Below are positions 1 to 64,000 of a DNA stretch of 64,000 nucleotides, piece by piece. How positions within the stretch are numbered: the first letter of the stretch is position 1; each line of letters opens with the position of its first letter. The stretch covers positions 285,969-349,968 of the forward strand of contig VMGB01000001.1 of the NCBI GenBank assembly GCA_007376295.1. Reading direction: 5' to 3'. This DNA is from Parcubacteria group bacterium Gr01-1014_13 (GTDB lineage Bacteria > Patescibacteriota > Patescibacteriia > Magasanikbacterales > GWA2-37-8). The position numbers were made by a program, and so were the translations under genes. The notes beneath the pieces were generated by a model that worked only from the letters and a program-made list of their open reading frames with translations, was not told the origin of the DNA and searched no databases.

Positions 1-523
1 GCCTGCGCAAGAATGTTACTAGAATTAGCGCTCACTAAAAATAGAGCTCTATTTTTTAAATTAAGTTTAGAATGCAAAATTTGATAAAACCAAATACTAA
101 AAGATTGCGCTACCAGATAGCCAAGGATACTCGCTAAACCCAAACGGGCGCTTTTATTAAAAACTGTTATCATCGCCTGATCAAGCGTTTTTGTTTCCGC
201 GATTCCAGGCATACTAATCACCAGCTCTGCCATGACAAGAAAAAAGAACACAGCCAGCGTTCCTAACCAAATACTTTTATAAGCGTTCTCGGCGCCAAAA
301 TACTCAATAGCTAAATAAGTGGCCAAAGAAACTGAAATATAAAAAATGTTGCCGGTATTGGTGGTAAAGCCAAAAAAAGAAACGGTCTTACCGCCCAGAG
401 TGGCAATGAGAAGAAGATTGACGATAATAAAACCGTATAACCATTCTTTTTTAGATTTATTCAGTGAAAGCAAAAAAATTAATTCGATTATAATTATAAC
501 GGCCAAAATAATTTCATTGATCA
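1..523 (-). CDS. Multi-pass membrane protein, 3' end lies outside the window. N-terminus MINEIILAVIIIIELIFLL...; possibly a YhhQ/DUF165-type queuosine-precursor transporter
   Basis: Hand translation of the minus strand from the ATG at 521-523 is open to the window edge. Strongly hydrophobic, TM-rich composition. The family assignment is a guess from overall pattern only. Confidence 0.45.
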
Positions 524-677
524 TATTTAAGATACGATTTAAAATTTATATATTAATTATACACCATACCGTTTTATAGATAAAGGCGGCAAAGTGTGTT
601 ATAATTACTTCGCTTAATAAAATAATAAAAATCAAGATGATTCCCCCCCCTCTTTTTTTTCTTATCTTGTTAAAGGT

Positions 678-2687
678 ATGAATAAATTAAAAAACCGACT
701 CCCTTTACTTATACTTTTTTTTGGCATAGCGGCAAGTTCTTTGTTCGTTTCTCATTACGTACTAGATATTGTTTCCTGGTTCGGAGTGCATTCCGGACCG
801 AAAATATCGCAGGAAGCGCGAGAAGGGATTGATACGGAAATAAGGTACGCTTTAATCCAAGCTAAAGAGCTAGCCGCTAACACAACATTGCGTTCGGCCT
901 TACACGAGCGGGACATTGCAAATCTGCTGGGAATCACCGCCGATGAAGCGCATAAAAGAAATGTGGAAAATATCGTCGTGACGGATGAAAACGGGGTGGT
1001 GCTATCAAGAACTGCAAATGCCACCAAACGCGGCGATTACATTTTTCAAACTACTGTTTGGGGGCATTTGGTAGCCGAAGGCAGAGGAGTTGCAAGCATT
1101 GAAAAAGGCAGAGTAAATCCCCTATTAATAATAGCCGCCTCGCCCATTAAAGAAGCTGGACGATTAATCGGCGGTATTTTTGTTTCCTATAATCTAACTA
1201 ACGATTACGCTAAACGTTTAACGGAAAAGTATCTTGATCCGGGAGTAGAGCTGGCTTTTTATAGTTATGAAAAAGGAGTTGTCGCCACCAGTTTTGACGA
1301 CCCGGAAATGAACTTAAGGCTAACCTCGTATTTTAACAAAGCTTTCCCCAATTCCACTTTTACAAACGAAGGAAATAATAGCTGGTCTAACCACGTTCAA
1401 TTTGACGGCGGTCATTATATGGTACGGTATATGAACCTGTCGGGAACAGACCATAAATTTGTTGGTTCTGTGGTAATTTTTATTCCCTGTCAGCCCGGCA
1501 CTGTGGCTATTATTATCGCCGCTATCCTAACGCTTCTTTTTTTTATATCATCTACGCTTTTTTGTCACTATCGTCGATGTTCAATAAACGGAAGAAACCC
1601 GGTCTCAATCTCTCTGCTCTCACTGTTAGTTTTTACACTGACATTTTTATTGTCATATTTAAACATCATTAGATTTACGACTAAACTTACTAAACCGCCA
1701 TTTACCATTTACAACTCAACCATGGCGTTTGAACCTGAAACCAGCATTGTCAGCAAATACTTTGAGCAGCGAATCGCCATCACTGTCAGTCCGGGCGGCG
1801 AAGCGATTAATACCGTATCAGCCGTAATAAATTATGATCCCAAAGCCGTAAAAATAAAAAATATAATTACGGATAAATCATTCTGCGACCAAAACCTATT
1901 TTTGGAAAAAAATATCGATGAAGCAAATGGTAAAGTTACTATTTCCTGTCTGGCGCCTAATCCGGGTTTTGCCGAACCAAAAGGAATTGTCGCTGAACTT
2001 GTTTTACAACCATTAAATGACGGGTTTATTGGTTTGCGGTTTGATCCCGAAAGCCAGGTTCTGGCCAATGATGGCTTGGGGACAAATGTTTTGCGCCAGG
2101 CTACCGACGGCAGTTATCAAATTGTGGACGAAAGTTTGACAACATCTACACGTTCACTTCTTGTTTTTTCCGTCACTCACCCTAATATTGAGCGCTGGTA
2201 TTCCAAAAAAATTATCGACCTTTCTTGGGTCGCTAAACCGGATCATCTTTACCAGTACGCGCTCAATAAAATTACTGATTTTGTTCCCGACAAAACTGCT
2301 ACCACCACACAACGAACCACGCGGCTGTCTGTGTCCGAAGACGGTATTTACTATTTCCACCTACTGGAAACAAAGAATAATGCCTCAACCGCGCTCGCGC
2401 ACTTCCCTATCAGAATTGATTTAACTCCGCCGCCGCCACCGGTAATCCGGGCAAGCAGCCAAAAAGTTGCCACCGATCAAATAGTCCGGTTTAATTTTGA
2501 AAATTTAGATACTCCGCCAAGTCTGCAATCCGGATTCTTTATTCAATTTAATAAAGGAATATTTTTACCGGTTCAGCCGCCCTTGTTTATGCCATTTCTC
2601 TTCTCCGGGAACTACCACGTCAATGTGCGTGTTTTTGATGCCGCCGGAAATACAAATGACGCGAGCACTACTATTGAAGTTAATTAA
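678..2687 (+). CDS. Large membrane-anchored surface protein. N-terminal TM helix, ~250-aa extracytoplasmic sensor-like region, two internal TM helices, C-terminal beta-rich region. Function unknown
   Basis: 669-aa ORF with hydrophobic segments at aa 8-30 and ~270-330. No kinase, HAMP or other output motif recognised. Confidence 0.55.
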   Translation: MNKLKNRLPLLILFFGIAASSLFVSHYVLDIVSWFGVHSGPKISQEAREGIDTEIRYALIQAKELAANTTLRSALHERDIANLLGITADEAHKRNVENIVVTDENGVVLSRTANATKRGDYIFQTTVWGHLVAEGRGVASIEKGRVNPLLIIAASPIKEAGRLIGGIFVSYNLTNDYAKRLTEKYLDPGVELAFYSYEKGVVATSFDDPEMNLRLTSYFNKAFPNSTFTNEGNNSWSNHVQFDGGHYMVRYMNLSGTDHKFVGSVVIFIPCQPGTVAIIIAAILTLLFFISSTLFCHYRRCSINGRNPVSISLLSLLVFTLTFLLSYLNIIRFTTKLTKPPFTIYNSTMAFEPETSIVSKYFEQRIAITVSPGGEAINTVSAVINYDPKAVKIKNIITDKSFCDQNLFLEKNIDEANGKVTISCLAPNPGFAEPKGIVAELVLQPLNDGFIGLRFDPESQVLANDGLGTNVLRQATDGSYQIVDESLTTSTRSLLVFSVTHPNIERWYSKKIIDLSWVAKPDHLYQYALNKITDFVPDKTATTTQRTTRLSVSEDGIYYFHLLETKNNASTALAHFPIRIDLTPPPPPVIRASSQKVATDQIVRFNFENLDTPPSLQSGFFIQFNKGIFLPVQPPLFMPFLFSGNYHVNVRVFDAAGNTNDASTTIEVN

Positions 2688-2768
2688 GGATATTACAAAA
2701 TAAAAAACACTCTACTTTTGGTAGAGTGACCGGCTCGCGTTTTTAGGCGCGAATACGGAATTTTTAGC

Positions 2769-3581
2769 CTAGTAGTCCCGCCGCGTATTCATAATACTGC
2801 GGCGGAAGAGGTTGTGGTATTTTTCTTCCAACCGCGCCTCTTCTTTGCTATCGTCATGACTGATCAAATCTTGAGGATCAAGAATTTGATCAAAGATTTC
2901 ATGACTGGTAGCTGTATCCACCACCTTGATGCGGATCACCATTTCCTGGTCGGACATCCCGGCGAAAATCGGATTCAGCTCGGGATTGTTGAGTCCACGG
3001 ACCATGTGATCAACAGCCGCTTTCGCCAACGCGTAACGAGAGAAGCTGGCTGCACGCAATCGCGCGCTTTGATCGATCAGATCTTCCAACTCCTTCACGA
3101 ATTGCTTGACAACCTTGTTAGTTGTTGTGCAATTCTGTTCCTCGCGGAATGGCAGATTGATCTCGCCACTTCCTCGGAGTTTTACCACATCTTCGCGGAA
3201 CTTCATGGCTGACTCCAAATCCATCAACTGACCAAGAACCTTGATGTCGTCGTCAATAAGAATATGTATTGACCGTGGCAAAGCGCCTCCAAACTCCACC
3301 CAACCATGCTGGCCACTACAGGTCTGGCAGAGTATGATACCCTTGTAGTTGCGGAGCTTTTCCTCCCTGGTGTTTTGCCCGTTATTATGGCCATTGGGCC
3401 GGCCTGGGTAGGTATACTCTCCGCTGTCAGGAGCCGTATCTTCGAACTTCATCATGTTCCACCCTCTTTCGTGACTGGTTGTATAATCTCCTTCTACCAT
3501 CCCCATGGTAAGAGGAGAAACGGGTGGAGTATAGCACAAAAAAGAGGTTTTGTCAATGTTTGACAAAACTTGTATTTTCAA
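2769..3581 (-). CDS. Hypothetical protein with CQTCSGQHGW (CxxC..H) motif. The ORF-track start is a TTG; the true start is probably the internal MGMVEGDY (~3506)
   Basis: Open frame of 270 codons. The codon at 3579-3581 is TTG, not ATG. No recognisable family. Confidence 0.45.
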   Translation of the reverse strand: MKIQVLSNIDKTSFLCYTPPVSPLTMGMVEGDYTTSHERGWNMMKFEDTAPDSGEYTYPGRPNGHNNGQNTREEKLRNYKGIILCQTCSGQHGWVEFGGALPRSIHILIDDDIKVLGQLMDLESAMKFREDVVKLRGSGEINLPFREEQNCTTTNKVVKQFVKELEDLIDQSARLRAASFSRYALAKAAVDHMVRGLNNPELNPIFAGMSDQEMVIRIKVVDTATSHEIFDQILDPQDLISHDDSKEEARLEEKYHNLFRRSIMNTRRDY

Positions 3582-3597
3582 GTATTATTCTCCCATT

Positions 3598-3674
3598 GGG
3601 TCGGTAGTTCAACTGGTTAGAGCACTGCCCTGTCACGGCAGAAGTTGCGGGTTCGAGTCCCGTCCGACCCGCCC
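3598..3674 (+). tRNA. tRNA-Asp(GTC)
   Basis: GGGTCGG acceptor, GTAGTTCAACTGGTTAGAGC D-arm, anticodon stem CTGCC/GGCAG with loop CTGTCAC, TTCGAGT T-loop, acceptor 3' strand CCGACCC. Confidence 0.85.
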
Positions 3675-3701
3675 ATTATTTCATTCTCAACCAAATTAAA
3701 A

Positions 3702-3731
3702 AAACAGGCTGGCAATCGCCAGTCTGTTTTT
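3702..3731. terminator. Bidirectional rho-independent terminator (AACAGGCTGGC-AATC-GCCAGTCTGTT, then T-run)
   Basis: 11-bp stem with one mismatch, flanked by A-run and T-run. Lies between tRNA-Asp (+) and the convergent − strand gene ending at 3754. Confidence 0.5.
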
Positions 3732-3753
3732 GTTAATTTCTTTTCATAGGTTG

Positions 3754-5481
3754 TTATTGAGTGGTGGTAGTTGCAGTTACTGTTACCTTGCCGGATTGAA
3801 TTACTGAATTGTCCAAATTCAGAACTCCTTCTACCCCGACCATGTTACCAACATGCAAATTGGCAAATGTCGGATTGCTTACACCAGGAACAATGAGTTG
3901 AGTATCGCCATATACTTGGGCGGTATAAACGGCGCCGGTAGAAGTCCTGAAGATAAAACTTTGGGTTGTAGTATTAATTGTTTGTATGCTTCCAGATATC
4001 GGCCCAGCTGTAGTTACTACAGAATCATCACGAACAAGAGTGGCGGTTATATTACCGCCGCTACCCATATTTCCTTGAACAACTAAGGTATCCCCTAAAG
4101 TAAAGTTGCCCAAATCAATACCTACGCCATTCTTGCTAGTCAAATCAGTATTAGCATCGACTCGGAATGTAACTGAATTAATTGGCGGAGCCAACAAGAC
4201 GCTCATTCCATTTAACGGAGGAAGGATATCTGATACTTCTACTGTCAACATGGCCGGGAGAGTTCTGCCGCTCATAGCAGTTAACTTTCCCTTAAAGCTA
4301 AAGGGCAAAGGTTGCGAAACATTTAAGACTGTTATGATGTTGGCGGTTAGGACATTTGTTCTGGTATTTAATGCGCCCTCTACCCGAACATTATCCCCAA
4401 CTTTAATATCAGCAAAAACAGAGGTGGTCATTCCAGGGACATTAAATATCGTAGATCCATGCACTGCCACATTCATTGTTGAACCATCGTCTTTGACAAG
4501 AACAAAGGTTTGGTCAAAAGGATCTACTGACTGAACGTTTCCCTTAGCCGTGCTGCTTACTACTCCAACAGAATTATCACGAACAGTTGTAGCGGTAATA
4601 TTTCCGCCAGCGTCTATATTTCCCTGCATCACTATATCATCACCCACCTTTAAATCCGCCAGAGTTATAGTTGCTCCAGAAGTTTCTGTAATCTTTGTAT
4701 TACTATCAACTTTAAAAGTTACCATATTAACCGGTTGGGCAAGCAGAGATCGCAGACTACCAGTTAGCGGAGGCAAAACACCTGTAACTTCCATCGTTAG
4801 TGAGGCTGGAAGAGTTGTGCTGCTTATAGCGGTTAATTCCCCCCTTAAGCTAAAAGGAAGCGGCTGAGGTTTTGTTACTTTAACTCTTACATGTGACGCA
4901 ACCAGGATATTTGTTCTGCTGTTAAACATTCCGGTTACCGTAGCTTGCTCACTGAACTTAAGATCGGAAAAGCTTAAAGTTTTTCCGTTAGTGCTCATAA
5001 TTTTTGTATTGCTTGTCACCTGCACAACTACCGGCAAAAGTTTGGAAGAGAAACCGGCGCGAGGCGACAAGGTAAATGTCATATCGAAAGGTTCGATGGT
5101 GCTAATGGTACCGGTTAAAGTTCTATGCTTTAACTTAAGAGATTGATCCTTTACTGATAACGCTTGCAAGATTCCATTTTCATCATAACGGCCAAATACT
5201 TGCAAAGTATCACCGGTCATAAGAGATGATAGTGAAACTTTTTCAAATGAATGGCTTAAGAAAATGGTTTTGTCAGAAACCCCTACTACTACGGTGGTAG
5301 TGGCCTGGCCTTTAACTTGAAGTGTTAATTGAGCAGGTAAAGTGGTTGAATTTACTGAGATAAGTTTGCCAGTGACTAGAGTAAGCTGCGTAGAGCTTTG
5401 AGCCATAGCTGGCGATATCATAGCCAGCGAAAGCAACATTACCAGTAATCCGGAACCTGCCTTATGAATTAAATATTTCAT
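3754..5481 (-). CDS. Secreted protein built of three ~190-aa tandem repeats (DUF5666-like beta domains?) with an N-terminal signal peptide
   Basis: N-terminus MKYLIHKAGSGLLVMLLSLAMISPAMA. The motif LPFS(L/F)(R/K)G(E/K)LTA...KVGD..V..G recurs three times across the protein. Confidence 0.6.
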   Translation of the reverse strand: MKYLIHKAGSGLLVMLLSLAMISPAMAQSSTQLTLVTGKLISVNSTTLPAQLTLQVKGQATTTVVVGVSDKTIFLSHSFEKVSLSSLMTGDTLQVFGRYDENGILQALSVKDQSLKLKHRTLTGTISTIEPFDMTFTLSPRAGFSSKLLPVVVQVTSNTKIMSTNGKTLSFSDLKFSEQATVTGMFNSRTNILVASHVRVKVTKPQPLPFSLRGELTAISSTTLPASLTMEVTGVLPPLTGSLRSLLAQPVNMVTFKVDSNTKITETSGATITLADLKVGDDIVMQGNIDAGGNITATTVRDNSVGVVSSTAKGNVQSVDPFDQTFVLVKDDGSTMNVAVHGSTIFNVPGMTTSVFADIKVGDNVRVEGALNTRTNVLTANIITVLNVSQPLPFSFKGKLTAMSGRTLPAMLTVEVSDILPPLNGMSVLLAPPINSVTFRVDANTDLTSKNGVGIDLGNFTLGDTLVVQGNMGSGGNITATLVRDDSVVTTAGPISGSIQTINTTTQSFIFRTSTGAVYTAQVYGDTQLIVPGVSNPTFANLHVGNMVGVEGVLNLDNSVIQSGKVTVTATTTTQ

Positions 5482-5730
5482 ATAATTAACAATTAAAGGT
5501 AAATTAATCTCGAAGGATCATCGGCCTTTAAATTGCAAATATGAACTTTGGTCCTTCATTAACTATACACTCCTGTCCAAGTAACGTTACATCAGGCAGT
5601 GATAGTCTTCTTTAATTAAAGCATTAAATATATGTGAAAATTATGAAGTTTCTTCTCCATATTGATATTATTTTTTAATAAAAAAACGAACGCCGGGAAA
5701 AGCGCTCGCTAAAATGAACAAACTTTACTA

Positions 5731-6348
5731 CTAACCCCAAGGATATGGTTCGAGCTTGATATCTGGATAATCCCTTCTCATTATCTGCGCTAATTGCGAA
5801 ATTTTATGCGGACTAGGCCTACCTTCTCTGATCAAGACCAAACCCATGGTTTGTTTTAGCCATTCTGTATCCATTTTGACATGACATTCTTGACAAAAGA
5901 CTAGGCGCTTCATCCACGGCCCACCACCAAACTTCCCCCACGAAGTTATTCCGTAATAACTAACGGAGTGCCACTGTGGAGCAAATCTGTTTTGAAATGC
6001 TAGGCCGGAATCATAACGGATACTTTTATCATCTTTTTTACAACGAATACATACCAAATGTGTCGCTGCAAAGTATGTCCAACTAACACCATCTCCGCTT
6101 GGGATGCTCCACTGTAAAAGATTTGAGTTCTGAAAACAATATTTTCCGCTTTCTTGATTATCTTTATCAAGTTCATTGCCGCAATTATGGCAATCCAACA
6201 AAAAATGATAATCAGGAGAGTGAAAGCCTTGCACTCGGCAATCTTTAAACAGCCCGCAATCTATTGTTTGCTTGGTTTTGCGTCTGACCCAGATCGCAAA
6301 TCCGCATTTTTCACAAACTGTTGCCTCTCCTTCTAGATTAGCCATCAT
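5731..6348 (-). CDS. Cysteine-rich protein with multiple CxxC zinc-ribbon motifs. True start MMANLEGEATVCEKCG at 6348, preceded by AAAGGAG
   Basis: The ORF-track entry (to 6582) over-extends the N-terminus. The start is reassigned to the ATGATG with a Shine-Dalgarno sequence. Motifs CEKCG, CHNCG, CIRCK and CQEC are present. Confidence 0.55.
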   Translation of the reverse strand: MMANLEGEATVCEKCGFAIWVRRKTKQTIDCGLFKDCRVQGFHSPDYHFLLDCHNCGNELDKDNQESGKYCFQNSNLLQWSIPSGDGVSWTYFAATHLVCIRCKKDDKSIRYDSGLAFQNRFAPQWHSVSYYGITSWGKFGGGPWMKRLVFCQECHVKMDTEWLKQTMGLVLIREGRPSPHKISQLAQIMRRDYPDIKLEPYPWG

Positions 6349-6377
6349 CAACTCCTTTTGTATTGCGCAAATATAAC

Positions 6378-6625
6378 ATGACCGTAATCCTTGGGTCAAG
6401 GGCTTGCTAAATTCCATTTTGTGGAATATACTGGGCTTAGTTTTGAAAAAACCCCAAACCAAGGAGAAAACGATACGCATCAGGATCAAAAGCACTCCAC
6501 CCGGAGATAGAAATAGTCCTCCTGAATGGATCAGGCAAGCCTGGGTCGGTATTGAACTAGAAAGTACTGGCAGAGAACCCACGCCTCCCCTGAATGATTT
6601 CCAATTACTTACTGGTCTACGAAGC
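6378..6625 (+). ncRNA. Candidate RNase P RNA-like element, strongly reduced. It contains a P3-like hairpin followed by AUACUGGGCU, CUCCACCCGGAG..AAAUAG, a CCUGGGUCGGUAUUGAAC block, and GCAGAGAACCCACGCC
   Basis: GC-rich non-coding stretch. The ORF-track protein here is low-complexity. Motif order and spacing parallel E. coli M1 RNA: GGAAAGUCCGGGCU, then ACUCCACCCGGAGCAAGGCCAAAUAGGGG, then CCCGGGUAGGCUGCUUGA, then ACAGAACCCGGCUUA. Boundaries are uncertain, and the transcribed region may run to the terminator at 6815-6845. Confidence 0.4.
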
Positions 6626-6814
6626 AGTACGGCAAATTTGGATGGTTACATGGTAGATGGCCTCACAGCTTTAAGGGCGCTTCAACTCCACAACACGGAA
6701 GCCTACAGATGGTGGATAATAAACTGTCCAGAAGCAGCTTTCAGCACCCTGGTGTTCCATACCAAAGTATGCGAGGAGCTTCCCTAGTTCCTCCCGCTTA
6801 CCAAAAAACAAGCC

Positions 6815-6845
6815 CGCTTGGTCGTTGTACCAAACGGGCTTTTAT
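6815..6845 (+). terminator. Rho-independent terminator (AGCCCGCTTGGT..ACCAAACGGGCT + TTTTAT)
   Basis: 12-bp stem with one mismatch, followed by a T-run. Confidence 0.6.
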
Positions 6846-7298
6846 GTTATTATTAACATCATGAATTTAACATTTAAAAAACTATTTAAGCTCGGAGTCT
6901 TTCCTTTTTTAGTTTACCTGGTAAATAACACTATTCAATTTTTGGTACCGGAAGCTTATCTTCTATATAGCATAGATACATTGGCACATTTTTTGGGAGG
7001 CCTGGCTATTGCCTACAGCGCCCATTATGCCTTATCTATGATTGAGAAAAAACATTGGATTACAATCAAAAAAAATATTTTGAGGTGTGGTATTATTTTT
7101 TCAATAGTGATGACAATTGCAGTATGGTGGGAGTTTTATGAATTCCTTTATGATTATTTCGCAGACACATCTTCCTACTCTTATTTATTCCTCATGCAAC
7201 CCAGTGTTTCTGACACGATAAAAGATTTCTATATGGCTACGTTTGGAGCAATAGTTTTTTGTATCGGCATATTGCACCAAGCAAAAAAGAAAAAATAA
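6825..7298 (+). CDS. Hypothetical multi-pass membrane protein (start may be MNLTFKK at 6864)
   Basis: 157-aa ORF with 4 predicted TM segments. No family recognised. Confidence 0.5.
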   Translation: MYQTGFYVIINIMNLTFKKLFKLGVFPFLVYLVNNTIQFLVPEAYLLYSIDTLAHFLGGLAIAYSAHYALSMIEKKHWITIKKNILRCGIIFSIVMTIAVWWEFYEFLYDYFADTSSYSYLFLMQPSVSDTIKDFYMATFGAIVFCIGILHQAKKKK

Positions 7299-7299
7299 A

Positions 7300-8490
7300 T
7301 TAACTTTTTTGTAGCCGACGAGAATAGTACCAAGCCGCTAACAACGTGGTAAGGGGTACGGCTATCACCAATACTGTACTTCCTACCAAGGTACGAACAA
7401 TTTCTTCCGCAATAAAATTACTGTTTAGGGTGACCCATAAAGATTGGGTTTTTTGCGTACTATAAAGCAACAATAAAGGAAACGAGGCCCCAACATAGGC
7501 AAGAAATAAAGTATTGATAAGGGAAGCGATATGTTCCCGGCCAACTGATATACCGCTTTTATAAAGCTGCTGAAACGTAAGGGAGTTATTGGCAGTTGAA
7601 ATTTCTTCTACAGCCGCGGCTTGGCCTGTAGTTACATCATCTAAAACTCCGAGAACGCCGATAATAATACTGCCGAGCAATAATCCTTGTAAATTAATAT
7701 TAAAGGTATCGAACTGTAAATAAAACGCTTCTTCTGTGCCATTGCCAGCCACTTTGGCCATATATACAAAAAGTAGATCTATAACCACCGCCAATGCCAA
7801 ACACAACATAGAGCTTACCAAAGCAATGCTAGTTCTTTTATTAAACCCATGTGATAAATATAGCGACAAGAGAAGAATAACGACTGCTCCGATTACACAT
7901 GTCCAAAGTGGATCAGCGCCTTTGATAATATGCGGAATAATGTAATAAAAGATAACGACGATACTAAAAATCATCCCTATAACAGATGTCAAACCGCGTT
8001 TGCGGCCAAAATAAATAGCGAGAGCAAAAAATATTGCGGTGATCAGTAGCAGGTTGGGCGTGCGATATCTGTCGGTAATATAATATACATCTTTTTGTCC
8101 TTGTGTATGTGAAGGTTTGGATAGAATTACAGTCTCCCCTTCCCTTACTTTTTGAAATACTCCGATAACAAAGTCTTTACCATGATCAATAACTACACGC
8201 TTACCCTTTTCATCGCCATTTAAAATTTCCAGCTCTAACTTTTGGTACTCCTGCACGCGGCCATCTATCGTTACTGTGCCGGATTCCAAAATTTTCAGCA
8301 CCTTGGCACGATAAGAGATATCCCCTGTTTCGGTAGCTACTGGTACTGCCGGCAGATCCGGATTCTCCAAAAAGACCGCTGTATCTTGCTGATCCGACGC
8401 AGTATCGGTCGCGGCTCTGGCCACACCAATATTTAATAAACAAGCAAACAGTACCAGACATACCAAAATCCACTTTATTTTATATATCAT
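7300..8490 (-). CDS. YibE/F-like integral membrane protein with an N-terminal secreted domain
   Basis: Signal peptide, ~150-aa soluble domain, then ~6 TM helices. The architecture resembles the YibE/F family. Confidence 0.5.
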   Translation of the reverse strand: MIYKIKWILVCLVLFACLLNIGVARAATDTASDQQDTAVFLENPDLPAVPVATETGDISYRAKVLKILESGTVTIDGRVQEYQKLELEILNGDEKGKRVVIDHGKDFVIGVFQKVREGETVILSKPSHTQGQKDVYYITDRYRTPNLLLITAIFFALAIYFGRKRGLTSVIGMIFSIVVIFYYIIPHIIKGADPLWTCVIGAVVILLLSLYLSHGFNKRTSIALVSSMLCLALAVVIDLLFVYMAKVAGNGTEEAFYLQFDTFNINLQGLLLGSIIIGVLGVLDDVTTGQAAAVEEISTANNSLTFQQLYKSGISVGREHIASLINTLFLAYVGASFPLLLLYSTQKTQSLWVTLNSNFIAEEIVRTLVGSTVLVIAVPLTTLLAAWYYSRRLQKS

Positions 8491-8559
8491 AAAATTAATA
8501 TTGATTAAACACTATTAATAATACCAAACACTGCAATAAAATGAAACCGCAGGAGGGGC

Positions 8560-8588
8560 TTGACACCTTCCTTTTAAGGTGGTACGAT
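8560..8588 (+). promoter_or_regulatory. Sigma70-like promoter TTGACA-17-TACGAT upstream of the Fur-family gene
   Basis: TTGACA at 8560-8565, 17-nt spacer, TACGAT at 8583-8588. Confidence 0.4.
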
Positions 8589-8599
8589 TAGTTTATTAA

Positions 8600-8614
8600 T
8601 GCAACAAAGTTGCA
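8600..8614 (+). promoter_or_regulatory. Perfect palindrome TGCAAC-AAA-GTTGCA between the promoter and the Fur-family start codon. Candidate Fur/Zur operator (autoregulation)
   Basis: 6-3-6 inverted repeat seen directly in the sequence, positioned at or just downstream of +1. Confidence 0.4.
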
Positions 8615-8629
8615 AATCATACTGACATT

Positions 8630-9010
8630 ATGAGAAGTACCCCTGTCCGTAAAGCTTTACTAAAAATCCTATCCAAAGACCAAGCGCCTTTGTCAGCTTT
8701 TGATATTTTGGCAAAATTGCATGCCCAGAAACTGCTTGCCAACAAAACAACGGTTTACCGCCAGCTTGATTCGTTAGAAAAACAGGGCTTGATTCATACT
8801 GTGCGTCTCAGCGATCGCAGTGTGCGCTACGAGTTGGCCGGAAAAGATGATCACCACCATCATTTGGTTTGTGTAAAATGCAACGATGTTAAAGATGTTG
8901 ATTTTGAAAACCATTTATCCCGTCAAGAAAAAAATATCGAAAAAAGTAAAAAATTCAAGATATTGCGTCACTCAATGGAGTTTTTTGGTCTGTGCTTTAA
9001 TTGTCAATAA
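8630..9010 (+). CDS. Fur-family metalloregulator (Zur-like), with a His-rich stretch and C-terminal CVKC / CFNC
   Basis: Winged-helix region TVYRQLDSLEKQGLIHTV, HHHHLVCVKCNDV, C-terminal CFNCQ. Next to a ZIP transporter. Confidence 0.7.
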   Translation: MRSTPVRKALLKILSKDQAPLSAFDILAKLHAQKLLANKTTVYRQLDSLEKQGLIHTVRLSDRSVRYELAGKDDHHHHLVCVKCNDVKDVDFENHLSRQEKNIEKSKKFKILRHSMEFFGLCFNCQ

Positions 9011-9034
9011 AATTAAATTAATTAAATAAACATT

Positions 9035-9778
9035 ATGTTAGCAAATATACTCGGAGCAAATTTACTTGTCGGTTTAATTGGCGTAGTTGGAGCCTACAGT
9101 CTTATTCATTTTTTTATCAAGAATCGCTCCAAAGTAATGATTCTGGTAAGTTTCGCGGCGGGTGCGATGATAGCCGTTTCATTTTTTGATCTCCTGCCCG
9201 AAGCCATAGCTGAACATGGAAATGTAATGTTGATAATGGAATATCTAGTTATTGGTTTTGTGGCTTTTTTATTAATAGAAAAAGCATTTTTTTATTACCA
9301 TTGTCACGAAGAAAATTGTGAACGACACGCATCCGCAAAATTGGTTATAATTGGCGATTCAATACATAACCTTTTGGATGGTGTTGCCATAGCCGCTAGT
9401 TTTTTGGTTAGCCCGACTCTGGGAATTGCTACCACCATAGCAATTATAATCCACGAGATACCTCAGGAATTCGGAGATATAGGAATTTTAGTCCATGCTG
9501 GATATTCCAAAACCAAAGCATTATTCTTCAACTTTATTTCTGGTTTATTTGCTGTTTTGGGCGGCTTGGTAGGATTTTATTATCTGAACCGTTTCGAATC
9601 TTTTATACCCTATGTCTTAGCTCTTACGGCCGGGGGTTTTATATATATCGCGGCCGCCGATCTTTTGCCAGAGGTACATGCCGAAAGTAATACTAGAACA
9701 AAAATTTCCATTCATAGTATAGCTATAATTTTGGGAATCGTAGTCTTGTGGATATTAGGAAAAGTATTCGCAGAATAG
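9035..9778 (+). CDS. ZIP-family zinc/iron permease (ZupT-like)
   Basis: Eight TM helices. HNLLDGVAIA and HEIPQEFGD metal-binding motifs typical of ZIP transporters. Confidence 0.75.
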   Translation: MLANILGANLLVGLIGVVGAYSLIHFFIKNRSKVMILVSFAAGAMIAVSFFDLLPEAIAEHGNVMLIMEYLVIGFVAFLLIEKAFFYYHCHEENCERHASAKLVIIGDSIHNLLDGVAIAASFLVSPTLGIATTIAIIIHEIPQEFGDIGILVHAGYSKTKALFFNFISGLFAVLGGLVGFYYLNRFESFIPYVLALTAGGFIYIAAADLLPEVHAESNTRTKISIHSIAIILGIVVLWILGKVFAE

Positions 9779-9792
9779 TACCTAAAATAAAA

Positions 9793-9822
9793 AAATACTC
9801 CAAATCGGAGTATTTTTTTATT
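9793..9822. terminator. Bidirectional terminator (ATACTCC-AAATC-GGAGTAT flanked by A and T runs)
   Basis: Stem-loop between convergent genes. Confidence 0.5.
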
Positions 9823-9829
9823 TATAATT

Positions 9830-10513
9830 TTATTTTTTTGCTTTTCGTAGTGCTCCCAAGGAGATAACAAACGCTGCTGCACTTAGTGCCAGGGCGACTG
9901 TAGAGTTTGAATCAGACGCATCGGCTTTAGACAATGTAGATATCGGAGATGCTGATAAATCATCTATAACTTTTGTCATAGAATACGGTCCAAATCCGCT
10001 CTTTTTTTCTTTGGTTGCAGGATCAAGGTCCCAAGCTACTACTGTGCCGTCTGCGTAGGTTTGGTATACTTTCCAATTTAAAATTGTTGGCTTGCTTGGG
10101 GACTTTACACTAAATAGAAACTCGTCACGCATTCCAGCTGAAATATTACCACCGGTCCAAGTAATTTCTATCAATCTTTGTTCGTCAATCATCATACCTT
10201 CCTCATCTTTCACCTTATTCCCAGTAGCTTGAATTTTTTTCTCAATTTTCCAGCCATTTTTTACATTTGGTGTTGCCGAATTTATTCCTTCTGGCATTAC
10301 CAAACGAATACCGACGGTAGCGATTGATTTTTCTGAAGGAACTGCCAAAGTAAAAGTTTGATACTTCCCTATTCCCACCTCGGCTGGTTTAACAACAGCA
10401 TGTGCCAAAGCTTGACCAGCAAATGACAAAGAGGCAATCGCCAATAGAGGCAATGCAAATATTTTTTTAATCATAAAATGTTTAGAAGTGAATAATCTAA
10501 TCTCCTTAAACAA
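9830..10513 (-). CDS. YcnI-like (DUF1775) copper-binding surface protein with a C-terminal TM anchor
   Basis: Signal peptide followed by mature N-terminal HAVVKP (His-1 brace motif). C-terminal hydrophobic anchor and KAKK tail. Confidence 0.55.
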   Translation of the reverse strand: MFKEIRLFTSKHFMIKKIFALPLLAIASLSFAGQALAHAVVKPAEVGIGKYQTFTLAVPSEKSIATVGIRLVMPEGINSATPNVKNGWKIEKKIQATGNKVKDEEGMMIDEQRLIEITWTGGNISAGMRDEFLFSVKSPSKPTILNWKVYQTYADGTVVAWDLDPATKEKKSGFGPYSMTKVIDDLSASPISTLSKADASDSNSTVALALSAAAFVISLGALRKAKK

Positions 10514-11309
10514 ATCGCCCTGGTGGAGATTTATTATTTAGACCAAAAATAATTTTTATTTTTACGGGTTGTTGTAATTTTACAGCTCTGGCTTCGTTCG
10601 AAAATAATGGAGTTATAATCAATTTCGGATTATTCTCAATAAGCGGAACAAAACAACATTCATGCTGATCCAAATGCACGCCATGGACATGATCTGGACA
10701 TAGTACCTGCGGCTGATGAAAGGCCGTGCCGAAAACCAATAACACAACAAATAATCCCAAGATACTTTTCTTTAATCTTCTATAGTTAAAGACTGCGATC
10801 AGAATTATACCAAATGCCAAAACCAAATACATACGATACTTATCCCTAGAAGTTTCGGTAGCAATTGCTTGCTCTATAGTTCTGTCCACCCGCATGTCGT
10901 AATTAAATTTAAAACTCTGGAAACCATTCTCTACCAAAGGATTGGCCGTAAATGCGATAGTGTAAATCCCCTTTTGCGGGAAAGTATAAGAAAAAACAGC
11001 ATTATTTTTTACGTTATTAAATGTAGTAGTAGAAAAAATTACACTATCATTAAGCGTGATGGTTAACCGGCAGTCGCACCCCGAAGCTTTAAACTTTTTT
11101 TGGCTATCGGTGATATAAAAAGTTAGTTCTGCGGGCTGGCCGATAATAGGATTGTCGTCATCACTAGCGTGCAACATTACAAGAACCGAACCATCAGCTT
11201 CGATAGAATGAGCTTGGACCGCTTTGGGAAAATAAAAAAAACTGCCCAACAGTAAAAACATGAATAAGCAGAGCTTGATAATGTTACTAAACAGATTTTT
11301 TGACTGCAT
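10506..11309 (-). CDS. Hypothetical secreted/membrane protein. The mature N-terminus starts with His (AVQA|HSIEADG). One TM helix and a Cys/His-rich tail. Possibly metal-handling
   Basis: Signal peptide, HxxH/CC-rich C-terminus. Overlaps the YcnI-like gene by 8 nt (operon). Confidence 0.45.
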   Translation of the reverse strand: MQSKNLFSNIIKLCLFMFLLLGSFFYFPKAVQAHSIEADGSVLVMLHASDDDNPIIGQPAELTFYITDSQKKFKASGCDCRLTITLNDSVIFSTTTFNNVKNNAVFSYTFPQKGIYTIAFTANPLVENGFQSFKFNYDMRVDRTIEQAIATETSRDKYRMYLVLAFGIILIAVFNYRRLKKSILGLFVVLLVFGTAFHQPQVLCPDHVHGVHLDQHECCFVPLIENNPKLIITPLFSNEARAVKLQQPVKIKIIFGLNNKSPPGRFV

Positions 11310-11377
11310 AAACCATCCTGTAAAACTAAATTACTACTACATATTGTAGTAGTAATTGGTTGATTTGTCAAAACTTT

Positions 11378-14347
11378 CTATTCCTCATTTACTTTAAAGT
11401 TAGTGATATCTGCCGCCATCTTATCGAAATCATCCTTATTTCCAAAAATTTCTATAATAAACTTGCTTCTTTTATACCCATCCGGATAAACATCCATTAT
11501 TTTTTCCGCTCTCCCTTTATTTTGGCTTTCATAAACTTTTGCCGGATATCCATTCCAAGTGGTGGTTGAAATTTTATCCAAAGGAATTACTGCAGCCCGC
11601 TTTATTTTTGCAAAAGCAAACCATTTTGTATTATCTGGGGAATAAAATTCCACCCCATTTGTTGAATGTTTGGCTAGCCAGTTAGCCGGATATGACAAAG
11701 TAAACTCCGCAAAACTACTTTCAGTATAAATATTTGTGGCTGTTTTTTGCCTATCCTCAAACTCTTTTTCCATCTGTTTTTTTATGTCTGATTTGGCCAA
11801 AGCCACCTGATTGGCTATTTCTATTTGCATATCTTTCTGGGACATCTGATTTGCGCTTGACTGGCAGGTATACCCTCCCAAAGCAGTAACAAGTCCCAAA
11901 ACTCCAAAAATTAAAAGCATTTTGGATGCGCCCACTAATCTTAATACCCGATTTGGTTTTACCGCAACTTTTTTCTCCATCGCGGCAATACGTTCGCGTG
12001 TTTTTAAAACCGTATCTGGATTAAGCGAAATACTATCTATCCCCTCTTGCACCAAAAATTCGGCAAATTCCGGATAATCACTAGGAGCTTGTCCGCAAAT
12101 ACCAACTTTGCGTTTATTTTCATGCGCTACTTTTATTACTTGGCGGATTAAAGTTTTTACCGCCTCGTTTTTTTCATCATAGACATGACTTACTAAAGCC
12201 GAATCTCTGTCTACGCCCAAAGTGAGTTGAGTCAAATCGTTTGAGCCAATACTGAACCCATCAAAAATTTCGGAAAATTCTTTGGCTAAAATTACATTGG
12301 CTGGAATTTCGCACATTACATAAACTTTCAAGCCATTTTTCCCCCGTTCCAAACCAAATTCTTTCATAGTTGCCAAAACTTTTTTACCTTCTTCTACCGT
12401 ACGGCAAAACGGCACCATTACGATTAAATTTTTCATCCCCCATTCGTTACGGACTTTTTTTATAGCTTCACATTCCAATTTAAATCCCGGTTTATATTTC
12501 TCATCATAATACCTAGAAGCCCCGCGCCAACCAAGCATCGGATTTTCTTCTTTTGGTTCGTAACTCGCGCCGCCAATAAGCGTGGCATATTCATTAGTTT
12601 TAAAATCAGACAAACGCACAATGACTTCGTTTGGAGAAAATGCAGAGGTAATAAAAGCAATACCTTCGGCCAATTTGTCTACACAAAATTTAGCTTTGTT
12701 TTTGTAGCCAACCGTGAGCGCATCTATTTGATCTTTCACTTCTTTCGGCTGATCTTTATAGTGCACCAAAGCTAGTGGGTGGATTTTTACAAAATTGGTG
12801 AAAATAAATTCTTCACGTGCCAAACCAACACCGTCATTTGGCACATTAGACAAAGAAAAGGCGCTGTCTGGATCACCTACGTTCATCATTATTTTCGTAC
12901 GGGTAGCAGGAACATCTTTTATCTCTGTTTTTTGTACTTCAAATGGCAATAAACCTTTGTAAACATAGCCAACTTCACCTTCGGCGCAGGAAACAGTAAC
13001 TCCTTCGCCTGTTTTGACTACCTGGCGCGCTTTAGCAGCCCCGACAATACATGGCGTGCCGAGCTCACGGCTGACAATGGCTGCGTGAGAAGTTTTACCG
13101 CCCTGTTCGGTGACTATGGCGCTAGCCATACGCATAATCGGCTCCCAATCCGGATCAGTAATACGAGTTATCAGAACTTCGCCAGGCTTAAATTGCTTCA
13201 TCTGTTTTGGCGAGTTAATAACTCTTGCATGCCCTTGGCCAATTTTTTGACCAACGCTTGAACCGGTAAGCAAAACCTTCCCTTTTTGCTTTTGTTTTAA
13301 ATGGTACTGCTCAATAACATTTACTTTAGCTCTAGATTGCACAGTTTCGGATCTGGCCTGCACGATAAACAATTGTCCGGTAGTACCATCTTTGGCCCAC
13401 TCTATATCCATCGGATGTCCATAATGATTTTCGATTATCACACCCCACTTGGCCAACTGTAAAACCTCATCGTCAGTTAAACAATAAACTTTTTGGTCAG
13501 TTGATTTTACTTTTTCTTGTTTGGTGCCAACTTTACCATAAATTAATTTTACCTCCTTGCTTCCCAAGCGTTTACTGATGATAGATTTAAAACCATTTTT
13601 TAAACCTTGTTTAAAAATATAAAATTGATCGGGAATAACCTGGCCTTTAACCACATATTCCCCTAACCCATAAGCAGCATTTATTAACACTACGCCTTTG
13701 AACCCGGATTCAGTATCCAGAGTAAACATCACGCCGCTGGCGCCAACGTCCGAACGCACCATTTCTTGCACGCCCACAGACAAAGCAATAGCCGTATGAT
13801 CAAATCCTTTGTCCTCGCGGTACGAAATAGCGCGGTCGGTAAATAGGGATGCTATGCATTTCTTACTGGCCAACAGCAATTCATTTTCTCCGCGAACATT
13901 TAAATATGTTTCTTGCTGTCCAGCAAAACTAGCGTCTGGTAAATCTTCGGCGGTGGCACTACTGCGTACGGCTACATCTAGATTGCTTTTTTTAGAAAAT
14001 TTACAAAGTTGTTTATAAAAAATTTTAATTTCTTTTTCTACATCTTTAGGAAAAGTGGCTGCCAAAATCATTTTTCGTATCTTGTCCCCCACTCTGGCCA
14101 GTTCTTTGATATCTTTTTTATTTAAACCTTTTAATGTTTCCTTTATTTTTTTATCTAATTTATTGGCGCGCAAAAAACTCCAGTACACGTCGGCAGTTAA
14201 AGCAAAGCCGTTTGGTACTGGTACGCCTTTTGATTTTAATTTTGCATACATTTCTCCCAAAGAAGCATTTTTGCCGCCTACGGAAGGAATATCTTTGATG
14301 GTAAGGTCTTTAAACCAACGAATGTACTTAGAGGACATATCTGGCAT
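11378..14347 (-). CDS. ppsA: Phosphoenolpyruvate synthase (PEP-utilising enzyme) with an extra C-terminal TM helix plus a ~200-aa extracytoplasmic-type domain
   Basis: PPDK_N ATP-grasp region, GGKTSHAAIVSRELGTPCIVG phospho-His motif, C-terminal TIM-barrel PEP-binding region, then KMLLIFGVLGLVTALGG followed by a 200-aa tail in the same frame. Confidence 0.85.
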   Translation of the reverse strand: MPDMSSKYIRWFKDLTIKDIPSVGGKNASLGEMYAKLKSKGVPVPNGFALTADVYWSFLRANKLDKKIKETLKGLNKKDIKELARVGDKIRKMILAATFPKDVEKEIKIFYKQLCKFSKKSNLDVAVRSSATAEDLPDASFAGQQETYLNVRGENELLLASKKCIASLFTDRAISYREDKGFDHTAIALSVGVQEMVRSDVGASGVMFTLDTESGFKGVVLINAAYGLGEYVVKGQVIPDQFYIFKQGLKNGFKSIISKRLGSKEVKLIYGKVGTKQEKVKSTDQKVYCLTDDEVLQLAKWGVIIENHYGHPMDIEWAKDGTTGQLFIVQARSETVQSRAKVNVIEQYHLKQKQKGKVLLTGSSVGQKIGQGHARVINSPKQMKQFKPGEVLITRITDPDWEPIMRMASAIVTEQGGKTSHAAIVSRELGTPCIVGAAKARQVVKTGEGVTVSCAEGEVGYVYKGLLPFEVQKTEIKDVPATRTKIMMNVGDPDSAFSLSNVPNDGVGLAREEFIFTNFVKIHPLALVHYKDQPKEVKDQIDALTVGYKNKAKFCVDKLAEGIAFITSAFSPNEVIVRLSDFKTNEYATLIGGASYEPKEENPMLGWRGASRYYDEKYKPGFKLECEAIKKVRNEWGMKNLIVMVPFCRTVEEGKKVLATMKEFGLERGKNGLKVYVMCEIPANVILAKEFSEIFDGFSIGSNDLTQLTLGVDRDSALVSHVYDEKNEAVKTLIRQVIKVAHENKRKVGICGQAPSDYPEFAEFLVQEGIDSISLNPDTVLKTRERIAAMEKKVAVKPNRVLRLVGASKMLLIFGVLGLVTALGGYTCQSSANQMSQKDMQIEIANQVALAKSDIKKQMEKEFEDRQKTATNIYTESSFAEFTLSYPANWLAKHSTNGVEFYSPDNTKWFAFAKIKRAAVIPLDKISTTTWNGYPAKVYESQNKGRAEKIMDVYPDGYKRSKFIIEIFGNKDDFDKMAADITNFKVNEE

Positions 14348-14407
14348 ATTATATCACAACTAAGCGGTTTTTAGAAACTTGAGGTGGATGAAATGTGCAT
14401 AAAAAAC

Positions 14408-14435
14408 ACCCTGTCTGCCGATTGGCAGACAGGGT
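14408..14435. repeat. Perfect palindrome ACCCTGTCTGCC-GATT-GGCAGACAGGGT (copy 1), acting as the terminator of the gene ending at 14453
   Basis: 12-bp stem followed on the − strand by a T-run. The same element recurs at 15088-15115. Confidence 0.6.
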
Positions 14436-14452
14436 ACAAAAATACCGCAGTG

Positions 14453-15019
14453 CTAGTGAGTTTTGGGCTTGCGACCGCCATTTGCCCACACCTTGATCTC
14501 TTCGATGTTCTCGGAAAGTAACGCCCGTTTCCTCTGAAGTTCTTTCAGATTGCGTTCGCCAGGACCTTTCCGCATTTCATTCTCTATTTTGATATTCAAA
14601 TCAGCGCTCATTTCATTCGTGAGCTTTGCCATATCAAAGTAACGAGATTCATTATCAACGTCGAGTTGGAGCTGTGGCGGAATGACCTGTTGCTGTAATT
14701 CACGCCAATCGCGCACAAATGCGCGCGACAAGAAAACCCATACAGCCGACAAACCGATGCAGACAAGCATTACAAAAAGACTGATGAAAAGCGGCGCCTG
14801 ACTGAACCATAGGAGATAACAGAGCCCCCAATACAACCCGGATAAAGGACCGGATATCGCGGAAAGAAAAAGATTTTCACAAGCGCTGAAATAGACTGCT
14901 CCACGTTCCTTATTCAGCAAAGCAAGCTCTTCGGTACACGGCTTCGGCAGGGATTCCACCGGAATCAATTCAAGAGGCGAAAGCAAAACAAGGGCTGTAA
15001 CCGGTTTATCATCATCCAT
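14453..15019 (-). CDS. Hypothetical membrane protein (two TM helices, coiled-coil C-terminus)
   Basis: 188-aa ORF, locally GC-elevated, followed by palindromic terminator copy 1. Confidence 0.5.
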   Translation of the reverse strand: MDDDKPVTALVLLSPLELIPVESLPKPCTEELALLNKERGAVYFSACENLFLSAISGPLSGLYWGLCYLLWFSQAPLFISLFVMLVCIGLSAVWVFLSRAFVRDWRELQQQVIPPQLQLDVDNESRYFDMAKLTNEMSADLNIKIENEMRKGPGERNLKELQRKRALLSENIEEIKVWANGGRKPKTH

Positions 15020-15087
15020 TGATTTCTCCTTGGTTGGATTCTTAGCTCAACATACCATAAATATACAGCTTTAGCAAGATATAAAAT

Positions 15088-15115
15088 ACCCTGTCTGCCG
15101 ATTAGCAAACAGGGT
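15088..15115. repeat. Palindrome copy 2, ACCCTGTCTGCC-GATT-AGCAAACAGGGT (2 mismatches), terminator of the gene ending at 15136
   Basis: Same element as at 14408-14435. Confidence 0.55.
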
Positions 15116-15135
15116 AGAACTGTAATGAAACTACA

Positions 15136-15765
15136 TTATGTACTTACATGATTTTTGATGTACTGCGGCTTCTGCCTCTCCAACATGTCTTTGCGACATT
15201 TATCAATAACCAACAAAACAGGTAAAGATAGGAGTAGTAGACCGTCGACAACAGCCGAAATGGCAACTACCCTCATGTCGCCACAATTGATTAGTGCGTA
15301 ACATACCCAAGCCGCAAAAAGCCCGCTTACCGGCAAAGTTGACCGTAATGACAGCCCCAAACCCTCAACAGCCAACCAAATTTGAATCAAGATGGCCAGG
15401 CCGAGATTCAAGCTAAAGACAACACCGGGAATATATACAGCCCACATCATAGTTAGGTTGTTCGAGTAAAGACGCCCACCGAAAAAAAGCTGCCAAAACA
15501 TTCCTAGTAATGAATAAGCACATATTACCCCGGCCCATGCAGGATGACTTTTTTCATTTTCCGCCCCATCAGCTAACGCCGGAGCAGAAAATGCTGTAAG
15601 CAACAAAATAAAAAATGAAATGACCATAGCGAGCGGGCCGATACTATCTCGCCAATACTTGGCCACATTCGGGCCATCAGAAGCCAGAAAAACTAACGGG
15701 ATAACTAAGGTACCTGCCAACATAGTTAACCAAGTAGCATACTTCCATGCTTTTTCTTTGATCAT
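15136..15765 (-). CDS. Hypothetical multi-pass membrane protein (~6 TM)
   Basis: 209-aa hydrophobic ORF. Followed by palindrome copy 2. Confidence 0.5.
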   Translation of the reverse strand: MIKEKAWKYATWLTMLAGTLVIPLVFLASDGPNVAKYWRDSIGPLAMVISFFILLLTAFSAPALADGAENEKSHPAWAGVICAYSLLGMFWQLFFGGRLYSNNLTMMWAVYIPGVVFSLNLGLAILIQIWLAVEGLGLSLRSTLPVSGLFAAWVCYALINCGDMRVVAISAVVDGLLLLSLPVLLVIDKCRKDMLERQKPQYIKNHVST

Positions 15766-15807
15766 TGCATTTCTCCTGTCTGGATTGAAAGTTCAAAACA
15801 AATTAAA

Positions 15808-15827
15808 ACACACCCGAACGGGTGTGT
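15808..15827 (-). terminator. ligA terminator (ACACACCCG-AA-CGGGTGTGT + T-run on the − strand)
   Basis: Perfect 9-bp stem 24 nt downstream of the ligA stop. Confidence 0.6.
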
Positions 15828-15850
15828 CAATCAATCTTAGATACAAAAAA

Positions 15851-18659
<2,809 letters not shown>

Positions 18660-18707
18660 AAAACAAAAAACCCCTTCTTACGAGAGGGTTTCTTGTTAAA
18701 CTTAAGT

Positions 18708-19151
18708 TTAAATTGGTTGGTCGGCGATTCCTGAAGGACTGAGGGTAACTCCACCACTTAGTCCGTTTACAGTTGTTTCTAATGTAGCTGTTACAGTATA
18801 GGAACTGGTAGCTGCAGTATAAGTATATGATTGAGCTGTTAATGGGTCTGAAGGTACTTTACCCATGTATGGGTTAGCACAACCAGTTGATCCGAAACCG
18901 CTGGCGTTCAAACAAGCGTGAGTTGAATCTCCCAAAGTTACAGCTGAACCAGATGGATAAGCTGTTTGATCTGTGTAGTAAAGTTCTAAAGCTGTTTGTA
19001 ATTGTTTTAAGTCGGACAGACGGCGCGCATCGCGAGCTTTTTGTCTGGCGTTTCCTAAAGCTACTACAGCTAGAGTTGATAATAAACCGATAATGGCTAT
19101 TACTACCAGCAATTCGATTAAGGTGAAACCTTTCTTGTTCATGTTTTTCAT
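18708..19151 (-). CDS. Type IV pilin (class III signal peptide)
   Basis: [20 protein letters not shown] prepilin leader and hydrophobic N-terminal helix. Confidence 0.8.
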
Positions 19152-19203
19152 AGTTTCACCCCCTTTCTATAAATTAGTTGTGACATATTGTTTTCTATGT
19201 TTA

Positions 19204-19245
19204 CAATTATACCATGACTAACTATTTTTTATGCAAGATCTTCCT
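19204..19245 (-). promoter_or_regulatory. Pilin promoter with extended −10 (TGGTATAAT), followed by an AGGGGGTGA Shine-Dalgarno sequence
   Basis: Read on the − strand: TTGCAT ... TGGTATAAT ... AAAGGGGGTGAAACTATG. Confidence 0.4.
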
Positions 19246-19608
19246 GACTTTATCCACAACCTCGGAAGGTTTGAAATGAGTTTTTATTAAATAATCGACA
19301 GCTCCTTCGTCTAGTCCGCGCTGTACGTCGTCTTTTTGTCCCAAATTCGTAAGTAAAATAATCGGAATATTTTTTATGGCCGAATCTGCTTTGGCCGCCT
19401 CTAAAACAGCAAAGCCATCCAATTTTGGCAGAAGAATATCCAGCAAAACAATGTCCGGCTTTTTTTTCTTGATGTCAGCCAATCCTTTTTCGCCATTATT
19501 GGCCATACTTACTTTAAACCCCTCCATTTCAAATTTTTTCTGATAAATTTCGGCCAAAAAAACATCATCTTCAACGATTAAAACATGATCTTGATTATCT
19601 TGAGGCAT
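19222..19608 (-). CDS. Stand-alone response-regulator receiver domain (CheY/PilH-like)
   Basis: VLIVEDD...LLDILLPKLDG...K receiver signature. 128 aa, no output domain. Confidence 0.8.
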   Translation of the reverse strand: MPQDNQDHVLIVEDDVFLAEIYQKKFEMEGFKVSMANNGEKGLADIKKKKPDIVLLDILLPKLDGFAVLEAAKADSAIKNIPIILLTNLGQKDDVQRGLDEGAVDYLIKTHFKPSEVVDKVRKILHKK

Positions 19609-19621
19609 AAAAAATTAAGAT

Positions 19622-20776
19622 TTAAACAATATTGCGCATCGCCAAACCCACGGCCACGGACATGCGCGGCCCGATTTGACGTAAAACTGGTTTTAATCCT
19701 TCTTGATAGACTATTCTAGCCCATGAATCACCTACATAGCATTTGATTTTGAATTTTTCTTGGATATATTTTGCCAAAAACGGCAAAAGAGACATACCGC
19801 CGGTGAGAATTATTTTTTCCGGCCGTTTGCCCTCATTGCCAGTTTGACGTAAATATAATTCTAAGCTTACTTCAATTTCTTTTAATATCGGATCTACCAC
19901 TGGCATTAGAATATCCAACCACTTTTGTTCGCTAAGTGTATTATTGCTGGTTGCAGAAAGATAGTCAAATAAATCGTATTTTACTTGGCCTATCAAACCT
20001 TGTTCAACACCCAAAATATTTTGTAAAATTCTGTCTATTTTATCGCCACCAGATTCTATACTCTGGTGAGTGATCGGCACGCCTTGATCAACTATGAAAA
20101 AATTTGTCCGCTCAGATCCAATGTCTACTATTATAGACACTGCCTGATCGCGCCCAATAAGAGAACGGGCTAAAGCTGTAGATTCGGGTTCCAGAGCCTC
20201 TAAAGAGAGTCCTGCGCGCTGGAAAACCTTCGAATAAAATTCAATCAGCTTGTGCGGAACGGCATTTACCATAACCCGCTGGGATTTATCTTCTGGCAGA
20301 CCCTTTAATACTTGATAATCCAAGGCCATTTCTTCTAAAGCCATCGGCAGCAATTTTCTGACTTCTGCTTTTAGGATATGGTCTAATTCTTCTTTTTTTA
20401 CTATTGGCAGAGTAACTACGGCATGAAAAACAGACGAAACCGGCAAACTGACCACGGCTGTTTTAGATGTGGTGCGCGAAGTTTTACAGATAGTTTTTAT
20501 AATATTGGCGTATTTTTCTATTTGCGCCGGAGCAAATTGACCGGCATTTTCTGTTTCTTTCGTATGGCCTGGAGGTAAGTCGCCTAGCTTTCTTTCCAAA
20601 AGATTAGTAATGTTTTTGTCTTCAGTGGTCAGGAGTTTGTGAACGTCTTGCTTGTTGGAAGTTAGTCCATAAGAAAACAAAACTGGCCTATTTTTCTCTA
20701 GGCGTAGTTCTATTAATTTTACTCCCCCAGATCCGATATCAACTCCAAGATAAGATTTTGCCTTATTCCAAAACAT
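19622..20776 (-). CDS. pilM: Type IV pilus assembly protein PilM (actin-like ATPase)
   Basis: N-terminal LGVDIGSGGVKLIEL and an Hsp70/actin fold pattern. 384 aa. Confidence 0.8.
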   Translation of the reverse strand: MFWNKAKSYLGVDIGSGGVKLIELRLEKNRPVLFSYGLTSNKQDVHKLLTTEDKNITNLLERKLGDLPPGHTKETENAGQFAPAQIEKYANIIKTICKTSRTTSKTAVVSLPVSSVFHAVVTLPIVKKEELDHILKAEVRKLLPMALEEMALDYQVLKGLPEDKSQRVMVNAVPHKLIEFYSKVFQRAGLSLEALEPESTALARSLIGRDQAVSIIVDIGSERTNFFIVDQGVPITHQSIESGGDKIDRILQNILGVEQGLIGQVKYDLFDYLSATSNNTLSEQKWLDILMPVVDPILKEIEVSLELYLRQTGNEGKRPEKIILTGGMSLLPFLAKYIQEKFKIKCYVGDSWARIVYQEGLKPVLRQIGPRMSVAVGLAMRNIV

Positions 20777-20902
20777 AAAAGATATTTGATTTCATTATAC
20801 CAGAAAATCAACATTACTTGTAGAGCAATGTTGATAACTGGGGATAATTCATATATACTAGAAATGACATTTTTCCTTTTGAATTTAAGAAACAACTTGG
20901 TT

Positions 20903-21754
20903 ATGAAAAATAATAACTTCAACTCGTTAGCAATATTTGAAACCTATAGAATTCGTCGTGTTTATGATGAACAAAAAGAAACTTGGTATTTTTCGATAAT
21001 TGATATTATTGCCGCGCTTACCGAACAGTCGGATTTTAAAAAAGCAAAAACCTACTGGACAACTCTTAAAAACCGCTTAAAAAACGAAGGAAGTGAAGTG
21101 GTCACAAATTGTGACCAGTTGAAAATGCTGGCTCAGGACGGAAAAATGCGCGAAACTGATGTGGCTAATGTCGAAACAATTTTGAGGTTAATTCAATCCG
21201 TCCCCAGCAAAAAAGCCGAACCAATTAAGATTTGGCTAGCTAAAGTCGGATATGAACGAATGCAGGAAATGACTGATCCGGAAAAGGCATTGAATCGCGG
21301 CCGTGAGTATTGGCAAAAACAAGGCAGAAGCGCAAAGTGGATACAACAAAGAATGACTGGGCAAGAAACCAGAAACAAACTTACGGATTACTGGAGTGAG
21401 AATGGTGTTAAAAAGGGTGATGAATTTGCTATTCTGACAAATATTATTCATGAAGAGTGGAGCGATTTGTCGGTAAAAAATCATAAAAATTTAAAGGGTC
21501 TGAAAACACAGAACTTGCGGGATCATATGAGTGAAGAAGAATTGATTTTTTCCGCCTTGGCCGAACTTTCTACAAGAAGAATCGCTGAAAAAGAAAAAAC
21601 TCATGGCTTGGAAGCCAATAAAGTTCCCGCTAAGAAAGGCGGTAAAATTGCCAAAGACGCGCGAATCGCCTTAGAAAATAAGATCGGCGGAAGCGTGATT
21701 ACGGGTGATAATTTTTTATCAAAGACGAAAAACAAAAAAATAAAATATGAATAA
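20903..21754 (+). CDS. DinD-like DNA-damage-inducible protein with a Bro-N/KilA-N-type N-terminal domain
   Basis: Stretches resemble E. coli DinD: FETYRIRRV..WYFSIIDIIAAL, KMLAQDGKMRE, and the C-terminal NLKGLKTQ...IGG. The upstream extension in the ORF track was rejected. Confidence 0.6.
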   Translation: MKNNNFNSLAIFETYRIRRVYDEQKETWYFSIIDIIAALTEQSDFKKAKTYWTTLKNRLKNEGSEVVTNCDQLKMLAQDGKMRETDVANVETILRLIQSVPSKKAEPIKIWLAKVGYERMQEMTDPEKALNRGREYWQKQGRSAKWIQQRMTGQETRNKLTDYWSENGVKKGDEFAILTNIIHEEWSDLSVKNHKNLKGLKTQNLRDHMSEEELIFSALAELSTRRIAEKEKTHGLEANKVPAKKGGKIAKDARIALENKIGGSVITGDNFLSKTKNKKIKYE

Positions 21755-21766
21755 ACCTCCAATTTT

Positions 21767-23143
21767 ATGTCTCTAAAAATCTACAATACCCTATCCCGCA
21801 AAACAGAAGAATTTAAACCGATAAAAAAAGGCCGCGCTGACATATATGCTTGCGGTCCAACTGTTTACAATTACGCCCATATCGGCAATCTGCGCACATA
21901 TGTTTTTGAAGATATCTTCAAAAGAGTTTTGCAATACAACGGATATAAAGTAAAACATATAATGAATATCACAGACGTTGGCCATCTCACTAGCAATGGC
22001 GACGAAGGTGAAGATAAAATGGAAAAAAGCGCCGAACGTGAAGGTAAAACCGCATGGCAAATTGCCAAATTTTATACCGCGGCATTTCAAAAAGATCTAA
22101 AAGATCTAAATATTTTGCTGCCAAATAAATTTCCTAAAGCGACAGATAATATAAAGGAACAGATTAATTTGATAAAAAAATTGGAACAAAAAGGATTTAC
22201 TTACAAAACTAACGACGGTGTATATTTTGACACTTCAAAATTAACAGATTATGGAAAACTGGCTGGCCTGGACAAACAACAGTTAAAAGCCGGGGCCAGA
22301 GTGGAAATGGGTGAGAAAAAAAATATCACTGATTTTGCTTTGTGGAAATTTTCGCCAAAAGGACAAAAAAGAGAAATGGAATGGCCAAGCCCTTGGGGCG
22401 TAGGCTTCCCTGGTTGGCATATAGAATGCTCGGCAATGGCAACCAAATATCTCGGTCAGCCATTTGATATACATGTGGGGGGCATTGATCACGTATCGGT
22501 GCACCATACCAACGAAATAGCGCAGAGCGAAGCGGCAAATGATAAGCCCTTGGCCAATTACTGGCTACATGGCGAATTTATACTCATGGGCGAAGATAAA
22601 ATGGCCAAATCTGCCGATAATTTTATAACCTTAGACACTTTAAAAGAAAAAGGCATCAATCCCCTCGCCTATCGCTATCTTTTACTCCAAACCCACTACC
22701 GAAAACAGTTGAGTTTTTCTTGGGAAGCATTGGGCGCGGCGCAAAACGGATTGTATCATCTATATAATATTGTCCAAAGCTGGGATAAACCAGGACCAAG
22801 TTGCAATGATTGTGAATTGAAATTTCTAGAAGCAGTAAATAACGATTTGGATATGCCAGCTGCCATGGCCATAATGTGGGATTTAATAAAAAATCCTATC
22901 TTCCCCGGATCTGCCAAAAAAAGAACTATTTTAAAGTTTGATAAAATACTTGGATTAGGATTGGCTAAATTAAAAAAACAAAAAATTAATATACCCACGG
23001 AAATTCAAAATTTAATTGCCGAAAGAGATGGCGCTAGGTTTTCCAAAAACTGGGACAAAAGTGATGAACTTAGAAAAAAAATAGAAACGGCCGGATATAC
23101 TGTTATGGATACACCGGAGGGTACAAAGATTGAAAAAAAATAG
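21767..23143 (+). CDS. cysS: Cysteinyl-tRNA synthetase
   Basis: HIGN (HIGH-type) and KMSKS-equivalent KMAKS motifs. Zinc ligands. 458 aa. Confidence 0.9.
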
Positions 23144-23158
23144 AATTTTACTTAAAAA

Positions 23159-23200
23159 AACCGCGATACAGACGAATCTGTGCGCGGTTTTCTTTTTATT
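23159..23200. terminator. Bidirectional terminator (AACCGCG..ACAGACGAATCTGT..CGCGGTT + T-run)
   Basis: Long hairpin between convergent genes. Confidence 0.5.
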
Positions 23201-23753
23201 TTTTGAGATATTTCTGTCGTGGCTTGATGCTATTAACAAACGATGCGAACATTTTTTCCTGCCTCGGGCTCATTTCCGATAGAGACCCCTCCCCAACTCT
23301 GCTAACCGTAATTTCGGTTTGCGGATGCGAATGAAAAAACATGAAAAATAAATGCTCGTCACCTATGCCGCCACGGAATACAACACGGTTCTGATCCATG
23401 AAGCAATCAATTCTTGTATTTAGCACACAGAAACCATAAGCGACCATACGCTTGGGATCATCAGTTTGGATAACCTCTATCCTAATATGAAACTTCCCCG
23501 AAGGCGAATGTATTAAACGAGCTGAGCATGGCAGACCGTGAATGTTGGTGGTTTCCTGATGAGTGGCATCGCCACACCTATATTCAGGCCCCATACTCCA
23601 ACCCACGGGTTTGGTGAAAATAAACTCGCCAATTCTAACCTTCTCCGCTTTAGGTCGCGGAACACTTTTGTTGAAGACTGGTTCCTTTGAAGCTGTGGAA
23701 TGCCAGCATCCAAATAAAAAGAACAACAGAACCAACGTAAAAATTTTGTTCAT
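23196..23753 (-). CDS. Secreted hypothetical protein (signal peptide MNKIFTLVLLFFLFGCWHSTA). GC-elevated
   Basis: Start reassigned to MNKIF. Cys/His-containing globular domain. No confident family. Confidence 0.5.
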   Translation of the reverse strand: MNKIFTLVLLFFLFGCWHSTASKEPVFNKSVPRPKAEKVRIGEFIFTKPVGWSMGPEYRCGDATHQETTNIHGLPCSARLIHSPSGKFHIRIEVIQTDDPKRMVAYGFCVLNTRIDCFMDQNRVVFRGGIGDEHLFFMFFHSHPQTEITVSRVGEGSLSEMSPRQEKMFASFVNSIKPRQKYLKK

Positions 23754-23859
23754 AACGCCCCTCCTTGACCTGAAATGTAACAAAAAATAACCGCCGAGTC
23801 AAAACGCTGTTGACAAAGGGCTGTTTTGATATAACCTACATACCAGAACGGAGGAAAAC

Positions 23860-24813
23860 ATGAGTTTCAATAAGAAGCGCTGGTTCTTTCCTTTGCTGGC
23901 GCTTGCCGAATTTATTGTAATTCTTTTCTTGATTCCGACAGATTGCGGTCGCACCGAGACCGACAAAAATCTGTCGAATATAAAGGAAACCGACAAATTA
24001 ACCAAAAAAGGTAAGGCTGACCAATTCTGTGAGGGTGATAAATGCCCATCTCTGCCAAACGATAATGACGCAGATGACGAGGCTAATACCGACGAGGTTG
24101 ATAATGTGGTTGTACAAGATGCCGGAATTCAGTCCTGTTCAACTGCAGAAGACTGCGGCTGTGGCTACGGTTGCACAAACAACAAATGCCACAAACTAGC
24201 TTCAGCTTGCTGTGTTGAAGGCGACTGTGGCGCGGGCACGGTCTGCGTTAAAAAAGAAGATCAGCTAAACGGAGAATGCATGATTTCGCAGTGTGACACT
24301 GATAACCAATGCGGTGGCCGATGCGGTGTACGTTGCGAAAATCATCGTTGCAGTCAAACGTATTGCTGCGCAGATTCGGATTGCTCCACAGGAAAATTCT
24401 GCCATATTGAATCTGATCAAACCGAGGGTGTTTGTCTAACATCCCAGTGCAATTCCTATGCTGATTGTGAATGTAATGAGGCATGTGAAGGTCATATCTG
24501 CAGACGTACATATTACTCTGAGAAGCCCATGAAATGCTGCGGCACCGACTTCTACTATGAAGGAGCGTGCCGACCTATTGAATGGATCCAAAATGGACGC
24601 TGTCTAGGAGATGAACACTGTCCTGCAGGCAAAGCCTGCTCAGACAATAACATTTGTCTACCGACGACATGCGCCAACAACGCAGATTGCGGCTGTGAAA
24701 CTGTCTGCCGAAAAGGCCGTTGCTTCCACGGTTGTGATAAAAACAGTGATTGCTGTAATAAAGGTAATGTCTGCGATCGTGGCCAGTGCATACCCCCAGA
24801 TACAGATGAATAA
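23860..24813 (+). CDS. Secreted cysteine-rich repeat protein (tandem CxxDxDCGxGxxC-type modules, ~60 Cys)
   Basis: Signal/TM anchor, then repeated modules such as SCSTAEDCGCGYGCTNNKC and CDTDNQCGGRCGVRC. GGAGG Shine-Dalgarno sequence. Codon GC is visibly higher than in neighbouring genes. Confidence 0.6.
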   Translation: MSFNKKRWFFPLLALAEFIVILFLIPTDCGRTETDKNLSNIKETDKLTKKGKADQFCEGDKCPSLPNDNDADDEANTDEVDNVVVQDAGIQSCSTAEDCGCGYGCTNNKCHKLASACCVEGDCGAGTVCVKKEDQLNGECMISQCDTDNQCGGRCGVRCENHRCSQTYCCADSDCSTGKFCHIESDQTEGVCLTSQCNSYADCECNEACEGHICRRTYYSEKPMKCCGTDFYYEGACRPIEWIQNGRCLGDEHCPAGKACSDNNICLPTTCANNADCGCETVCRKGRCFHGCDKNSDCCNKGNVCDRGQCIPPDTDE

Positions 24814-24855
24814 AAAAATTTAAAAACAAAAATTCGCGCTAAAAACGCGAACGCT

Positions 24856-24880
24856 ACCACGACGATTCGTGGTTTTTTTA
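24856..24880. terminator. Bidirectional terminator (ACCACGA-CGAT-TCGTGGT + T7)
   Basis: 7-bp stem and T-run between convergent genes. Confidence 0.55.
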
Positions 24881-25825
24881 CACCCACTTCTTCTTTTTAA
24901 ACACCAAAAGCATTAACAAAGCACCGGACACGATAAGCCCGATTAATTTAAAAAAACCAAACTGGCTGGAAATAAGAGGCGTTCCGTTAGCATGAACGGC
25001 AAATACTGCGGCCACTAAGCTAAGCGGAAAAGTAATTACCGAAATTATTGTAAGGGTCTTCATTATTTCGTTCATGCGCAACCCAACAACAGATTCATTT
25101 GTTTCATGCAAAGCGTCAACACTTTCTTTTTGGCCTTCCAAGGTATGCCAAATTTCATTTACATGTTCACGAGCATGGTTTATATAACTTTGATACGCCT
25201 GCAAATCCAGTTCACGGCCTCCGCTGGAAATCAGCCGTTCCAAAACAGTTTTGTGTCCTTGCATGGTACGGCGGAAAGTAACTACATTAGTTTTGAGACG
25301 CAAAATTTCTTCGACTGTTTTTCTATCCGGAATCTTAGTGAATAAAATCTTATCAACGGAATTGATATCGTCATTTATATGTAAAAGAATAGGGAAAATC
25401 GAATCCAAAAGCCGGGTTAACAGCTCAAAAAATACCTGGGCGGCCGTACCCCGGAAATATTTATCCCTGCTATCTGTATTTTTTTGGCATTCATTCCAAA
25501 AATTATCGATTACCGGCAAACTGCTGTCATGTACGGTAACTAAATTTTGGCCATTTAAGAAAAAATCGACTTCGGTGAAGCCAAGCCGACGGGTAGTTCG
25601 GTTGAAAACAGGGAAATGCAAGACTGCGAAATAATATCCTTCGCGTTTGACAAACTTTGGGCGTTGAAATGCCGGCATGCTTTCCTTTATATCTTGTTCC
25701 GCCAATTGAAATCTTTTTTGCGCGGCGCGTAAGACTTTTTCCTCTGGTTTGGTAACATTTACCCAAAGCAAACCATTGTTTTGAATTTCATTTATATTTT
25801 TCATAACTATAATATTATACCACAT
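24878..25825 (-). CDS. CorA-family divalent-cation channel homolog that lacks the canonical GMN motif (has AVHANG)
   Basis: C-terminal NEIMKTLTIISVITFPLSLVAAVF...FKKKKWV matches the CorA TM1-loop-TM2 region and KKKW tail, but YGMNF is replaced. Confidence 0.65.
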   Translation of the reverse strand: MWYNIIVMKNINEIQNNGLLWVNVTKPEEKVLRAAQKRFQLAEQDIKESMPAFQRPKFVKREGYYFAVLHFPVFNRTTRRLGFTEVDFFLNGQNLVTVHDSSLPVIDNFWNECQKNTDSRDKYFRGTAAQVFFELLTRLLDSIFPILLHINDDINSVDKILFTKIPDRKTVEEILRLKTNVVTFRRTMQGHKTVLERLISSGGRELDLQAYQSYINHAREHVNEIWHTLEGQKESVDALHETNESVVGLRMNEIMKTLTIISVITFPLSLVAAVFAVHANGTPLISSQFGFFKLIGLIVSGALLMLLVFKKKKWV

Positions 25826-25841
25826 TGTTGCTGATGGTGAA

Positions 25842-26369
25842 ATGTGCTATAATATTTGTGTAGAAATGAAGCTTGTATTTCGTATGGTAGATAAACCAGC
25901 AGAACAAAAATTGTGGCCACAAACAGTCCCCGAAGTTACAGCTCCCCCAGAAGAGCTTGATTTAAAGTTGGAAAAAGAAAGCGTTCCAGAAAATGAGCCG
26001 GTTGAACAAAAAACGGTGCCTGAACAGCCCAGACCACAAAAACCCCGTTCAGCTATCAAACCAAGGCCGGCTATGCCATTACCTGCCAAAGATCCGGTGA
26101 TGGTAAAAATAGAGAAAATAATGGAAGAAGGGCTAAACGACTCTTATCAGCGCCTATCCCCTGTTGCCAAACAGGAATTTAAACTAAAAGGCGAACAGGC
26201 AGCCAGCCAAATCCGGGAACTGTTAAAAAGCACCCATGTAAAAGTCAAAAAAATTCTGCGTTTAATTTTAGACTGGCTGCGAATCCTGCCCGGCATAAAC
26301 CATTTCTTTTTAGAACAAGAAGCAAAAATAAAAACAGACAAAATTATAGCTTTAAAAGAGAAATTCTAG
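25842..26369 (+). CDS. Hypothetical Pro/Glu-rich protein immediately upstream of, and 1 nt from, the coupling-protein gene
   Basis: 175-aa ORF with a low-complexity PEQPRPQKP region and a C-terminal helical part. Confidence 0.45.
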   Translation: MCYNICVEMKLVFRMVDKPAEQKLWPQTVPEVTAPPEELDLKLEKESVPENEPVEQKTVPEQPRPQKPRSAIKPRPAMPLPAKDPVMVKIEKIMEEGLNDSYQRLSPVAKQEFKLKGEQAASQIRELLKSTHVKVKKILRLILDWLRILPGINHFFLEQEAKIKTDKIIALKEKF

Positions 26370-26370
26370 T

Positions 26371-28926
26371 ATGCAAGAAGTTGTAAATTTTTTGATAAAC
26401 TTTTTAAACTCTTTGCTAGAAAGTAATCTTTTTAATTTATTGCTACCTCCGGCTTTTGGGGTGGTGCTTTTAGTTTCTTTTATATACATCCTGCGCGCTA
26501 TATTCATAGTCAAAAGCCGAGAAAGCAAAGCTTTCCATAAAACCGTCATGCTCATAAAAGTTCCTAAAGAAAAGAAGGGAGAAAAAGCGGAATCCATGAA
26601 TTCGGAAGCTAACCTGAATCAGGTACGTGAAGAAATTGCTGTAGCCGAAACCCTTTTTTCGGCCATCGCCGGCCTAAAACGAGAAAGTGGCTTTATTTCT
26701 TGGCTCAAAGGCAGAAACGATCATGTTTCCTTTGAAATCGTGGTAAAAGACAGCAAAATATCATTTTATGTGGCTGTTCCAGATAAAACCAAAGGATTTG
26801 TCGAGCAACAAATTCACGCCCAATACCCGCATGCCGAAATCACCGAAGAGCCGGACTACAATATCTTCAAACCTCAAAGCCATATTGTTGGCGCTTATTT
26901 GTGGCTCAAACACAAATCAGCTTTTCCTTTAAAAACATACAAAAAATTGGATAGCGATCCGCTAATAGCGCTACTTAACCCACTAAGTAAAATATTGGAA
27001 GACGAAGGCGCTATTATTCAATGTGTTGTCCGTCCCGCTACAGGTAAATGGAGACAGCAAGGTGTTGGTTTGATTCGTGATATAAAAAAAGGAGAAAAAT
27101 TTGAGTATGTTGCCAAACGCGGAGCTTTCGGTAAATTTTTTAGCGGCTGGGGTAAATTATTATTCGCCAAAAAGAAAGAAGTTGGTGAACAACATGGCGG
27201 ACAAACTTACCAAATCACGCAAATGGAAGAAGAGATGGTAAAAAACATGGAAGAAAAAATCAGTCGCGGCGGTTTGGAAACAACTTTACGTTTAGTGAGC
27301 TCGGCCAACAACAAAGAAAAAGCGATGTTAAATCTGGAAAATATTATTAACGCCTTTAGCCAATATAACCTATACCGCTACGGCAATACTTTGGCAGCGG
27401 TTATACCTCGCCGACCTAGCGCGCTGATTCGTGATTATATATATCGTTCCATGCGCGATGACAAGTACATGGTGTTTAATACCGAAGAAATGGCTAGTTT
27501 GTGGCATTTACCTGTCCCGAGCACCGAAACTCCCAATATCAACTGGCTGGGGGCGCGCAAAGCTCCACCACCAACCAATATGCCTAAAGAAGGCATTATT
27601 CTTGGCCGGGCTGTTTACCGCGGGGAAGAAACAGTTGTACGAATGAAACGCGAAGACCGCCGCCGTCACCTTTACACTATCGGTAAGTCCGGTAGTGGAA
27701 AATCTGTCTTTATCCAAAACTTAGCAGTACAGGACATTATAAACGGCGAGGGTGTGTGCGTCATTGATCCACACGGAGACTTTGCCGAATATGTTTTGCA
27801 ACATGTACCAAAAGAAAGAGCCGAAGATGTGATTTATTTTAACCCGTCAGATACTGAACGCCCTATCGGCCTAAACATGTTGGAAATATCTTCTGAAGAA
27901 CAAAAAGATTTTGCTACTCAGGAAATGATTGCTATTTTTTATCGTCTCGTGACCGACCCATCGATGATCGGACCAATGTTTGAACATAACATGCGAAATG
28001 TAATGCTTACTTTGATGGCTGATATGGTGAACCCCGGCACTATCGCCGAAATTCCGCGCATGTTTACCGATGATGAATTTGTCGAGCAGTGGAAGAAAAA
28101 ACTTACCGACCCAATGGTGCTGGCTTTCTGGGAAAAAGAAATGGCCAAAACCTCTGATTTCCATAAATCAGAAATGTTGGGATATTTAATTTCCAAAGTC
28201 GGAAGATTTGTGGAAAACGCGATGATCCGAAATATTATTGGCCAGTCCCACTCCGGATTTAACTTCCGAGAAATCATGGATAAGAAAAAAATTCTCATTG
28301 TAAATTTAGCCAAAGGTTTGGTAGGAGAAATAAATTCCAACTTGCTAGGGTTAATTATTGTTTCCAAATTACAAATGACAGCTTTAGAACGAGCCTCTCT
28401 GCCAGAAGAACAACGCAATGATTTTTATCTATATATAGATGAGTTCCAAAACTTTATTACCGAATCTATCGCCACTATTCTTTCCGAAGCGCGTAAATAT
28501 CGCTTAGAATTGATTATCGCCCACCAATATATGAAGCAATTGGAAGACAACAAGGGCAAAACTACAGTGCGCGACGCAGTGCTGGGCAATGCGGGCACGA
28601 TCGTATCTTTCCGTATCGGCGTAGAAGACGCCGAAGTTCTAGCCAAAGAATTCGCCCCTGTATTTAGCGCCTATGATTTAGTAAATGTGGAACAGTACAC
28701 AGCCTATGCCAAACTTCTCATTGACAATACCGCCGCTAAGCCGTTTAATATGCTTACCTACCCTCCCCGCACGGGTAACAAAGAGCTGGCCGCGGCTATT
28801 AAAGAGCTTTCTAGGCTCAAATATGGCCGGCCAAGAGAGATTGTTGAAGCCGAGATAGCGGAAAGAGCCCGATTAGGATCTGTAGTGGCCGAAAGCAACC
28901 CAGCAGTGACTGAAACAAGTCTTTAA
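26371..28926 (+). CDS. VirD4/TraG/TraD-like type IV coupling ATPase with an N-terminal TM and a ~400-aa CPR-type N-domain
   Basis: Walker A GKSGSGKS, Walker B LYIDEFQNF, TraG-D_C-like SEARKYRLELIIAHQYMKQL. 851 aa. Confidence 0.75.
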   Translation: MQEVVNFLINFLNSLLESNLFNLLLPPAFGVVLLVSFIYILRAIFIVKSRESKAFHKTVMLIKVPKEKKGEKAESMNSEANLNQVREEIAVAETLFSAIAGLKRESGFISWLKGRNDHVSFEIVVKDSKISFYVAVPDKTKGFVEQQIHAQYPHAEITEEPDYNIFKPQSHIVGAYLWLKHKSAFPLKTYKKLDSDPLIALLNPLSKILEDEGAIIQCVVRPATGKWRQQGVGLIRDIKKGEKFEYVAKRGAFGKFFSGWGKLLFAKKKEVGEQHGGQTYQITQMEEEMVKNMEEKISRGGLETTLRLVSSANNKEKAMLNLENIINAFSQYNLYRYGNTLAAVIPRRPSALIRDYIYRSMRDDKYMVFNTEEMASLWHLPVPSTETPNINWLGARKAPPPTNMPKEGIILGRAVYRGEETVVRMKREDRRRHLYTIGKSGSGKSVFIQNLAVQDIINGEGVCVIDPHGDFAEYVLQHVPKERAEDVIYFNPSDTERPIGLNMLEISSEEQKDFATQEMIAIFYRLVTDPSMIGPMFEHNMRNVMLTLMADMVNPGTIAEIPRMFTDDEFVEQWKKKLTDPMVLAFWEKEMAKTSDFHKSEMLGYLISKVGRFVENAMIRNIIGQSHSGFNFREIMDKKKILIVNLAKGLVGEINSNLLGLIIVSKLQMTALERASLPEEQRNDFYLYIDEFQNFITESIATILSEARKYRLELIIAHQYMKQLEDNKGKTTVRDAVLGNAGTIVSFRIGVEDAEVLAKEFAPVFSAYDLVNVEQYTAYAKLLIDNTAAKPFNMLTYPPRTGNKELAAAIKELSRLKYGRPREIVEAEIAERARLGSVVAESNPAVTETSL

Positions 28927-28935
28927 TCCCCTTTT

Positions 28936-30510
28936 ATGTCCACAATTTACCGCAAGTACCGCCCTCAACAATTTTCTGATGTTACTGGGCAAGAACATAT
29001 CATAAAAACAATTACTAACGAAGTAAATACAAATAAGATAGCGCATGCCTATCTTTTTTCCGGTCCTCGTGGAACTGGTAAAACCACTCTAGCTCGTTTA
29101 CTAGCTAAAGCAATCAATTGCCCGGATCGTAAAAAAAACGACTATGAACCTTGCGGCACATGCCAATCCTGTACAGAAATTACTGCCGGCCACAGTATAG
29201 ACATAATTGAGATAGACGCGGCCAGCCACACTGGTGTAGACAATGTGCGCGAAAATATTATCGATAACGCGCAATTTAAACCCACAAAATCAAAATACAA
29301 AGTCTTTATTATCGACGAAGTGCACATGCTTTCCACCAGCGCTTTTAATGCGCTGCTAAAGACCTTAGAAGAACCACCAAGTCATGTAATTTTTGTTTTG
29401 GCCACTACTGAACAACACAAGTTGCCAGCCACCATTATTTCCCGTTGCCAACGTTTTAATTTCAAAAGAGTTGGTTACGAGGACATGATGAAACGATTGG
29501 CAGAAATTTGTAAAAGCGAAAAAGTAAAAGTTGATAAAAAAGTTTTGGAACGTATCATAAACAAAAGTGACGGCTGTATGCGTGATGCCGAAAGTTTGTT
29601 GGGACAGGTACTAAGCTTAGATCTAAAAGATATTGGCCCAGAAGACGCAGAAATGATACTGCCCACTTCTAATATTCAAACCGTACTGGAATTTATTGAC
29701 GCAGTCTTTGATAGACAAGTTTCCGTAGCTATAAAAATCCTTCAAGATCAAGTGGCTGATGGCGTAAATCTGGAACAGTTTGCCTATGACTGTTTGGAAG
29801 CCATGCGTTTGCTGATGATTTTACAAATTGATCCCCAAACAAAAAATATAACTGTGGATTATAACAATGAAGCTGTAAAAGAACTCAAAAAAATCTCTGC
29901 AAAAGCTACACCATTGCACCTTGTAAAAATGATTGAATCGTTAGTTTCCCGCCGCCGTGATATAAAATCAGCTCCAATGCCACAATTGCCATTAGAATTA
30001 TTTGTAATAGAATTTACTTGTTCCTCTGATCAAGGTTCTGAGCAACCGCTTGTTATTACAAACAAAGAATCTGTCATGCCACAAAAGGCTTCTCTCAACA
30101 CGATTCAAGATGACAACCAAGAAAAACCATTACATGCCATTACCCAAACCATAAAAGATACTATTTCCACCCTAACCCACAGACCCGTTAAAACAACCAC
30201 AGAAGAAATAAAATCAAAATGGAATGATGTGATCCAAGCAGTGGCCAAAGAAAATCACTCGCTTGGTTTTATATTAAAAATGTGCGATATTAAAGATGTA
30301 AATGATGAGGGCTTGCACTTATCTGTCCCCTACTCTTTTCACAAAGATAAACTAGATGAAAATAAAACGAAAAAAACCATAGAAAAAACTTTGACCGAAT
30401 TTTTTTCTGAACATATACAATTACACTGCGCTGTTTCCGAGAATTCAATACAAAAAAATGATGAGGAATTAAATAAAGTAGCCGCTGATTTTGGCGGTGA
30501 AATAATTTAA
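28936..30510 (+). CDS. dnaX: DNA polymerase III subunit gamma/tau
   Basis: GPRGTGKTT Walker A, DEVHML box, clamp-loader sensor motifs and zinc module CxxC..CxxC. Confidence 0.85.
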   Translation: MSTIYRKYRPQQFSDVTGQEHIIKTITNEVNTNKIAHAYLFSGPRGTGKTTLARLLAKAINCPDRKKNDYEPCGTCQSCTEITAGHSIDIIEIDAASHTGVDNVRENIIDNAQFKPTKSKYKVFIIDEVHMLSTSAFNALLKTLEEPPSHVIFVLATTEQHKLPATIISRCQRFNFKRVGYEDMMKRLAEICKSEKVKVDKKVLERIINKSDGCMRDAESLLGQVLSLDLKDIGPEDAEMILPTSNIQTVLEFIDAVFDRQVSVAIKILQDQVADGVNLEQFAYDCLEAMRLLMILQIDPQTKNITVDYNNEAVKELKKISAKATPLHLVKMIESLVSRRRDIKSAPMPQLPLELFVIEFTCSSDQGSEQPLVITNKESVMPQKASLNTIQDDNQEKPLHAITQTIKDTISTLTHRPVKTTTEEIKSKWNDVIQAVAKENHSLGFILKMCDIKDVNDEGLHLSVPYSFHKDKLDENKTKKTIEKTLTEFFSEHIQLHCAVSENSIQKNDEELNKVAADFGGEII

Positions 30511-30515
30511 TCAAT

Positions 30516-31382
30516 ATGAAAAAATTTGTTATAAAATTTATTGTAACTTTTTCAATATTGATTCTGATGGGATCCGGGTGCAATGCCGCCACCACTACCC
30601 CGCCTTCTCCTTTAAGCACAGCAAAAGAAAAAGTTAATTTGCTTGTACCATATATACCAGAAGCTCCGGAAGGGCTAATGGTAAAACCTTGGAATAATTC
30701 CTGTGAAGAAGCTTCTACAGCCATGCTTGATGAATATTATTTTGGCAACAGAGCCAAGGGGGTTAGTATTCCAAAAGCAAAAAAAATGATACTTGATTAT
30801 ATAAATATCGAAAACAAGCTGTTTGGCTACAATGGCAATACCAATGCCGCCGAAATGACAAAGCTAATAAATGAGTACTCAAAATATTTTGAAGCTACAA
30901 TAAAAACTAACCCGACCTTGGAAGAAATAAAAAATGAACTCGAATCAGGCCGGCCGGTAATCGCCCTGCTCTACGGCAAAGACCTAAACAATCCCCGCAT
31001 CCAGTTTGCCCGTAGCGGTTCTTATTATCATACTTTGGTAATTAAAGGCTTTGATGAGGAAACTAAAGAATTTATCGTAAACGACAACGGCGACTTTAAA
31101 CAAGGCCTTGACTTGCGCTATTCTTATGATACAATCCTAGGCGCTCTGCGTGATTACGATCACAAAACTCAACAAACGGTAAAACCGGCCACAGCGCTAT
31201 TTACCAGCCAGAGAATGCTGGTAAAGACCAAGGACAGCGGCCGAATTTATCTAATTAAAGACAACAAAAAATACCGTATTTCTTCTCCACAGGTCTTTAA
31301 AGATCGCAAGTGGAAATGGAGTTTGGTAATGACTGTTACCAAATCCTGGCTGGATAAATTTGAATCCGGACCGGCGATATAA
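30516..31382 (+). CDS. Lipoprotein with a C39-like (papain-fold) peptidase domain
   Basis: Lipobox LMGSGC. Candidate catalytic Cys (NSCEEAS) and His (YYHTLVIKGFD) arranged as in Peptidase_C39_2. Confidence 0.5.
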   Translation: MKKFVIKFIVTFSILILMGSGCNAATTTPPSPLSTAKEKVNLLVPYIPEAPEGLMVKPWNNSCEEASTAMLDEYYFGNRAKGVSIPKAKKMILDYINIENKLFGYNGNTNAAEMTKLINEYSKYFEATIKTNPTLEEIKNELESGRPVIALLYGKDLNNPRIQFARSGSYYHTLVIKGFDEETKEFIVNDNGDFKQGLDLRYSYDTILGALRDYDHKTQQTVKPATALFTSQRMLVKTKDSGRIYLIKDNKKYRISSPQVFKDRKWKWSLVMTVTKSWLDKFESGPAI

Positions 31383-31383
31383 C

Positions 31384-31454
31384 TCCGAGGTGGTCTAATG
31401 GTAGGACAGCAGACTCTGAATCTGCTTATCTTGGTTCGAATCCAAGCCTCGGAA
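31384..31454 (+). tRNA. tRNA-Gln(CTG)
   Basis: Acceptor TCCGAGG/CCTCGGA, anticodon stem GCAGA/TCTGC with loop CTCTGAA, T-arm CTTGG-TTCGAAT-CCAAG. CCA not encoded. Confidence 0.75.
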
Positions 31455-31619
31455 CAATGAAGAAATCTGCGCTCAAGTCAGCGAAAGCTGACCTCATGTT
31501 AATTTATTTTTTCCTGCTTTGCAAAATTGGGTGTGGATAAACATTAAAACCATGTTTAAAACACGCTGAATGAGCGCCGCGGTGGTCAAAACGATGCTAA
31601 GTTCCCTGCTTTAGACACT

Positions 31620-31647
31620 AAAAAACACCCGGTTATGGGTGTTTTTA
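31620..31647. terminator. Terminator downstream of fic (ACACCC-GGTTAT-GGGTGT + T-run)
   Basis: Hairpin flanked by A5/T5. Confidence 0.55.
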
Positions 31648-31656
31648 GTAAACAAT

Positions 31657-33009
31657 TTACTGCTTGAAAAGTTTCTCTATCTTCTTATTTGCAAAATAAT
31701 GAAGTTTTCTACCAACCTGTTTAATATCCAAAAAACCTAGGGCAGCAAGCTTCTTTAAATCTTGAGTGGCAGTTTTACGTGTTATCTGATTAATACTTGA
31801 ATGAATCTTAATTGAAGTCCTTGCTTCTGAATCACCATGTAAGTACTGCAACAAACGAATTTGACGATCGTTTAAATCATAATTAGTTCGTACAACTTTG
31901 TTCATTACTTTATTAGCTTCAGTTTGCTCATGAAGATAGGTCTTAAACTCTTTCACTGCCATTTTAATTTTTGCAATATTGTAATCAATAAAATAAGTTA
32001 AATCATTATCGTCTTGTTCAGAATAAACATAAGCCATCGAATACTGTTTGGGTGATTTTTTTATAATCTTTGAAATCGGCAAATATGCAAAGGCCCAGTA
32101 CCCATTCTTTAACAAATACCAATAAAATAATAAACGCGCTAATCGCCCATTTCCATCTGTAAATGGATGTAGATAAGCTATCCAGAAGTGAATCATTATA
32201 GCCTTTACAATAGGGTGTATGAATGAATCGTCTAACTCATCGTTAGCAAATTTTACAAATCGTTCTAACTCTTCCTTTACAAAATCAATATCAGGTGCTT
32301 TGTGATAAATAATCCCTGTAGTTCTATCCACTACAAAAATATCCTCGCCCTTATTACGCAAACGTGGGACCTCACCTTCAGGAGTTAGAGTGTCTTTGGT
32401 GATGGACCCATGAAGTTCATATAATAAACTAAGGCTCATTTTTTTATCTTTATAACCATCTTCAATGGCTTTCATTGAAAGATAATTATTCAAGATCATT
32501 TTTTCTGATTCATTTCGTGGTTTTCTTCCTTCTCGCAAAAATTGTTTTGCTAATCTTCTACTAGTACTAGCTCCTTCAAGCTGAGAAGAGGCTATCGCTT
32601 CTTCCATAACACCTCTAGAAATTAATTTTTGTTTTGTTGCTTTATCGAAATCAGATTTCAAAACAAAAAGCTCGCCTCCTGTATTCATATCTACTTCGTG
32701 GAAGAATTTTTCTAATTGTGGTAATTTTAACCACGTAAAAAAACCACCCTTCTCATTCTTTATGATGGTATTTATTGATGTGATATGTCGCATCATTTTG
32801 ACTGTCTGCCAAAGCTCCTCTTTAGTAAGGTCTTTATTAGGCAGTGGTTCTTTATATTTAACTTTATCCCAAAACAAATAATCGGGCTCATTTAAACTAT
32901 CAATGAAACCGCGCAACTTTTGCCCTTCTGAATTAAAGAGGGCTTCCGTTACTTTTTTAACATCTATGTTCTTTAAATTTGGCTTATCTAAGCTAAAATA
33001 CTCTGACAT
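31657..33009 (-). CDS. Fic-family protein (AMPylation/phosphocholination type) with an N-terminal inhibitory SxxxEG motif and a C-terminal winged-helix DNA-binding domain
   Basis: HPFTDGNGRLARLL Fic motif, ASSQLEGAS inhibitory motif, C-terminal HTH (SINQITRKTATQDLKKLAALGFLD). 450 aa. Confidence 0.85.
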   Translation of the reverse strand: MSEYFSLDKPNLKNIDVKKVTEALFNSEGQKLRGFIDSLNEPDYLFWDKVKYKEPLPNKDLTKEELWQTVKMMRHITSINTIIKNEKGGFFTWLKLPQLEKFFHEVDMNTGGELFVLKSDFDKATKQKLISRGVMEEAIASSQLEGASTSRRLAKQFLREGRKPRNESEKMILNNYLSMKAIEDGYKDKKMSLSLLYELHGSITKDTLTPEGEVPRLRNKGEDIFVVDRTTGIIYHKAPDIDFVKEELERFVKFANDELDDSFIHPIVKAIMIHFWIAYLHPFTDGNGRLARLLFYWYLLKNGYWAFAYLPISKIIKKSPKQYSMAYVYSEQDDNDLTYFIDYNIAKIKMAVKEFKTYLHEQTEANKVMNKVVRTNYDLNDRQIRLLQYLHGDSEARTSIKIHSSINQITRKTATQDLKKLAALGFLDIKQVGRKLHYFANKKIEKLFKQ

Positions 33010-33011
33010 AT

Positions 33012-33103
33012 TGGGTAATTACACATTAATTATACATATATTACACATATCCTATATATTTGTCAAATTATGGGTAATTACCCATTAATTATACATATAT
33101 TAT
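33012..33103. promoter_or_regulatory. Two 33-bp direct repeats (TGGGTAATTAC[A/C]CATTAATTATACATATATTA) 59 bp apart in the fic upstream region, each containing the palindrome GGGTAATTACCC. Candidate operator and promoter
   Basis: Repeat units at 33012-33044 and 33071-33103. The second holds the perfect 14-bp palindrome TGGGTAATTACCCA. The region is AT-rich and −10-like. Confidence 0.45.
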
Positions 33104-33270
33104 ACCATAATATTTTTAATCCATCCATGGCGCCTTCTGGGCATCTAAAGTCCCTTTTCTTGTCCAAAAACCCTAAAAACCCCAAAATCATTTTGGCTAA
33201 TCTTAGCGCAACATAGACACTGTTCCGGTCCTTCGAATCCAAACCTCGGAACAATTAAATTAAACTTGAA

Positions 33271-33723
33271 TTACTCAACTGGAATATCAAAATGGTAAAC
33301 ATCTTCTTTTGTCCCCAAAGACTTATATAGCTTTATGGCTGGCATATCACCGTGATCAGCCTGAACAAAAATTATATAGGCACCCCGCTCTTTAGCGATT
33401 TGTTTAAGATTTTTTATTAATTGAGTAGCCAGCCCTTTCCGACGATGAAGTTCTATGACTGCCAAATCATAAATATATATTTCTTTTCTTTTTTGTTCAA
33501 ATTTTTCTAATTCATAGGCAACTAAGCCACCCACAACTTCATTTTCGTATAAAGCCGCCAAAACAATAAAATTAGACTTACCCAACAACGATACTAGGTA
33601 CTGATCGTCGGGAACAGACCTTTGATACGTTTCTACGTCCTGAAATGCTTCACCAAAAACTTTAAGCAGTTGCTTAAAATGGTTTAAATCAGTATTGCTA
33701 AGTTGCTTAAAAGAATAAGTCAT
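33271..33723 (-). CDS. GNAT-family N-acetyltransferase
   Basis: Acetyl-CoA binding motif RRKGLATQLIKNLKQIAKERGA. 150 aa. Confidence 0.7.
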   Translation of the reverse strand: MTYSFKQLSNTDLNHFKQLLKVFGEAFQDVETYQRSVPDDQYLVSLLGKSNFIVLAALYENEVVGGLVAYELEKFEQKRKEIYIYDLAVIELHRRKGLATQLIKNLKQIAKERGAYIIFVQADHGDMPAIKLYKSLGTKEDVYHFDIPVE

Positions 33724-33729
33724 TGGTAT

Positions 33730-34485
33730 TTAAACCTTCCTCCCCTCCAAAAATAAAAACAAAGGAAATTCTTTTCTAGCTTTGTCTTCGGCTGTAAAAC
33801 GCGGACCGCGAGTTGGTTCGCGATGCGAAATCCATTCTTCCAGTTTGGCTACGGCAAAACCATTTTTTCGAAGCATTTTAAAATACCATTGTAGTGAACG
33901 GTGAAAAGAAACTGTCTTTTCTGATTTCTTTTTTCCTGGATGCATATCTATTTCTGTTTGAAATTCAGATAAATATGCGTCCATGCGACGGTGCTGAACT
34001 TTTTCCTTTTCATCCCATTGCCAACTGGAAACTTTTGGCGCTCGGAAGGCTGGATGATTGATTACTAAAAATATACTACCTGTATCTTTCAAAACTCTGG
34101 CACACTCAGCCAAAACACCATCCACATTTTTTATATTCTGCAAAGCTAAAATTATTGTAATTGCGTCCACAGATTTATCTGGGCAAAATTTAATACTGTC
34201 TGCCGGAGATACATGGTATTCCACATTTCTCGTTTCATGTTGTTTGGCTATCTTTATTAATTCAGGTGAAATATCTGAAGCAATAACTTTAGCCCCGCTT
34301 TGGCTAAAAATACGGGCAAAAAATCCTTGGCCGCAAGCCAAATCCAAAACAACTTGGTTTTTACCCAAATTCATAGACCGAACCAAGTTTGGCAAGATAA
34401 CTTTCTGCTGAAAAGAATCATCGTCTTTTTCTAGCATGTTATCGTACCAACTCGCCACTTTACCCCAAGAAGTTGCTTTTTTCAT
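33730..34485 (-). CDS. Class I SAM-dependent methyltransferase
   Basis: Motif I VLDLACGQGFF. Rossmann MTase fold. 251 aa. Confidence 0.7.
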   Translation of the reverse strand: MKKATSWGKVASWYDNMLEKDDDSFQQKVILPNLVRSMNLGKNQVVLDLACGQGFFARIFSQSGAKVIASDISPELIKIAKQHETRNVEYHVSPADSIKFCPDKSVDAITIILALQNIKNVDGVLAECARVLKDTGSIFLVINHPAFRAPKVSSWQWDEKEKVQHRRMDAYLSEFQTEIDMHPGKKKSEKTVSFHRSLQWYFKMLRKNGFAVAKLEEWISHREPTRGPRFTAEDKARKEFPLFLFLEGRKV

Positions 34486-34565
34486 GCGTGTAGTTTAGCG
34501 AAAAAGAGGCGTTTGGTCAACCGGCCAGACTTGCAAAATAAGGGAAAAAGTGATAGTATTTCGGT

Positions 34566-35417
34566 ATGTCAAATATTATAGACGGCAAAACTATTGCAGC
34601 AAAGATAGAAAATGAGACCGCCAAACAGGTGGCTATTTTGAAAACCAAAGGTATTACGCCTAAACTGGCCGTTGTTTTGGTGGGCGAAGACAGACCATCA
34701 AGAATTTACATAAAAAGAAAAAAAGAAGCGGCGCAGCGTGTGGGTATTAATTTTGAGCTGCACGAACTTCCCGAAAATATCTCTAAAGAAGGACTGATAG
34801 AAGCGGTAAACAAAATCCAGACAGACCCCCTGCTCACAGGGCTAATAATCCAGCTTCCCTTACCTGAACATCTTTATGTACCAGAAGTTCTTAATGCAAT
34901 AAACACTGATATAGATGTAGATTGTTTGACCGACTGCAATATTGGCAAACTGGTAATGAAGACGAATCTAATAGAACCACCTACTCCTTGGGCAGTAGTG
35001 AAAACTTTAAAAGAAATTAATTTTGATTTAACTGGAAAAAACGCGGTAATTATCGGCGCTGGCGCGCTGGTTGGAAAACCGCTGGCCATAATGCTGGTAA
35101 ACGAGCTGGCGAGTGTCACCACCTGCAATAGCCGCACCAAAGATATAAAAGATAAATGCTTAAAAGCTGATGTGATTGTTTGCGCTGTAGGCAAGAATAA
35201 CCTGCTTACTGCCGATATGGTAAAAAAAGGAACAGTCGTGATAGACACCGGCATAGTTTATACTGATGGCAAAATGCATGGTGATGTTGATTTTATACCA
35301 GTTTCCAAAAAAGCTAGCTTCATTACCCCTACTCCGGGCGGTATCGGCCCTATCACTGTAGCTAAACTTCTTCTAAATACAGTGATTTGCGCGGAAAAGA
35401 AAAACAGGATACTATAA
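34566..35417 (+). CDS. folD: Bifunctional methylene-THF dehydrogenase/methenyl-THF cyclohydrolase
   Basis: Typical FolD N-terminus IIDGKTIA, NAD(P) site GAGALVGKP, C-terminal TPTPGGIGPIT. Confidence 0.9.
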   Translation: MSNIIDGKTIAAKIENETAKQVAILKTKGITPKLAVVLVGEDRPSRIYIKRKKEAAQRVGINFELHELPENISKEGLIEAVNKIQTDPLLTGLIIQLPLPEHLYVPEVLNAINTDIDVDCLTDCNIGKLVMKTNLIEPPTPWAVVKTLKEINFDLTGKNAVIIGAGALVGKPLAIMLVNELASVTTCNSRTKDIKDKCLKADVIVCAVGKNNLLTADMVKKGTVVIDTGIVYTDGKMHGDVDFIPVSKKASFITPTPGGIGPITVAKLLLNTVICAEKKNRIL

Positions 35418-35457
35418 CTATATACACAATTTTCTTCTTTAACCTCAAACAAGGGAG

Positions 35458-35646
35458 GTGGTCATGACGGCGTACGACTTGCCTTCTTCTTGTTCTAAGA
35501 AAGACTGTGATGGTGAGCTTGTTTTCATTGATGGCAACAATGTACAAACTCGCTTAAAATGCAATGAGTGTGGCCGGCTACACACTCTAAGAGTATCTCG
35601 TTTGGAATATTTCAAACTTTTGGCAGAACAAGAAAAATTGCTTTAG
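35458..35646 (+). CDS. Small zinc-ribbon protein (C-x4-C ... CNECG)
   Basis: 62-aa ORF preceded by GGGAGGTGG Shine-Dalgarno sequence. Confidence 0.45.
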   Translation: MVMTAYDLPSSCSKKDCDGELVFIDGNNVQTRLKCNECGRLHTLRVSRLEYFKLLAEQEKLL

Positions 35647-35669
35647 CCCGAAAGAAAAAGGAGTAAACC

Positions 35670-35843
35670 ATGAAGGCCAAAAATCCCGGCCCTCAGCTTA
35701 TGGATTGTGAAATATGCGGGAAAAAAACTGTTCATGATTTCTCTCTAGATTTAGACGAGAAGTTGAACAAACTGCGCACTTGGACCTGCCATCATTGCAA
35801 GAATCGTATTTCTACGCCTGATGGCAAATTCGAGCCAAATTAA
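35670..35843 (+). CDS. Small zinc-ribbon protein (CEICG ... CHHC), 57 aa. Below the ORF-track cut-off
   Basis: ATG at 35670 preceded by AAAGGAG. Hand translation MKAKNPGPQLMDCEICGKK...CHHCKNRISTPDGKFEPN. Confidence 0.45.
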   Translation: MKAKNPGPQLMDCEICGKKTVHDFSLDLDEKLNKLRTWTCHHCKNRISTPDGKFEPN

Positions 35844-35845
35844 AA

Positions 35846-35875
35846 GAGTTGACGGTTAATTTAAACCGTCAACTC
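35846..35875. terminator. Terminator (GAGTTGACGGTT-AATTTA-AACCGTCAACTC)
   Basis: Perfect 12-bp stem between convergent genes. Confidence 0.6.
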
Positions 35876-35888
35876 TAATATTTACAAA

Positions 35889-37298
35889 TTAAGCGTAAGG
35901 TAATTCCGCAGGAGGCGTTTCTTCTTCCTCTGCAGCTTCTGGCAGTGCTTCCTGAACTTTTCTGCGCAGCGGACTTTCAGTCATTTCTTCTATAGGTAAA
36001 TTAATAGGCGGCTCAGCTCTCTTGCTGGCTGTTTTTTGTAATAGCGGAGTTTTAACCAACGGCAATGGGAAGTGCCACAGAGTGGCCAGTTCCTGAATAT
36101 TTAAAATATATGGATTATGACCAATTTTAATTTTTCTTTTCTTGTACGCACTGACAAATTTTTTCTTTATTTCCAAAATACGGTAATTTTTAAATGCATA
36201 ATGCGCCGTGGTGGCTGCCACCGGGACAATAGCATTACGTCCTGCATAATCAAATTGATTTAGGGATCCGACAAAGCCATCCAAACAACGGCTAGGGTTA
36301 AATACCTCCTTAGGCGCGGCATACAAAACCCGGCATTTCGTTTTGAATCCAATTTTGGAAATTTTTTCTTCTATCGCCGCTATGGTATCCCTCACTCCAG
36401 GAGTTAAATCCGAGAGTTTGCCGGGCATTTCTTCTTTTTTCTTGGCCGGACCTTCTTCACTTGGTGACTGAACCGCCTTTAAAAGCTCGTTAAACAAACT
36501 ATTTAATAGTTTAAATAGAAAAAATGGCTGGGACGTATCCTTTTTATTTTCAATAATTTTTTTGACTAACTCTATACCATTAGCTTTCCATTTACTAGAG
36601 GTTGGTTCGATAATAATCTGAAACCAAAGATTTTCTCCGGTACTGATACGGGTAAAATTTTCTAATATAGAGGCCATGGGATCATGAAACATCGCGTCCT
36701 TGCTAATATTGTGTTCAAATTCCGAATAAGTTCGGATCGGATATGGATCCGGAGCAGCCAAACCAAACTCCAAACCAAACATTTCGTGTGTTTCGTTGGG
36801 ATATGCTGTGGGAATACCGTCGACATAATCCTCTACTTCGGTAATTTCAGCCATCGGATACTGAGCATAAACTGCCGCCTCTACTAAATCCCGGTAAGTA
36901 GCTTCGGTAAAAATTAAAAATTGAATATAGCCTTCGAGGCTGATAATTTCCAAACTAAACCATCTTTGTTTTACACCCTGCCAATACTTTTGACCAAAAT
37001 TTGGTTCGAAAAGCGCCCCGCTCAGGTGGGCAAAAATTTGTTCCACTGCTTTTGGACTTTGAATAGTGTCTGGAGGCACATCTACGGCCAGAACAACCCA
37101 TTCCCAATTGCTTGTATATTTGTTCTGCCGGAGATTTACCCAAAGCTGGGCCCCCATGAAAAAAAATATCAAAGCCAAAACAGCCCACCCGACAATAGCA
37201 AAAATTACCCAAGCCATTTGTCCGGTAGGAAGGGTGAGGATTGTGTTCCAAAAAGAAAAATCAACAATAATGCCAAATGGTAATTCGGTGCCCGGCAT
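35889..37298 (-). CDS. ATPase-less paralog of the N-terminal domain of the VirD4-like coupling protein (TM anchor + N-domain only)
   Basis: FSLEIISLEGYIQFLIFTEATYRDLVEAAVYAQYPMAEITEVEDYV aligns with FEIVVKDSKISFYVAVPDKTKGFVEQQIHAQYPHAEITEEPDYN of the 851-aa protein. ATLWHFPLPLVKTP aligns with ASLWHLPVPSTETP. No Walker motifs. Confidence 0.65.
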   Translation of the reverse strand: MPGTELPFGIIVDFSFWNTILTLPTGQMAWVIFAIVGWAVLALIFFFMGAQLWVNLRQNKYTSNWEWVVLAVDVPPDTIQSPKAVEQIFAHLSGALFEPNFGQKYWQGVKQRWFSLEIISLEGYIQFLIFTEATYRDLVEAAVYAQYPMAEITEVEDYVDGIPTAYPNETHEMFGLEFGLAAPDPYPIRTYSEFEHNISKDAMFHDPMASILENFTRISTGENLWFQIIIEPTSSKWKANGIELVKKIIENKKDTSQPFFLFKLLNSLFNELLKAVQSPSEEGPAKKKEEMPGKLSDLTPGVRDTIAAIEEKISKIGFKTKCRVLYAAPKEVFNPSRCLDGFVGSLNQFDYAGRNAIVPVAATTAHYAFKNYRILEIKKKFVSAYKKRKIKIGHNPYILNIQELATLWHFPLPLVKTPLLQKTASKRAEPPINLPIEEMTESPLRRKVQEALPEAAEEEETPPAELPYA

Positions 37299-37300
37299 AG

Positions 37301-37462
37301 TTACTTTTTAAGGATACTAAATACTCCGCCGTAAATTATCAGAACGCCAAATATCGTCCACCACCAACCAAATTGGCTGGAGATCCAACCGCTATAATAA
37401 GCGAAAGAACAAATAAGGGCGGCGCATAGCGCCACCATATGTCGAATAGCATTATCGGACAT
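37301..37462 (-). CDS. Small membrane protein (53 aa), directly upstream of and abutting the coupling-protein paralog
   Basis: Hand translation MSDNAIRHMVALCAALICSFAYYSGWISSQFGWWWTIFGVLIIYGGVFSILKK. Below the ORF-track cut-off. Confidence 0.4.
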   Translation of the reverse strand: MSDNAIRHMVALCAALICSFAYYSGWISSQFGWWWTIFGVLIIYGGVFSILKK

Positions 37463-37567
37463 AAATATTTTTTAAATCTAAATACTTGAACCTATTATAT
37501 CATATTAATCCCAAAAACAAAACCCACCTGTAAGGCGGGTTTTGTAATAAAATAAAGTATTTTTTGA

Positions 37568-38497
37568 TTAAGCTCGGTGACGTTCTTGCCATCTATAGAT
37601 CTGTACTAGTAGCGGGCTGGCAATAAATATGGAAGCAACTGTGCTAAGCGCCATGCCTAATATTAAAGCGAGGACGAAATAGTGAACTGTTGGCCCGCCA
37701 AAGAAATAAAGGGCAAACAAAGGCAACAGCACGGCAAAAACAGTGTTAATGGAGCGGGCTAAGGTTTCATTCAAACCAGTATTTACAAGCGCTGGAAAAT
37801 CATCCACGTTGTGTTTTAAGAGTCTTTCACGAATACGGTCATATACAACGATGCTATCATTTACAGAGTAGCCTAACACTGTCAAAATTGCTACTACAAA
37901 GGCTATATCCACCTCTACCCCCTTAAACCGACCAAGAGCCGCAAAAATACCCACAACAACTACCACGACATAAAAAAGAGTCGCGATAGCCACCAGACCA
38001 TATTTCCAGCTGGCAATGGGGTGCGAAACACTGCGAAACGCAAAAGCGAGATAAATAATAATACTTCCACTCACAAACAGAGCTGCCCATAATGAACGGT
38101 CCCGGAGTTGTTTACTCACCGCGCCTCCGATTGTTTCAAACCGATCCTCGATAACCTTGTTATCTTCAGTCTGGAAACTTTTTTCAACTCCTTTGATAAG
38201 CACCTGATGTTCGTCTTCAGACAAAAATCCGGTGCGTATAATCATTCTATTATCTTCACTTTTTTGAATCACAGCCTGCTTGATGCCAATTTTACCAAGC
38301 GCTTGTTCCATTTCTTCAGATGCAGGACGTTGCTTTGAAAAAGAAAGCTCAACAAGCGATCCGCCGGTAAAATCAATGCCCGGTTTTAATCCCCACATAA
38401 GGATCAGAACAATAGACACTGCGGTGGAAATAGCTCCGATAGCAAGCCAAACTTTGGAATATTTAATAAAAGGAATTTGCATACTATTTAATTTCAT
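37568..38497 (-). CDS. secF: Protein-export membrane protein SecF
   Basis: SecF six-TM topology and conserved loop. Start taken at MKLNSMQ, 14-nt overlap with secD. Confidence 0.8.
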   Translation of the reverse strand: MKLNSMQIPFIKYSKVWLAIGAISTAVSIVLILMWGLKPGIDFTGGSLVELSFSKQRPASEEMEQALGKIGIKQAVIQKSEDNRMIIRTGFLSEDEHQVLIKGVEKSFQTEDNKVIEDRFETIGGAVSKQLRDRSLWAALFVSGSIIIYLAFAFRSVSHPIASWKYGLVAIATLFYVVVVVVGIFAALGRFKGVEVDIAFVVAILTVLGYSVNDSIVVYDRIRERLLKHNVDDFPALVNTGLNETLARSINTVFAVLLPLFALYFFGGPTVHYFVLALILGMALSTVASIFIASPLLVQIYRWQERHRA

Positions 38498-40238
38498 TTT
38501 TAGTTTCTTGACGCGTATATCCCAAAATAAATATATTACCGCGTTCAGACAGCCAACCAAACACCAAGCGCATTATAGTTCGTGTTACGGTAATGGCGGT
38601 GAAAAGATTGATGAGTGTACCAAATGCCAAAACAGTGGCAAATCCCTGAATAAATCCGCTGCCAAACCAGATTAAAAACACACAGCTAATTAGAGCGGTA
38701 ATATGGCTATCACGAATAGACGGCCAGGCCCGCAAGAACGCTTCTTCCATGGCGACGCGAAGACTTTTACCAAGCCTTAATTCCTCCTTCAGACGTTCAA
38801 ATACCAACACGTTGGCATCAACAGCCATACCAATGGAAAGGATTAAACCGGCAATACCGGAAAGAGTAAGGGTAACGCCGAGAATTTTAAACAAAGCAAG
38901 GTTAAGCACCGCATACACGCCAAGAGAAAATACCGAAAGAAGCCCGGGCAAACGATAATAGAGAGTCATGAACATCATAACCAACAATAAGCCTACCAGA
39001 CCGGCTTTAAGGCTTTTTTGTAAAGAATCAGCACCTAAAGTGGCATCAACTTTTTGCTGGCTGATTAAATCAACCGGCACCGGCAAAGCACCGGAATTTA
39101 AACGTTGAGCCAAAAGTCTGGCTTCTTGTATCGAGAAACTGCCAGAAATTACCGCGCTACCGGTTAAGATAGGTTCATTGACCACTGGGATACTAACAGG
39201 TGTCCCGTCCAAAAATATAGCTACCGGCTTGCCAACATTACGTTTGGTTAAATCGGCAAACATCTGCGTGCCTTCGTCGTTAAATTGCAAAGCCACCTGC
39301 ACTTGTCCAGTGCGAGTATCTTGACTTACTTCTGTTCTTTTAAGTTGTTTGCCGGACAAACCGGAACTCTTCCACTGTTCAGCCGGAGGTACGATATCTA
39401 CAGGTCGTTTTGTTTTTATAAAAATTCTGGCGATATTATATATCTTGGTAGAAGTAACCGGTCCTTCCATATCCTGCGCGGAAATTCTTTTGATAATATT
39501 CAACCCATCAAAACTTTTGATTAATTCCTTGCTTACTTCGCCGTCTTTGTGAGTACTGGCCCATTTATAAAATTCAGGGAAAACTTTGTCATCGATAAAA
39601 CCTAAAACACCCGCATTCTTTTTACTTTGTTCTTCTTCAGAATATTCAGCTACCGCTGAGTCAAATGCCATACCTTTATTTACAGCCAGAATAGCAGCAT
39701 TTGCTTTGGTTTGCGCTTTAGCGTTAAACTCATTCAGTTCTTTTGTTTCCGCAGCTGTAAGGGGTCTTAGCGGTTTGTCATCCTCTTCTTTAAATTCTAA
39801 AATTGGAGTCTCACCAATCATTTTTATAGCCTGATTGACATCAGTAATACCTGGCAATTCCACAATTATTCGGTAATCATTATTAACCTTGGTTGTCTGC
39901 ACCAAAGGCTCAGAAACACCTAAGCCGCCTCGTACCCGGCGTTCAATGACATCGCGCACGCCTTCTACGGAGCTGGCTCTGTCGCTGTCAGGTATGGACT
40001 CAACTTTGGCTTGATAAATTAAGTGCGCGCCACCCTGTAAATCTAATCCTAAATTAAATCCAGATGCGGGAAAATTCGGCAGACCTAGATTTGCTTTTTT
40101 ATTTACCCAGTCGATGCCTTTGTTGGCATAAGTAGGAAATACCATTAACAAACAAAAAGCAGCTAATAAAAAAATAGAGAAAACGCGCCATTTTAATTTT
40201 TCTCTGGAAAGAGGTTTTATTTGTTTTCGTAAGGCCAT
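38484..40238 (-). CDS. secD: Protein-export membrane protein SecD
   Basis: Large periplasmic P1 domain plus six TM helices. Immediately upstream of secF. 584 aa. Confidence 0.85.
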   Translation of the reverse strand: MALRKQIKPLSREKLKWRVFSIFLLAAFCLLMVFPTYANKGIDWVNKKANLGLPNFPASGFNLGLDLQGGAHLIYQAKVESIPDSDRASSVEGVRDVIERRVRGGLGVSEPLVQTTKVNNDYRIIVELPGITDVNQAIKMIGETPILEFKEEDDKPLRPLTAAETKELNEFNAKAQTKANAAILAVNKGMAFDSAVAEYSEEEQSKKNAGVLGFIDDKVFPEFYKWASTHKDGEVSKELIKSFDGLNIIKRISAQDMEGPVTSTKIYNIARIFIKTKRPVDIVPPAEQWKSSGLSGKQLKRTEVSQDTRTGQVQVALQFNDEGTQMFADLTKRNVGKPVAIFLDGTPVSIPVVNEPILTGSAVISGSFSIQEARLLAQRLNSGALPVPVDLISQQKVDATLGADSLQKSLKAGLVGLLLVMMFMTLYYRLPGLLSVFSLGVYAVLNLALFKILGVTLTLSGIAGLILSIGMAVDANVLVFERLKEELRLGKSLRVAMEEAFLRAWPSIRDSHITALISCVFLIWFGSGFIQGFATVLAFGTLINLFTAITVTRTIMRLVFGWLSERGNIFILGYTRQETKNEIK

Positions 40239-40327
40239 ACTTATGAATCTTGAAGTGAATTATGCGTTAGGAAATTTGCTCTAATCTTAATGTATTTCTC
40301 TAATTTTGGCAAGGGGATAAAATAAGG

Positions 40328-40543
40328 CTATAAATCGCCAATATATTCAAACCGAGGCATTGTCTTGCCGTCTACTTCTACATTTTCGGTAAATACAGCC
40401 AGCGGACGCACCCATAAGCTATACTCACTTTTATAAAGCGGACGATATATTACCACATCTTCCAAAGTGGCTTCGATTTTACCAACACCAATTACTTCGT
40501 AATCCTTACCTTTATAATGTCTGTATTTTCCTGGTTTTAACAT
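40328..40543 (-). CDS. DUF1653-like small protein
   Basis: 71 aa with N-terminal GKYRHYKG pattern. Confidence 0.5.
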   Translation of the reverse strand: MLKPGKYRHYKGKDYEVIGVGKIEATLEDVVIYRPLYKSEYSLWVRPLAVFTENVEVDGKTMPRFEYIGDL

Positions 40544-40614
40544 ATATACACTTTACATTGACTAGCTGCGGTTAATTATATATTATTGATACAAACTCAA
40601 CAAGGAAAATTTCC

Positions 40615-40857
40615 ATGGAAGACCCACCGCGACTTGAATCTCACTACGGATCTATGGTTTGGACAAACCCAACCACTGAAACTATACGCAAAAAGGAGTG
40701 TTTGTGCCACAACTGCGATAACCTTAAGCCTGACCAACCGGATAACTGCTCCAAGGCAGAAGCACTTTTCCAAATTATTAAACGCGAAAATGTGGCACTC
40801 ATAATTACACGGTGTCCGGCTTGGAAACCGAAAAAGGAAGCAACATGCGTTGGCTAG
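40615..40857 (+). CDS. Small Cys-rich protein (CLCHNC ... C ... C)
   Basis: 80-aa ORF, first of three tandem small Cys-rich ORFs. Confidence 0.4.
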   Translation: MEDPPRLESHYGSMVWTNPTTETIRKKECLCHNCDNLKPDQPDNCSKAEALFQIIKRENVALIITRCPAWKPKKEATCVG

Positions 40858-41018
40858 TCAATTACATCCGTTCTATTTTTTGTAAGCATGAGTGGGAACG
40901 GGAGGATTTTATAGTCAAGATTTTAGATAGTATCTATCAGGATGAAAAACGTTTGTTCGTATCAGCTACCTGTAAGAAATGTGGCTGGCACAAATCATAC
41001 CAGAAGATAAATACATAG
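40845..41018 (+). CDS. Small zinc-ribbon protein (CKHEW ... CKKCGWH)
   Basis: Start taken at MRWLVNY. 57 aa. Confidence 0.4.
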   Translation: MRWLVNYIRSIFCKHEWEREDFIVKILDSIYQDEKRLFVSATCKKCGWHKSYQKINT

Positions 41019-41024
41019 GAAACA

Positions 41025-41252
41025 ATGAGACAAGCAAAAAAAGTTTTTCATCATGACTATCCGCCTTGCCAGGCTCGCCTGGATACTAATGGCGATTGTC
41101 CCGAATGCTCAACCCCAAAACGCAACGTACACCCAGATATGCAAAGCTTGGCTATTTGGTTCTACTGCCCTTCATGTAATTGTCCTTTAAAAAATTTGAA
41201 CTGTCCAAAGTGTAGAGAAACCTTCAAACGCCCCCTAACCAAAACTGGTTAG
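41025..41252 (+). CDS. Small double zinc-ribbon protein (CPECS ... CPSCNC ... CPKC)
   Basis: 75 aa with 9 Cys. Confidence 0.45.
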   Translation: MRQAKKVFHHDYPPCQARLDTNGDCPECSTPKRNVHPDMQSLAIWFYCPSCNCPLKNLNCPKCRETFKRPLTKTG

Positions 41253-41262
41253 GGTTTATTTT

Positions 41263-44040
41263 TTATGCCCCATGACACCTCTTAAACTTTTTGCCACTTC
41301 CGCACGGACATGGATCATTACGGCCAATGACTTTTCCGGATTCATCTGTGAGTTTTTTACTGGAAGAAATTTGCGCGCCATCACTATCGCTGGTTTTAAC
41401 AGCGCCGCTAAAATTTAAAGCATTTTTGTTCATCACCGATGGCGCCAACTGAATACCTAGATTAACTTTGTAAATGAGATAGACAACTTCTTTTTGAATA
41501 AAGTTCATCAGTTCATTAAACATGCGGTAGGTTTCTTTTTTGTATTCCACCAGCGGGTCATGCTGGCCATAACCGCGCAAGCCAATGCCGGTGCGCAAAT
41601 AATCCACGGCCACTAAATGTTCCACCCACAAATTATCTATTGCCCGCAACAACACCTGTTTTTCTATTTCCAATAGCATTTCCTTGTGCGGTACAGTTTT
41701 TTCGAGCAATGTTTCATATTTTTCGTTAGCCAACTTTACCAGATGTTCAATAATAGCTGTTCGTAAGGTGGCATCCTCCAACTTCTCCCCTCTTTCTCCC
41801 GCAAATAACTCAATTTCCTTCTTTTCATAATCCGACAAGGGGAAAATGGTTGTAACAGTTTGCATTATCTCTTTCATGTCCCATTCTTTTCTGTTTTCAG
41901 TATTGGTATGAAAAGAAATTATCTGTTCTACTTCTTGTTCCACCATATCGAGAATCATTTCCCGCATTGTCTTTGCTCCACCGGGCAAAGTCTTGTTTTT
42001 TTCGTATTCAAAAGTATCTAAAATTTCACGGCGTTTGCCGTAAATAACTTCACGATGACGGTTAAGCACGTCATCGTATTCCAACAGGTGTTTACGCGTA
42101 TCAAAATGAATACCTTCCACTTTTTTCTGGGCGGATTCAATAATTCGAGTAATCATCCCCTGCTCTATTGGCATATCATCCGGGACTTTTAAAGTTTCCA
42201 TTACTTTGCGGATACGATCACCGGCAAAAATACGCATCAGGTCGTCTTCGGTAGAAAGATAAAATTGTGATTCACCGGGATCTCCCTGGCGACCACTGCG
42301 GCCGCGCAACTGATTGTCTATACGGCGGCTTTCGTGGCGTTCGGTACCGATAACATGCAAACCTCCAGCAGCGCGAACTTTTTCGGCTTCGGCAGGATCT
42401 GGCGGATTGCCGCCTAAAATAATATCCACACCGCGGCCAGCCATATTAGTAGCCAAAGTAACCGCTCCGGCGCGGCCAGCTTGGGCGATAATCTCACCCT
42501 CACGTTCGTGGTTTTTAGCATTTAAAATTTCGTGTTTTATCCCCTCTCGTTCCAGATACAAACTTAACTGTTCATTTTTATCAACCGCCACAGTACCGAT
42601 AAGTACCGGCTGGCCTTTTTCTTGCAACTCTTTGACTTTCAAAGCAATGGCTTTGTATTTAGCAGTTTCAGTTTTGTAAATTCTGTCGGGATAATTATGT
42701 CTCTGATTTTTTCTGTTTGGCGGGATTACTACTACTTCCAATTTGTAAATTTTACCAAACTCTTCGGCTTCGGTAACGGCTGTTCCGGTCATGCCAGATA
42801 GTTTAGTGTAGAGACGGAAATAGTTCTGGAAAGTAATCGTGGCCATGGTGCGGCTCTCGGCTTGAATTTTTACACCTTCTTGCGCCTCTATCGCCTGATG
42901 TAAACCTTCGCTATAGCGGCGGCCAGGCATTTTGCGGCCGGTGAATTCATCGACGATTATAACTTCGCCGTTTTCTACGATATAATCACGGTCTTTTTTG
43001 AAAAGCGCGTAAGCGCGCAGAGCCATCTCTACATGATGAACTGTTGTTATCCCGCCTTCAGCATAGATATTATCTATGCCTAACCACTTTTCCATTTTAT
43101 TTAAACCGGCATCGGTAAGAGTGGAAGAACGCATTTTTTCGTCAACATTATAATCTTCGTTTTCTTTTAATCTTTTTACCAAATCAGCAAACTTGTAATA
43201 TATATCAGCCGCTTCTTCAGCTGGCGCGGAAATAATCAGCGGAGTACGCGCTTCATCGATTAAAATTGAATCGACTTCGTCGACAATGGCAAAGAAAAAT
43301 GGACGTTGCGACATCTCACCTTTACTCTGCACCATGTTGTCACGCAAATAATCAAAGCCGAATTCGTTATTGGTGCCATAAGTAATATCACAACGATAGG
43401 CCTCCGGACGGGCACAAGTTTCTAAAAATTCTGTTTCTACTTTGAACATGCCTTTGACATCGCGTTCTTTGTCAATTTCACTTCCTTCGGATACATCTTC
43501 CTCTGGTTTGATTCTTTTTTCCGCGTTGTATTTAAACGAAACCAATTGCTGCTGGATAATACCGACACTTAATCCCAGAGCATCATAAATTTGACCCATC
43601 CAAACGGCGTCGCGTTTGGCCAAGTAATCGTTGACAGTTACGACATGCACCCCGCGTCCGGCCAAAGCGTTTAGATATATAGGAAGCGTGCCTACTAGTG
43701 TTTTGCCTTCACCAGTACCCATTTCGGCAATACTGCCGCGATGTAATACTACGCCACCAATAAGCTGGGAATCGAAATGACGCATGCCGGTGAGGCGCTT
43801 AGATACTTCCCGCACCACAGCGAATGCTTCTGGTAAGATACTATCTAATGTTTCACCTTTGGCTAAACGAGCTTTAAATTCGTCTGTTTTAGCGCGCAAA
43901 TCCCCCAGACTTAACTTAATCATGTCTGGTTCTAAAGAATTTATTTTTTCAATTACTGGCTGGATGCTCTGAAGTACTTTGGCGTTGGGATCGCCAAAAA
44001 TTTTGGTTAAAAACGACATAAGTATTAAGAATTTAAACAA
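41263..44040 (-). CDS. secA: Preprotein translocase ATPase SecA (with C-terminal CPCGSGKK zinc motif)
   Basis: DEAD-like motor motifs, preprotein cross-linking domain, C-terminal CPCGSGKKFKRCHG. 925 aa. Confidence 0.9.
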   Translation of the reverse strand: MFKFLILMSFLTKIFGDPNAKVLQSIQPVIEKINSLEPDMIKLSLGDLRAKTDEFKARLAKGETLDSILPEAFAVVREVSKRLTGMRHFDSQLIGGVVLHRGSIAEMGTGEGKTLVGTLPIYLNALAGRGVHVVTVNDYLAKRDAVWMGQIYDALGLSVGIIQQQLVSFKYNAEKRIKPEEDVSEGSEIDKERDVKGMFKVETEFLETCARPEAYRCDITYGTNNEFGFDYLRDNMVQSKGEMSQRPFFFAIVDEVDSILIDEARTPLIISAPAEEAADIYYKFADLVKRLKENEDYNVDEKMRSSTLTDAGLNKMEKWLGIDNIYAEGGITTVHHVEMALRAYALFKKDRDYIVENGEVIIVDEFTGRKMPGRRYSEGLHQAIEAQEGVKIQAESRTMATITFQNYFRLYTKLSGMTGTAVTEAEEFGKIYKLEVVVIPPNRKNQRHNYPDRIYKTETAKYKAIALKVKELQEKGQPVLIGTVAVDKNEQLSLYLEREGIKHEILNAKNHEREGEIIAQAGRAGAVTLATNMAGRGVDIILGGNPPDPAEAEKVRAAGGLHVIGTERHESRRIDNQLRGRSGRQGDPGESQFYLSTEDDLMRIFAGDRIRKVMETLKVPDDMPIEQGMITRIIESAQKKVEGIHFDTRKHLLEYDDVLNRHREVIYGKRREILDTFEYEKNKTLPGGAKTMREMILDMVEQEVEQIISFHTNTENRKEWDMKEIMQTVTTIFPLSDYEKKEIELFAGERGEKLEDATLRTAIIEHLVKLANEKYETLLEKTVPHKEMLLEIEKQVLLRAIDNLWVEHLVAVDYLRTGIGLRGYGQHDPLVEYKKETYRMFNELMNFIQKEVVYLIYKVNLGIQLAPSVMNKNALNFSGAVKTSDSDGAQISSSKKLTDESGKVIGRNDPCPCGSGKKFKRCHGA

Positions 44041-44090
44041 AAATTAGCCTTTTTTAGGCTAACTTAGTTTAGCATGTTCAAAGCAAATAA

Positions 44091-44393
44091 TCAAGGCTTG
44101 GGTATATAGCTTTTTATCCTTTCCCCCTCTCTTTCTACCACTTCGCCGTCATACTCCCCCGAATGGGCGGTGACACCTTCGTAGATAGGGCGTTTTTGAT
44201 CTAAATGTAGATTAAAAATTACTGTTTCACTCTCTGTTTGAATATATACATGAAAACGCGGATAAAAATCACGATGTATGCGTTTGGCATAACTGGTTTT
44301 ACCCATACGGCGGTCTATGATTTTACCATAGCCACAGCGGCGGATAAACTTTTCCGGATCGGAAACTTTAATTTTAGAAATTCTTATCAGCAT
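44091..44393 (-). CDS. Hypothetical small protein
   Basis: 100-aa ORF. No family recognised. Confidence 0.4.
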   Translation of the reverse strand: MLIRISKIKVSDPEKFIRRCGYGKIIDRRMGKTSYAKRIHRDFYPRFHVYIQTESETVIFNLHLDQKRPIYEGVTAHSGEYDGEVVEREGERIKSYIPKP

Positions 44394-44458
44394 AAAAACA
44401 TTTCCATCATTTTTTAAGATGGAAGCAATAATTATTTTATCACCCTAATCGAAAGCTA

Positions 44459-44842
44459 CTAATTCCCTGCGGTGCTTGGATTTCCGATAACGAGCGGCGC
44501 TATCTCAATAATTTTGTTTTCGCTAGGGCGATACATTATGGCTTTACGCGCTCCGGTATATATTAAGACCTTGTCGCCATTGGCTGTTTTGGCGAAAAAT
44601 GCCTGGCCTGATCTTAATTTTTCAGCATCAGTGACTGTAGCTATGGTGGGGTTTTCTCCTTCCGGTAAAAGCACCAATTTTGCAACGGCATCGACTATTT
44701 TTTGATTTTCTTCTTGAGTTACTTTCTGAGGATCAACTTTGAGTGTTTTTACTTGCCTATAAAATATAAGACTAGTACCAGCTAAACCAATCACCAAAAG
44801 ACTTAAAAAAATTAAAACCGTTTTTAGGGTATTTGTTGTCAT
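44459..44842 (-). CDS. Hypothetical membrane-anchored protein (N-terminal TM)
   Basis: 127 aa, N-terminal hydrophobic helix. Confidence 0.45.
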   Translation of the reverse strand: MTTNTLKTVLIFLSLLVIGLAGTSLIFYRQVKTLKVDPQKVTQEENQKIVDAVAKLVLLPEGENPTIATVTDAEKLRSGQAFFAKTANGDKVLIYTGARKAIMYRPSENKIIEIAPLVIGNPSTAGN

Positions 44843-44994
44843 TTTATTAATGATTATTAGAATTTATAATCACCCCGCGCCTGCGGAGCATGATTCTGTT
44901 GAATCAAATTATTTTAACGACCTTTGATAATAAGTATACCATATTTTTGTTTTACCACAAAACGGACTGTGGATATTATTTTTGAAGACCATCA

Positions 44995-45552
44995 CTAAAC
45001 GGGAAGAGCAGAATGAACAAAACAACTACGGCAAACAGGCTGATACGTAAAGGTGCCGTCATCAGGAATTACCGGCGGCATACCTTCGGTTAGTGGCACG
45101 CCTTTGCTAAATACTTGCGAATAAACTGCGGTTGGTTGACGACAAAGTTCGCAAACTGCTCGTTTGTGTTTAACTTCTCGTGGACCAAGCTCCAAAAAAC
45201 CTTTTACTACATCAAACATTTTCCCTCTATAATCAGTATCCAGACCGGCAGCGATAACTTTTACCCCTTTGTTTAGTAACCTGCCTACTATTGCCACATC
45301 CGCCGGATCAAACATGTGCAATTCATCTATACCGACAACGGAAAAATTTTTTTCTAGAGCTTCGTTTAAGGAGCTAACCTTTTTTGCTTCTATTATCACG
45401 CCGTTTCTGGAAGAAATATGTTCATCTCGGACATTGCGCGCGGACTGATAAAGCACATGAGGAATATCGGTATATTTTAATGGCGCAAAGTAACTTATTA
45501 AATCAAATGATTTTCCACTTTTCATCGGCCCGAGAATTAAAGTTAAATCCAT
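44995..45552 (-). CDS. tdk: Thymidine kinase
   Basis: P-loop GPMKSGKS and C-terminal zinc ribbon CxxC...CRSC. 185 aa. Confidence 0.85.
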   Translation of the reverse strand: MDLTLILGPMKSGKSFDLISYFAPLKYTDIPHVLYQSARNVRDEHISSRNGVIIEAKKVSSLNEALEKNFSVVGIDELHMFDPADVAIVGRLLNKGVKVIAAGLDTDYRGKMFDVVKGFLELGPREVKHKRAVCELCRQPTAVYSQVFSKGVPLTEGMPPVIPDDGTFTYQPVCRSCFVHSALPV

Positions 45553-45662
45553 AACGATATAATTTTTATAAATTCAAATAAAATCAAAAATATTATAACA
45601 CACTTGAACAAAAAAAGAACCGTCGTGTCAAGACACAGACGGCTCAAACCATATTGTATAAA

Positions 45663-46562
45663 TTAGAACTGATACTCCGTACCCAGCACGGCTCCCCATA
45701 ACCACTTGTCTGCCGTAAATATCCCCCAAGGAACAACTAGTGAGGTACACAACTTTTCCCCTCTCGTACACCACTTCAATCCCGGGGTCATGTAAAAAAA
45801 GTTTGATGTGCGCCGAAAATCTTTTTCGACTTTTGTGACATCATACTCGAAAACTTCCAGAACGCGTTTTGCCTCATCATCGAGCTTTGCATGTACGACG
45901 ACGCTATATCTTTGCCACAACACACCAAATGAAAAGGAAAAATTTCGGCGAAATGGAAATCTGGCATCTAGCCCGGCTTCCAATGTTCCTAACTCTCCAT
46001 TACTGGTCAAGTGGTCTTTGGCAAAATTTTTGAAATCAAGCCAATCGTCGGCAAAGTTCACCTGCAAACTACAGATGCTGAACCCGCTACTACTGGTTCT
46101 TGTCATCCCAAACAACCCTGTTAGCTTTACGTCATGGAAATTAAGAGTGGCGCTTACCCACTCCCTAAAACCCATTTCGACATAGCTCACCGAAGCTTTA
46201 AGATTACTGTCTTCATGGTCGAGCAGAAATTTTCCCAGGTAGAATTGGGCGCCGAGTCCGATGCTAAGTCGGCTGCGATTATTGTAGACACAACTTGCGC
46301 CTAAATTCCAACCCTGCCGCACAAAATGATCGCCCCTATCTGAGCCATTTAACTCGCCGCTTAAATACATTAAATTTGTGTACAAACCGCACGAAGAGAC
46401 TGGTGATTTGTACGGTTTTTGTACCGGCTCTGCCTTTACCGGCGGCGGGGCCTCTTTCGGGCTGGCCACCTCCGGTTCTTTCACGTCTTCGGCGAAAGCA
46501 GGAGCAGTAAATAATGTAACAACTAAAGCAATACCCCACCTCAACAAATAGCTGCTTCTCAT
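45663..46562 (-). CDS. Outer-membrane-like beta-barrel protein (signal peptide, alternating amphipathic strands, C-terminal ...GTEYQF)
   Basis: Signal MRSSYLLRWGIALVVTLFTAPAFA, Pro-rich linker, terminal aromatic Phe. GC-rich 5' region. Confidence 0.5.
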   Translation of the reverse strand: MRSSYLLRWGIALVVTLFTAPAFAEDVKEPEVASPKEAPPPVKAEPVQKPYKSPVSSCGLYTNLMYLSGELNGSDRGDHFVRQGWNLGASCVYNNRSRLSIGLGAQFYLGKFLLDHEDSNLKASVSYVEMGFREWVSATLNFHDVKLTGLFGMTRTSSSGFSICSLQVNFADDWLDFKNFAKDHLTSNGELGTLEAGLDARFPFRRNFSFSFGVLWQRYSVVVHAKLDDEAKRVLEVFEYDVTKVEKDFRRTSNFFYMTPGLKWCTRGEKLCTSLVVPWGIFTADKWLWGAVLGTEYQF

Positions 46563-46630
46563 TGATTTTATCCCCCTACCATTCAGTTTAGGTGGGTATT
46601 TGATTTATGTCAACAAACAAAAAACGACAT

Positions 46631-47356
46631 CTACTTTGCTTCGATGCCGCTTTCAAAAAATTTTATAGCTGGGATATTTGAGCTGCCAATATGCTCGGCA
46701 ACAAACTCTGCAATATTGATCGGCTGGACTGCTTTAACCCACTCTTCTTCTGAGAAATTTTTAAGTCCTTCTCTGTTTTGAGGCGTATCCACTAGTGCTG
46801 GCCGGATATCACAGGTGCTAACCCCAGTTCCTTTTAATTCTTCTCCGAGGTTAAGAATAAACCGGCTTGTTTTGGCTTTGGCGCCGGCATAGGCCAGATT
46901 CCCTTGTAAATAACTGTCGGCCGCGTGAGACGACATATTGAATATCACACCCCTGCCTTGCTTGCGCAAGACTTCCTGAGCAACCGATGCCACCACAATT
47001 ACCGGTTTGGCAATTGACGCTTCTAATTTATCATTCATCTCAATAATTTCTTGCGGCGAATTTATCAGAGAAGTTCTGATCCAGGTGCCTACAGAAATTA
47101 CCACAGCATCAATTTCTCCAAATTTATTATTACTTTCTGCAAAAACTTTTTGTACATCTGTGAGGCTAGTTGCGTCTGCAGATATTGCAAAAATGTTTTC
47201 TCCACCCAACTCTTCTTTGAGTTTGGCAAGTTTATCTTGACTTCTGGCTACCAAAACAAGATTCGCTCCGGCTTTTTGAAATTCCCGGCAAACAGATTCG
47301 CCTATTCCACCGGTTGCTCCAAAAAACACTACCGTTTTCCCTTCAAGATTTTGCAT
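46631..47356 (-). CDS. Short-chain dehydrogenase/reductase (SDR)
   Basis: TGGIGES NAD(P)-binding motif, catalytic YxxxK equivalent (YAGAK). 241 aa. Confidence 0.75.
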   Translation of the reverse strand: MQNLEGKTVVFFGATGGIGESVCREFQKAGANLVLVARSQDKLAKLKEELGGENIFAISADATSLTDVQKVFAESNNKFGEIDAVVISVGTWIRTSLINSPQEIIEMNDKLEASIAKPVIVVASVAQEVLRKQGRGVIFNMSSHAADSYLQGNLAYAGAKAKTSRFILNLGEELKGTGVSTCDIRPALVDTPQNREGLKNFSEEEWVKAVQPINIAEFVAEHIGSSNIPAIKFFESGIEAK

Positions 47357-47376
47357 ACTTCTCCTTTTACTTGCTG

Positions 47377-47571
47377 TTAAGCTACGGCTTCTTCGTGGTC
47401 ATCATCAAAAGATTTTTTAGGCTCAAAAGAATCTAAACCACTATTTTCTTCTTCCAAAGTCTCATCCGTTGCCACACTTAATTTACCCTCTCTTTGCGCG
47501 GTCTTTTTATTTTTTTCTTGCTTCTTTAAACTTTCTAGATACGCTTCAAATACAGGGCTTCTTTCTGGCAT
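47377..47571 (-). CDS. Small acidic hypothetical protein
   Basis: 64 aa, Glu/Asp-rich. Upstream of and co-directional with the SDR gene. Confidence 0.35.
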   Translation of the reverse strand: MPERSPVFEAYLESLKKQEKNKKTAQREGKLSVATDETLEEENSGLDSFEPKKSFDDDHEEAVA

Positions 47572-47648
47572 ATTGTTAAGTAAAAGTTAATTTTTAAATT
47601 AATACCCCCATTATACCCTTAGCTAACGCCTATGTCAACTCTCTCGTT

Positions 47649-48185
47649 TTACTGGTAAAACTGAGCATATTTTTGCCTAAACTTTGCCAATTTAGGAGCA
47701 ATTACGGCTTGGCAATAACCCTGTTCTGGATTCTTGGCAAAATATTGCTGATGATATTCTTCGGCTGGAAAAAATTCTTTCAGTGGATAAAGTTCGGTAA
47801 CAATTGGCTGGTCATACAATCTTTCTTCAGCCAATTCTTTCATAATTTTTTCCGCTATATCATACTGTTCTTTGGTGTTATAGAAAATAACTGAACGGTA
47901 CTGCGTACCTACATCATTGCCTTGGCGATCTGGAGTGGTAGGATTGTGAATCAAAAAGAAAATATGCAAAATGTCATCTAAAGCGATAATAGATGGATCA
48001 TAAGAAATTTGTACTACTTCGGCATGGCCAGTAGCTCCGCTGGTTACTTGTTCATAGGATGGGTTTTTTGTCTTGCCACCGGCATAGCCAGAAACTACGG
48101 ACTGAACTCCTTTGGTATGCGAATAAGTGGCTTCCAAGCACCAGAAGCATCCCCCGCCCAAAACTATGGTTTCCAAATTTTGCAT
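47649..48185 (-). CDS. msrA: Peptide methionine sulfoxide reductase MsrA
   Basis: GGCFWC active-site motif. 178 aa. Confidence 0.85.
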   Translation of the reverse strand: MQNLETIVLGGGCFWCLEATYSHTKGVQSVVSGYAGGKTKNPSYEQVTSGATGHAEVVQISYDPSIIALDDILHIFFLIHNPTTPDRQGNDVGTQYRSVIFYNTKEQYDIAEKIMKELAEERLYDQPIVTELYPLKEFFPAEEYHQQYFAKNPEQGYCQAVIAPKLAKFRQKYAQFYQ

Positions 48186-48346
48186 ACAAAATATAATTAT
48201 AATCGAAATGAGTGAGTGAAATATTTTAGCAAGCTAAATATTTTCGAACGAATGAGTTTATATCCGTAGATATTAATTGATAGTACTATACTTGCAAGGA
48301 TTTTACAATTAAAAAGACTGCCTTGTGAGCAGTCTTTTTTATATAT

Positions 48347-49627
48347 TTAATATCGTCTGCGGAAATTTTTGTTGCCTTCGGATTGTCCACCACGATTCTT
48401 GTTACCCTGATAACCTCCTCTGCCACCACTTCTTCCTCTGCCTTGGAAACCAGATGTTTCTTCATAATGTTCCGCAGGCATTGAACGGCGGGGCGGTAAA
48501 ACTGGTAATGGCCGGACAGGAATTGTTTTCTTGATTAGTTTTTCAATATGTCGGATATCTACCCATTCTTGTGAAGTAGCAAAAGATATGGCTTTACCAA
48601 AACTTTGCGCCCGGCCGGTACGGCCAATACGGTGTACGTAATCTTCGGTATTGTCTGGTAAATCATAATTTATTACCAAAGAAATACCAGTAACATCAAT
48701 ACCGCGGGAAGCGATGTCAGTAGCCACCAGCACTCGGAATCTGCCGGTTTTAAATCCTTCCAAAGCCATTTTGCGTTGAGACAAAGATTTGTTGGAGTGA
48801 ATTTCAGAAGCAGTATGACCCATAGCGCGGACGCCATTAGCAATTCTTTTGGCACCATGTTTGGTGCGGGAAAAAAGCAATACTGAGCCTTTGTTGTCTT
48901 CCAATACTTTTTCGAGCAACTGCATCTTAGCATCTTTGTTGACAATAAAAATTTCTTGTTCCACGTTTTTAGCAGAAGTGCCAGCTGGAGCTACTTCGAT
49001 GCGAAGCGGAATTTTCATGTAGCGGTGAGCTATTTCGGAAATAGCTTGCGGCATGGTGGCAGAAAACATTAAAGTTTGTCGTTCCTTAGATATCATGGCC
49101 AAAATTTGTTTGATCTGCGGCATAAATCCGATATCAAACATGCGGTCAGCTTCATCTAAAACCACAATCTTCATGTTGGTTAAAGTAAGATTTTTTTGCT
49201 GTACATGATCCATTAATCTACCTGGGGTAGAAACGATAATATGCGGACCGCGGCGCAACATCTGTTTTTGCTGATATCCGGAAGCACCACCAATAAGTAC
49301 GGCTGTGCGCAAACCTATTGGTCGGCCAATAGTTTGTAGTACCTGATCAACTTGTAAGGCTAACTCGCGTGTAGGCAGCAAAATTAAGCCTTGGGCATTA
49401 CCTGGCATCTGGGACAAAATCTGGATCATAGGGATACCAAAAGCCAAAGTTTTGCCAGTACCAGTTTGGGCGATACCAACAATGTCTTTGCCTTGTAAAG
49501 CTTGCGGAATACACTGGTGCTGAATAGGTGTAGGTACAACAAATTTCAACCGTTCCAGGTTGTCGAGTAGTTTTGGCGCGATGCCAAGCTCGCTAAAACG
49601 AGCTTGTGGCTGTAAATTCTGTGTCAT
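48347..49627 (-). CDS. DEAD-box ATP-dependent RNA helicase with a Gly/Arg-rich C-terminus
   Basis: Q motif, AQTGTGKT, DEAD, SAT, HRIGRTGR. C-terminal RGRSGGRGG tail. Confidence 0.85.
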   Translation of the reverse strand: MTQNLQPQARFSELGIAPKLLDNLERLKFVVPTPIQHQCIPQALQGKDIVGIAQTGTGKTLAFGIPMIQILSQMPGNAQGLILLPTRELALQVDQVLQTIGRPIGLRTAVLIGGASGYQQKQMLRRGPHIIVSTPGRLMDHVQQKNLTLTNMKIVVLDEADRMFDIGFMPQIKQILAMISKERQTLMFSATMPQAISEIAHRYMKIPLRIEVAPAGTSAKNVEQEIFIVNKDAKMQLLEKVLEDNKGSVLLFSRTKHGAKRIANGVRAMGHTASEIHSNKSLSQRKMALEGFKTGRFRVLVATDIASRGIDVTGISLVINYDLPDNTEDYVHRIGRTGRAQSFGKAISFATSQEWVDIRHIEKLIKKTIPVRPLPVLPPRRSMPAEHYEETSGFQGRGRSGGRGGYQGNKNRGGQSEGNKNFRRRY

Positions 49628-49772
49628 AATTTATATTTAGTGACCCGATTTTCCACTGGGCCACTATTATATGACACAAAAGATTCGAGTCTGTAGCCGC
49701 TCTTAATTGAGGGCTAGTTGTTAAGACTGGTGAGTATAGCAAATAACAGCCATTTTGTCAATAGTATAGCCG

Positions 49773-50540
49773 CTATTTAACTACTATGGTGCGTTTGGCT
49801 GCTAGTTGCATGGCTACAAAAAATACTGCCGAAAAAGCCAAAATAACGACTAAAGAAACAAGCGGATTCAAATCCGAGTAACCGGTAAGCGAATAACGGA
49901 AAAAGTTAATATTGTGATGAATAGGGTTGAATAGACTAATGGTAGTCCAGGGCTGTGGCAAACTGGCAATCGGATAAAAAACTCCGGCCAAAAAAATCAT
50001 GGGCTGCATTACAAAAGAAGTCATAAAGGTAAGTGCCTCAAAATTCTTTGCCCAAAAACCAAAGGCCACTCCCAACATACCAAACTCCAAACCAGTCAGA
50101 AAAAGTCCAATAACGAAATATATAGGGTGGCTGGGCAAACCAAGTCCAGGGATAAACCAGATAGTGGCCAGTAGCGCCACTACAAGGGCAAATACACCGC
50201 GTGTGAAGGCCGCCAAGGCATAGGCGATACCAATACGCCACACAGCGATAGGTGCGAGCTGTAGGTCTATAATATTACCCAAATTTTTAGAAATCACTAA
50301 GGCGAAAGATGGGTTGGAAAAACTATTATTTATCACTAACATCGCCAAAAGACCGCTATAGACAAAAGTAAGATACGGCAGAGACCCGACCTCACGGCCG
50401 GCAGTGACAATACCAAAAACTCCTAAATAAAGGGCGATAGAAACTATCGGATTAAAAATCGTATCCAGCCAAATCTTTTGAAAACGTTTTACTTCCCGGG
50501 CATACAACGCCCACATGTTTGTGTTCATATTAAGAACCAT
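49773..50540 (-). CDS. ABC-2 type transporter permease
   Basis: Six TM helices. Overlaps the ATPase gene by 11 nt. Confidence 0.7.
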   Translation of the reverse strand: MVLNMNTNMWALYAREVKRFQKIWLDTIFNPIVSIALYLGVFGIVTAGREVGSLPYLTFVYSGLLAMLVINNSFSNPSFALVISKNLGNIIDLQLAPIAVWRIGIAYALAAFTRGVFALVVALLATIWFIPGLGLPSHPIYFVIGLFLTGLEFGMLGVAFGFWAKNFEALTFMTSFVMQPMIFLAGVFYPIASLPQPWTTISLFNPIHHNINFFRYSLTGYSDLNPLVSLVVILAFSAVFFVAMQLAAKRTIVVK

Positions 50541-51474
50541 TGTTAGTTAATTTCAAAAAGATATGTTCCAGAGATGCGGCTTCAGAACGGATTGATTTTA
50601 AATTATGATTATAATGACTGGTAAGCTTGGCCATATCCGTGGCCAAATTCGTAGTGATGGGATATTCATACTCCACACCTACCTCAACAACTCCGGCTAG
50701 TGGAGCTACTGAGCGATCGAATAATTCAAAATGGATGCTGTTTTTAGAAAATTCTTGCTGAATACCTTTTAATTTTCCGCTTTTGATAACATGGCCATGG
50801 TCTATAAGTGTAATAGAATCACAAAGCTGTTCAGCTTCTTCCAAGTAATGCGTAGTAAAAACAATGGTTGTGCCTTCGTCGTTTAGACGACGAACTAAAC
50901 TCCAAATTTTTTGACGCAAACTTACATCCACCCCGGCGCTTGGTTCGTCTAAAATCAAAAGTTTAGGTTTGTGTAAAATTGCTTTAGCGATCATCAGCCG
51001 GCGTTTCATACCTCCGGAAAGACTACGGGCCTTTTCATGGATTTTGTCGGCCAAGCCTAAATCTTCGAGCACAGCTTTTATACGCTCTTTACGTTCATGT
51101 CTAGGCACGCCATACATTCCGCAGAAATAATATAAAACTTCTTCTACAGTAAAAGCCATTTCCATCACAATTTCTTGAGGAACTACACCGATAAGCTGTT
51201 TGGTTTTGTTGGCGTCTTTTTTCACATCCAAACCAAAGACTTCGATATTACCATCATTTGCCAACAAAATGCCGCTAATCATGTTTATGAGAGTCGACTT
51301 CCCTGCCCCGTTAGGACCCAGTAGACCAAAAATTTTTCCCGGTTCAATATCCAAAGAAACACCATCTACGGCTTTAAATTCCTGACCTTTGGAATTCTTA
51401 AAAATTTTAGTAACGTTATTTACGCGAAGTGGTAACATATTCATAAAACAACCGATAGTTAGTGGTAAGAACAA
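50530..51474 (-). CDS. ABC transporter ATP-binding protein
   Basis: Walker A GPNGAGKST, signature LSGGMKRR, Walker B LLILDEP. Confidence 0.85.
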   Translation of the reverse strand: MFLPLTIGCFMNMLPLRVNNVTKIFKNSKGQEFKAVDGVSLDIEPGKIFGLLGPNGAGKSTLINMISGILLANDGNIEVFGLDVKKDANKTKQLIGVVPQEIVMEMAFTVEEVLYYFCGMYGVPRHERKERIKAVLEDLGLADKIHEKARSLSGGMKRRLMIAKAILHKPKLLILDEPSAGVDVSLRQKIWSLVRRLNDEGTTIVFTTHYLEEAEQLCDSITLIDHGHVIKSGKLKGIQQEFSKNSIHFELFDRSVAPLAGVVEVGVEYEYPITTNLATDMAKLTSHYNHNLKSIRSEAASLEHIFLKLTNNGS

Positions 51475-51823
51475 GCCAATAAAAACCGTGCCTCAAATCT
51501 ATAAGTCCATAAAAATTAAATGGGTTGGCGCTGTAATCCCAAAAACGATAGTCTAATAGTGCCAGGGAAAGAATACCGCTTGCAAGTTCTAACGCTATAC
51601 ACATGGCTACTCCCCCAATTACGCTCCACAGAAACGATATGTTAGCAGAACTAAAGAATAAATACAATATCACCGCCCCTATGCCAAAGATAATAGAAAA
51701 AAATGGCACCAGTGTCCCGGGAGCATAATACCCGACAAGCCAAGAACGATAGGTTGTATCTATCAACCAACCAAACATCCCTCCAATGGCGAAAATAATC
51801 GGATATAAAAATTTTCGTTGCAT
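51416..51823 (-). CDS. Hypothetical membrane protein (4 TM)
   Basis: 135-aa hydrophobic ORF. Confidence 0.45.
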   Translation of the reverse strand: MQRKFLYPIIFAIGGMFGWLIDTTYRSWLVGYYAPGTLVPFFSIIFGIGAVILYLFFSSANISFLWSVIGGVAMCIALELASGILSLALLDYRFWDYSANPFNFYGLIDLRHGFYWLVLTTNYRLFYEYVTTSRK

Positions 51824-51824
51824 G

Positions 51825-52376
51825 TTATGATTTTATCCCCGCTATGACTAATTTTGCGCGTGGATCCTTTACGCTGTTGCGTAGCTCTTTCCAAGGATAC
51901 AATGGCCAGGCAGTAATTGTGCGGGCACAATAATCTGGCTTGAATTTCGACCATGGCTGCTGATAGAGTACGGCATATTTCACTTGCCGCGGATGTTTTG
52001 TTTTTAAATACTTACTTACTAAATTTAAAGTCTCTCCAGATACGGTCATTTCATCTACCACTAAAATTTTTAAACCCTTCAGACTGCGTTTGATACGCTG
52101 AGAAAGAACCGGCTGGCTGCGCAAATCTTGGGCGCTATCATTGGATTGGGTTTTAGAAAAATCCGCTTTTATTACGTACAACTGCTTGTTGCCCAAGCAA
52201 TATGAAATCATGGCTGCCGGAATTAGACCGGAACGCGCCAAAGAAATAATTACATCGGGTTTAAAATTATTCTTGGCCATGGCTTGGACAATATGAAGCG
52301 TATCGCGCTCCACATCTTCCCAGGTGATTTTTATTTCACCTTTATTTTTCTTATAAAATTTATGGGCAACGGACAT
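51825..52376 (-). CDS. Phosphoribosyltransferase (purine PRTase-like)
   Basis: PRPP-binding motif ILVVDEMTVSGETL. 183 aa. Confidence 0.7.
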   Translation of the reverse strand: MSVAHKFYKKNKGEIKITWEDVERDTLHIVQAMAKNNFKPDVIISLARSGLIPAAMISYCLGNKQLYVIKADFSKTQSNDSAQDLRSQPVLSQRIKRSLKGLKILVVDEMTVSGETLNLVSKYLKTKHPRQVKYAVLYQQPWSKFKPDYCARTITAWPLYPWKELRNSVKDPRAKLVIAGIKS

Positions 52377-52377
52377 A

Positions 52378-53130
52378 TCATTTTTTAGGATTTTCTGCGG
52401 CTAACTGTTTAACCTTTTGTAAAATAAAACTAGGCAGCTCTTCTGGATTAGCCAAACCAATTTTTTCAGCAAGTTCTTTTTGTATTTCTTCGGTACTACT
52501 CACCCATTTGTCCAAAAAATCGCTTTCATCGGCTAACTTTGGATAACGTTTTAACACACCATCGCGTTTAATCTTTACATCAACCAAATTCGTACCTTCG
52601 GTTATGTTATCTATATAGAACATCATTTTCTGCAACAAACTTACATTTTCTTTTTCCAGAATATCAATATCTGCTATAGAACCGATAATATCAATAATTT
52701 CCGGTTTAATTCCGTTTTTTCGCAGGGTTTCCTTGCTTACCGATTTAAATTTTTCTGAAGCTTCGGAAACTTTTCCTGATTGCCCCCTTATCGTTTCTAT
52801 TTCAAGTCTTTTATCAAAATCATGTAAGATAGCGGCTTGAATTAAAGTTTTTTTATCTTCTTCAGACAAACCCAATAAATCCGATAACGCATCGGCTGCG
52901 CCGGCTTCAGCCAAGCAGTGCCTGATAACATTGGACCAATCTTCTTGGCCGCTAGATCCTATATTTTTTACTATCTGTTCCGGAGATAAATTCTTTAGGC
53001 TTGGCAAATGTCCGCTTTCACCATGTAATTTAATTAAATTTAAATGACGCAAAGCGAGATTGGCAAAATACCGGCGAAGCTCTGTGTCGTTGGCATATTC
53101 CTCAGAATAATTTGGCTGGTTTTCTTTCAT
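52378..53130 (-). CDS. HD-domain phosphohydrolase-like protein
   Basis: AAILHDFDK HD motif. 250 aa. Confidence 0.55.
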   Translation of the reverse strand: MKENQPNYSEEYANDTELRRYFANLALRHLNLIKLHGESGHLPSLKNLSPEQIVKNIGSSGQEDWSNVIRHCLAEAGAADALSDLLGLSEEDKKTLIQAAILHDFDKRLEIETIRGQSGKVSEASEKFKSVSKETLRKNGIKPEIIDIIGSIADIDILEKENVSLLQKMMFYIDNITEGTNLVDVKIKRDGVLKRYPKLADESDFLDKWVSSTEEIQKELAEKIGLANPEELPSFILQKVKQLAAENPKK

Positions 53131-53162
53131 AAAAAATTTAAAATCTATCTCCTTAGACTATC

Positions 53163-53197
53163 AAAAAACAAGGTTTTTTACAACCTTGTTTTTTTGG
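53163..53197. terminator. Terminator (AACAAGGTT-TTTTAC-AACCTTGTT flanked by A6/T7)
   Basis: 9-bp stem. Follows the membrane-protein gene ending at 53210. Confidence 0.55.
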
Positions 53198-53209
53198 GTA
53201 ATATATAAA

Positions 53210-53626
53210 TTATAACCAAGCGCCGATTATAGCGCCGGCAGCGAGCAAGGTAACTAGCATGTTCATACTTGTCAACCAAAACATTGTTTTGTTTCCACCC
53301 CAAGCGACATCGCCAATTTTTATTGGTAAAACAAAGCCAAGCCACATAATCAATCCGGCCATCGCGCCTTTATCCCAGCCAAATTGCTCAAAACCGACAA
53401 TTATCCCGGCCAATACATAAAACATCAGCAAACTGGCCAAAAATTGCCCCACATAGCTCATCCACATCGTTTTCTTCATCCCTGCTTGCTGTTCTGGAGT
53501 CAATTTGTCCATGCCGCTGACAGCCATAAACTTTTTACCAAACAAAGGACCGTACCAAATACTGCCGATAACCATAGAAGCGACTGCGGCAGCTAATACT
53601 GCCAAATAGTTGATGTTTGCCCACAT
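53210..53626 (-). CDS. Small multi-pass membrane protein (DUF1761-like?)
   Basis: 138 aa, 4 TM. Confidence 0.45.
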   Translation of the reverse strand: MWANINYLAVLAAAVASMVIGSIWYGPLFGKKFMAVSGMDKLTPEQQAGMKKTMWMSYVGQFLASLLMFYVLAGIIVGFEQFGWDKGAMAGLIMWLGFVLPIKIGDVAWGGNKTMFWLTSMNMLVTLLAAGAIIGAWL

Positions 53627-53668
53627 ATATTATATAAATTAATAGTTAAACACTTAAACTATTATAGC

Positions 53669-53700
53669 AAAAAACAAGATTGATTACAATCTTGTTTTCG
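53669..53700 (-). terminator. Terminator of the three-gene module (AACAAGATTG-ATTA-CAATCTTGTT + T6 on the − strand)
   Basis: Perfect 10-bp stem 58 nt past the stop of the last gene. Confidence 0.6.
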
Positions 53701-53757
53701 GTCTGTGCAGGCTTGGTGGGACGCGCTTGGAGTTTATTTGGCTATTCCAACCTAAAT

Positions 53758-54477
53758 TTAAGAAGCTATTTTTATAACCGGTCTCCAGATACCGTTTAAC
53801 CGCTCAATACCCCAAAAATAATCTTTATTTGTTGTAGAATTTCCTTCGATAATCATTGCTACTATTTCTGCCTTTACCTCAACATTTTTAACACCGAGTT
53901 TAAAATTTTTAATCCCAAACCCTGCATAGCCAAGTCTTAACTCTTTGTCTAAGCAGTGTACCTGTTTTCCCGAACTTGAATTTCTTCCAACATAAACTGT
54001 ATTAGTTGCCACATCACCAAAAACCATAACGCCGTCTGGAATAACTGCACCGGCCTCATAAATAGCGTCCCATTGTTCCAATTTAAAACCCTTTGATTTT
54101 AAACCATTAACAATTTGACCAGAAAAATTTGATGTTTCATCAGATACGCTAGAGGTCAACCCGTTAGAGTTGACTACCGCAACAACTTCGTAGTTTTTGT
54201 TTATTTTTTTTGAACACTTTACGATTTCGTCTAGTAAAGTGTTATCTACTTGTCTTTCTTGATTACCAATATAAGTATTATTTTCTACTTTATTCCCTGC
54301 CACATTATCACCAGACCCATAGCTATTCTGTTCGCTAACCTTGTTACCGCTGAAATTTAAAATTTTATTTCCAACAAAAAACCACCCAATAATTGCTAAA
54401 ATTATCGTAACAATTATTGATAATAAACCAATTTTTTTATTTGTGAGCCACTTATTAAAATCTGACATAATTTGCAT
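53758..54477 (-). CDS. Hypothetical protein with one N-terminal TM helix and a ~200-aa C-terminal domain. Module gene 3
   Basis: IGLLSIIVTIILAIIGWFFVG anchor. Gly/Asn-rich linker. No family recognised. Confidence 0.5.
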   Translation of the reverse strand: MQIMSDFNKWLTNKKIGLLSIIVTIILAIIGWFFVGNKILNFSGNKVSEQNSYGSGDNVAGNKVENNTYIGNQERQVDNTLLDEIVKCSKKINKNYEVVAVVNSNGLTSSVSDETSNFSGQIVNGLKSKGFKLEQWDAIYEAGAVIPDGVMVFGDVATNTVYVGRNSSSGKQVHCLDKELRLGYAGFGIKNFKLGVKNVEVKAEIVAMIIEGNSTTNKDYFWGIERLNGIWRPVIKIAS

Positions 54478-54518
54478 CGGGGATACGAAAAATTACGAGG
54501 GGAATTTACGGGATAGGA

Positions 54519-54555
54519 CGGGCGGAAGGAGGGGTTGAGGGAGGAATTCCGCCCG
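54519..54555. repeat. GC/G-tract-rich hairpin (CGGGCGGAA[GGAGGGGTTGAGGGAGGAA]TTCCGCCCG) in the intergenic gap between module genes 2 and 3
   Basis: 9-bp GC stem with a G-tract loop containing an embedded GAATTC. Strikingly GC-rich for this genome. Confidence 0.4.
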
Positions 54556-54596
54556 CCCACTGGCGCACTTTTTACGATTTCAAGTTTTTTTCATGA

Positions 54597-56141
54597 TCAA
54601 GCCTTTGATGGTACTGGTCTGGGAGAAATATCAATGTTGTAATATAGCAATTTTTGAAATTGTTTATTCTTTTTTTTAATTTTTTCTTCTGCCTCAAAAA
54701 TTTCACCCTTTATTTCATCAATACGTAAAGAGTCATTTCTCTCCTTTGCTTTTCCGGATTTATAATGTTGAGATGTTAAATAAACTGCATAACTTGCTTT
54801 TTCTCCTATCGCATAAATTGGCAATTGTCTAGAAATACCGTGTAAATAAGCTGGAATTTTCGGCTCTTCTCCGGTCAGTGCGTCATTACATAAATTTTTA
54901 AGTTCAATTACGATTCTACAAGATCCTTTGATTAATCGAAAATCGATATACCCTCGCCCAGTCTTTACTTCTGTGTCAAAAGTCGTGTCGGGGTAATGTT
55001 GGAAAAAGGAATACGCCATACCATGAAGAAGTCGCCCTACAACAACTTCTTTGCAGTGACCAGAATTAGCTGTGCGTTTTTTTTTCCACATTCGATTCCA
55101 CCCACCTTTATACTCCATGTAGTGATTAAAACTTTCCAAAAAATTAAACAGCAAATCTTTTAAATCGGAACAGCTGTTAACTTCCTTTTTTTCTGTATTT
55201 TTAAAATAATTTTTGAAATTTTTAACAGCAAGAAACTGAAGAAGATCCATTACAAAATTGTACTCACCAGGGTCCTGTCTTTCAACCAACTCAAGATACC
55301 GTCTAATCAAACTATTTTCATCTTCCATTGCAGCATAAATTTCTTTCATCTCTATTTCATCCAAACTTTTGGTAACTATGTTTACAAAACGTTCTTTTAA
55401 AATCACGTCGTCTTTAAGGATTCCAACAATTTTACTCTTCGCGCTATCAGCGCTCGTAATAGTTTGAGCTCGCAAAAATCTTTTAGGTACTAAAATAATA
55501 GCTTCTCCGTTAAATGGGTTTCTTGGTAATTCCTCGTAGACACCTCCTGTCCATTGGAACTCTTTAAAATCAAATTGCTCTCTTACCGGTAATTCAACTC
55601 TAGGAACTCCTAATTTATCGCACTGTTCTTTTGTATATTTAATTAGGTAATCCATCAATAGGCCTGCGGAAAGATCGCTTATACCATCTGGTCCGAGCTG
55701 ATCACCAATAATGGAAAATATGGCTGGGTTAATTTGATTATCTGGGTAATTTTTTTCATCAGCGAGCTGTTTCACTAGCGTACGTTCTAAATAAAATTTA
55801 GTTATAGCGTCCGCAAACCGCTCACCTAGCCCAGCTCCTTTATTTGAACCTTCTGTATAACCAAGATAAATTTCTTTTGGCTCTTTGAACTTAAAAAATC
55901 TTTTTAATTTTATATATTCATCCGGAGTGCCTTTTGTGGTTAGAGATAGTTCATAAGCTCTTTTAAAAAAAATATTAAACCTATTAAAAAGATCTCTCTC
56001 TTCTTTTTTCCTACTCCTTTTAATTAGGAACGGGTCAATAAAAAGCGCTGAATCATACTTCAAATTTGTATCAAAAAAATCCAGGTCTTCTTCTTTGGCC
56101 CTTATACCAAATACTTGTGTAAAATGGATTGATGATGACAT
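54597..56141 (-). CDS. Uncharacterised 514-aa protein whose C-terminal region carries a PD-(D/E)xK-like nuclease signature (GYIDFRLIKGSCRIVIELK). Module gene 2
   Basis: A hydrophobic-D ... x13 ... hydrophobic-ELK arrangement near aa 385-405. The large N-terminal region matches no domain I recognise. Confidence 0.55.
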   Translation of the reverse strand: MSSSIHFTQVFGIRAKEEDLDFFDTNLKYDSALFIDPFLIKRSRKKEERDLFNRFNIFFKRAYELSLTTKGTPDEYIKLKRFFKFKEPKEIYLGYTEGSNKGAGLGERFADAITKFYLERTLVKQLADEKNYPDNQINPAIFSIIGDQLGPDGISDLSAGLLMDYLIKYTKEQCDKLGVPRVELPVREQFDFKEFQWTGGVYEELPRNPFNGEAIILVPKRFLRAQTITSADSAKSKIVGILKDDVILKERFVNIVTKSLDEIEMKEIYAAMEDENSLIRRYLELVERQDPGEYNFVMDLLQFLAVKNFKNYFKNTEKKEVNSCSDLKDLLFNFLESFNHYMEYKGGWNRMWKKKRTANSGHCKEVVVGRLLHGMAYSFFQHYPDTTFDTEVKTGRGYIDFRLIKGSCRIVIELKNLCNDALTGEEPKIPAYLHGISRQLPIYAIGEKASYAVYLTSQHYKSGKAKERNDSLRIDEIKGEIFEAEEKIKKKNKQFQKLLYYNIDISPRPVPSKA

Positions 56142-56178
56142 TTTATAGATTATTCAAAAGGGGTTGGAACCGAACTAA

Positions 56179-56541
56179 CTATTTGAATTTTTTAAAGTAG
56201 TCAGGATTTGCCATGGCTACCATTAAGACATTGTCAAAACTATATCGACCATACCCAAAGGTCTCTTCCTCAAAATTTTCTCCTTCTTCCAACTTTATAT
56301 ATTTAATATAATCAAGTATTGAATTAATTAATTTACCTCGAAATTCAATTTGAGCCTTGAACCCTTCTAAACCAAGTTCGTCTGAGTTTGTACGATTAAA
56401 TTGTTTCATGTGAGAAGCCATCTGATCGGCCTTAACATACACTTGCAACCACAAATGTTTTATTACAGTTTCCCAACGAAAGGTACGTTCTACCCATTTA
56501 ATTATAAAAATCGCCAAAATTATTATTACTAGATACCACAT
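56179..56541 (-). CDS. Small protein with an N-terminal TM helix (120 aa). Module gene 1
   Basis: MWYLVIIILAIFIIKWV anchor. TATAAT box 12 nt upstream of the start, giving a near-leaderless mRNA. Confidence 0.5.
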   Translation of the reverse strand: MWYLVIIILAIFIIKWVERTFRWETVIKHLWLQVYVKADQMASHMKQFNRTNSDELGLEGFKAQIEFRGKLINSILDYIKYIKLEEGENFEEETFGYGRYSFDNVLMVAMANPDYFKKFK

Positions 56542-56585
56542 ATTAATTGTAAATTATACCCGATTTTGGGGGATTTACGACAGTG

Positions 56586-56658
56586 CAGGCCCGCTCGGAT
56601 TCGAACCGAGAACCGCGGTTTTGGAGACCGCTGTTTTACCATTGAAACTACGGGCCTA
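56586..56658 (-). tRNA. tRNA-Trp(CCA)
   Basis: Reverse complement AGGCCCGTAGTTTCAATGGTAAAACAGCGGTCTCCAAAACCGCGGTTCTCGGTTCGAATCCGAGCGGGCCT. Anticodon loop CTCCAAA. Confidence 0.85.
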
Positions 56659-56705
56659 AGAATAAACCCCGCCCGGAAAACTTTTCGGCGCGGGGCTTAT
56701 TTGTT

Positions 56706-56861
56706 TTACTTTGTTTCTTTGTGTTCGGTGTGCTTCTTGCAAAACTTACAAAATTTTTCCAGTTCCAATCGGTTCTTTAGAACCTTTTTGTTCTTGCTGG
56801 TAAAATAATTTGTGCGTTTGCATTCTTTGCACTCCATCTTCACCATGTTGTCTTGTGACAT
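56706..56861 (-). CDS. rpmG: 50S ribosomal protein L33
   Basis: Hand translation [51 protein letters not shown] (Cys4 L33 signature). Absent from the ORF track because it is under 60 aa. A GC-rich terminator follows. Confidence 0.85.
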
Positions 56862-56911
56862 ATGTTTATTTAATTTTAAATTCTTCGCGACACAATATAG
56901 TATGCCGTTTG

Positions 56912-57171
56912 AGCCGTTGTCGGGATTTGAACCCGAGACCTTTTCCTTCGCTTACACCTCTAGTTTAAATTAGAGGACTAGACTGTATCTTGAGCATGCC
57001 CTTTCGAGTTTAGCTCCCCTTGTCAGTCGTTCGGGCGTATTCACGCCACGGTCTTGACCAATATTATGGCTTTTAACCGTAATTCGGGTGACATTGCAAG
57101 ATTTCCCTTGCAATGGGCAGGAGTCACTGCGACCCACCATGGAAATGCTCTACCAACTGAGCTACAACGGC
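56912..57171 (-). tRNA. tRNA-Thr(GGT), tentative anticodon, interrupted after position 36 by a ~187-nt group-I-like intron
   Basis: Exon 1 GCCGTTGTAGCTCAGTTGGTAGAGCATTTCCATGGT (57171-57136), exon 2 AAGGAAAAGGTCTCGGGTTCAAATCCCGACAACGGCT (56948-56912). Together they form a canonical cloverleaf. Confidence 0.65.
56949..57135 (-). ncRNA. Group I intron-like insert in tRNA-Thr(GGT): R-like CGAACGACTGACAAGG, S element AAGATACAGTCTAG, 3' terminal G
   Basis: The 5' exon ends in U. The intron ends ...GTGTAAGCG followed by AA of the anticodon loop. GACTG/CAGTC pair as P7. Confidence 0.55.
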
Positions 57172-57194
57172 ATTGTGTTTTTTCTTTTTACCTG

Positions 57195-57468
57195 TGGGCA
57201 GACTAGGATTCGAACCTAGGAAGGCGTAGCCAGCTGATTTCACTAATCCAAAAGTTTCCTTATGGCGTGGACTATATCTTTACCCATATAGGGTACTCTG
57301 GTATCTAGTCTCTACGGCGCTCCCTATCCGCGGCGGATAAGGTTCCCACGGTATTAGCATAGCCCTTGCTTTAGCTTTCACCGTTATCCCAGAGAGTTCA
57401 TCCCAAGGTTACCCTTGAGAGCTGCATTTTCTACAGTCAGCCCCGTTTGACCGCTTCGGTATCTGCCC
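57195..57468 (-). tRNA. tRNA-Tyr(GTA), type II with a long variable arm, interrupted between anticodon nt 35 and 36 by a ~192-nt group-I-like intron
   Basis: Exon 1 GGGCAGATACCGAAGCGGTCAAACGGGGCTGACTGT (57468-57433), exon 2 AAATCAGCTGGCTACGCCTTCCTAGGTTCGAATCCTAGTCTGCCCA (57240-57195). Spliced loop reads CTGTAAA. Confidence 0.7.
57241..57432 (-). ncRNA. Group I intron-like insert in tRNA-Tyr: R element CCGTAGAGACTAGATACC, S element AAAGATATAGTCCACGCC, 3' terminal G
   Basis: Near-consensus group I R (..AGAGACTA..) and S (AAGATATAGTCC) elements. The upstream exon ends in U. Confidence 0.6.
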
Positions 57469-57474
57469 ATCTTA

Positions 57475-58137
57475 CTACAAAGTGTTTACCAAACTATGGC
57501 AAAGTGATAAAATTTTCTCTAAAAGTTTTTTATCGCTATAGCGCACATGAATAACACCGTAAGGCATTGATCTTTTGCCTCTGTTGAAAATTGAACGCAC
57601 ATATGGTTTCGTAAACTGATTTCGTTCAACATTCAACTGAAGCGACCAATATTTAATCAAAGCATTCTGATCCTGATCTGAAAAACAATATAGATATAAT
57701 CGCAATCGTTTCTCGTCTATACGACAAATTGTTCTTAAAAACTTTAAAAACAATTTAGCTACTCGAGTATCTGAATTTGCAAAATCAACCGTAACGGATG
57801 TCTTTGCTCCTTCGCCATAATATAGCATAATTGCCGCGATCAAAAGCTCACGTTCTTTCACTGAGAGATTTTCTTTAAAGCGAAAAGATAAAGGTTTTCT
57901 CTCAAAAAGAATTCTGTTTTGTTCCCACATACTCTTGCGTGGTATTTGGTGACGGCGAAGAGAACCGTATATCTGTTTTAAAGATAATTTTAACTTGATG
58001 GAGATTTCTCTCCCTGTCATACCTTGATTGTACAAGTCTTTCACCAAGAATTCCTGTTTATTGGTAATTGTTTTTTTAGGCATAAACAAATGGCGTATAG
58101 CCAATTGTAGTATACCATATAATTTGTAAACGAACAA
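57475..58137 (-). CDS. Free-standing ORF inside the tRNA array: N-terminal helix-turn-helix plus a C-terminal region with a degenerate LAGLIDADG-like stretch (LLIAAIMLYYGEGAKTS). Possible homing-endonuclease-like protein
   Basis: 220-aa ORF between tRNA-Thr(TGT) and the intron-bearing tRNA-Tyr. HTH LVKDLYNQGMTGREISIKLKLSLKQIY. Confidence 0.45.
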   Translation of the reverse strand: MFVYKLYGILQLAIRHLFMPKKTITNKQEFLVKDLYNQGMTGREISIKLKLSLKQIYGSLRRHQIPRKSMWEQNRILFERKPLSFRFKENLSVKERELLIAAIMLYYGEGAKTSVTVDFANSDTRVAKLFLKFLRTICRIDEKRLRLYLYCFSDQDQNALIKYWSLQLNVERNQFTKPYVRSIFNRGKRSMPYGVIHVRYSDKKLLEKILSLCHSLVNTL

Positions 58138-58142
58138 AATGC

Positions 58143-58220
58143 TGGAGCCGTCTCGGGGGCTCGAACCCCGGACCCACAGTTTACAAAACTGTTGCTCTAC
58201 CAGCTGAGCTAAGACGGCGC
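58143..58220 (-). tRNA. tRNA-Thr(TGT), CCA encoded
   Basis: Reverse complement GCGCCGTCTTAGCTCAGCTGGTAGAGCAACAGTTTTGTAAACTGTGGGTCCGGGGTTCGAGCCCCCGAGACGGCTCCA. Confidence 0.85.
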
Positions 58221-58223
58221 TTA

Positions 58224-59159
58224 CTACACTCCCATTTTATCAATTCTATCCTTAAAACTGTTTAATTTTTGTTGTTCTGGATTAACCAATCGCAGATCGT
58301 TATATCCTTTAAGTGCCAAGTCTTTATTGCCGCATATTATAGCAATTTCTATCAATAAGTCAAGGTACTTTGGATTTTGCGATTCTAGCTCCACAGCTTG
58401 TAGTATAGACTCTACGGCTACCTCTGGTTGACCCACCCTTACTAACAGCTCGGCCAGGTGATAAAAGCGCGGTGAAAATGAATCATTGATTAAAACTGCC
58501 TGTTGGAAATACTGTATCGCCTCTTCCAAATCACCCTGCTCTTCGGCTATTTTAGCCAACTTTACTAAAACACCATCGTCATCCGGCTGCATCTTCGTCA
58601 AAAACTTATATGTTTGTCTGGCTTCTTCTATAGAATCTTTGGCTAGATAAGTATCACCTAAGCCGCGGTAAGCCGCAGCTGATTTTGGATCAACTTTTAT
58701 AGCTGAGATAAATATCTCTTCTGCCTCATCAAAATTCCCCGCTTTTAACTGTTGCTCTCCGCTAGAAATTAACTGTCCTAATTTTTGTTCGTGCTCTTCT
58801 TTATTAACTACCTTATTTTTTTGTTTAATTTTTAGAACCTGTTCGTGATGAAGCAGTCTTTCTATCTTGCCAACATAGATTCTAAACTGTAATTGCGAGA
58901 TTCTCCAAAGCTTACCAACCGGGCCTAACATTTTTCCAACTTTGGTTTTTAACAAACTACCACTTTTTTCTATACGTTTATTTATAATCTCTCTTTTCTT
59001 TTGATAAATTTTTTCTTCAGGCAAGTTATGTAAATCCAAATTGGCCAAATGCGGAAATTTACGTAAAACTAAAAACAAAATAACTGCCAAGGCGATTATA
59101 ATTATTCCTAAAAAAAGTAAATTAAGCATAAAAACAAATTTAACGGACTGCGGCCACAA
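58224..59159 (-). CDS. TPR-repeat protein with an N-terminal TM anchor
   Basis: Several 34-aa TPR-like repeats (AAAYRGLGDTYLAKDSIEEARQTY...). Start probably MLNLLFLG. Confidence 0.6.
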   Translation of the reverse strand: MWPQSVKFVFMLNLLFLGIIIIALAVILFLVLRKFPHLANLDLHNLPEEKIYQKKREIINKRIEKSGSLLKTKVGKMLGPVGKLWRISQLQFRIYVGKIERLLHHEQVLKIKQKNKVVNKEEHEQKLGQLISSGEQQLKAGNFDEAEEIFISAIKVDPKSAAAYRGLGDTYLAKDSIEEARQTYKFLTKMQPDDDGVLVKLAKIAEEQGDLEEAIQYFQQAVLINDSFSPRFYHLAELLVRVGQPEVAVESILQAVELESQNPKYLDLLIEIAIICGNKDLALKGYNDLRLVNPEQQKLNSFKDRIDKMGV

Positions 59160-59895
59160 TATTCATCCAACTTTCCAAATTTGTCGACGCGTTACCCACC
59201 AATACGCCATTGATGTTAGGATTTTTTAAATACTCGGCCACATTTTCTGGCTTCACGCTTCCTCCATATAAAATAACAGGGGTAATACCAGTTAAAGCAA
59301 TAACTTGTTTTTTTATGAGTTGGTGCATGCGTTCGGCTTCTATAGGATCACAATTTTTGCCTGTGCCAATAGCCCAGACCGGTTCATAGGCTACAATTAA
59401 TTCTCTGTCTTTTGGCCAAACAATATTGTGAAACGCGGCTCGTACTTGAATTTCGATAGCTTCTTCGGTTTTATTTTCCGCTCTCTCTTTTTCAGTTTCA
59501 CCAACGCAAATCACTGGTGTTAAATGTTCATCTAAAATAGCCTCTAATTTTTTACGCACTTCGCTATTGCTTTCATGAAACAGATGTCGACGCTCGCTAT
59601 GGCCAACCAAAGCGTATTTGCAACCAGCTTCTTTGTACATTCTCGCTGATACTTCCCCAGTATCCCCGCCTTTATCTTGCCAATACACATTTTGCGCGCC
59701 CAAACTGATACCGACATCGTGCAAAACTTGGCCGACAGGATATAGCGCTAAAGCGCTGGGAAAAATTGCCATTTTTACAGACGTAGGAATACTTTTGGCC
59801 TGGGCGGCAATAGCGTTGGCCAAAATATTACTTTCATCGTAATCCAAATACATCTTCCAGTTGGCAAACAGATAAATTTTAGATTTATCGGACAT
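59140..59895 (-). CDS. tpiA: Triosephosphate isomerase
   Basis: NWKMY, VGHSERR and YEPVWAIGTG motifs. 251 aa. Confidence 0.9.
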   Translation of the reverse strand: MSDKSKIYLFANWKMYLDYDESNILANAIAAQAKSIPTSVKMAIFPSALALYPVGQVLHDVGISLGAQNVYWQDKGGDTGEVSARMYKEAGCKYALVGHSERRHLFHESNSEVRKKLEAILDEHLTPVICVGETEKERAENKTEEAIEIQVRAAFHNIVWPKDRELIVAYEPVWAIGTGKNCDPIEAERMHQLIKKQVIALTGITPVILYGGSVKPENVAEYLKNPNINGVLVGNASTNLESWMNIVAAVR

Positions 59896-59899
59896 AATA

Positions 59900-61183
59900 T
59901 TATTTTAACAAATCCAAAACCTTGTCTTTACTCATCGGACCGATTACCGCCACGCGCATTTGATCAAAATTAAACAATTTTTTGGCTACTCTTTTTACAT
60001 CCGCAGCCGTAACAGTCTTTATTTTCTTTGTCACCTGTTCGTAAGTTTGTATTTTATTAGCAAACCAAAATTGTTTGGCAAACCATTGGGCCTGAGTACT
60101 GGAATCTTCCATAGACAATTCGGTACGTCCGGCAATATTATTTTTTGAATCAATCAACTCTTTCTCTGAAACAGATTCATTAGTTATTTTTAACAACTCG
60201 GATTTTATAACTTTAAACGCATCACCTAATCGGGACGGATCTAGTCCGGCTTGAACGTTGGCCACTCCCACTTCTCTAAATGCGCCTGCGCCAGCATTAA
60301 CCATGTATGCCAAACCTCGCTTTTCACGAACTTCCACAAACAATCTGGAACTCATTCCCCCACCCAAAATATTTAGAAGTACCGAAACGGCATATCTATC
60401 TGGATCATTATAGTGTAGCCCAGGGAAACCGAGCATCACTTGCGCTTGGTCCAACTTCTTTTCTGTTACTAAAACTCTGTCTGTCAAAGACAGAACTTGT
60501 TTTTTCCAAATAAACTTTTCAAAATTTGATTTTAAATCATGCTTTTTGTCTTTGGCTCTGTCCATTTCAAAACGCTTCAAAGATTTAGGCAATTTTTTAT
60601 CATTAATATTTCCCGCTACAACCAACACCATGTTGCTTGGTAAATAAAAGTTTTGATAATAATTCCACAAATCTTCCCGGCTTAGGCCGCGGACGCTTTC
60701 AGGAGAGCCGCCAATATCCCAACCTAGCGGATGTTCACCAAACATCGCTCTTTCAAACAAAGTATCTACAGCCATGAGCGGATTATCTTCGTACATGCGT
60801 AATTCTTCAACAATCACACCTTTTTCTTTTTCAATTTCTTCACCTTCCAATTTGGAATTGAAAATTATATCAGCCAGCCAATCAAAAGCTTTCTCAGTAT
60901 TAATTTCTCCAGTGCGGACATAGTAGCCAGTGTAATCTTTGGAAGTAAAGGCGTTGTATTCAGCGCCCAAAGAATCTAATTCGCGAGAAATTTCCAAATG
61001 AGTCGGCCGTTTCTTGGTACCTTTGAACAACATGTGCTCCACAAAGTGGGATATGCCGGAGATTTTCTTGTGTTCGTAACGCGAACCAACCGGAAACATG
61101 GCCATGATAGTCACGGCTTTACTGCCAGCTACCGGCACCTTAATCAGAGTGATACCATTTTTTAATTTGGAAACTTTATACAT
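59900..61183 (-). CDS. M16-family (pitrilysin-like) zinc peptidase
   Basis: HFVEHMLFKGT inverted zincin motif (HxxEH). 427 aa. Confidence 0.8.
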   Translation of the reverse strand: MYKVSKLKNGITLIKVPVAGSKAVTIMAMFPVGSRYEHKKISGISHFVEHMLFKGTKKRPTHLEISRELDSLGAEYNAFTSKDYTGYYVRTGEINTEKAFDWLADIIFNSKLEGEEIEKEKGVIVEELRMYEDNPLMAVDTLFERAMFGEHPLGWDIGGSPESVRGLSREDLWNYYQNFYLPSNMVLVVAGNINDKKLPKSLKRFEMDRAKDKKHDLKSNFEKFIWKKQVLSLTDRVLVTEKKLDQAQVMLGFPGLHYNDPDRYAVSVLLNILGGGMSSRLFVEVREKRGLAYMVNAGAGAFREVGVANVQAGLDPSRLGDAFKVIKSELLKITNESVSEKELIDSKNNIAGRTELSMEDSSTQAQWFAKQFWFANKIQTYEQVTKKIKTVTAADVKRVAKKLFNFDQMRVAVIGPMSKDKVLDLLK

Positions 61184-61188
61184 AATCC

Positions 61189-62562
61189 TTATCTAGAAAA
61201 TTTATCTTTTAAGTAAGCCTGCAGATCCCCTATTTCAACTCTTTCTTGTTCCATAGTGTCTCTATCGCGAACAGTAACTTTTTTATCTTCCAAAGATTCA
61301 AAATCAACTGTTACGCAATACGGAGTACCGATTTCATCTTGACGGCGATAGCGCTTGCCAATACTTTGAGTTTCGTCATATTCCACACTGAAATTCTTAC
61401 GCAAAGTGGTAGCCAAATCTTTGGCTACACCCGATAATTCTTCTTTTTTAGATAATGGCAATACGGCTACTTGGATTGGCGCTAAATGTTTAGGGAATTT
61501 CATGACCACGCGAGTTTCGCTCTCACCTTTTTCAGCCGTAGGCACTTCCTCTTCGCTGTATGCTTCCAGTAGCGATACCAAAAGCATACGATCAATACCA
61601 AAAGTTGGTTCGATTACATGCGGCAAGAATCTTTCGTTTGTTTCTGGATCAGTATAGTGCAAATCTTGACCACTGACAGTTTCGTGCCGGGACAAATCAA
61701 AATCTGTGCGGTAAGCGATACCATGCAATTCTTTTATGCCAAACGGATATTTATATTCAACATCCACAGTACGTTTACTATAGTGAGCACGCTCGCCGTC
61801 TGGAATTTCATGCCAGACCAGATTATTCATATCTATCTGCATAACATCTTGCCACCAGCGCTTTATTTCACTCAACCACATCTCAAATGTTTCTTCCCAT
61901 TCTTTTGGATTGATAAAATATTCAAACTCACCGATTTCAAATTCACGGGTGCGGAAAATAAAGTTGCCGGGGGTAATTTCGTTGCGGAAATTTTTGCCGA
62001 TTTGAGCGATACCAAATGGCAAACGGCGACGAGTAGCATTTAAAATATTTTTGAAATTAACAAACATACCAGCGGCAGTTTCCGGACGCAGGTAAGCAAC
62101 GGTGGAAGTATCTTCGTTTACTCCCAAATGGGTTTTGAACATTAAATTAAATTGTTTTGGTTCGGTAAGTGAACCGTCGCAATCCGGACATTTCAATTCA
62201 GAGATAGTTTTTGCATTTTCTTTGTCATATCCCGGCTTGGCACTGGCTGCTTCCAGCAAATGATCGCTACGGAAACGGTGGTGACACTTTTTGCATTCTA
62301 CGAGTTCATCGCTAAAATTCTGCAAATGACCGGATGCTTCCCAAACTTTTGGGTTCATAATGATAGCCGTATCAAGAGGCACCATATCGCCTCTTTCCTG
62401 GACAAAAAACTTCCACCAAGCATTTTTGATATTTTGTTTAAGCATATGACCGAGCGGGCCGTAGTCCCAGCTATTGGCCAAACCGCCATAAATTTCACTA
62501 CCAGGAAACACAAAGCCACGTCGTTTGGCTAGAGAGATAATTTTGTCCATGTCTTTTTGCAT
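61189..62562 (-). CDS. glyQS: Glycyl-tRNA synthetase (alpha2 dimeric type)
   Basis: N-terminus RRGFVFPGSEIYGGLANSWDYGPLG, class II motifs, C-terminal anticodon-binding domain. 457 aa. Confidence 0.9.
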   Translation of the reverse strand: MQKDMDKIISLAKRRGFVFPGSEIYGGLANSWDYGPLGHMLKQNIKNAWWKFFVQERGDMVPLDTAIIMNPKVWEASGHLQNFSDELVECKKCHHRFRSDHLLEAASAKPGYDKENAKTISELKCPDCDGSLTEPKQFNLMFKTHLGVNEDTSTVAYLRPETAAGMFVNFKNILNATRRRLPFGIAQIGKNFRNEITPGNFIFRTREFEIGEFEYFINPKEWEETFEMWLSEIKRWWQDVMQIDMNNLVWHEIPDGERAHYSKRTVDVEYKYPFGIKELHGIAYRTDFDLSRHETVSGQDLHYTDPETNERFLPHVIEPTFGIDRMLLVSLLEAYSEEEVPTAEKGESETRVVMKFPKHLAPIQVAVLPLSKKEELSGVAKDLATTLRKNFSVEYDETQSIGKRYRRQDEIGTPYCVTVDFESLEDKKVTVRDRDTMEQERVEIGDLQAYLKDKFSR

Positions 62563-62658
62563 ATAGAGATTATTATACCAAAATTTTTACAATAAAAAAA
62601 GGCCCTTCTAAGGTCTTAATTGTAGCGTATTTATGTTGTTTACGTCAACTAAACGCCA

Positions 62659-62687
62659 TTGACTTTTTGATCATTATGTAGTATGCT
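62659..62687 (+). promoter_or_regulatory. Promoter TTGACT-17-TATGCT, with an AAGGAGA Shine-Dalgarno sequence 8 nt before the ATG
   Basis: Read directly from the sequence. Confidence 0.45.
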
Positions 62688-62705
62688 CCTCTCAAGGAGA
62701 AAACA

Positions 62706-63044
62706 ATGACAAAGACTTGGGGTTGGATTGTGACAATTACCGTAGCAGTGCTTACACTTTCTACTTTGGTTCATGCTTTAACCGTTGTAGAGCAAAATAA
62801 ACGGATTGATGCTCAAAAGCTCGAAATCGATACTTTATACAAAGATATCAGTACTCTATACAAAGATGTTGGCACTCTATATAAACTCACCGAAAAGTTG
62901 AGCCTAAATATGGAAGCCCAACAAAATTTGTTAGAAACTACAATCGACATGTGCAAGATGCGTAAGTCGACCACAGTCGAAGCCCAACCGACATCTCGTC
63001 ACATCATACAAATACGACCACTCGCGAAAGCGAAAAGTCGCTGA
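62706..63044 (+). CDS. Small membrane protein (N-terminal TM, then T-LYKD heptad-like repeats)
   Basis: 112 aa. Its own promoter and terminator. Confidence 0.5.
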   Translation: MTKTWGWIVTITVAVLTLSTLVHALTVVEQNKRIDAQKLEIDTLYKDISTLYKDVGTLYKLTEKLSLNMEAQQNLLETTIDMCKMRKSTTVEAQPTSRHIIQIRPLAKAKSR

Positions 63045-63085
63045 CACAACAAGGCCGAGGTTTTCACCTCGGCCTTTGTATTTTT
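63035..63085 (+). repeat. 51-bp module AAGTCGCTGACACAACAAGGCCGAGGTTTTCACCTCGGCCTTTGTATTTTT, copy 1. It spans the stop codon and a GGCCGAGGT/ACCTCGGCC terminator
   Basis: Identical, 51 of 51 nt, to 63380-63430. Confidence 0.7.
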
Positions 63086-63102
63086 GCCTATCAGTCAAAT
63101 CA

Positions 63103-63131
63103 TTGACAAAACCGTCATTTTATGCTACTAT
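63103..63131 (+). promoter_or_regulatory. Promoter TTGACA-17-TACTAT upstream of the second small gene
   Basis: Read directly from the sequence. Confidence 0.45.
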
Positions 63132-63147
63132 TTGCGATAGCTCTTAA

Positions 63148-63381
63148 ATGATTGGGAGTGGTGCAAAAGGAGAACAGATGCTACTTCTTCTAAAAACCAT
63201 AGAGATTCTAGTAATTCTGGCAGGATCGACTCTGCTTGTTGTCAACGCTATTTTCAATGATGGAAAGATGGAAGGTGTGTTTGCAATTTCGATCTGGACC
63301 GGAATCCTTTTCGGAGCTATTCACTATTTGAGGCTAAGGAAAAAAAATACTAAACCATGCGACCACCCGCAAAAGCGGTAA
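63148..63381 (+). CDS. Small membrane protein (2 TM), 77 aa
   Basis: Own promoter. Ends inside copy 2 of the repeat. Confidence 0.5.
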   Translation: MIGSGAKGEQMLLLLKTIEILVILAGSTLLVVNAIFNDGKMEGVFAISIWTGILFGAIHYLRLRKKNTKPCDHPQKR

Positions 63382-63430
63382 GTCGCTGACACAACAAGGC
63401 CGAGGTTTTCACCTCGGCCTTTGTATTTTT
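63380..63430 (+). repeat. 51-bp stop-codon/terminator module, copy 2
   Basis: Identical to 63035-63085. Confidence 0.7.
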
Positions 63431-63489
63431 AAATCGTATTAATCTAATCTTTTATTTTGATGGGTTAATTAAATTGTCAAAACTGATTC

Positions 63490-63897
63490 TTATTTATGAA
63501 GCTTACTATACATATCTGACGGTAGCGCTGTTTTTAACAGCTCGTCTACTAAACGCAAGGAGTTATTTATTTCTTTATCACCAGCTTCTTCGGCTGAATT
63601 AAAATCATATTTTTTTACAAAATCTTTTCCATGCCATTTTTTTCTATATGTAAATGGGACCTTAACAATTTTCTTTTCTGATGGTAAAAGAAACGAAACC
63701 TTACCTTCTTTTTCTACCTCCACCCCCTCATACCCTTTAACTCTATCGGGTAATTTAAGGCCAGAGTCTTTTATAACTTGAAGAAGATTTAACAATCTAA
63801 CCTTCGTTTCTTCCGCATGCTTATGCTCTAAATCTGCTTCCTGTTTTTCTGCTTCAGCTTGCCATAATGTTATTTCATCCTTTACGCTTTCACACAA
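63490..63897 (-). CDS. Hypothetical protein
   Basis: 135-aa ORF, charged and helical. No family recognised. Confidence 0.4.
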   Translation of the reverse strand: MCESVKDEITLWQAEAEKQEADLEHKHAEETKVRLLNLLQVIKDSGLKLPDRVKGYEGVEVEKEGKVSFLLPSEKKIVKVPFTYRKKWHGKDFVKKYDFNSAEEAGDKEINNSLRLVDELLKTALPSDMYSKLHK

Positions 63898-64000
63898 ATA
63901 TCTAGTTTCTGATTTAATATCAGTACTAAGTATGTTATCTACAATTTTAATAATTGTTTTGTTATCTAACTGAAAAGCCGGACGAAAATGCTTTGAATTA

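Follow-up and report, generated by a model that had tools for sequence, protein, structure and literature searches.

A single-gene segment of 1.8 kb, which we call the islet, is inserted precisely at the 3' end of a tRNA-Gln gene in Parcubacteria group bacterium Gr01-1014_13 and is bracketed by two copies of that tRNA's 3' end. We examined it within a window of 64 kb, the whole stretch of DNA that was analysed. Its one gene encodes a Fic protein related to SoFic, a defence enzyme. In our preferred account, which is probably correct, the islet is foreign DNA that came in by recombination of the tyrosine-integrase type at the tRNA end, later lost its integrase, and now consists of a Fic defence module that regulates itself. 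The features on which this account draws are listed in Table 1.

Table 1. Features of the islet and its flanks, numbered from the first base of the window
Feature	Position	Strand	Description
dnaX	28936-30510		precedes the C39-like peptidase gene
C39-like peptidase gene	30516-31382	+	conserved left flank; Pfam Peptidase_C39_2, 5.5e-14
tRNA-Gln(CTG)	31384-31455	+	intact; target gene and attL side; ARAGORN, Rfam
attL core	31435-31458	+	tRNA T-loop to 3' end plus CAAT; direct repeat family D2
Islet segment between att cores	31459-33231	.	1.8 kb, single gene
Left arm	31459-31605	.	non-coding, GC about 0.40; GTCAGC-GAAA-GCTGAC hairpin directly after the tRNA, fold z = -2.3
Terminator-like hairpin	31606-31656	.	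bidirectional; A-tract, ACACCC...GGGTGT, T-tract; just past the Fic stop codon
Fic gene	31657-33009	-	450 aa; predicted SoFic-like class II AMPylase; Pfam Fic, 1.7e-16
Putative operator O2	33012-33025	.	imperfect palindrome TGGGTAATTACACA, between -10 box and start codon; repeat family D1, inverted repeat I2
Fic promoter	33038-33066	-	TTGACA, 17 nt, TAATAT; sigma-70-like 10/12, joint-best in region
Putative operator O1	33071-33084	.	perfect palindrome of 14 bp, TGGGTAATTACCCA, close upstream of the -35 box
Right arm	33106-33231	.	non-coding; wider stretch 33082-33231 has GC 0.37
attR core	33232-33255	+	displaced copy of the tRNA 3' end, 23/24 versus attL; direct repeat family D2
AAC(3)-I aminoglycoside acetyltransferase cassette	33260-33734	-	CDS 33271-33723; flanked by TTAAA; NCBIfam AAC_3_I
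Class I SAM methyltransferase	33730-34485	-	older accessory gene; Pfam Methyltransf_11
folD	34566-35417	+	conserved right flank; Pfam THF_DHG_CYH

The Rfam tRNA model scored the tRNA-Gln at 69 bits (31384-31454), and ARAGORN called it on the + strand at 31384-31454/55; an identical tRNA is present in six of the relatives. The block TTCGAATCCAAGCCTCGGAACAAT spans the first base of its T-loop through the discriminator base and on into CAAT. It recurs at the far end of the islet with 23 of 24 bases the same, the sole mismatch being a G-to-A change that would break a pair of the T-stem. An earlier note on this DNA had seen the recurrence of the tRNA end with one mismatch, and its positions were at most one base from ours. 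A pattern search of the 64 kb returned these two copies and no third, and a second copy appeared in none of 100 dinucleotide shuffles. We considered whether the attR copy might be a second tRNA or pseudo-tRNA and rejected this, as Rfam returned nothing there even at E <= 10 and ARAGORN was also empty. An identity block that runs from the T-loop past the 3' end fits the T-loop class of tDNA integration sites that Williams reportedly described in 2002. The general principle is set out in PMC4383910.

We gathered relatives by a dnaX search combined with a scan for the 21-mer at the tRNA 3' end. They keep the order dnaX, C39 peptidase, tRNA-Gln, folD, and a Fic gene lies at this site in none of those found. 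The tRNA is followed directly by folD in seven relatives and directly by the methyltransferase in three (L118, L104, and L108), the arrangement for which the earlier note had proposed a search. When the window is compared with these relatives, the insertion breakpoints fall at 31456-31462, which is the end of the tRNA. The attR copy and its flank (33232-33261) agree with the tRNA end and flank of L118 in 29 of 30 positions. The empty site as we reconstructed it aligns without gaps to L118 (62/68) and L104 (61/68). Flanking DNA is about 72-83% identical to that of the nearest relatives, and the empty site is therefore reconstructed across species, not within one population. Because the relatives have no Fic gene and the attR junction matches L118 so closely, we conclude that the segment is a precise insertion with the attL/attR signature that had been proposed for it; the opposite picture, a conserved second tRNA accompanied by an ever-present Fic gene, is not the one that the relatives and Rfam present. 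Two Logan contigs break inside the tRNA, and we rejected population heterogeneity as the cause, since k-mers common to the tRNA-Gln of related species explain the break. That the repeat arose by coincidence or local duplication, with Fic as an ordinary resident gene, is very hard to credit: the absence of an integrase, taken alone, would agree with it, but no shuffle reproduced the 23/24 match, the breakpoints coincide with the repeat, Fic is in no relative, and the composition is atypical.

Our searches of the islet, of the 64-kb window (by motif screen), and of IMG/VR turned up neither an integrase gene nor a pseudogene of one, nor any element bearing an attP, and no integrase was seen beside any tRNA-Gln in about 115 loci. 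The screen for tyrosine recombinases was a crude regular expression (R..HxxR..Y) applied to ORFs, not an HMM search; over all ORFs it returned four Xer-like genes, none near tRNA-Gln. The attP junction of a circular form is predicted to read ...CTGTTCCGGTCC-TTCGAATCCAARCCTCGGAACAAT-GAAGAAATCTGCG.... The 24-mer att core had no hits in IMG/VR, and eight hits of a 17-mer core were dismissed as chance matches inside coding DNA, with neither tRNA nor att context. All 33 metagenome hits were tRNA-Gln genes or truncated 3' ends at contig edges. The search for a fuller, integrase-bearing version elsewhere, suggested along with the original reading of the islet as a decayed island, came back empty. That the island decayed and lost its integrase we infer; our searches returned no integrase remnant, attP, or fuller element.

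We compared the islet with two classes of element. It resembles the tDNA islands catalogued by Islander in five respects: an intact tRNA at one end and, at the other, a displaced 3' fragment of it in the same orientation, an identity block that starts in the T-loop, absence from relatives, atypical composition, and defence cargo. It differs in size, being far smaller than typical islands with its 1.8 kb and one gene, and in having Fic alone inside where a tyrosine integrase is called for, so that Islander's own filter would reject it. CIMEs are elements that keep attL and attR and have no genes for integration and transfer (PMC6323972), and the islet shares both properties; in contrast to them, it has no known cognate ICE, IME, or phage at its att site, and CIMEs have been described mainly in Firmicutes. 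The reading that fits best is a CIME-like remnant, reduced from an element of the tyrosine-recombinase type.

The ORF list and Pfam agree with the earlier note that the 450-aa Fic ORF is the one credible gene between the repeat copies. The left arm has no ORF of note, a 58-aa ORF that overlaps the right arm (33078-33254) has no family match, and the right arm has no significant RNA structure. The terminator-like hairpin folds at -16.3 kcal/mol (z = -4.0). We looked 3' of Fic for a small AS1-like antitoxin and found nothing convincing; a 31-aa ORF with a TTG start stands alone past the terminator. The Fic gene and the neighbouring GNAT gene have a GC content of about 0.32-0.35, against about 0.40-0.42 in the flanks; the value is 0.326 for the Fic module and 0.398 for the window. 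When the islet arms were compared by BLAST with about 135 collected loci and with the remainder of the window, the operator part alone gave a match. At the nucleotide level, homology to other Fic modules spans the gene and its operators (31664-33081) and stops short of the arms. Two apparent contexts of an identical Fic gene turned out to be one locus, 93% identical over 2.9 kb.

None of seven homologue loci with scannable DNA contains a tRNA gene, so Fic may have come separately from the event that made the repeat. A two-step origin of this kind, in which an older att-flanked scar at tRNA-Gln later received the Fic module by a non-site-specific event and the repeats are not the ends of the Fic element, is in our judgement unlikely, with several observations in its favour. 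Arm GC is host-like (0.40 and 0.37) against 0.326 for the Fic module; homology to other modules extends no further than the operator and terminator; Fic homologues elsewhere have diverse neighbourhoods that are not tRNA sites; relatives carry cargo-less att-flanked mini-inserts at the same site; and the adjacent AAC(3)-I gene is a bare ORF inserted precisely here. The same scheme requires two events at one spot, and the arms of the islet (about 200 and 125 nt) are unlike the mini-inserts. We also saw no target-site duplication or other junction signature around the Fic module.

Duplications of this kind also occur 3' of tRNA-Gln in other Patescibacteria, which favours our preferred account. 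One (L046) has a 5.6-kb island 3' of tRNA-Gln with restriction-modification, Vsr, and RelA-SpoT genes and a 22-nt repeat. Three more (L110, L120, and L123) have inserts of 87-96 nt together with a duplication of the tRNA-Gln 3' end, each insert with two strong hairpins (z = -3 to -6.5), the second adjoining the distal repeat. A perfect tRNA-end repeat in a further locus was discarded as a scaffold-gap artefact (run of N). With the islet, all five att-flanked inserts at tRNA-Gln are without an integrase, which would be expected if each were a small att-bearing unit that never had one and was moved in trans by a recombinase of a phage, another island, or the host. The like size and two-hairpin build of the mini-inserts, which suit a defined unit more than random deletion remnants, and the persisting 23/24 identity of attL and attR point the same way. 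We nevertheless consider such a history quite improbable. Neither a candidate recombinase nor an attP was found, homology among the mini-inserts could not be demonstrated (57% column identity in a forced alignment), and the lone attR mismatch suggests decay and not use. Strong deletion bias in small genomes, moreover, accounts for integrase loss with no new mechanism.

The tRNA-Gln to folD site is a recurrent landing pad, occupied by Fic, AAC(3)-I, the methyltransferase, and other cargo in relatives. The GNAT gene next to the islet, which encodes 150 aa, is an AAC(3)-I gene by NF033083 (217.5 bits versus a cutoff of 200) and by structure matches (PDB 5HMN, 2e-45; 1BO4, 1.6e-37), and the source record labels it gentamicin 3'-N-acetyltransferase. 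It is in none of the relatives, and collinearity with L118 and L104 is restored once the cassette is removed; judged from these alignments, it is a separate precise insertion. The methyltransferase occurs at 76-87% identity in eight relatives and is absent from five. A PADLOC match (mad2) would make it a DNA methylase or defence gene. We rejected this label, because the match rests on the generic SAM-binding fold and NCBIfam places the protein with UbiE-like enzymes acting on small molecules. The earlier suggestion that the GNAT and the methyltransferase may belong to the same accessory block as Fic is right in that both are accessory; neither is inside the unit bounded by the att cores, and each has a history of its own.

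We next considered the Fic protein. Its Fic motif HPFTDGNGRLAR (H281-R292) contains the intact HPFTDGNGR first seen in the translation, and its positions are invariant or nearly so in 38 homologues, with P282-R289, A291, and R292 fully invariant. The intramolecular SxxxEG motif is also as proposed (S141-SQL-E145-G146) and invariant in the same 38 homologues. An AF2 model had a pLDDT of 79.7 and was poor (pLDDT below 50) in residues 111-151, a stretch that takes in the inhibitory helix. The model and the SoFic matches support the proposed C-terminal winged helix (residues ~381-440, H-H-H-beta-beta), and residues 1-110 form an extra N-terminal domain that is well folded in the model and has no Pfam match. 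The best Foldseek matches were the SoFic structures 3EQX and 3ZEC (TM 0.54 by query, 0.64 by target). A distant match (E = 2.8e-6) was PDB 7XUX, a 'Fido domain-containing protein' that we take to be CccR.

Several observations place this protein near SoFic without making it an ortholog. The PADLOC SoFic model matched at 1.3e-39 over positions 50-358 of 361, Pfam SoFic-like_C stayed under its cutoff (20 versus 27 bits), and the NCBIfam equivalog NF046030 scored 58.8 bits against a cutoff of 550. The protein shares HPFxDGNGRxxR, the SxxxEG helix, and the C-terminal winged helix with Shewanella SoFic (SO_4266) and E. coli EcSofic (PMC12249575). It differs from SoFic in its N-terminal domain of ~110 aa and an identity of about 16-17%, and from EcSofic in that the small AS1-like downstream gene is not evident. 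Class I FicT/FicA modules likewise hold a Fic AMPylase, toxic on release, in check by an inhibitory glutamate motif; the islet protein differs in carrying the motif on its own chain, as class II proteins do, with no antitoxin gene beside it. Instead of 'toxin-like', the protein is better described as SoFic-like, class II, self-inhibited, and of a known defence-gene type. A role in defence has been validated for SoFic (10.1101/2022.05.11.491447; PMC12249575), and three of nine homologue contexts are type I or type III restriction-modification loci. From family and context, the islet protein is a probable anti-phage toxin.

The Fic promoter lies between two putative operators. TTGACA occupies the same promoter position in homologues, where the place of O1 is taken by AGTGTAATTACACT, ACTGTAATTACAGT, or GGTATAATTATACC and the position of O2 is also kept. 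The arms of these palindromes co-vary among homologues while palindromy and position stay fixed, which suggests that Fic autoregulates its own gene through them. A precedent is CccR of Yersinia pseudotuberculosis, which combines Fic and DNA-binding domains and acts as a repressor of its own gene (PMC9755527); self-repression at the promoter was demonstrated for CccR and is deduced here from conserved sites. CccR differs in being a T6SS-secreted effector that AMPylates FtsZ, whereas the islet Fic has no sign of secretion.

Together, we propose the following course of events. The segment between the att cores would have entered the 3' end of tRNA-Gln(CTG) by site-specific recombination, on DNA that brought its own copy of the last part of the tRNA, T-loop to 3' end. 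This copy would have made the tRNA whole again on the left side (attL), and the native end would have been displaced 1.8 kb rightward (attR), where it has since gained one substitution. With its recombinase gene gone, the islet would be immobile or mobilisable only in trans, as a CIME-like remnant. What remains would be a module of a sigma-70-type promoter between two palindromic operators, the Fic gene, and a terminator. The Fic AMPylase may be restrained by its own inhibitory glutamate, E145, and its C-terminal winged helix most likely acts as the repressor of the gene by binding the operators. The enzyme most likely serves abortive-infection or toxin-type defence, AMPylating a cellular target once triggered. 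At the same hot spot, the methyltransferase would have been taken up earlier and AAC(3)-I separately.

The islet is a clean but ordinary integrase-less genomic islet. Islets linked to tRNAs, remnants without an integrase, and defence genes of the SoFic type are all established already, and current understanding is not overturned. A broader idea, that the dnaX-downstream tRNA-Gln of Patescibacteria is an exchange site for integrase-less att-flanked units served by a recombinase in trans, strikes us as doubtful, and we hold it with little confidence. If true, the smallest of these units would be hairpin-only inserts of about 90 nt and the larger ones cassettes such as the Fic module or the 5.6-kb island of L046, and the site would be a defence-gene cassette system in ultra-small genomes, distinct from integrons and classical islands. 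The co-varying operators yield a testable prediction, that a large SoFic-like family represses itself via the winged helix. The islet itself provides a base-precise, comparatively validated horizontal acquisition in a genome of the Candidate Phyla Radiation, where the mapping of mobile elements is still poor.

We examined the segment between an intact tRNA-Gln gene and a second copy of its 3' end, which the earlier note had described as a probable decayed island carrying a Fic gene as cargo. The second copy of the attL core, at 33232-33255, differs from it by a single G-to-A. The window has no further copy, and none of the dinucleotide shuffles yielded a second one. Neither ARAGORN nor Rfam called a tRNA or pseudo-tRNA at the distal copy (attR). 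The islet between the repeats (31459-33231) contains one credible gene, Fic, as had been claimed, and GC content is 0.326 over the Fic module, versus about 0.40-0.42 in the flanks. The attR mismatch would disrupt a base pair of the T-stem, and in relatives this position is a G; most simply, it would be a mutation in a displaced copy freed from selection. Only one metagenome match has the A variant seen in attR (CCAAACC), namely a tRNA-Gln(TTG) at L106 1813-1884. Because its T-stem (TTTGG/CCAAA) carries this variant, attR may possibly be donor-derived.

Features of the tRNA-Gln locus, in window coordinates
Feature	Position	Strand	Remarks
tRNA-Gln(CTG), intact	31384-31454/55	+	ARAGORN, Rfam
attL core, TTCGAATCCAAGCCTCGGAACAAT	31435-31458	+	last 20 tRNA bases, from T-loop to discriminator, plus the next four
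Fic protein, 450 aa	31657-33009	-	only credible ORF between the repeats; Pfam Fic
Operator O2, TGGGTAATTACACA	33012-33025		between -10 box and start codon
Fic promoter, TTGACA, 17 nt, TAATAT	33066-33038	-	promoter match
Operator O1, TGGGTAATTACCCA	33071-33084		just upstream of -35 box
AAC(3)-I aminoglycoside N-acetyltransferase	33260-33734 (CDS 33271-33723)	-	NCBIfam, PDB 5HMN

In a dnaX-based scan of species-representative genomes for dnaX/tRNA-Gln synteny, the dnaX-tRNA-Gln(CTG) linkage was widespread in Patescibacteria, often with a C39 peptidase gene in between. Scanning metagenomes with the 21-mer of the tRNA 3' end gave 33 loci, and in about 20 of them the flanking genes are those of the window (FolD at 53-88% identity, most at 76-88%; C39 at 44-85%; a 469-aa protein at 81-94%). 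We note that the 469-aa ORF (35889-37298, minus strand) and an 851-aa ORF (26371-28926, plus strand) are distant paralogues (22-28% identity, tblastn); they flank the locus and keep their place next to dnaX and folD in many Patescibacteria. The relatives' tRNA-Gln loci form a graded series of cargo: folD follows 0-9 nt after the tRNA (L095, L098, L115, L125, L111), directly after it (L007, L012), or beyond a non-coding gap of 48 nt (L112) or ~240 nt (L109); a methyltransferase (MTase) gene follows directly and then folD (L118, L104, L108); a ~210-aa hypothetical protein (L113, L121) or a 213-aa protein (L124) precedes the MTase; or a radical-SAM gene precedes folD (L003). Fic is encoded at none of the compared tRNA-Gln loci.

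BLASTN placed the extra window segment at exact breakpoints, 31458/62 to 33729/30, against L118, L104 and L108, and at 31457-34565 against L095 and L098. AttR with its right flank (33232-33261) is identical to the L118 tRNA end and flank at 29/30 bases, and in silico removal of the islet and the adjoining acetyltransferase cassette leaves a junction with gapless alignments to L118 (62/68) and L104 (61/68); flanking DNA in these relatives is only ~72-83% identical, so the empty site is a between-species comparison. The empty sites, exact breakpoints and junction match therefore bear out the comparison proposed earlier, in which relatives run from tRNA-Gln straight to folD or the MTase without the islet. 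The contrary arrangement, a second tRNA with Fic constant among relatives, is contradicted by the lack of a tRNA at attR and of Fic in the relatives. Assembly breaks within tRNA-Gln (window 31412-31427) in two independently assembled Logan contigs of this organism (SRR8863434; L001, L002) were rejected as evidence of excision, as they probably reflect tRNA k-mers shared with related species in the sample.

At the islet the tRNA has been regenerated, its 3' fragment lies displaced in direct orientation, and the block of identity extends from the T-loop to just past the 3' end. Williams is said to have described, in 2002, a T-loop sublocation class of tDNA integration. Such an architecture is the signature of tyrosine-integrase insertion into a tRNA gene, a principle stated in PMC4383910. 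Together with the empty sites and breakpoints, it supports the view of the repeats as attL and attR of an insertion at tRNA-Gln. As noted earlier, no integrase lies in the islet, and screening by motif detected no tyrosine recombinase elsewhere in the window or next to a tRNA-Gln at any of ~115 loci. The suggested search for a fuller, integrase-bearing version was fruitless: IMG/VR lacks the att core, save for chance 17-mer matches, and the non-coding islet arms (31459-31605 and 33106-33231) match nothing among the fetched loci. Since its att sites are kept and no integrase was found, the islet falls under the definition of a CIME, which likewise retains att sites and lacks recombination genes (PMC6323972). 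We favor, with some reserve, a tyrosine-integrase-type integration followed by reduction. Foreign DNA would have integrated into the tRNA-Gln 3' end, regenerating the tRNA and displacing the original 3' fragment, and the islet would afterwards have been reduced, losing an integrase gene that was presumably once present.

Other att-flanked inserts occur at tRNA-Gln. In L046, a more distant Patescibacteria genome, a 5.6-kb island (12679-18341) follows the tRNA-Gln downstream of dnaX, bounded by a 22-nt repeat that matches the tRNA 3' end perfectly. The products of this island are a RadC-Dcm methylase fusion, a HaeII-type endonuclease, Vsr, an M15 peptidase and a RelA/SpoT-domain protein; its distal repeat also retains a T-arm-like hairpin. 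In three relatives, inserts of 87-96 nt straight after tRNA-Gln (L110 2825-2928, L123 877-980, L120 2132-2246) are bounded by exact 17-22-nt repeats of the tRNA 3' end, and each consists of a pair of strong hairpins (z = -3 to -6.5), of which the second lies right against the distal repeat. These three are alike in size and unalignable in sequence, and could be scars or miniature units with att sites. No integrase was found in L046, L110, L123 or L120 inserts; that integrase-less cassettes at tRNA-Gln were moved in trans strikes us as distinctly improbable. Nucleotide homology to other Fic modules covers exactly the gene and its operators (31664-33081), and no tRNA gene was found in any of the seven Fic homologue loci with scannable DNA. 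A two-step history, with Fic landing later within an older att-flanked scar, we regard as unlikely, and integration followed by reduction remains our preferred reading.

The two genes right of attR had been proposed to belong to the same accessory block. The acetyltransferase (GNAT) scores 217.5 bits against the NCBIfam AAC(3)-I equivalog (cutoff 200) and 2e-45 against PDB 5HMN, and the source record names it gentamicin 3'-N-acetyltransferase. It lies outside attR as a near-bare ORF insertion of 470-475 nt between the tRNA flank and the MTase stop codon, and TTAAA borders it at either end. The closest homologues of this GNAT, ~70% identical, are scattered over unrelated phyla. The MTase is a UbiE-like class I enzyme (Pfam, NCBIfam), shared with some relatives at 76-87% identity and missing in others. 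Because GNAT is absent at this locus from all relatives compared and the MTase is present in some, the block stands only as a variable hot spot, at which the two are separate acquisitions.

The Fic active-site motif HPFTDGNGRLAR and the inhibitory S141xxxE145G146, both reported earlier as intact, are invariant or nearly so in 38 homologues. An AlphaFold model built on their alignment (pLDDT 79.7, pTM 0.79) contains a predicted winged helix at ~381-440, in line with the C-terminal wHTH noted before, and an additional confident N-terminal domain (residues 1-110) with no Pfam match; the inhibitory-helix stretch is poorly modelled. Its best structural matches are SoFic structures 3EQX, 3ZEC and 3ZCN (TM 0.54 by query, 0.64 by target). 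The PADLOC SoFic model matches nearly the full length (1.3e-39). Fic thus shares the SoFic fold but is only ~16-17% identical in sequence and, at 58.8 bits, far under the NCBIfam SoFic equivalog cutoff of 550. As a single-gene anti-phage system SoFic has been validated, with toxic AMPylation as its presumed mode of action (10.1101/2022.05.11.491447; PMC12249575), and we infer a defence role for the islet Fic.

Fic has more than 5,000 homologues, many 57-81% identical across Patescibacteria; plasmids and a few phages carry more distant relatives. Among nine contexts examined, the window included, three are restriction-modification loci (type I operons in two cases, a neighbouring type III system in the third) and one adjoins a large serine recombinase. 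The other homologues have housekeeping genes around them or sit on contigs whose length allows no judgement. A homologue in L092 (262-9066) lies inside a type I operon, hsdM-Fic-hsdS-AAA ATPase-hsdR; that in L139 (1-8595), likewise within a type I operon, has the order hsdS-x-Fic-hsdR, followed by a SocA/Panacea-PemK pair (61-63% identity for these two homologues).

Two copies of a 35-nt repeat bracket the Fic promoter, and the end of each copy is a 14-bp palindrome with TAATTA at its centre. Past the Fic stop codon lies a hairpin flanked by A and T tracts (-16.3 kcal/mol, z = -4.0). Across Fic family promoters the two palindromes stand on either side of the TTGACA box. This layout is kept in homologues, and both arms change together: AGTGTAATTACACT in L083 and L136, ACTGTAATTACAGT in L085, and GGTATAATTATACC in L086 and L139. 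The operator-bearing regions compared were window 33009-33105, L083 7437-7590, L085 about 230-404 and L086 about 7870-8001, with further regions upstream of Fic in L136, L137 and L139. Such covariation at a fixed layout indicates a putative dimeric DNA-binding protein co-evolving with its site, for which the winged helix of Fic itself is the obvious candidate. Autorepression demonstrated for CccR, which combines a Fic and a DNA-binding domain, is a precedent for putative self-repression (PMC9755527). The islet is tRNA-linked, integrase-less and SoFic-like in cargo, all known kinds; the recurrent integrase-less inserts at tRNA-Gln and the co-varying Fic operators are the two leads of value.

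Follow-up and report, generated by a model that had tools for sequence, protein, structure and literature searches.

Type IV restriction enzymes are typically stand-alone proteins with an N-terminal reader and a C-terminal PD-(D/E)xK domain, and the same two-domain logic, with recognition at the N-terminus and nuclease at the C-terminus, is followed by MspJI and AspBHI (Type IV) and by the CARF-nucleases Can2 and Card1. CPR bacteria have tiny genomes and few recognised defence systems. The concept of the P4 satellite defence hotspot has been introduced in other work (PMC9122126, PMC11754643), and Type IV-type enzymes with PUA reader domains are cited in the second of these papers (PMC11754643). 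Another related group is formed by the EAD-linked restriction endonuclease (REase) effectors (Kaur et al. 2020, PMC7159879), EADs being domains that recruit effectors in conflict systems through homotypic EAD contacts. The closest catalogued entry, PDC-M36, is an untested candidate that was picked via guilt-by-embedding (Payne et al., bioRxiv 10.1101/2024.01.29.577857); it is a cassette with the composition FAM_01399>>FAM_00303>>FAM_00303, embedded in BREX, DISARM or Type I restriction-modification (RM) systems, and the supplement of that work gives family codes alone for it. The Pfam entries DUF8370 and DUF8371 carry no function, and a literature search yielded no paper mentioning PDC-M36, PF28123/PF28130 or DUF8370/DUF8371.

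In Parcubacteria group bacterium Gr01-1014_13, a stretch of 64 kb has been analysed (the window), which contains three genes (g1, g2 and g3) next to tRNA-Trp. A preliminary description, made from the sequence, had presented them as a three-gene module of defence type. The present analysis revealed that g2 is a new member of an already catalogued, functionally uncharacterised family, and that it is probably an autonomous candidate nuclease.

Structure of the tRNA-Trp locus

The features of the locus are the following:
56706-56861, rpmG (L33)
56585-56657, minus strand, tRNA-Trp(CCA), found by ARAGORN (Rfam tRNA, 60.8 bits) and aligned with the empty site of the closest relative, L032
56583-56590, minus strand, left copy of the direct repeat GCCTGCAC, overlapping the final bases of tRNA-Trp
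56553-56558, minus strand, TATAAT, a -10-like box within the islet, 11 nt 5' of the g1 ATG
56179-56541, minus strand, g1, 120 aa, one N-terminal transmembrane (TM) segment
54597-56141, minus strand, g2, 514 aa
55077-56141, minus strand, N-terminal domain of g2 (DUF8370), aa 1-355, containing the part that matches PDC-M36A; no known fold
54597-55076, minus strand, C-terminal PD-(D/E)xK domain of g2 (DUF8371), about aa 360-514 plus the stop codon
54942-54944, 54903-54905 and 54897-54899, minus strand, predicted catalytic codons D400, E413 and K415 of g2, respectively, verified in the sequence
54516-54558, minus strand, GC-rich stem-loop with a 12-bp stem and a 19-nt C-rich loop, 38 nt past the g2 stop
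53758-54477, minus strand, g3, 239 aa, TM-anchored ORFan
53705-53712, minus strand, right copy of the direct repeat GCCTGCAC, where homology with the empty site of L032 resumes
53665-53698, minus strand, hairpin and U6 terminator with a 13-bp A/U-rich stem, outside the islet

The preliminary description was confirmed in its features and positions: tRNA-Trp and the three ORFs are there, as are the TATAAT box, the GC hairpin and the GYID...IELK motif. The insert is 2,878 bp long and is bounded by the 8-bp direct repeat GCCTGCAC, which occurs three times in the window, two of the copies lying exactly at the islet junctions. The closest relative has rpmG, tRNA-Trp, the terminator and a DUF1761 gene without the insert, with flanking proteins 82-93% identical, and elsewhere among related Paceibacterota genomes the tRNA-Trp slot is occupied by different cargo, including a C5-methylase gene. 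The GC3 of g1-g3 was 26-31%, compared with 31-51% in the neighbouring genes. Searches with the Pfam, PADLOC and NCBIfam libraries revealed no recombinase or integrase domain in g1, g2 and g3, the sole genes of the islet, and neither g1 and g3 nor the DUF1761 and HD genes on the flanks contained a methyltransferase domain. A location at a tRNA 3' end, flanking direct repeats and absence from a close relative, by which tRNA-linked islands are recognised, are all present here. As judged from the sequence, these data support the insertion of a 2.88-kb islet without integrase (about 53705-56590) at the 3' end of tRNA-Trp, in line with the insertion proposed in the preliminary description. A deletion of the segment in L032 is a formal alternative, considering that the comparison rests on one close relative and that the repeat is short (8 bp). 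The earlier argument from secE-nusG synteny proved not to be relevant, as the neighbour of tRNA-Trp in this lineage is ancestrally the DUF1761 gene, or other variable cargo. The same tRNA cluster also holds group I introns and a mobile ORF resembling a homing endonuclease. A scan of the whole window at the Rfam gathering threshold found four tRNAs only and nothing on the islet.

The gap between tRNA-Trp and g1, previously given as 44 bp, is 43 nt; it does hold the TATAAT box, but the consensus scan found no -35 box good enough for a promoter listing. A transcript begun at this box would be almost leaderless. The GC-rich stem-loop is located in the 119-nt spacer between g2 and g3 and has a folding energy of -28.9 kcal/mol (z = -4.05), which was equalled by none of 200 shuffles. 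Comparable hairpins are also present 3' of the gene in several g2 homologs, and the stem-loop is probably a 3' terminator or stabiliser hairpin of g2 that would set g2 apart from g3. When considered as a dispersed repeat, it had no further copies within the window. The terminator at 53665-53698, formerly taken as a strong one that closes the module, is a genuine hairpin followed by U6 but is A/U-rich and not GC-strong, and it was missed by the consensus terminator scan. Because it matches the terminator directly 3' of tRNA-Trp in L032, it is ancestral to the tRNA-Trp locus and not borne by the module. A copy 85% identical is found at 53159-53192, past the DUF1761 gene.

Family and distribution of g2

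A protein identical to g2 (P0001) has precomputed matches to PF28123 (DUF8370) and PF28130 (DUF8371), which are also found on homologs, and its RefSeq name is 'DUF8370 family protein'. The PADLOC model PDC-M36A (PDLC04597) matched g2 with an E-value of 4.7e-23 over aa 7-232 (HMM positions 8-219 of 457), and more distant relatives matched it at up to 1.5e-46. Matches of g2 to PDLC04598 (E 3.2e-6) and to PHROG 30194 (E 1e-32) were also obtained. With the DUF8370/DUF8371 and candidate PDC-M36A matches, the previous statement that the locus could not be assigned to a named system is no longer entirely valid. The likeness to PDC-M36 lies between the HMM of component A and the N-terminal domain of g2, both being hypothetical proteins among defence genes. 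However, PDC-M36 is a three-gene cassette in BREX, DISARM or Type I RM systems, whereas the window contains neither other PDC-M36 components nor such a host system, and g1 and g3 match no PDC-M36 model.

Clustered at 50% identity, the sequences recovered by a profile search with the g2 family formed at least 5,044 clusters; most of these proteins have 470-520 aa and full-length matches, and both the architecture and the length of g2 are typical of the family. The CPR proteins constitute a subgroup of their own, 37-48% identical among themselves and 19-27% identical to the rest. In a genome-contig scan with the close CPR set, the family was sporadic across CPR phyla, and where it could be checked it was present as a single copy per genome (one place per E. 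coli genome). No match was found to g2 among BFVD viral structures (E <= 0.001) or by tblastn in phage genomes.

Domains of the g2 protein

The C-terminal part of g2 contains the motif GYID(400)F ... VIE(413)LK(415), and its key residues are E391, D400, E413, K415 and Q439xxxY443. E413 and K415 do not vary in an alignment of 37 sequences, down to 19% identity, in which D400 and Q439 reach at least 90% conservation. The AF2 model of g2 (pLDDT 89, pTM 0.88) displays an alpha-beta-beta-beta-alpha-beta core at aa 365-458, which corresponds to the core fold of the PD-(D/E)xK superfamily, and g2 has the catalytic D ... (D/E)-x-K of strands beta2 and beta3. The best structural matches of this domain were the Type II REases OkrAI, BamHI, BstYI and BglII, with AspBHI and Can2 also among the matches, and some family members gave sub-threshold matches to Mrr_cat and DpnII-MboI. 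The g2 sequence alone had no match among PDB sequences; the family profile aligned weakly its D, ExK and QxxxY with the Cas4-family chains 4ic1 and 4r5q. The segment Q439-L-P-I-Y443 aligns to the KxQL motif of Cas4 and has the QxxxY pattern of the RecB/Cas4-like clade. For the four-cysteine Fe-S cluster of Cas4, no conserved cysteine column exists in the family alignment, the only conserved cysteine being C408, within the close CPR group alone. The similarity of g2 to BamHI/OkrAI/BstYI-like Type II REases and to RecB/Cas4-like nucleases is under family thresholds, and g2 differs from Type II REases and Cas4 in having neither a cognate methyltransferase nor the four-cysteine cluster and in adding a 355-aa N-terminal domain. 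Motifs, modelled fold and weak family matches show that g2 ends in a PD-(D/E)xK nuclease domain, as had been suspected from the motif.

The N-terminal domain has the invariant residues D30, D36, E87, G94, G102, D152, S155, D156 and P219. The structure comparison against the PDB matched it to no known fold, including the modified-base readers SRA, PUA, YTH and winged helix, which agrees with the earlier remark that this region resembles nothing recognisable. Unlike MspJI/AspBHI and Can2/Card1, g2 has an N-terminal domain that is not SRA, CARF or another solved fold. Given its invariant acidic residues, the domain could be an enzyme instead of a sensor. It may also have a role outside defence, because proteins made of the N-terminal domain alone are found on small Gram-positive plasmids.

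Genomic context of g2 relatives

Two distinct hotspots of P4-like satellites (Ogr/Delta or Psu ... integrase) contained relatives of g2, adjoining AAA_31 once and SIR2_2 once. The AAA_31 neighbour in Klebsiella was considered as a conserved partner or PDC-M36B and was discarded, having no PADLOC match and being replaced by SIR2_2 in the other hotspot. In a Bacillus mycoides plasmid, the g2 relative lies between TOPRIM+UvrD (Gabija-like) genes, an integrase and McrBC. Other relatives adjoin a complete Type II RM system, T5orf172 and Fic, DNA methyltransferases and a serine recombinase, PemK, or RelA_SpoT/PDC-S33, SIR2-like and Schlafen-like genes, and one is placed directly 3' of tRNA-Gln (locus L012). 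Longer family members carry EAD1, EAD11, CHAT or TIR domains, in some of them at the C-terminus, which is the likeness to EAD-linked REase effectors; in contrast to these, g2 itself lacks an EAD, and core genes of the STAND, vWA-MoxR or GTPase kinds are absent from its vicinity. These neighbourhoods support a defence-type genomic signature of the g2 family, and in this respect the preliminary description was borne out.

The g1 and g3 genes

The g1 and g3 proteins have one hydrophobic N-terminal segment each (aa 1-22 and aa 11-43, respectively), as expected for the TM proteins first described. The g1 protein belongs to a small Paceibacterota family with 32 homologs, and three unrelated neighbourhoods of homologs 44-86% identical contained no g2 relative. 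No g1 match was found in Pfam, NCBIfam or PHROGs, and the PADLOC search gave one weak, sub-significant match to Cas6 (E 0.032). For g3, no homolog appeared among 5.8 billion proteins, there was no PADLOC match at E <= 1 and nothing useful in Pfam or NCBIfam, and the TM segment accounted for its lone family match, a weak hit in PHROGs to a membrane protein. The 238-aa gene adjoining the closest g1 homolog was compared with g3 and was unrelated. At about 10 independent loci of g2 homologs, neither homologs of g1 or g3 nor conserved neighbours were found. About half of the g2-homolog loci adjoin some non-homologous small TM-protein gene and many have no TM neighbour; an analogous partnership between g2 homologs and small TM proteins may exist. 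The comparison shows that g1 and g3 are not conserved partners of g2; they would be unrelated passengers sharing its islet, and the three-gene module had to be abandoned. The g2 protein would act autonomously, because independent loci have no neighbours in common and no g1 or g3 homologs, and a hairpin lies directly 3' of g2.

Alternative explanations

It is rather improbable that g1, g2 and g3 constitute one three-component defence or abortive-infection system with the membrane proteins as sensor, anchor or membrane effector. Their common direction and low GC3 on a single inserted segment, the TATAAT box ahead of g1 and the non-homologous small TM-protein genes beside several g2 homologs would fit such a system, but no homolog of g1 or g3 adjoins any g2 homolog, and many g2 homologs have no TM neighbour. 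Moreover, g3 has no homolog at all, the g1 family occurs in three unrelated neighbourhoods without g2 relatives, the stable hairpin and the 119-nt spacer separate g2 from g3, and PADLOC gave nothing for g3 and the weak Cas6 match for g1. A solitary classical restriction endonuclease, either a Type IV enzyme whose N-terminus recognises modified DNA or a Type II orphan with its methyltransferase elsewhere, is an unlikely identity for g2. It agrees with the Type II REases and AspBHI among the structural matches, the sub-threshold Mrr_cat and DpnII-MboI matches, the DNA methyltransferases beside some homologs and the stand-alone arrangement of Type IV enzymes. However, the islet has no methyltransferase, the RM system adjacent to the L001 relative already has its own REase, the N-terminal domain is unlike SRA, PUA, YTH or winged helix readers, and fusions to EAD, TIR and CHAT are atypical of restriction enzymes. 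This explanation overlaps with that of an autonomous defence nuclease, the sole difference being the trigger of cutting.

A selfish mobility nuclease, free-standing homing endonuclease or transposase-like, that spreads itself and flanking genes into tRNA-proximal sites would account for the integrase-free islet with an 8-bp repeat at a tRNA 3' end, the homolog directly past tRNA-Gln, the patchy distribution with variable neighbourhoods, and the company of group I introns and a homing-endonuclease-like mobile ORF in the tRNA cluster. Nevertheless, no terminal inverted repeats were seen by eye at the islet ends and the repeat scan found no inverted pair linking both ends, the gene is single-copy per genome where checkable, and a separate recombinase is present near the g2 homolog in several loci; the P4 hotspot among defence genes and the TIR, CHAT and EAD fusions point to immunity, which makes a mobility function quite unlikely. 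Least of all is g2 expected to be a housekeeping nuclease of DNA repair or recombination, like RecB, Cas4 or NucS, a very improbable role to which the weak Cas4 and NucS similarity and the QxxxY motif would point. The closest relatives lack the gene at this locus, and it is sporadic across CPR phyla, found on plasmids and in satellite hotspots, and atypical in composition for its genome, and the lineage-wide presence with a fixed neighbourhood that was looked for was not found. The explanation that is probably correct makes g2, of the DUF8370/DUF8371 (PDC-M36A-like) family, a candidate nuclease against phages or MGEs that acts autonomously as a single protein and forms the main cargo of an integrase-free islet, which it shares with the unrelated g1 and g3.

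Proposed function and significance

Genomic context and domain fusions suggest a role of g2 in defence, in which a sensor and an effector would be combined in one protein. The N-terminal domain would recognise a target or infection cue, for example foreign or modified nucleic acid, and recognition would license the C-terminal PD-(D/E)xK domain to cut DNA, by which the invader would be destroyed or the infection aborted. As a more tentative possibility, DUF8370 could be a new-fold sensor or catalytic domain that, together with the PD-(D/E)xK nuclease, forms an immune nuclease encoded by a single gene. With at least 5,000 clusters, such a nuclease would be very widespread, ranging from ultra-small CPR bacteria to the P4 satellites of enterobacteria and to plasmids of Gram-positives, and its trigger or chemistry, with the invariant D30/D36/E87/D152/D156 cluster at the centre, would differ from that of known restriction enzymes or CARF-/SRA-linked nucleases.

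The locus also advises caution in defence-gene mining, as the small membrane-protein genes resembled effector partners and the comparative data say otherwise. The empty tRNA-Trp site of L032 and the 2.9-kb islet with a candidate defence nuclease described here provide a natural before/after pair in CPR bacteria. Being large, cross-phylum, located in validated defence hotspots and fused to immune adaptor or effector domains, the g2 family is a reasonable experimental target.

Organization of the tRNA-Trp locus

The three open reading frames, the tRNA-Trp, the TATAAT box, the GC-rich hairpin and the terminator of the preliminary description were all found in the window.

Features of the tRNA-Trp locus
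56706-56861, minus: rpmG (Ribosomal_L33, E 3e-17)
56585-56657, minus: tRNA-Trp(CCA)
56553-56558, minus: TATAAT, within the 43-nt tRNA-Trp/g1 spacer
56179-56541, minus: g1, 120 aa
54597-56141, minus: g2, 514 aa, candidate nuclease
54516-54558, minus: hairpin in the g2/g3 spacer, 12-bp GC-rich stem, 19-nt pyrimidine-rich loop
53758-54477, minus: g3, 239 aa
53665-53698, minus: 13-bp A/U-rich hairpin followed by U6, 3' of g3

A single N-terminal hydrophobic segment is present in g1 and likewise in g3. No -35 box good enough for a promoter call was found near the TATAAT in a consensus scan. The hairpin in the 119-nt g2/g3 spacer has a folding energy of -28.9 kcal/mol (z = -4.05), and no second copy of its sequence was found within the 64-kb window. 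It lies directly 3' of g2, counterparts are located 3' of several g2 homologs, and it probably lies at the 3' end of a g2 transcript. Its loop (54528-54546, 19 nt, UUCCUCCCUCAACCCCUCC) contains CCUCC motifs, which have the same sequence as the anti-Shine-Dalgarno core.

The GC-rich rpmG hairpin with its U-rich tail (UUUAUUCUU; AAGCCCCGCGCC...GGGCGGGGTTTATT; 56664-56700, minus strand) is located directly before tRNA-Trp, and expression of this tRNA is therefore due either to read-through or to a promoter that has escaped recognition; the hairpin is kept in L032, the locus of the closest relative. The DUF1761 gene is flanked by two 34-nt palindromic terminator-like elements (53159-53192 and 53665-53698, 85% identical), which the repeat scan of the window listed both as a direct repeat (D1) and as an inverted one (I1). 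A similar hairpin is found directly 3' of tRNA-Trp in L032, and these elements may be a lineage-typical bidirectional terminator.

In the neighbouring tRNA cluster, two tRNA genes missed by ARAGORN and apparently split by group I introns were located at 56900-57475 (minus strand). The halves of the first one, which looks like tRNA-Tyr(GUA), flank an Rfam Intron_gpI match (57248-57448, 47 bits, E 2e-10) just below the gathering score of 50. The second gene is tRNA-like, with its halves near 57172 and 56915 on either side of a weak intron match (14.9 bits), and comparison with relatives makes Thr(GGT) its probable identity; intact tRNA-Tyr or tRNA-Thr(GGT) genes occupy matching positions in L032, L033 and L049. 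Located between tRNA-Thr and the split tRNA-Tyr gene, a 220-aa ORF (57475-58137, minus strand) encodes an HTH at its N-terminus, and visual inspection showed a stretch, 'LYYGEGAK', that resembles LAGLIDADG. The varying positions of its relatives (27-39% identical; L032 7065-7667, L033 8215-8871, L035 4132-4791, L036 7086-7682), some before rpmG and others between rpmG and tRNA-Trp, suggest a mobile, homing-endonuclease-like gene.

Insertion of g1-g3 beside tRNA-Trp

The proposal that g1-g3 were inserted was borne out by an empty site in L032, a repeat at both junctions and the lower GC3 of these genes (26-31%, versus 31-51% in neighbouring genes). Among the relatives retrieved via rpmG, L032 was the closest, with 82-93% identity to the window in the flanking proteins and the same order (M16 peptidase, tpiA, TPR protein, tRNAs, rpmG, tRNA-Trp), followed directly by DUF1761. 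Both sequences are identical up to the tRNA end (...GGGCCTGC) and diverge beyond it, and homology restarts at GCCTGCAC-AGACC-GAAAACAAG..., which is the terminator. By this alignment, the hairpin with U6 after g3, previously described as the end of the module, is a terminator that belonged ancestrally to tRNA-Trp and not the module's own. GCCTGCAC occurs three times in the window, two copies being exactly at the junctions (56583-56590 and 53705-53712), separated by 2,878 bp. No integrase was found on the islet, as the inserted segment is called here; at its ends, no terminal inverted repeats were seen on reading the sequence and no end-joining inverted pair appeared in the repeat scan.

More distant relatives carry other cargo 3' of tRNA-Trp, and this slot is therefore a local hotspot. 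In the syntenic, more distant L049 (8260-11600) it holds a 278-aa ORF, a convergent gene for a 571-aa fusion of unusual architecture (LexA DNA-binding domain, S24 peptidase and C5 cytosine methylase) and an AAA_28 gene, a set that could represent a regulated, RM-like cassette at this hotspot.

The g2 protein family

The fold and motifs of g2 were established together with its family membership. The earlier statement that no named system could be assigned no longer fully holds; the family is catalogued, though still uncharacterised. Precomputed Pfam domains on a protein identical to g2 are PF28123 (DUF8370, N-terminal) and PF28130 (DUF8371). The PADLOC model PDC-M36A, component A of the phage defence candidate PDC-M36, matched g2 at aa 7-232 (E 4.7e-23) and distant relatives with E-values as low as 1.5e-46, and PHROG 30194, which has no assigned function, matched almost the full length (E 1e-32). 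RefSeq names members 'DUF8370 family protein' or 'hypothetical protein'. The 145 PDCs are candidates, selected because they are found inside loci of BREX, DISARM or Type I RM systems, PDC-M36 being the cassette FAM_01399>>FAM_00303>>FAM_00303 (bioRxiv 10.1101/2024.01.29.577857). Within the literature library searched, no papers naming PDC-M36, PF28123/PF28130 or DUF8370/DUF8371 were found.

When 1.84 billion cluster representatives were searched with a profile, 5,044 proteins matched at E <= 1e-3 (1,235 at E <= 1e-30), most of them with 470-520 aa and matching end to end. Matches to DUF8370 only (g2 aa 1 to about 283) were also observed in proteins of about 280-320 aa encoded by very small Gram-positive plasmids, from Bacillus cereus (4.5 kb; L027 2500-3456) and Lacticaseibacillus paracasei (6.8 kb; L028 942-1793). 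These two proteins are too short for a full nuclease domain; therefore, DUF8370 can exist alone, and its role may be wider than partnering a nuclease.

Genomic context of g2 relatives

Close relatives of g2 (37-48% identical) are distributed across several lineages of CPR bacteria (Paceibacterota, Daviesbacteria, Roizmanbacteria, Saccharibacteria and Doudnabacteria). Their neighbourhoods have no genes in common, except for one weak match of 26.5% identity between L006 and L007, and hold many genes of defence systems and mobile elements.

Genes neighbouring close relatives of g2
Complete Type II RM (PADLOC REase_II, E 6e-73), T5orf172, Fic
Three DNA methyltransferases, serine recombinase, tRNA-Ser
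PemK, S24 repressor
RelA_SpoT/PDC-S33, SIR2-like and Schlafen-like genes
DUF4238
Serine recombinase

The same pattern was found in distant relatives. In Klebsiella and a second enterobacterial-type contig, the g2 relative lies in the P4-like satellite hotspot, between Ogr/Delta (or Psu) and the integrase, adjoined in one case by an AAA_31 gene and in the other by a convergent SIR2_2 gene; this hotspot is well documented as a reservoir of antiviral systems (PMC9122126, PMC11754643). On a Bacillus mycoides plasmid, the relative is surrounded by TOPRIM+UvrD (Gabija-like) genes, an integrase and McrBC. Longer members with the DUF8370-nuclease module (P0142, P0177, P0206, P0235 and P0236) carry C-terminal extensions with EAD1, EAD1+CHAT, TIR or EAD11. 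EADs are adaptor domains recruiting effectors in prokaryotic conflict systems, and these extensions link the family to the NTPase-centred systems described there (PMC7159879).

Proposed role of g2

Taken together, the contexts and domain fusions of the relatives make a strong circumstantial case that the family has a role in immunity, and suggest that the g2 protein is self-sufficient. The best-supported reading of g2, and a reasonably probable one, is a candidate defence nuclease that works autonomously. Its N-terminal domain would recognise a target or cue, or possibly supply a second activity, and its C-terminal PD-(D/E)xK domain would cut DNA, a sensor/effector division proposed because Type IV enzymes and CARF-nucleases offer an analogy.

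The adjacency of g1, g2 and g3 had led to their description as one module, and a true three-gene system now appears improbable. No homologs of g3 besides itself were found among 5.8 billion proteins; g1 has 32 homologs (44-86% identical), and in the three neighbourhoods of these that were examined, no gene is common to any two, none has a counterpart in the window, and no g2 relative is present. No ORFs resembling g1 or g3 were detected near g2 homologs, even at E <= 1, and g2 was shown to lack conserved partners. A small TM-protein gene accompanies the g2 homolog in about half of the loci and is absent in the other half, which is uninformative because CPR genomes are rich in small membrane proteins.

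That g2 is a solitary restriction enzyme of the classical kind, either Type IV or an orphan Type II, is unlikely, if slightly less so than the three-gene system. A selfish homing or mobility nuclease is likewise improbable, and a housekeeping repair nuclease is very hard to credit.

The window itself adds no functional proof of a defence role. g2 adds a CPR member to a candidate family that was already catalogued, and is not part of a new three-gene system. No structural precedent for its N-terminal domain was found in the PDB. The family is large and lends itself to experiments, and PADLOC already lists it as a defence candidate.

Follow-up and report, generated by a model that had tools for sequence, protein, structure and literature searches.

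What interrupts two adjacent tRNA genes of a Parcubacteria-group (Patescibacteria) bacterium in their anticodon loops, how ordinary tRNAs could still arise from them, and what part the reading frame directly 5' of the pair may play are the questions raised by this locus. The window, as we call the whole stretch of DNA analysed, is 64 kb (64,000 nucleotides) long and belongs to a contig that spans 495 kb or more. In our joint reading, to which we assign a probability of roughly 85%, the locus would be a tRNA operon consisting of tRNA-Thr(UGU), an ORF of 202 amino acids, tRNA-Tyr(GUA), tRNA-Thr(GGU), and rpmG, in which two tRNA genes carry group I introns and the ORF product has a putative role in homing or as a helper.

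Two split tRNA genes and their intron-less relatives

Positions refer to the numbering of the whole window, and all features of the tRNA array lie on the minus strand. The first gene of the array, tRNA-Thr(UGU) (58143..58218; Rfam tRNA, 68 bits), has no insert. About 118 nt 5' of it lies a promoter-like site (58336..58363; TTGACT-16-TATAAT, TG-extended, 11/12), which from its consensus match alone may act as promoter for the tRNA/ORF/rpmG cluster. The 202-aa ORF (57475..58083; NCBI TSC84966.1, annotated as 'Resolvase helix-turn-helix protein') follows, its stop codon being separated from the start of tRNA-Tyr by a gap of 6 nt. This conserved ORF directly 5' of the split tRNA-Tyr was absent from an earlier, sequence-only reading of the window.

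The tRNA-Tyr(GUA) gene consists of a 5' exon with tRNA positions 1-35 and U35 as its last base (57433..57468), an intron of 192 nt (57241..57432), and a 3' exon from A36 to the discriminator A in which CCA is not encoded (57195..57240), with the exon assignment taken from ARAGORN and from intron-less orthologues. In the tRNA-Thr(GGU) gene, a 5' exon of positions 1-36 ending in U36 (57136..57171) and a 3' exon from A37 to the discriminator U (56912..56948) enclose a divergent group I-type intron of 187 nt (56949..57135). The array has rpmG, encoding ribosomal protein L33, as its 3' neighbour (56706..56861), which served as synteny anchor for locating intron-less relatives. The sequence-only reading had described two adjacent tRNA genes split in the anticodon loop, which agrees with our results (Tyr 57468-57195, Thr(GGU) 57171-56912), and it was equally right that the exons rebuild cloverleaves, as ARAGORN folded both spliced sequences into standard tRNAs, Tyr-gta, whose variable arm is long, and Thr-ggt. 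On the genomic DNA, ARAGORN with its intron option found the tRNA-Tyr gene as i(37,192) and misnamed the tRNA-Thr(GGU) gene as Arg(gcg) i(35,187), exactly the miscall of Thr-type genes as Arg(GCG) 34/35 reported by Nakagawa et al. (2026; PMC13011429); without that option, it detected neither of the split genes.

The U at the end of each 5' exon and the G at the end of each insert are present as had been described, and the quoted motifs were all located (CCGTAGAGACTAGATACC at 57317-57300, AAAGATATAGTCCACGCC at 57281-57264, CGAACGACTGACAAGG at 57033-57018, and AAGATACAGTCTAG at 56991-56978). The proposed insertion points, 35/36 for Tyr and 36/37 for Thr, are likewise correct. From the window alone the Tyr junction is ambiguous between 35/36 and 36/37, with A as the next base on both sides, and its position is settled at 35/36 by homologues in which the intron starts with G or C.

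In syntenic loci of a related species (L001 and L002), with ~84-88% nucleotide identity in the neighbouring genes, we identified intron-less tRNA-Tyr and tRNA-Thr(GGT) genes that are base-for-base equal to the spliced products predicted from the window, and the inserts are thus not a matter of chance. These two loci and a third (L003) share the synteny and an L33 protein identical to that of the window, and contain neither the ORF nor the introns; the TIM protein of L001 is 88% identical to its counterpart in the window. The ORF and both introns are hence polymorphic for presence and absence among related genomes. A co-conversion signature was sought by comparison with L001, where the exons are identical and the flanks about 84-96% identical, values that permit no conclusion on co-conversion since tRNA conservation alone would give identical exons.

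The ORF upstream of tRNA-Tyr

The ORF product combines an N-terminal HTH with a C-terminal LAGLIDADG-like domain carrying the motif MLYYGEGAK. Its structure model (pLDDT 91.6) has the predicted topology a-b-a-b-a-b-b-a, which departs from the canonical abbabba. Sequence searches of Pfam, PHROGs, NCBIfam, and PDB recognised the N-terminal HTH alone; past the HTH, there was no match to the LAGLIDADG family models of Pfam and NCBIfam or to PDB sequences. An hhalign comparison of the ORF family profile with I-CreI was negative at a probability of 0.7%, and a Foldseek search of the model against PDB gave nothing at E <= 0.001. Weak matches to proteins named LAGLIDADG or endonuclease were obtained from BFVD.

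The association of the ORF with split tRNA genes is not confined to the window. Among 35 protein-selected species-level loci, 32 have an intron-bearing tRNA-Tyr no more than ~40 nt downstream. A paralogous ORF family (hhalign probability 99.9%, E 4e-35 against the ORF family) precedes an intron-bearing tRNA-Thr(GGU) in 10/10 evaluable protein-selected loci, and in 33/88 intron-selected loci the paralogous ORF ends -3 to +64 nt from such a gene. These co-occurrences of ORF and intron-bearing tRNA are well above expectation; as background, a set of 95 complete genomes of the phylum yielded 1 intron of the Tyr and 3 of the Thr type (PMC13011429). Judged from domain architecture and genomic context, the ORF most likely encodes a free-standing homing endonuclease, or possibly a splicing helper (maturase). 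As an endonuclease, it would break alleles that lack both ORF and intron, and repair from the ORF-bearing allele would then copy the ORF together with the intron ~40 bp away, a process known as collaborative or trans homing. Alternatively, the ORF may have been retained for its help in splicing.

A function outside mobility, as a domesticated maturase or a WhiA-like regulator of the tRNA operon, would leave the account of the introns unchanged and appears possible, if rather unlikely. It would suit the strong purifying selection on the ORF (dN/dS 0.06-0.17) and the capacity of LAGLIDADG proteins to double as maturases, a possible fate of endonucleases (Hausner et al. 2014, PMC3984707). In a horizontal-transfer test, ORF identity was not clearly out of step with host-gene identity; ORF divergence that follows host-protein divergence in this way fits long vertical inheritance as well as mobility. 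In addition, the ORF adjoins an intron-less tRNA-Tyr in 7 loci, which argues either for a target that in some cases differs from the intron insertion point or for inactive copies. On the other hand, no paralogous-type ORF was found within 1.5 kb upstream in 46/88 loci with a Thr-type intron, so that a helper indispensable to a single-copy tRNA seems improbable unless its gene lies at another place. Truncated remnants of the ORF are found, the ORF and the introns are missing together in a close relative, and the acidic residue of the G-E-G motif, at the catalytic position, is kept in at least 90% of the family sequences (D in one member). Moreover, in vitro self-splicing free of protein has been shown for related introns of the phylum, those of Asn and Asp at 35/36 (PMC13011429). 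We retain the homing endonuclease as the favoured reading of the ORF.

Thousands of related HTH + LAGLIDADG-like clusters were found in Patescibacteria, all unnamed or 'hypothetical', with related ORFs directly 5' of a tRNA gene and the stop codon sometimes within the tRNA sequence. They may form a large superfamily in which each subfamily is dedicated to one tRNA gene and placed directly 5' of it, a suggestion that we advance tentatively and at slightly less than even odds.

Two families of group I-type introns

The sequence-only reading had taken both inserts for group I introns, and for the Tyr insert this is supported by a match to the Rfam Intron_gpI model (RF00028) and by a covarying P1-P9 fold. 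The intron scores 47 bits, 3 under the gathering score (50 bits), with E-values of 1e-10 locally and 8e-9 across the whole window. Rfam at gathering threshold gave no intron match in the window, the Tyr match emerging under E-value thresholds; homologues of the Tyr intron score 50.4, 49, and 61.9 bits, of which 50.4 and 61.9 are above the gathering score. When a pseudoknotted P1-P9 model was applied to 30 distinct sequences, 97.1% of cells were paired and 26/53 pairs showed compensatory changes, values that 0/500 shuffles equalled, and slid controls reached 33-42%. Covariation was counted on an explicit P3/P7 structure instead of the RNAalifold output. For the Tyr set, RNAalifold paired the 5' exon with the 3' strand of P7, which is a pseudoknot artefact.

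In P1 of the Tyr intron (57436-57432/57426-57422), CUGU/A (a slash within a motif marks the splice site) pairs with UGCAG, and the splice-site U.G is found in 30/30 homologues. P2 (57420-57413/57408-57401) is closed by a GUAA loop, and P3 (57394-57389/57301-57296) shows compensatory change in 4/6 pairs among the 30 homologues. P4 (57384-57379/57353-57348) is followed by P5 (57375-57374/57358-57357), which contains a receptor-like internal loop (CUAAA...UAUG), by P6/P6a (57347-57338/57326-57316), and by P7 (57310-57306/57274-57270). P8 (57295-57291/57285-57281), P9 with a GAAA loop (57264-57259/57254-57249), and P9.0 (57269-57267/57243-57241) complete the fold. The terminal G, at 57241 in the window, is present in all 30 Tyr homologues.

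The Thr intron scores 14.9 bits against RF00028, below the gathering score, and among 20 homologues the highest score is 23 bits, with 2/20 reaching 21-23 bits. A core-pattern scan of metagenomes returned at least 120 stretches that match the pattern. Among the matches listed, 110 can be read as a tRNA-Thr(GGT) gene interrupted at 36/37, with U-1 and with G as the last intron base, the latter being a consistency check as the parsing rule for these 110 homologues demanded G, and homologues of 169-170 nt occur. Across 100 distinct sequences from the matches listed, 96.0% of cells in the Thr fold are paired and 35/51 pairs are compensatory; 0/500 shuffles equal these values, and slid controls reach 35-45%. 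Despite the 14.9 bits, the group I-type assignment is supported for the Thr insert as well, on the evidence of a P1-P9 fold with covariation.

In P1 of the Thr intron (57138-57134/57120-57116), GGU/GG is matched by CUGCC; 100/100 sequences among the matches listed have the splice-site U.G, and an extension of P1 covaries. P2 (57115-57106/57101-57092) has a GAAA loop. P3 (57088-57086/57019-57017) consists of 3 G-C pairs only, with one compensatory U-A case. P4 (57080-57075/57053-57048), P5 (57070-57067/57060-57057), and P6 (57047-57043/57038-57034) precede P7 (57028-57024/56985-56981), and P8 (57016-57013/56995-56992) and P9 (56976-56971/56962-56957) lead to the terminal G at 56949. The invariance of P7 and J8/7 is no evidence, because both were preset by the search pattern. 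In its order the fold is that of a group I intron: P1 with U.G, P2 with a GNRA loop, a P3/P7 pseudoknot, P4-P6, P8, and P9. In both inserts, P1 places a U.G wobble at the 5' splice site and a helix P7 is present; the G as last base and the lack of an internal ORF agree with the sequence-only reading.

It might be argued that the Thr insert is a structured insertion outside group I, removed by another route and for that reason missed by Rfam. The low RF00028 scores (14.9 bits in the window, at most 23 bits in 20 homologues) would fit such a view, which we nevertheless consider very improbable. The helices P1-P9 are collinear with those of group I, the U.G wobble is invariant, and the terminal G is accompanied by J8/7 = AAGAUA. 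P4 (ACGGU/ACCGU, the slash here separating the two strands) is common to the Thr and the canonical Tyr introns, and the Thr profile is weakly homologous to that of the Tyr family. The covariance model that tFind uses for bacterial tRNA introns also detects the type, and a published tree places it among subgroup IA introns (PMC13011429).

Even less credible is recent paralogy, in which one intron would have moved over from the adjacent tRNA gene, an extension of the paralogy and mobility within the array suggested by the sequence-only reading. They do occupy adjacent genes, are near-equal in size (192 and 187 nt), share the P4 sequence, and are similar in J8/7. However, P1, P2, P5, P6, P7, P8, and P9 are all unlike. 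In nhmmer cross-searches within the window, the match of the Thr profile to the Tyr intron had an E-value of 1.9, and the Tyr-family profile gave no match to the Thr intron; between the profiles of the two families, there is weak collinear similarity (E 1e-4 to 4e-7). Of 29 Thr-selected loci with a tRNA-Tyr gene, 27 have this gene intron-less, and at 6/7 ORF-selected genome loci where Thr(GGU) follows a Tyr-intron gene, the Thr gene is intron-less. The partner ORF families, one for each intron family, are paralogous at only 31% identity. Mobility within the array is thus not supported: each intron family is fixed to its own tRNA and site across dozens to hundreds of genomes, in most cases with the other family absent, and the similarity between them is distant and weak. 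On sequence criteria, the Tyr 35/36 introns with their canonical core and the Thr(GGU) 36/37 introns with their diverged core are two distinct families widespread in Patescibacteria.

Least probable of all is that both are dead tRNA genes disrupted by insertions, with functional intron-less copies elsewhere, for although our inspection covered the 64 kb of the window, on a contig of 495 kb or more, and Rfam does not recognise the Thr insert, the exons are identical to the sequence of intact orthologues, they are intact in 100 Thr (among the matches listed) and 30 Tyr homologues with an anticodon stem that covaries across the intron at 100% pairing, the inserts conserve a ribozyme fold, the window holds no further Tyr or Thr(GGU) tRNA gene, and a single genome seldom holds both an intron-bearing and an intron-less gene for one anticodon (PMC13011429).

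We infer that both introns are spliced, by steps taken over from the group I family. In the precursor, the last exon bases and the internal guide sequence would make up P1, and the terminal U in the U.G wobble would mark the 5' splice site. A free guanosine in the P7 pocket would attack this site, after which the last G of the intron would take the place of the guanosine and the freed 5' exon would attack the 3' splice site. With the exons kept together by the anticodon stem, the product would be an ordinary tRNA.

Known systems and significance

Both intron types have a published precedent. Nakagawa et al. (2026; PMC13011429) list Tyr(GUA) 35/36 introns and 'divergent' Thr(GGU) 36/37 introns from Patescibacteria, and tFind (Williams 2020, bioRxiv 10.1101/2020.01.27.920355) detected both types in that study. 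The introns of the window resemble them in phylum, host tRNAs, insertion positions, and size class, and also in detection, as RF00028 recovers the Tyr type but not the Thr type. The implied novelty of the introns is therefore lost, as is their suggested place among the smallest known, with published bacterial tRNA introns starting from 184 nt and Thr-type homologues of 169-170 nt; the window adds further cases and sets no size record. It differs from the published set in that 0/95 complete Patescibacteria genomes hold both types, whereas here they lie in adjacent genes.

The classical bacterial tRNA introns are likewise small, ORF-less, and situated in the anticodon loop. The P1 U.G wobble, the terminal G, GNRA loops on P2/P9, and an anticodon stem that holds the exons are common to both groups, and P5 of the Tyr intron in the window contains a motif like the 11-nt receptor. 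Small group I tRNA introns with these structural traits include the ribozymes of Azoarcus and Anabaena. The window introns differ from the classical set, which comprises cyanobacterial tRNA-Leu(UAA) 34/35, tRNA-fMet 33/34, and proteobacterial tRNA-Arg and tRNA-Ile (references in PMC13011429), in host tRNA and insertion position. Patescibacteria introns were moreover assigned to subgroup IA and the classical ones to IC by Nakagawa et al. (PMC13011429).

For the pairing of ORF and intron, the closest parallels we considered are cases of collaborative or trans homing in phages, with F-CphI next to the psbA intron in cyanophage S-PM2 and mobE associated with the nrdB intron in T4 (PMC3984707; Wilson & Edgell 2009, PMC2790892). 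There, as here, a gene whose group I intron is ORF-less or has a defunct ORF is flanked by a free-standing gene of endonuclease type, and this gene and the intron are jointly present or absent among relatives. The present case differs in its location on a bacterial chromosome, in the tRNA genes that are interrupted, and in a putative enzyme that is HTH + LAGLIDADG-like, not Endo VII or HNH. Also, the pairing is phylum-wide and involves two paralogous protein families, each with its own tRNA and intron. Another relative to consider is I-ShaI, a single-domain LAGLIDADG homing endonuclease of CPR rRNA insertions (Tsurumaki et al. 2024, PMC11270868). Enzymes of this type share with the ORF product the phylum and a link to group I introns, and the ORF product would, like them, have one LAGLIDADG-type domain and act as a homodimer. 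They lie inside the rRNA insertions and match Pfam LAGLIDADG families, whereas the ORF of the window is outside the intron, has an N-terminal HTH, and has no Pfam LAGLIDADG match.

The split tRNA genes matter chiefly for annotation, as standard tools miss or mislabel them, and on the ARAGORN results, tRNA-Tyr and tRNA-Thr(GGU) would count as missing from a genome of this kind. Introns of the Thr type are far commoner than three published cases suggest, given the at least 120 metagenome stretches obtained in one exact-pattern scan. The partner gene is the part that could change the current view. A conserved endonuclease-like gene directly before split tRNA genes appears to be unreported; flanking ORFs are unmentioned in the accessible part of Nakagawa et al. 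(2026; PMC13011429), a survey in which the tRNA introns of the phylum are mostly without homing endonucleases and hence considered rarely mobile. If the flanking ORFs are splicing helpers, bacterial group I introns would have protein cofactors that are encoded as free-standing genes. If they are endonucleases, the mobility machinery would lie outside the region searched in that survey. Should they prove to be active enzymes recognising the palindrome-like DNA of the anticodon arm, the tRNA introns of the phylum would be mobile by collaborative homing, contrary to the published inference of absent endonucleases and rare movement, and the locus would represent the first cellular, non-phage case of a stable split element with the endonuclease outside and the ribozyme inside.

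Arrangement of the split tRNA genes

Read 5' to 3' on the minus strand, the array comprises tRNA-Thr(UGU) (58218-58143), a 202-aa ORF (58083-57475) whose stop lies 6 nt before the split tRNA-Tyr gene, tRNA-Tyr(GUA) (57468-57195) interrupted by a 192-nt insert (57432-57241), tRNA-Thr(GGU) (57171-56912) interrupted by a 187-nt insert (57135-56949), rpmG (56861-56706), and tRNA-Trp (56657-56585). In the window, ARAGORN without its intron option and Rfam at the gathering score returned uninterrupted tRNAs only and neither split gene. With the intron option, ARAGORN found the Tyr gene as i(37,192) and mistook the split Thr gene for Arg(gcg) i(35,187); once the inserts were taken out, it folded both genes into standard cloverleaves, Thr-ggt and Tyr-gta, the latter with a long variable arm. 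Upstream of the array, the TPR gene contains within its 3' end a promoter-like site (58336-58363, minus strand; near-consensus TTGACT-16-TATAAT with TG), and a single transcription unit may comprise the ORF, both split tRNAs, and rpmG. Between tRNA-Trp and a phosphoribosyltransferase gene, five ORFs of 250, 138, 239, 514, and 120 aa occupy 52378-56541 (minus strand), the 514-aa ORF with a weak PD-(D/E)XK match. They are absent from the syntenic metagenome contigs L001 and L002, where one 128-aa ORF is found instead, and this stretch may be an inserted island adjoining tRNA-Trp.

Identical copies of the L33 protein of the window were found on three metagenome contigs, L001-L003. Gene order on L001 matches that of the window (M16 peptidase, TIM, TPR protein, tRNA-Thr(UGU), tRNA-Tyr, tRNA-Thr(GGU), rpmG, and tRNA-Trp), and as the adjoining genes show nucleotide identities of about 84-88%, L001 represents a related species. 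Its tRNA-Tyr (2461-2543) and tRNA-Thr(GGU) (2549-2622) are uninterrupted and correspond base for base to the predicted spliced products, which, together with the ARAGORN cloverleaves, confirms the split Tyr and Thr genes proposed in the sequence-only reading, whose four quoted motifs were also all found where it had placed them. L001 lacks both introns and also the 202-aa ORF, the gap between tRNA-Thr(UGU) and tRNA-Tyr being 13 nt. The Thr junction is unambiguously 36/37. From the window sequence alone, the Tyr junction allows a one-A slide; homologues with introns starting with G or C settle it at 35/36, after U35.

Both types are known. A survey of 95 complete Patescibacteria genomes lists a single Tyr(GUA) 35/36 intron and, termed 'divergent', three introns at Thr(GGU) 36/37; it places Patescibacteria introns in subgroup IA and gives lengths of 184-894 nt (Nakagawa et al. 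2026, PMC13011429). Both window introns are thus further instances of published types and set no size record. The published Thr(GGU) introns escaped the Rfam model Intron_gpI (RF00028), and ARAGORN took their genes for Arg(GCG); the one model to detect them was that for bacterial tRNA introns in tFind (PMC13011429), the tool of Williams (2020, bioRxiv 10.1101/2020.01.27.920355). In the same survey, self-splicing in vitro was demonstrated solely for 35/36 introns of Asn and Asp tRNAs (PMC13011429).

Group I folds of the two introns

Against RF00028, the Tyr intron aligned end to end at 47 bits, below the gathering score of 50 (E 1e-10 on the region, 8e-9 on the whole window), and the Thr intron was misaligned at only 14.9 bits. 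Homologues of the former scored 49-61.9 bits, while just 2 of 20 homologues of the latter reached 21-23 bits. Thirty distinct Tyr-intron homologues (alignment A3) were gathered via the neighboring protein rather than the RNA, and the conservation of their core is therefore not a search artefact. An explicit pseudoknotted P1-P9 structure was counted on this alignment, with 500 shuffles and partners slid by 1-3 columns as controls. Standard pairs were present in 97.1% of 1587 cells and compensatory changes in 26 of 53 pairs; none of the shuffles reached these values, and sliding reduced pairing to 33-42%. Covariation was observed in P2, P3, P6a, P8, and P9, with P4, P7, J6/7, and J8/7 invariant and the splice-site U.G wobble retained throughout (30/30). 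L2 and L9 are GNRA loops, and in our reading the CUAAA...UAUG internal loop of P5 resembles the 11-nt GAAA receptor. Judged by its predicted fold, the Tyr insert is a canonical group I intron.

A 20-nt core common to three Thr-intron copies (the window and the homologous loci L020 and L029) provided a search pattern, GACTGACAAGG followed by 13-43 unspecified bases and AGATACAGTC, that matched at least 120 metagenome stretches. Among the matches listed, 110 contained a tRNA-Thr(GGT) interrupted precisely at 36/37, both U-1 and a terminal G being present; the parsed introns are 169-286 nt long (median 196). Unguided analysis of 100 distinct sequences by MAFFT and RNAalifold recovered P1, P2, P4-P9, and the anticodon stem. 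When P3/P7 were included in an explicit structure for the same 100 sequences, 96.0% of cells were paired and 35 of 51 pairs were compensatory, the search pattern having preset P7 as well as parts of P3 and J8/7; 0 of 500 shuffles reached these values and slid partners gave 35-45%. P3 consists of three G-C pairs only. The element order, U.G wobble, terminal G, and AAGAUA J8/7 fit group I, as does P4, which the Thr and Tyr introns share in identical form; the Thr insert is a divergent member of the class, and its fold is well supported. The earlier proposal was right in kind, in that both inserts are group I introns, sited at 35/36 (Tyr) and 36/37 (Thr). Its placing of them among the smallest known does not hold, as published lengths start at 184 nt and Thr-type homologues of 169-170 nt exist. 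The latter (L060 4724-4906, L067, and L130 4126-4309) keep all core helices and are shorter than the minimum reported for bacterial tRNA introns.

Profile cross-searches between the Tyr and Thr families gave weak, collinear similarity (E 1e-4 to 4e-7). In the window itself, the Thr profile met the Tyr intron at E 1.9 only, the Tyr profile did not match the Thr intron, and no additional copies of either were found. Across many genomes, each family stays with one host tRNA and one position, and the two mostly occur apart. With such cross-matches and separate tRNAs and sites, the suggested paralogy is not upheld: neither intron is a recent paralogue of the other.

An ORF family adjoining the split tRNAs

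When genomes, one for each species, were scanned with the protein of the 202-aa (Tyr-type) ORF, 35 loci were obtained. In 32 of these an intron-bearing tRNA-Tyr begins at most about 40 nt from the ORF end, and the other three (L038, L041, and L043) contain a divergent ORF subfamily running 52-88 nt deep into an intron-less tRNA-Tyr. A paralogous Thr-type family (A4), with at least 2858 members, every one unnamed or 'hypothetical', shows full-length homology to the Tyr-type ORF (hhalign probability 99.9%, E 4e-35, 31% identity). Among 88 Thr-intron loci with sufficient upstream sequence, such an ORF ends -3 to +64 nt from the tRNA-Thr(GGU) 5' end in 33, lies farther upstream in nine, and is missing in 46. 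When six A4 members were picked by protein alone, an intron-bearing tRNA-Thr(GGU) was directly downstream in 10/10 evaluable loci, and at most of these the ORF stop is a TAG within the tRNA's conserved GTAGCTCAG. At most of the loci L166, L168, and L171-L174 (around 2082-2091), the Thr-type ORF runs over into the initial ~10 nt of tRNA-Thr(GGU). For the superfamily as a whole, 1.84 billion clusters yielded 4350 representatives at E <= 1e-3. In the literature searched, we found no description of this linkage between ORF and tRNA intron.

Truncated ORF copies exist. At L020 (about 3870-4275), the Thr-type ORF ahead of an intron-bearing tRNA-Thr(GGU) is a truncated 134-aa remnant, as if this partner gene were decaying; the same locus has a full Tyr-type ORF ahead of a split tRNA-Tyr. 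Among loci selected by the Thr intron, a Tyr-type ORF precedes 4 of the 23 evaluable intron-less tRNA-Tyr genes. An 88-aa GIY-YIG ORF located between an intron-bearing tRNA-Tyr and an intron-less tRNA-Thr(GGT) (3983-4249 in L004 and L005, 2207-2473 in L006) would be a second nuclease-type gene of the same array. Several records named 'MAG TPA_asm: uncultured Gammaproteobacteria / Bdellovibrionales' carry the Patescibacteria-type locus (L011, L012, L013, L015, L016, L020, L023, L026, L043, and L044), and their taxonomic labels look wrong.

The 202-aa ORF has 490 close relatives, all of about 202 aa, in many Patescibacteria lineages, with the invariant blocks MLYYGEGAKT..TVDFANSD, YLYCFSDQ, and GVxHxRYSD. 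An N-terminal HTH is the sole part recognized in sequence libraries. The AlphaFold model is confident (pLDDT 91.6) and gave no Foldseek match in the PDB. The G-E-G glutamate, at least 90% conserved, falls at the LAGLIDADG catalytic-acid position. Two results count against membership, a predicted strand/helix order that is non-canonical for LAGLIDADG and a negative hhalign comparison of the family with I-CreI. We therefore term the C-terminal domain LAGLIDADG-like with moderate confidence.

Possible role of the ORF

Based on analogy, the ORF may encode a homing-type endonuclease, with a probability of roughly 0.45-0.5. As in collaborative or trans homing in phages, known for F-CphI with psbA and mobE with nrdB (PMC3984707, PMC2790892), the gene lies just outside an ORF-less intron, ORF and intron are jointly present or absent in relatives, some ORFs have decayed, and many introns are left without a partner ORF. 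In the same phylum, rRNA insertions include active single-domain LAGLIDADG endonucleases (Tsurumaki et al. 2024, PMC11270868). The anticodon-arm DNA, being near-palindromic, would suit a homodimeric enzyme. A helper or regulator, either a maturase or a WhiA-like protein, is the less likely reading: the strong purifying selection indicated by a dN/dS of 0.06-0.17, a vertical-looking inheritance with ORF divergence roughly tracking host-protein divergence, and the ORF copies that adjoin intron-less genes would all suit such a role, but half of the Thr introns stand without an ORF of this kind close by. To the published types, the present analysis adds a far larger census of Thr-type introns, together with flanking gene families dedicated to split tRNAs.
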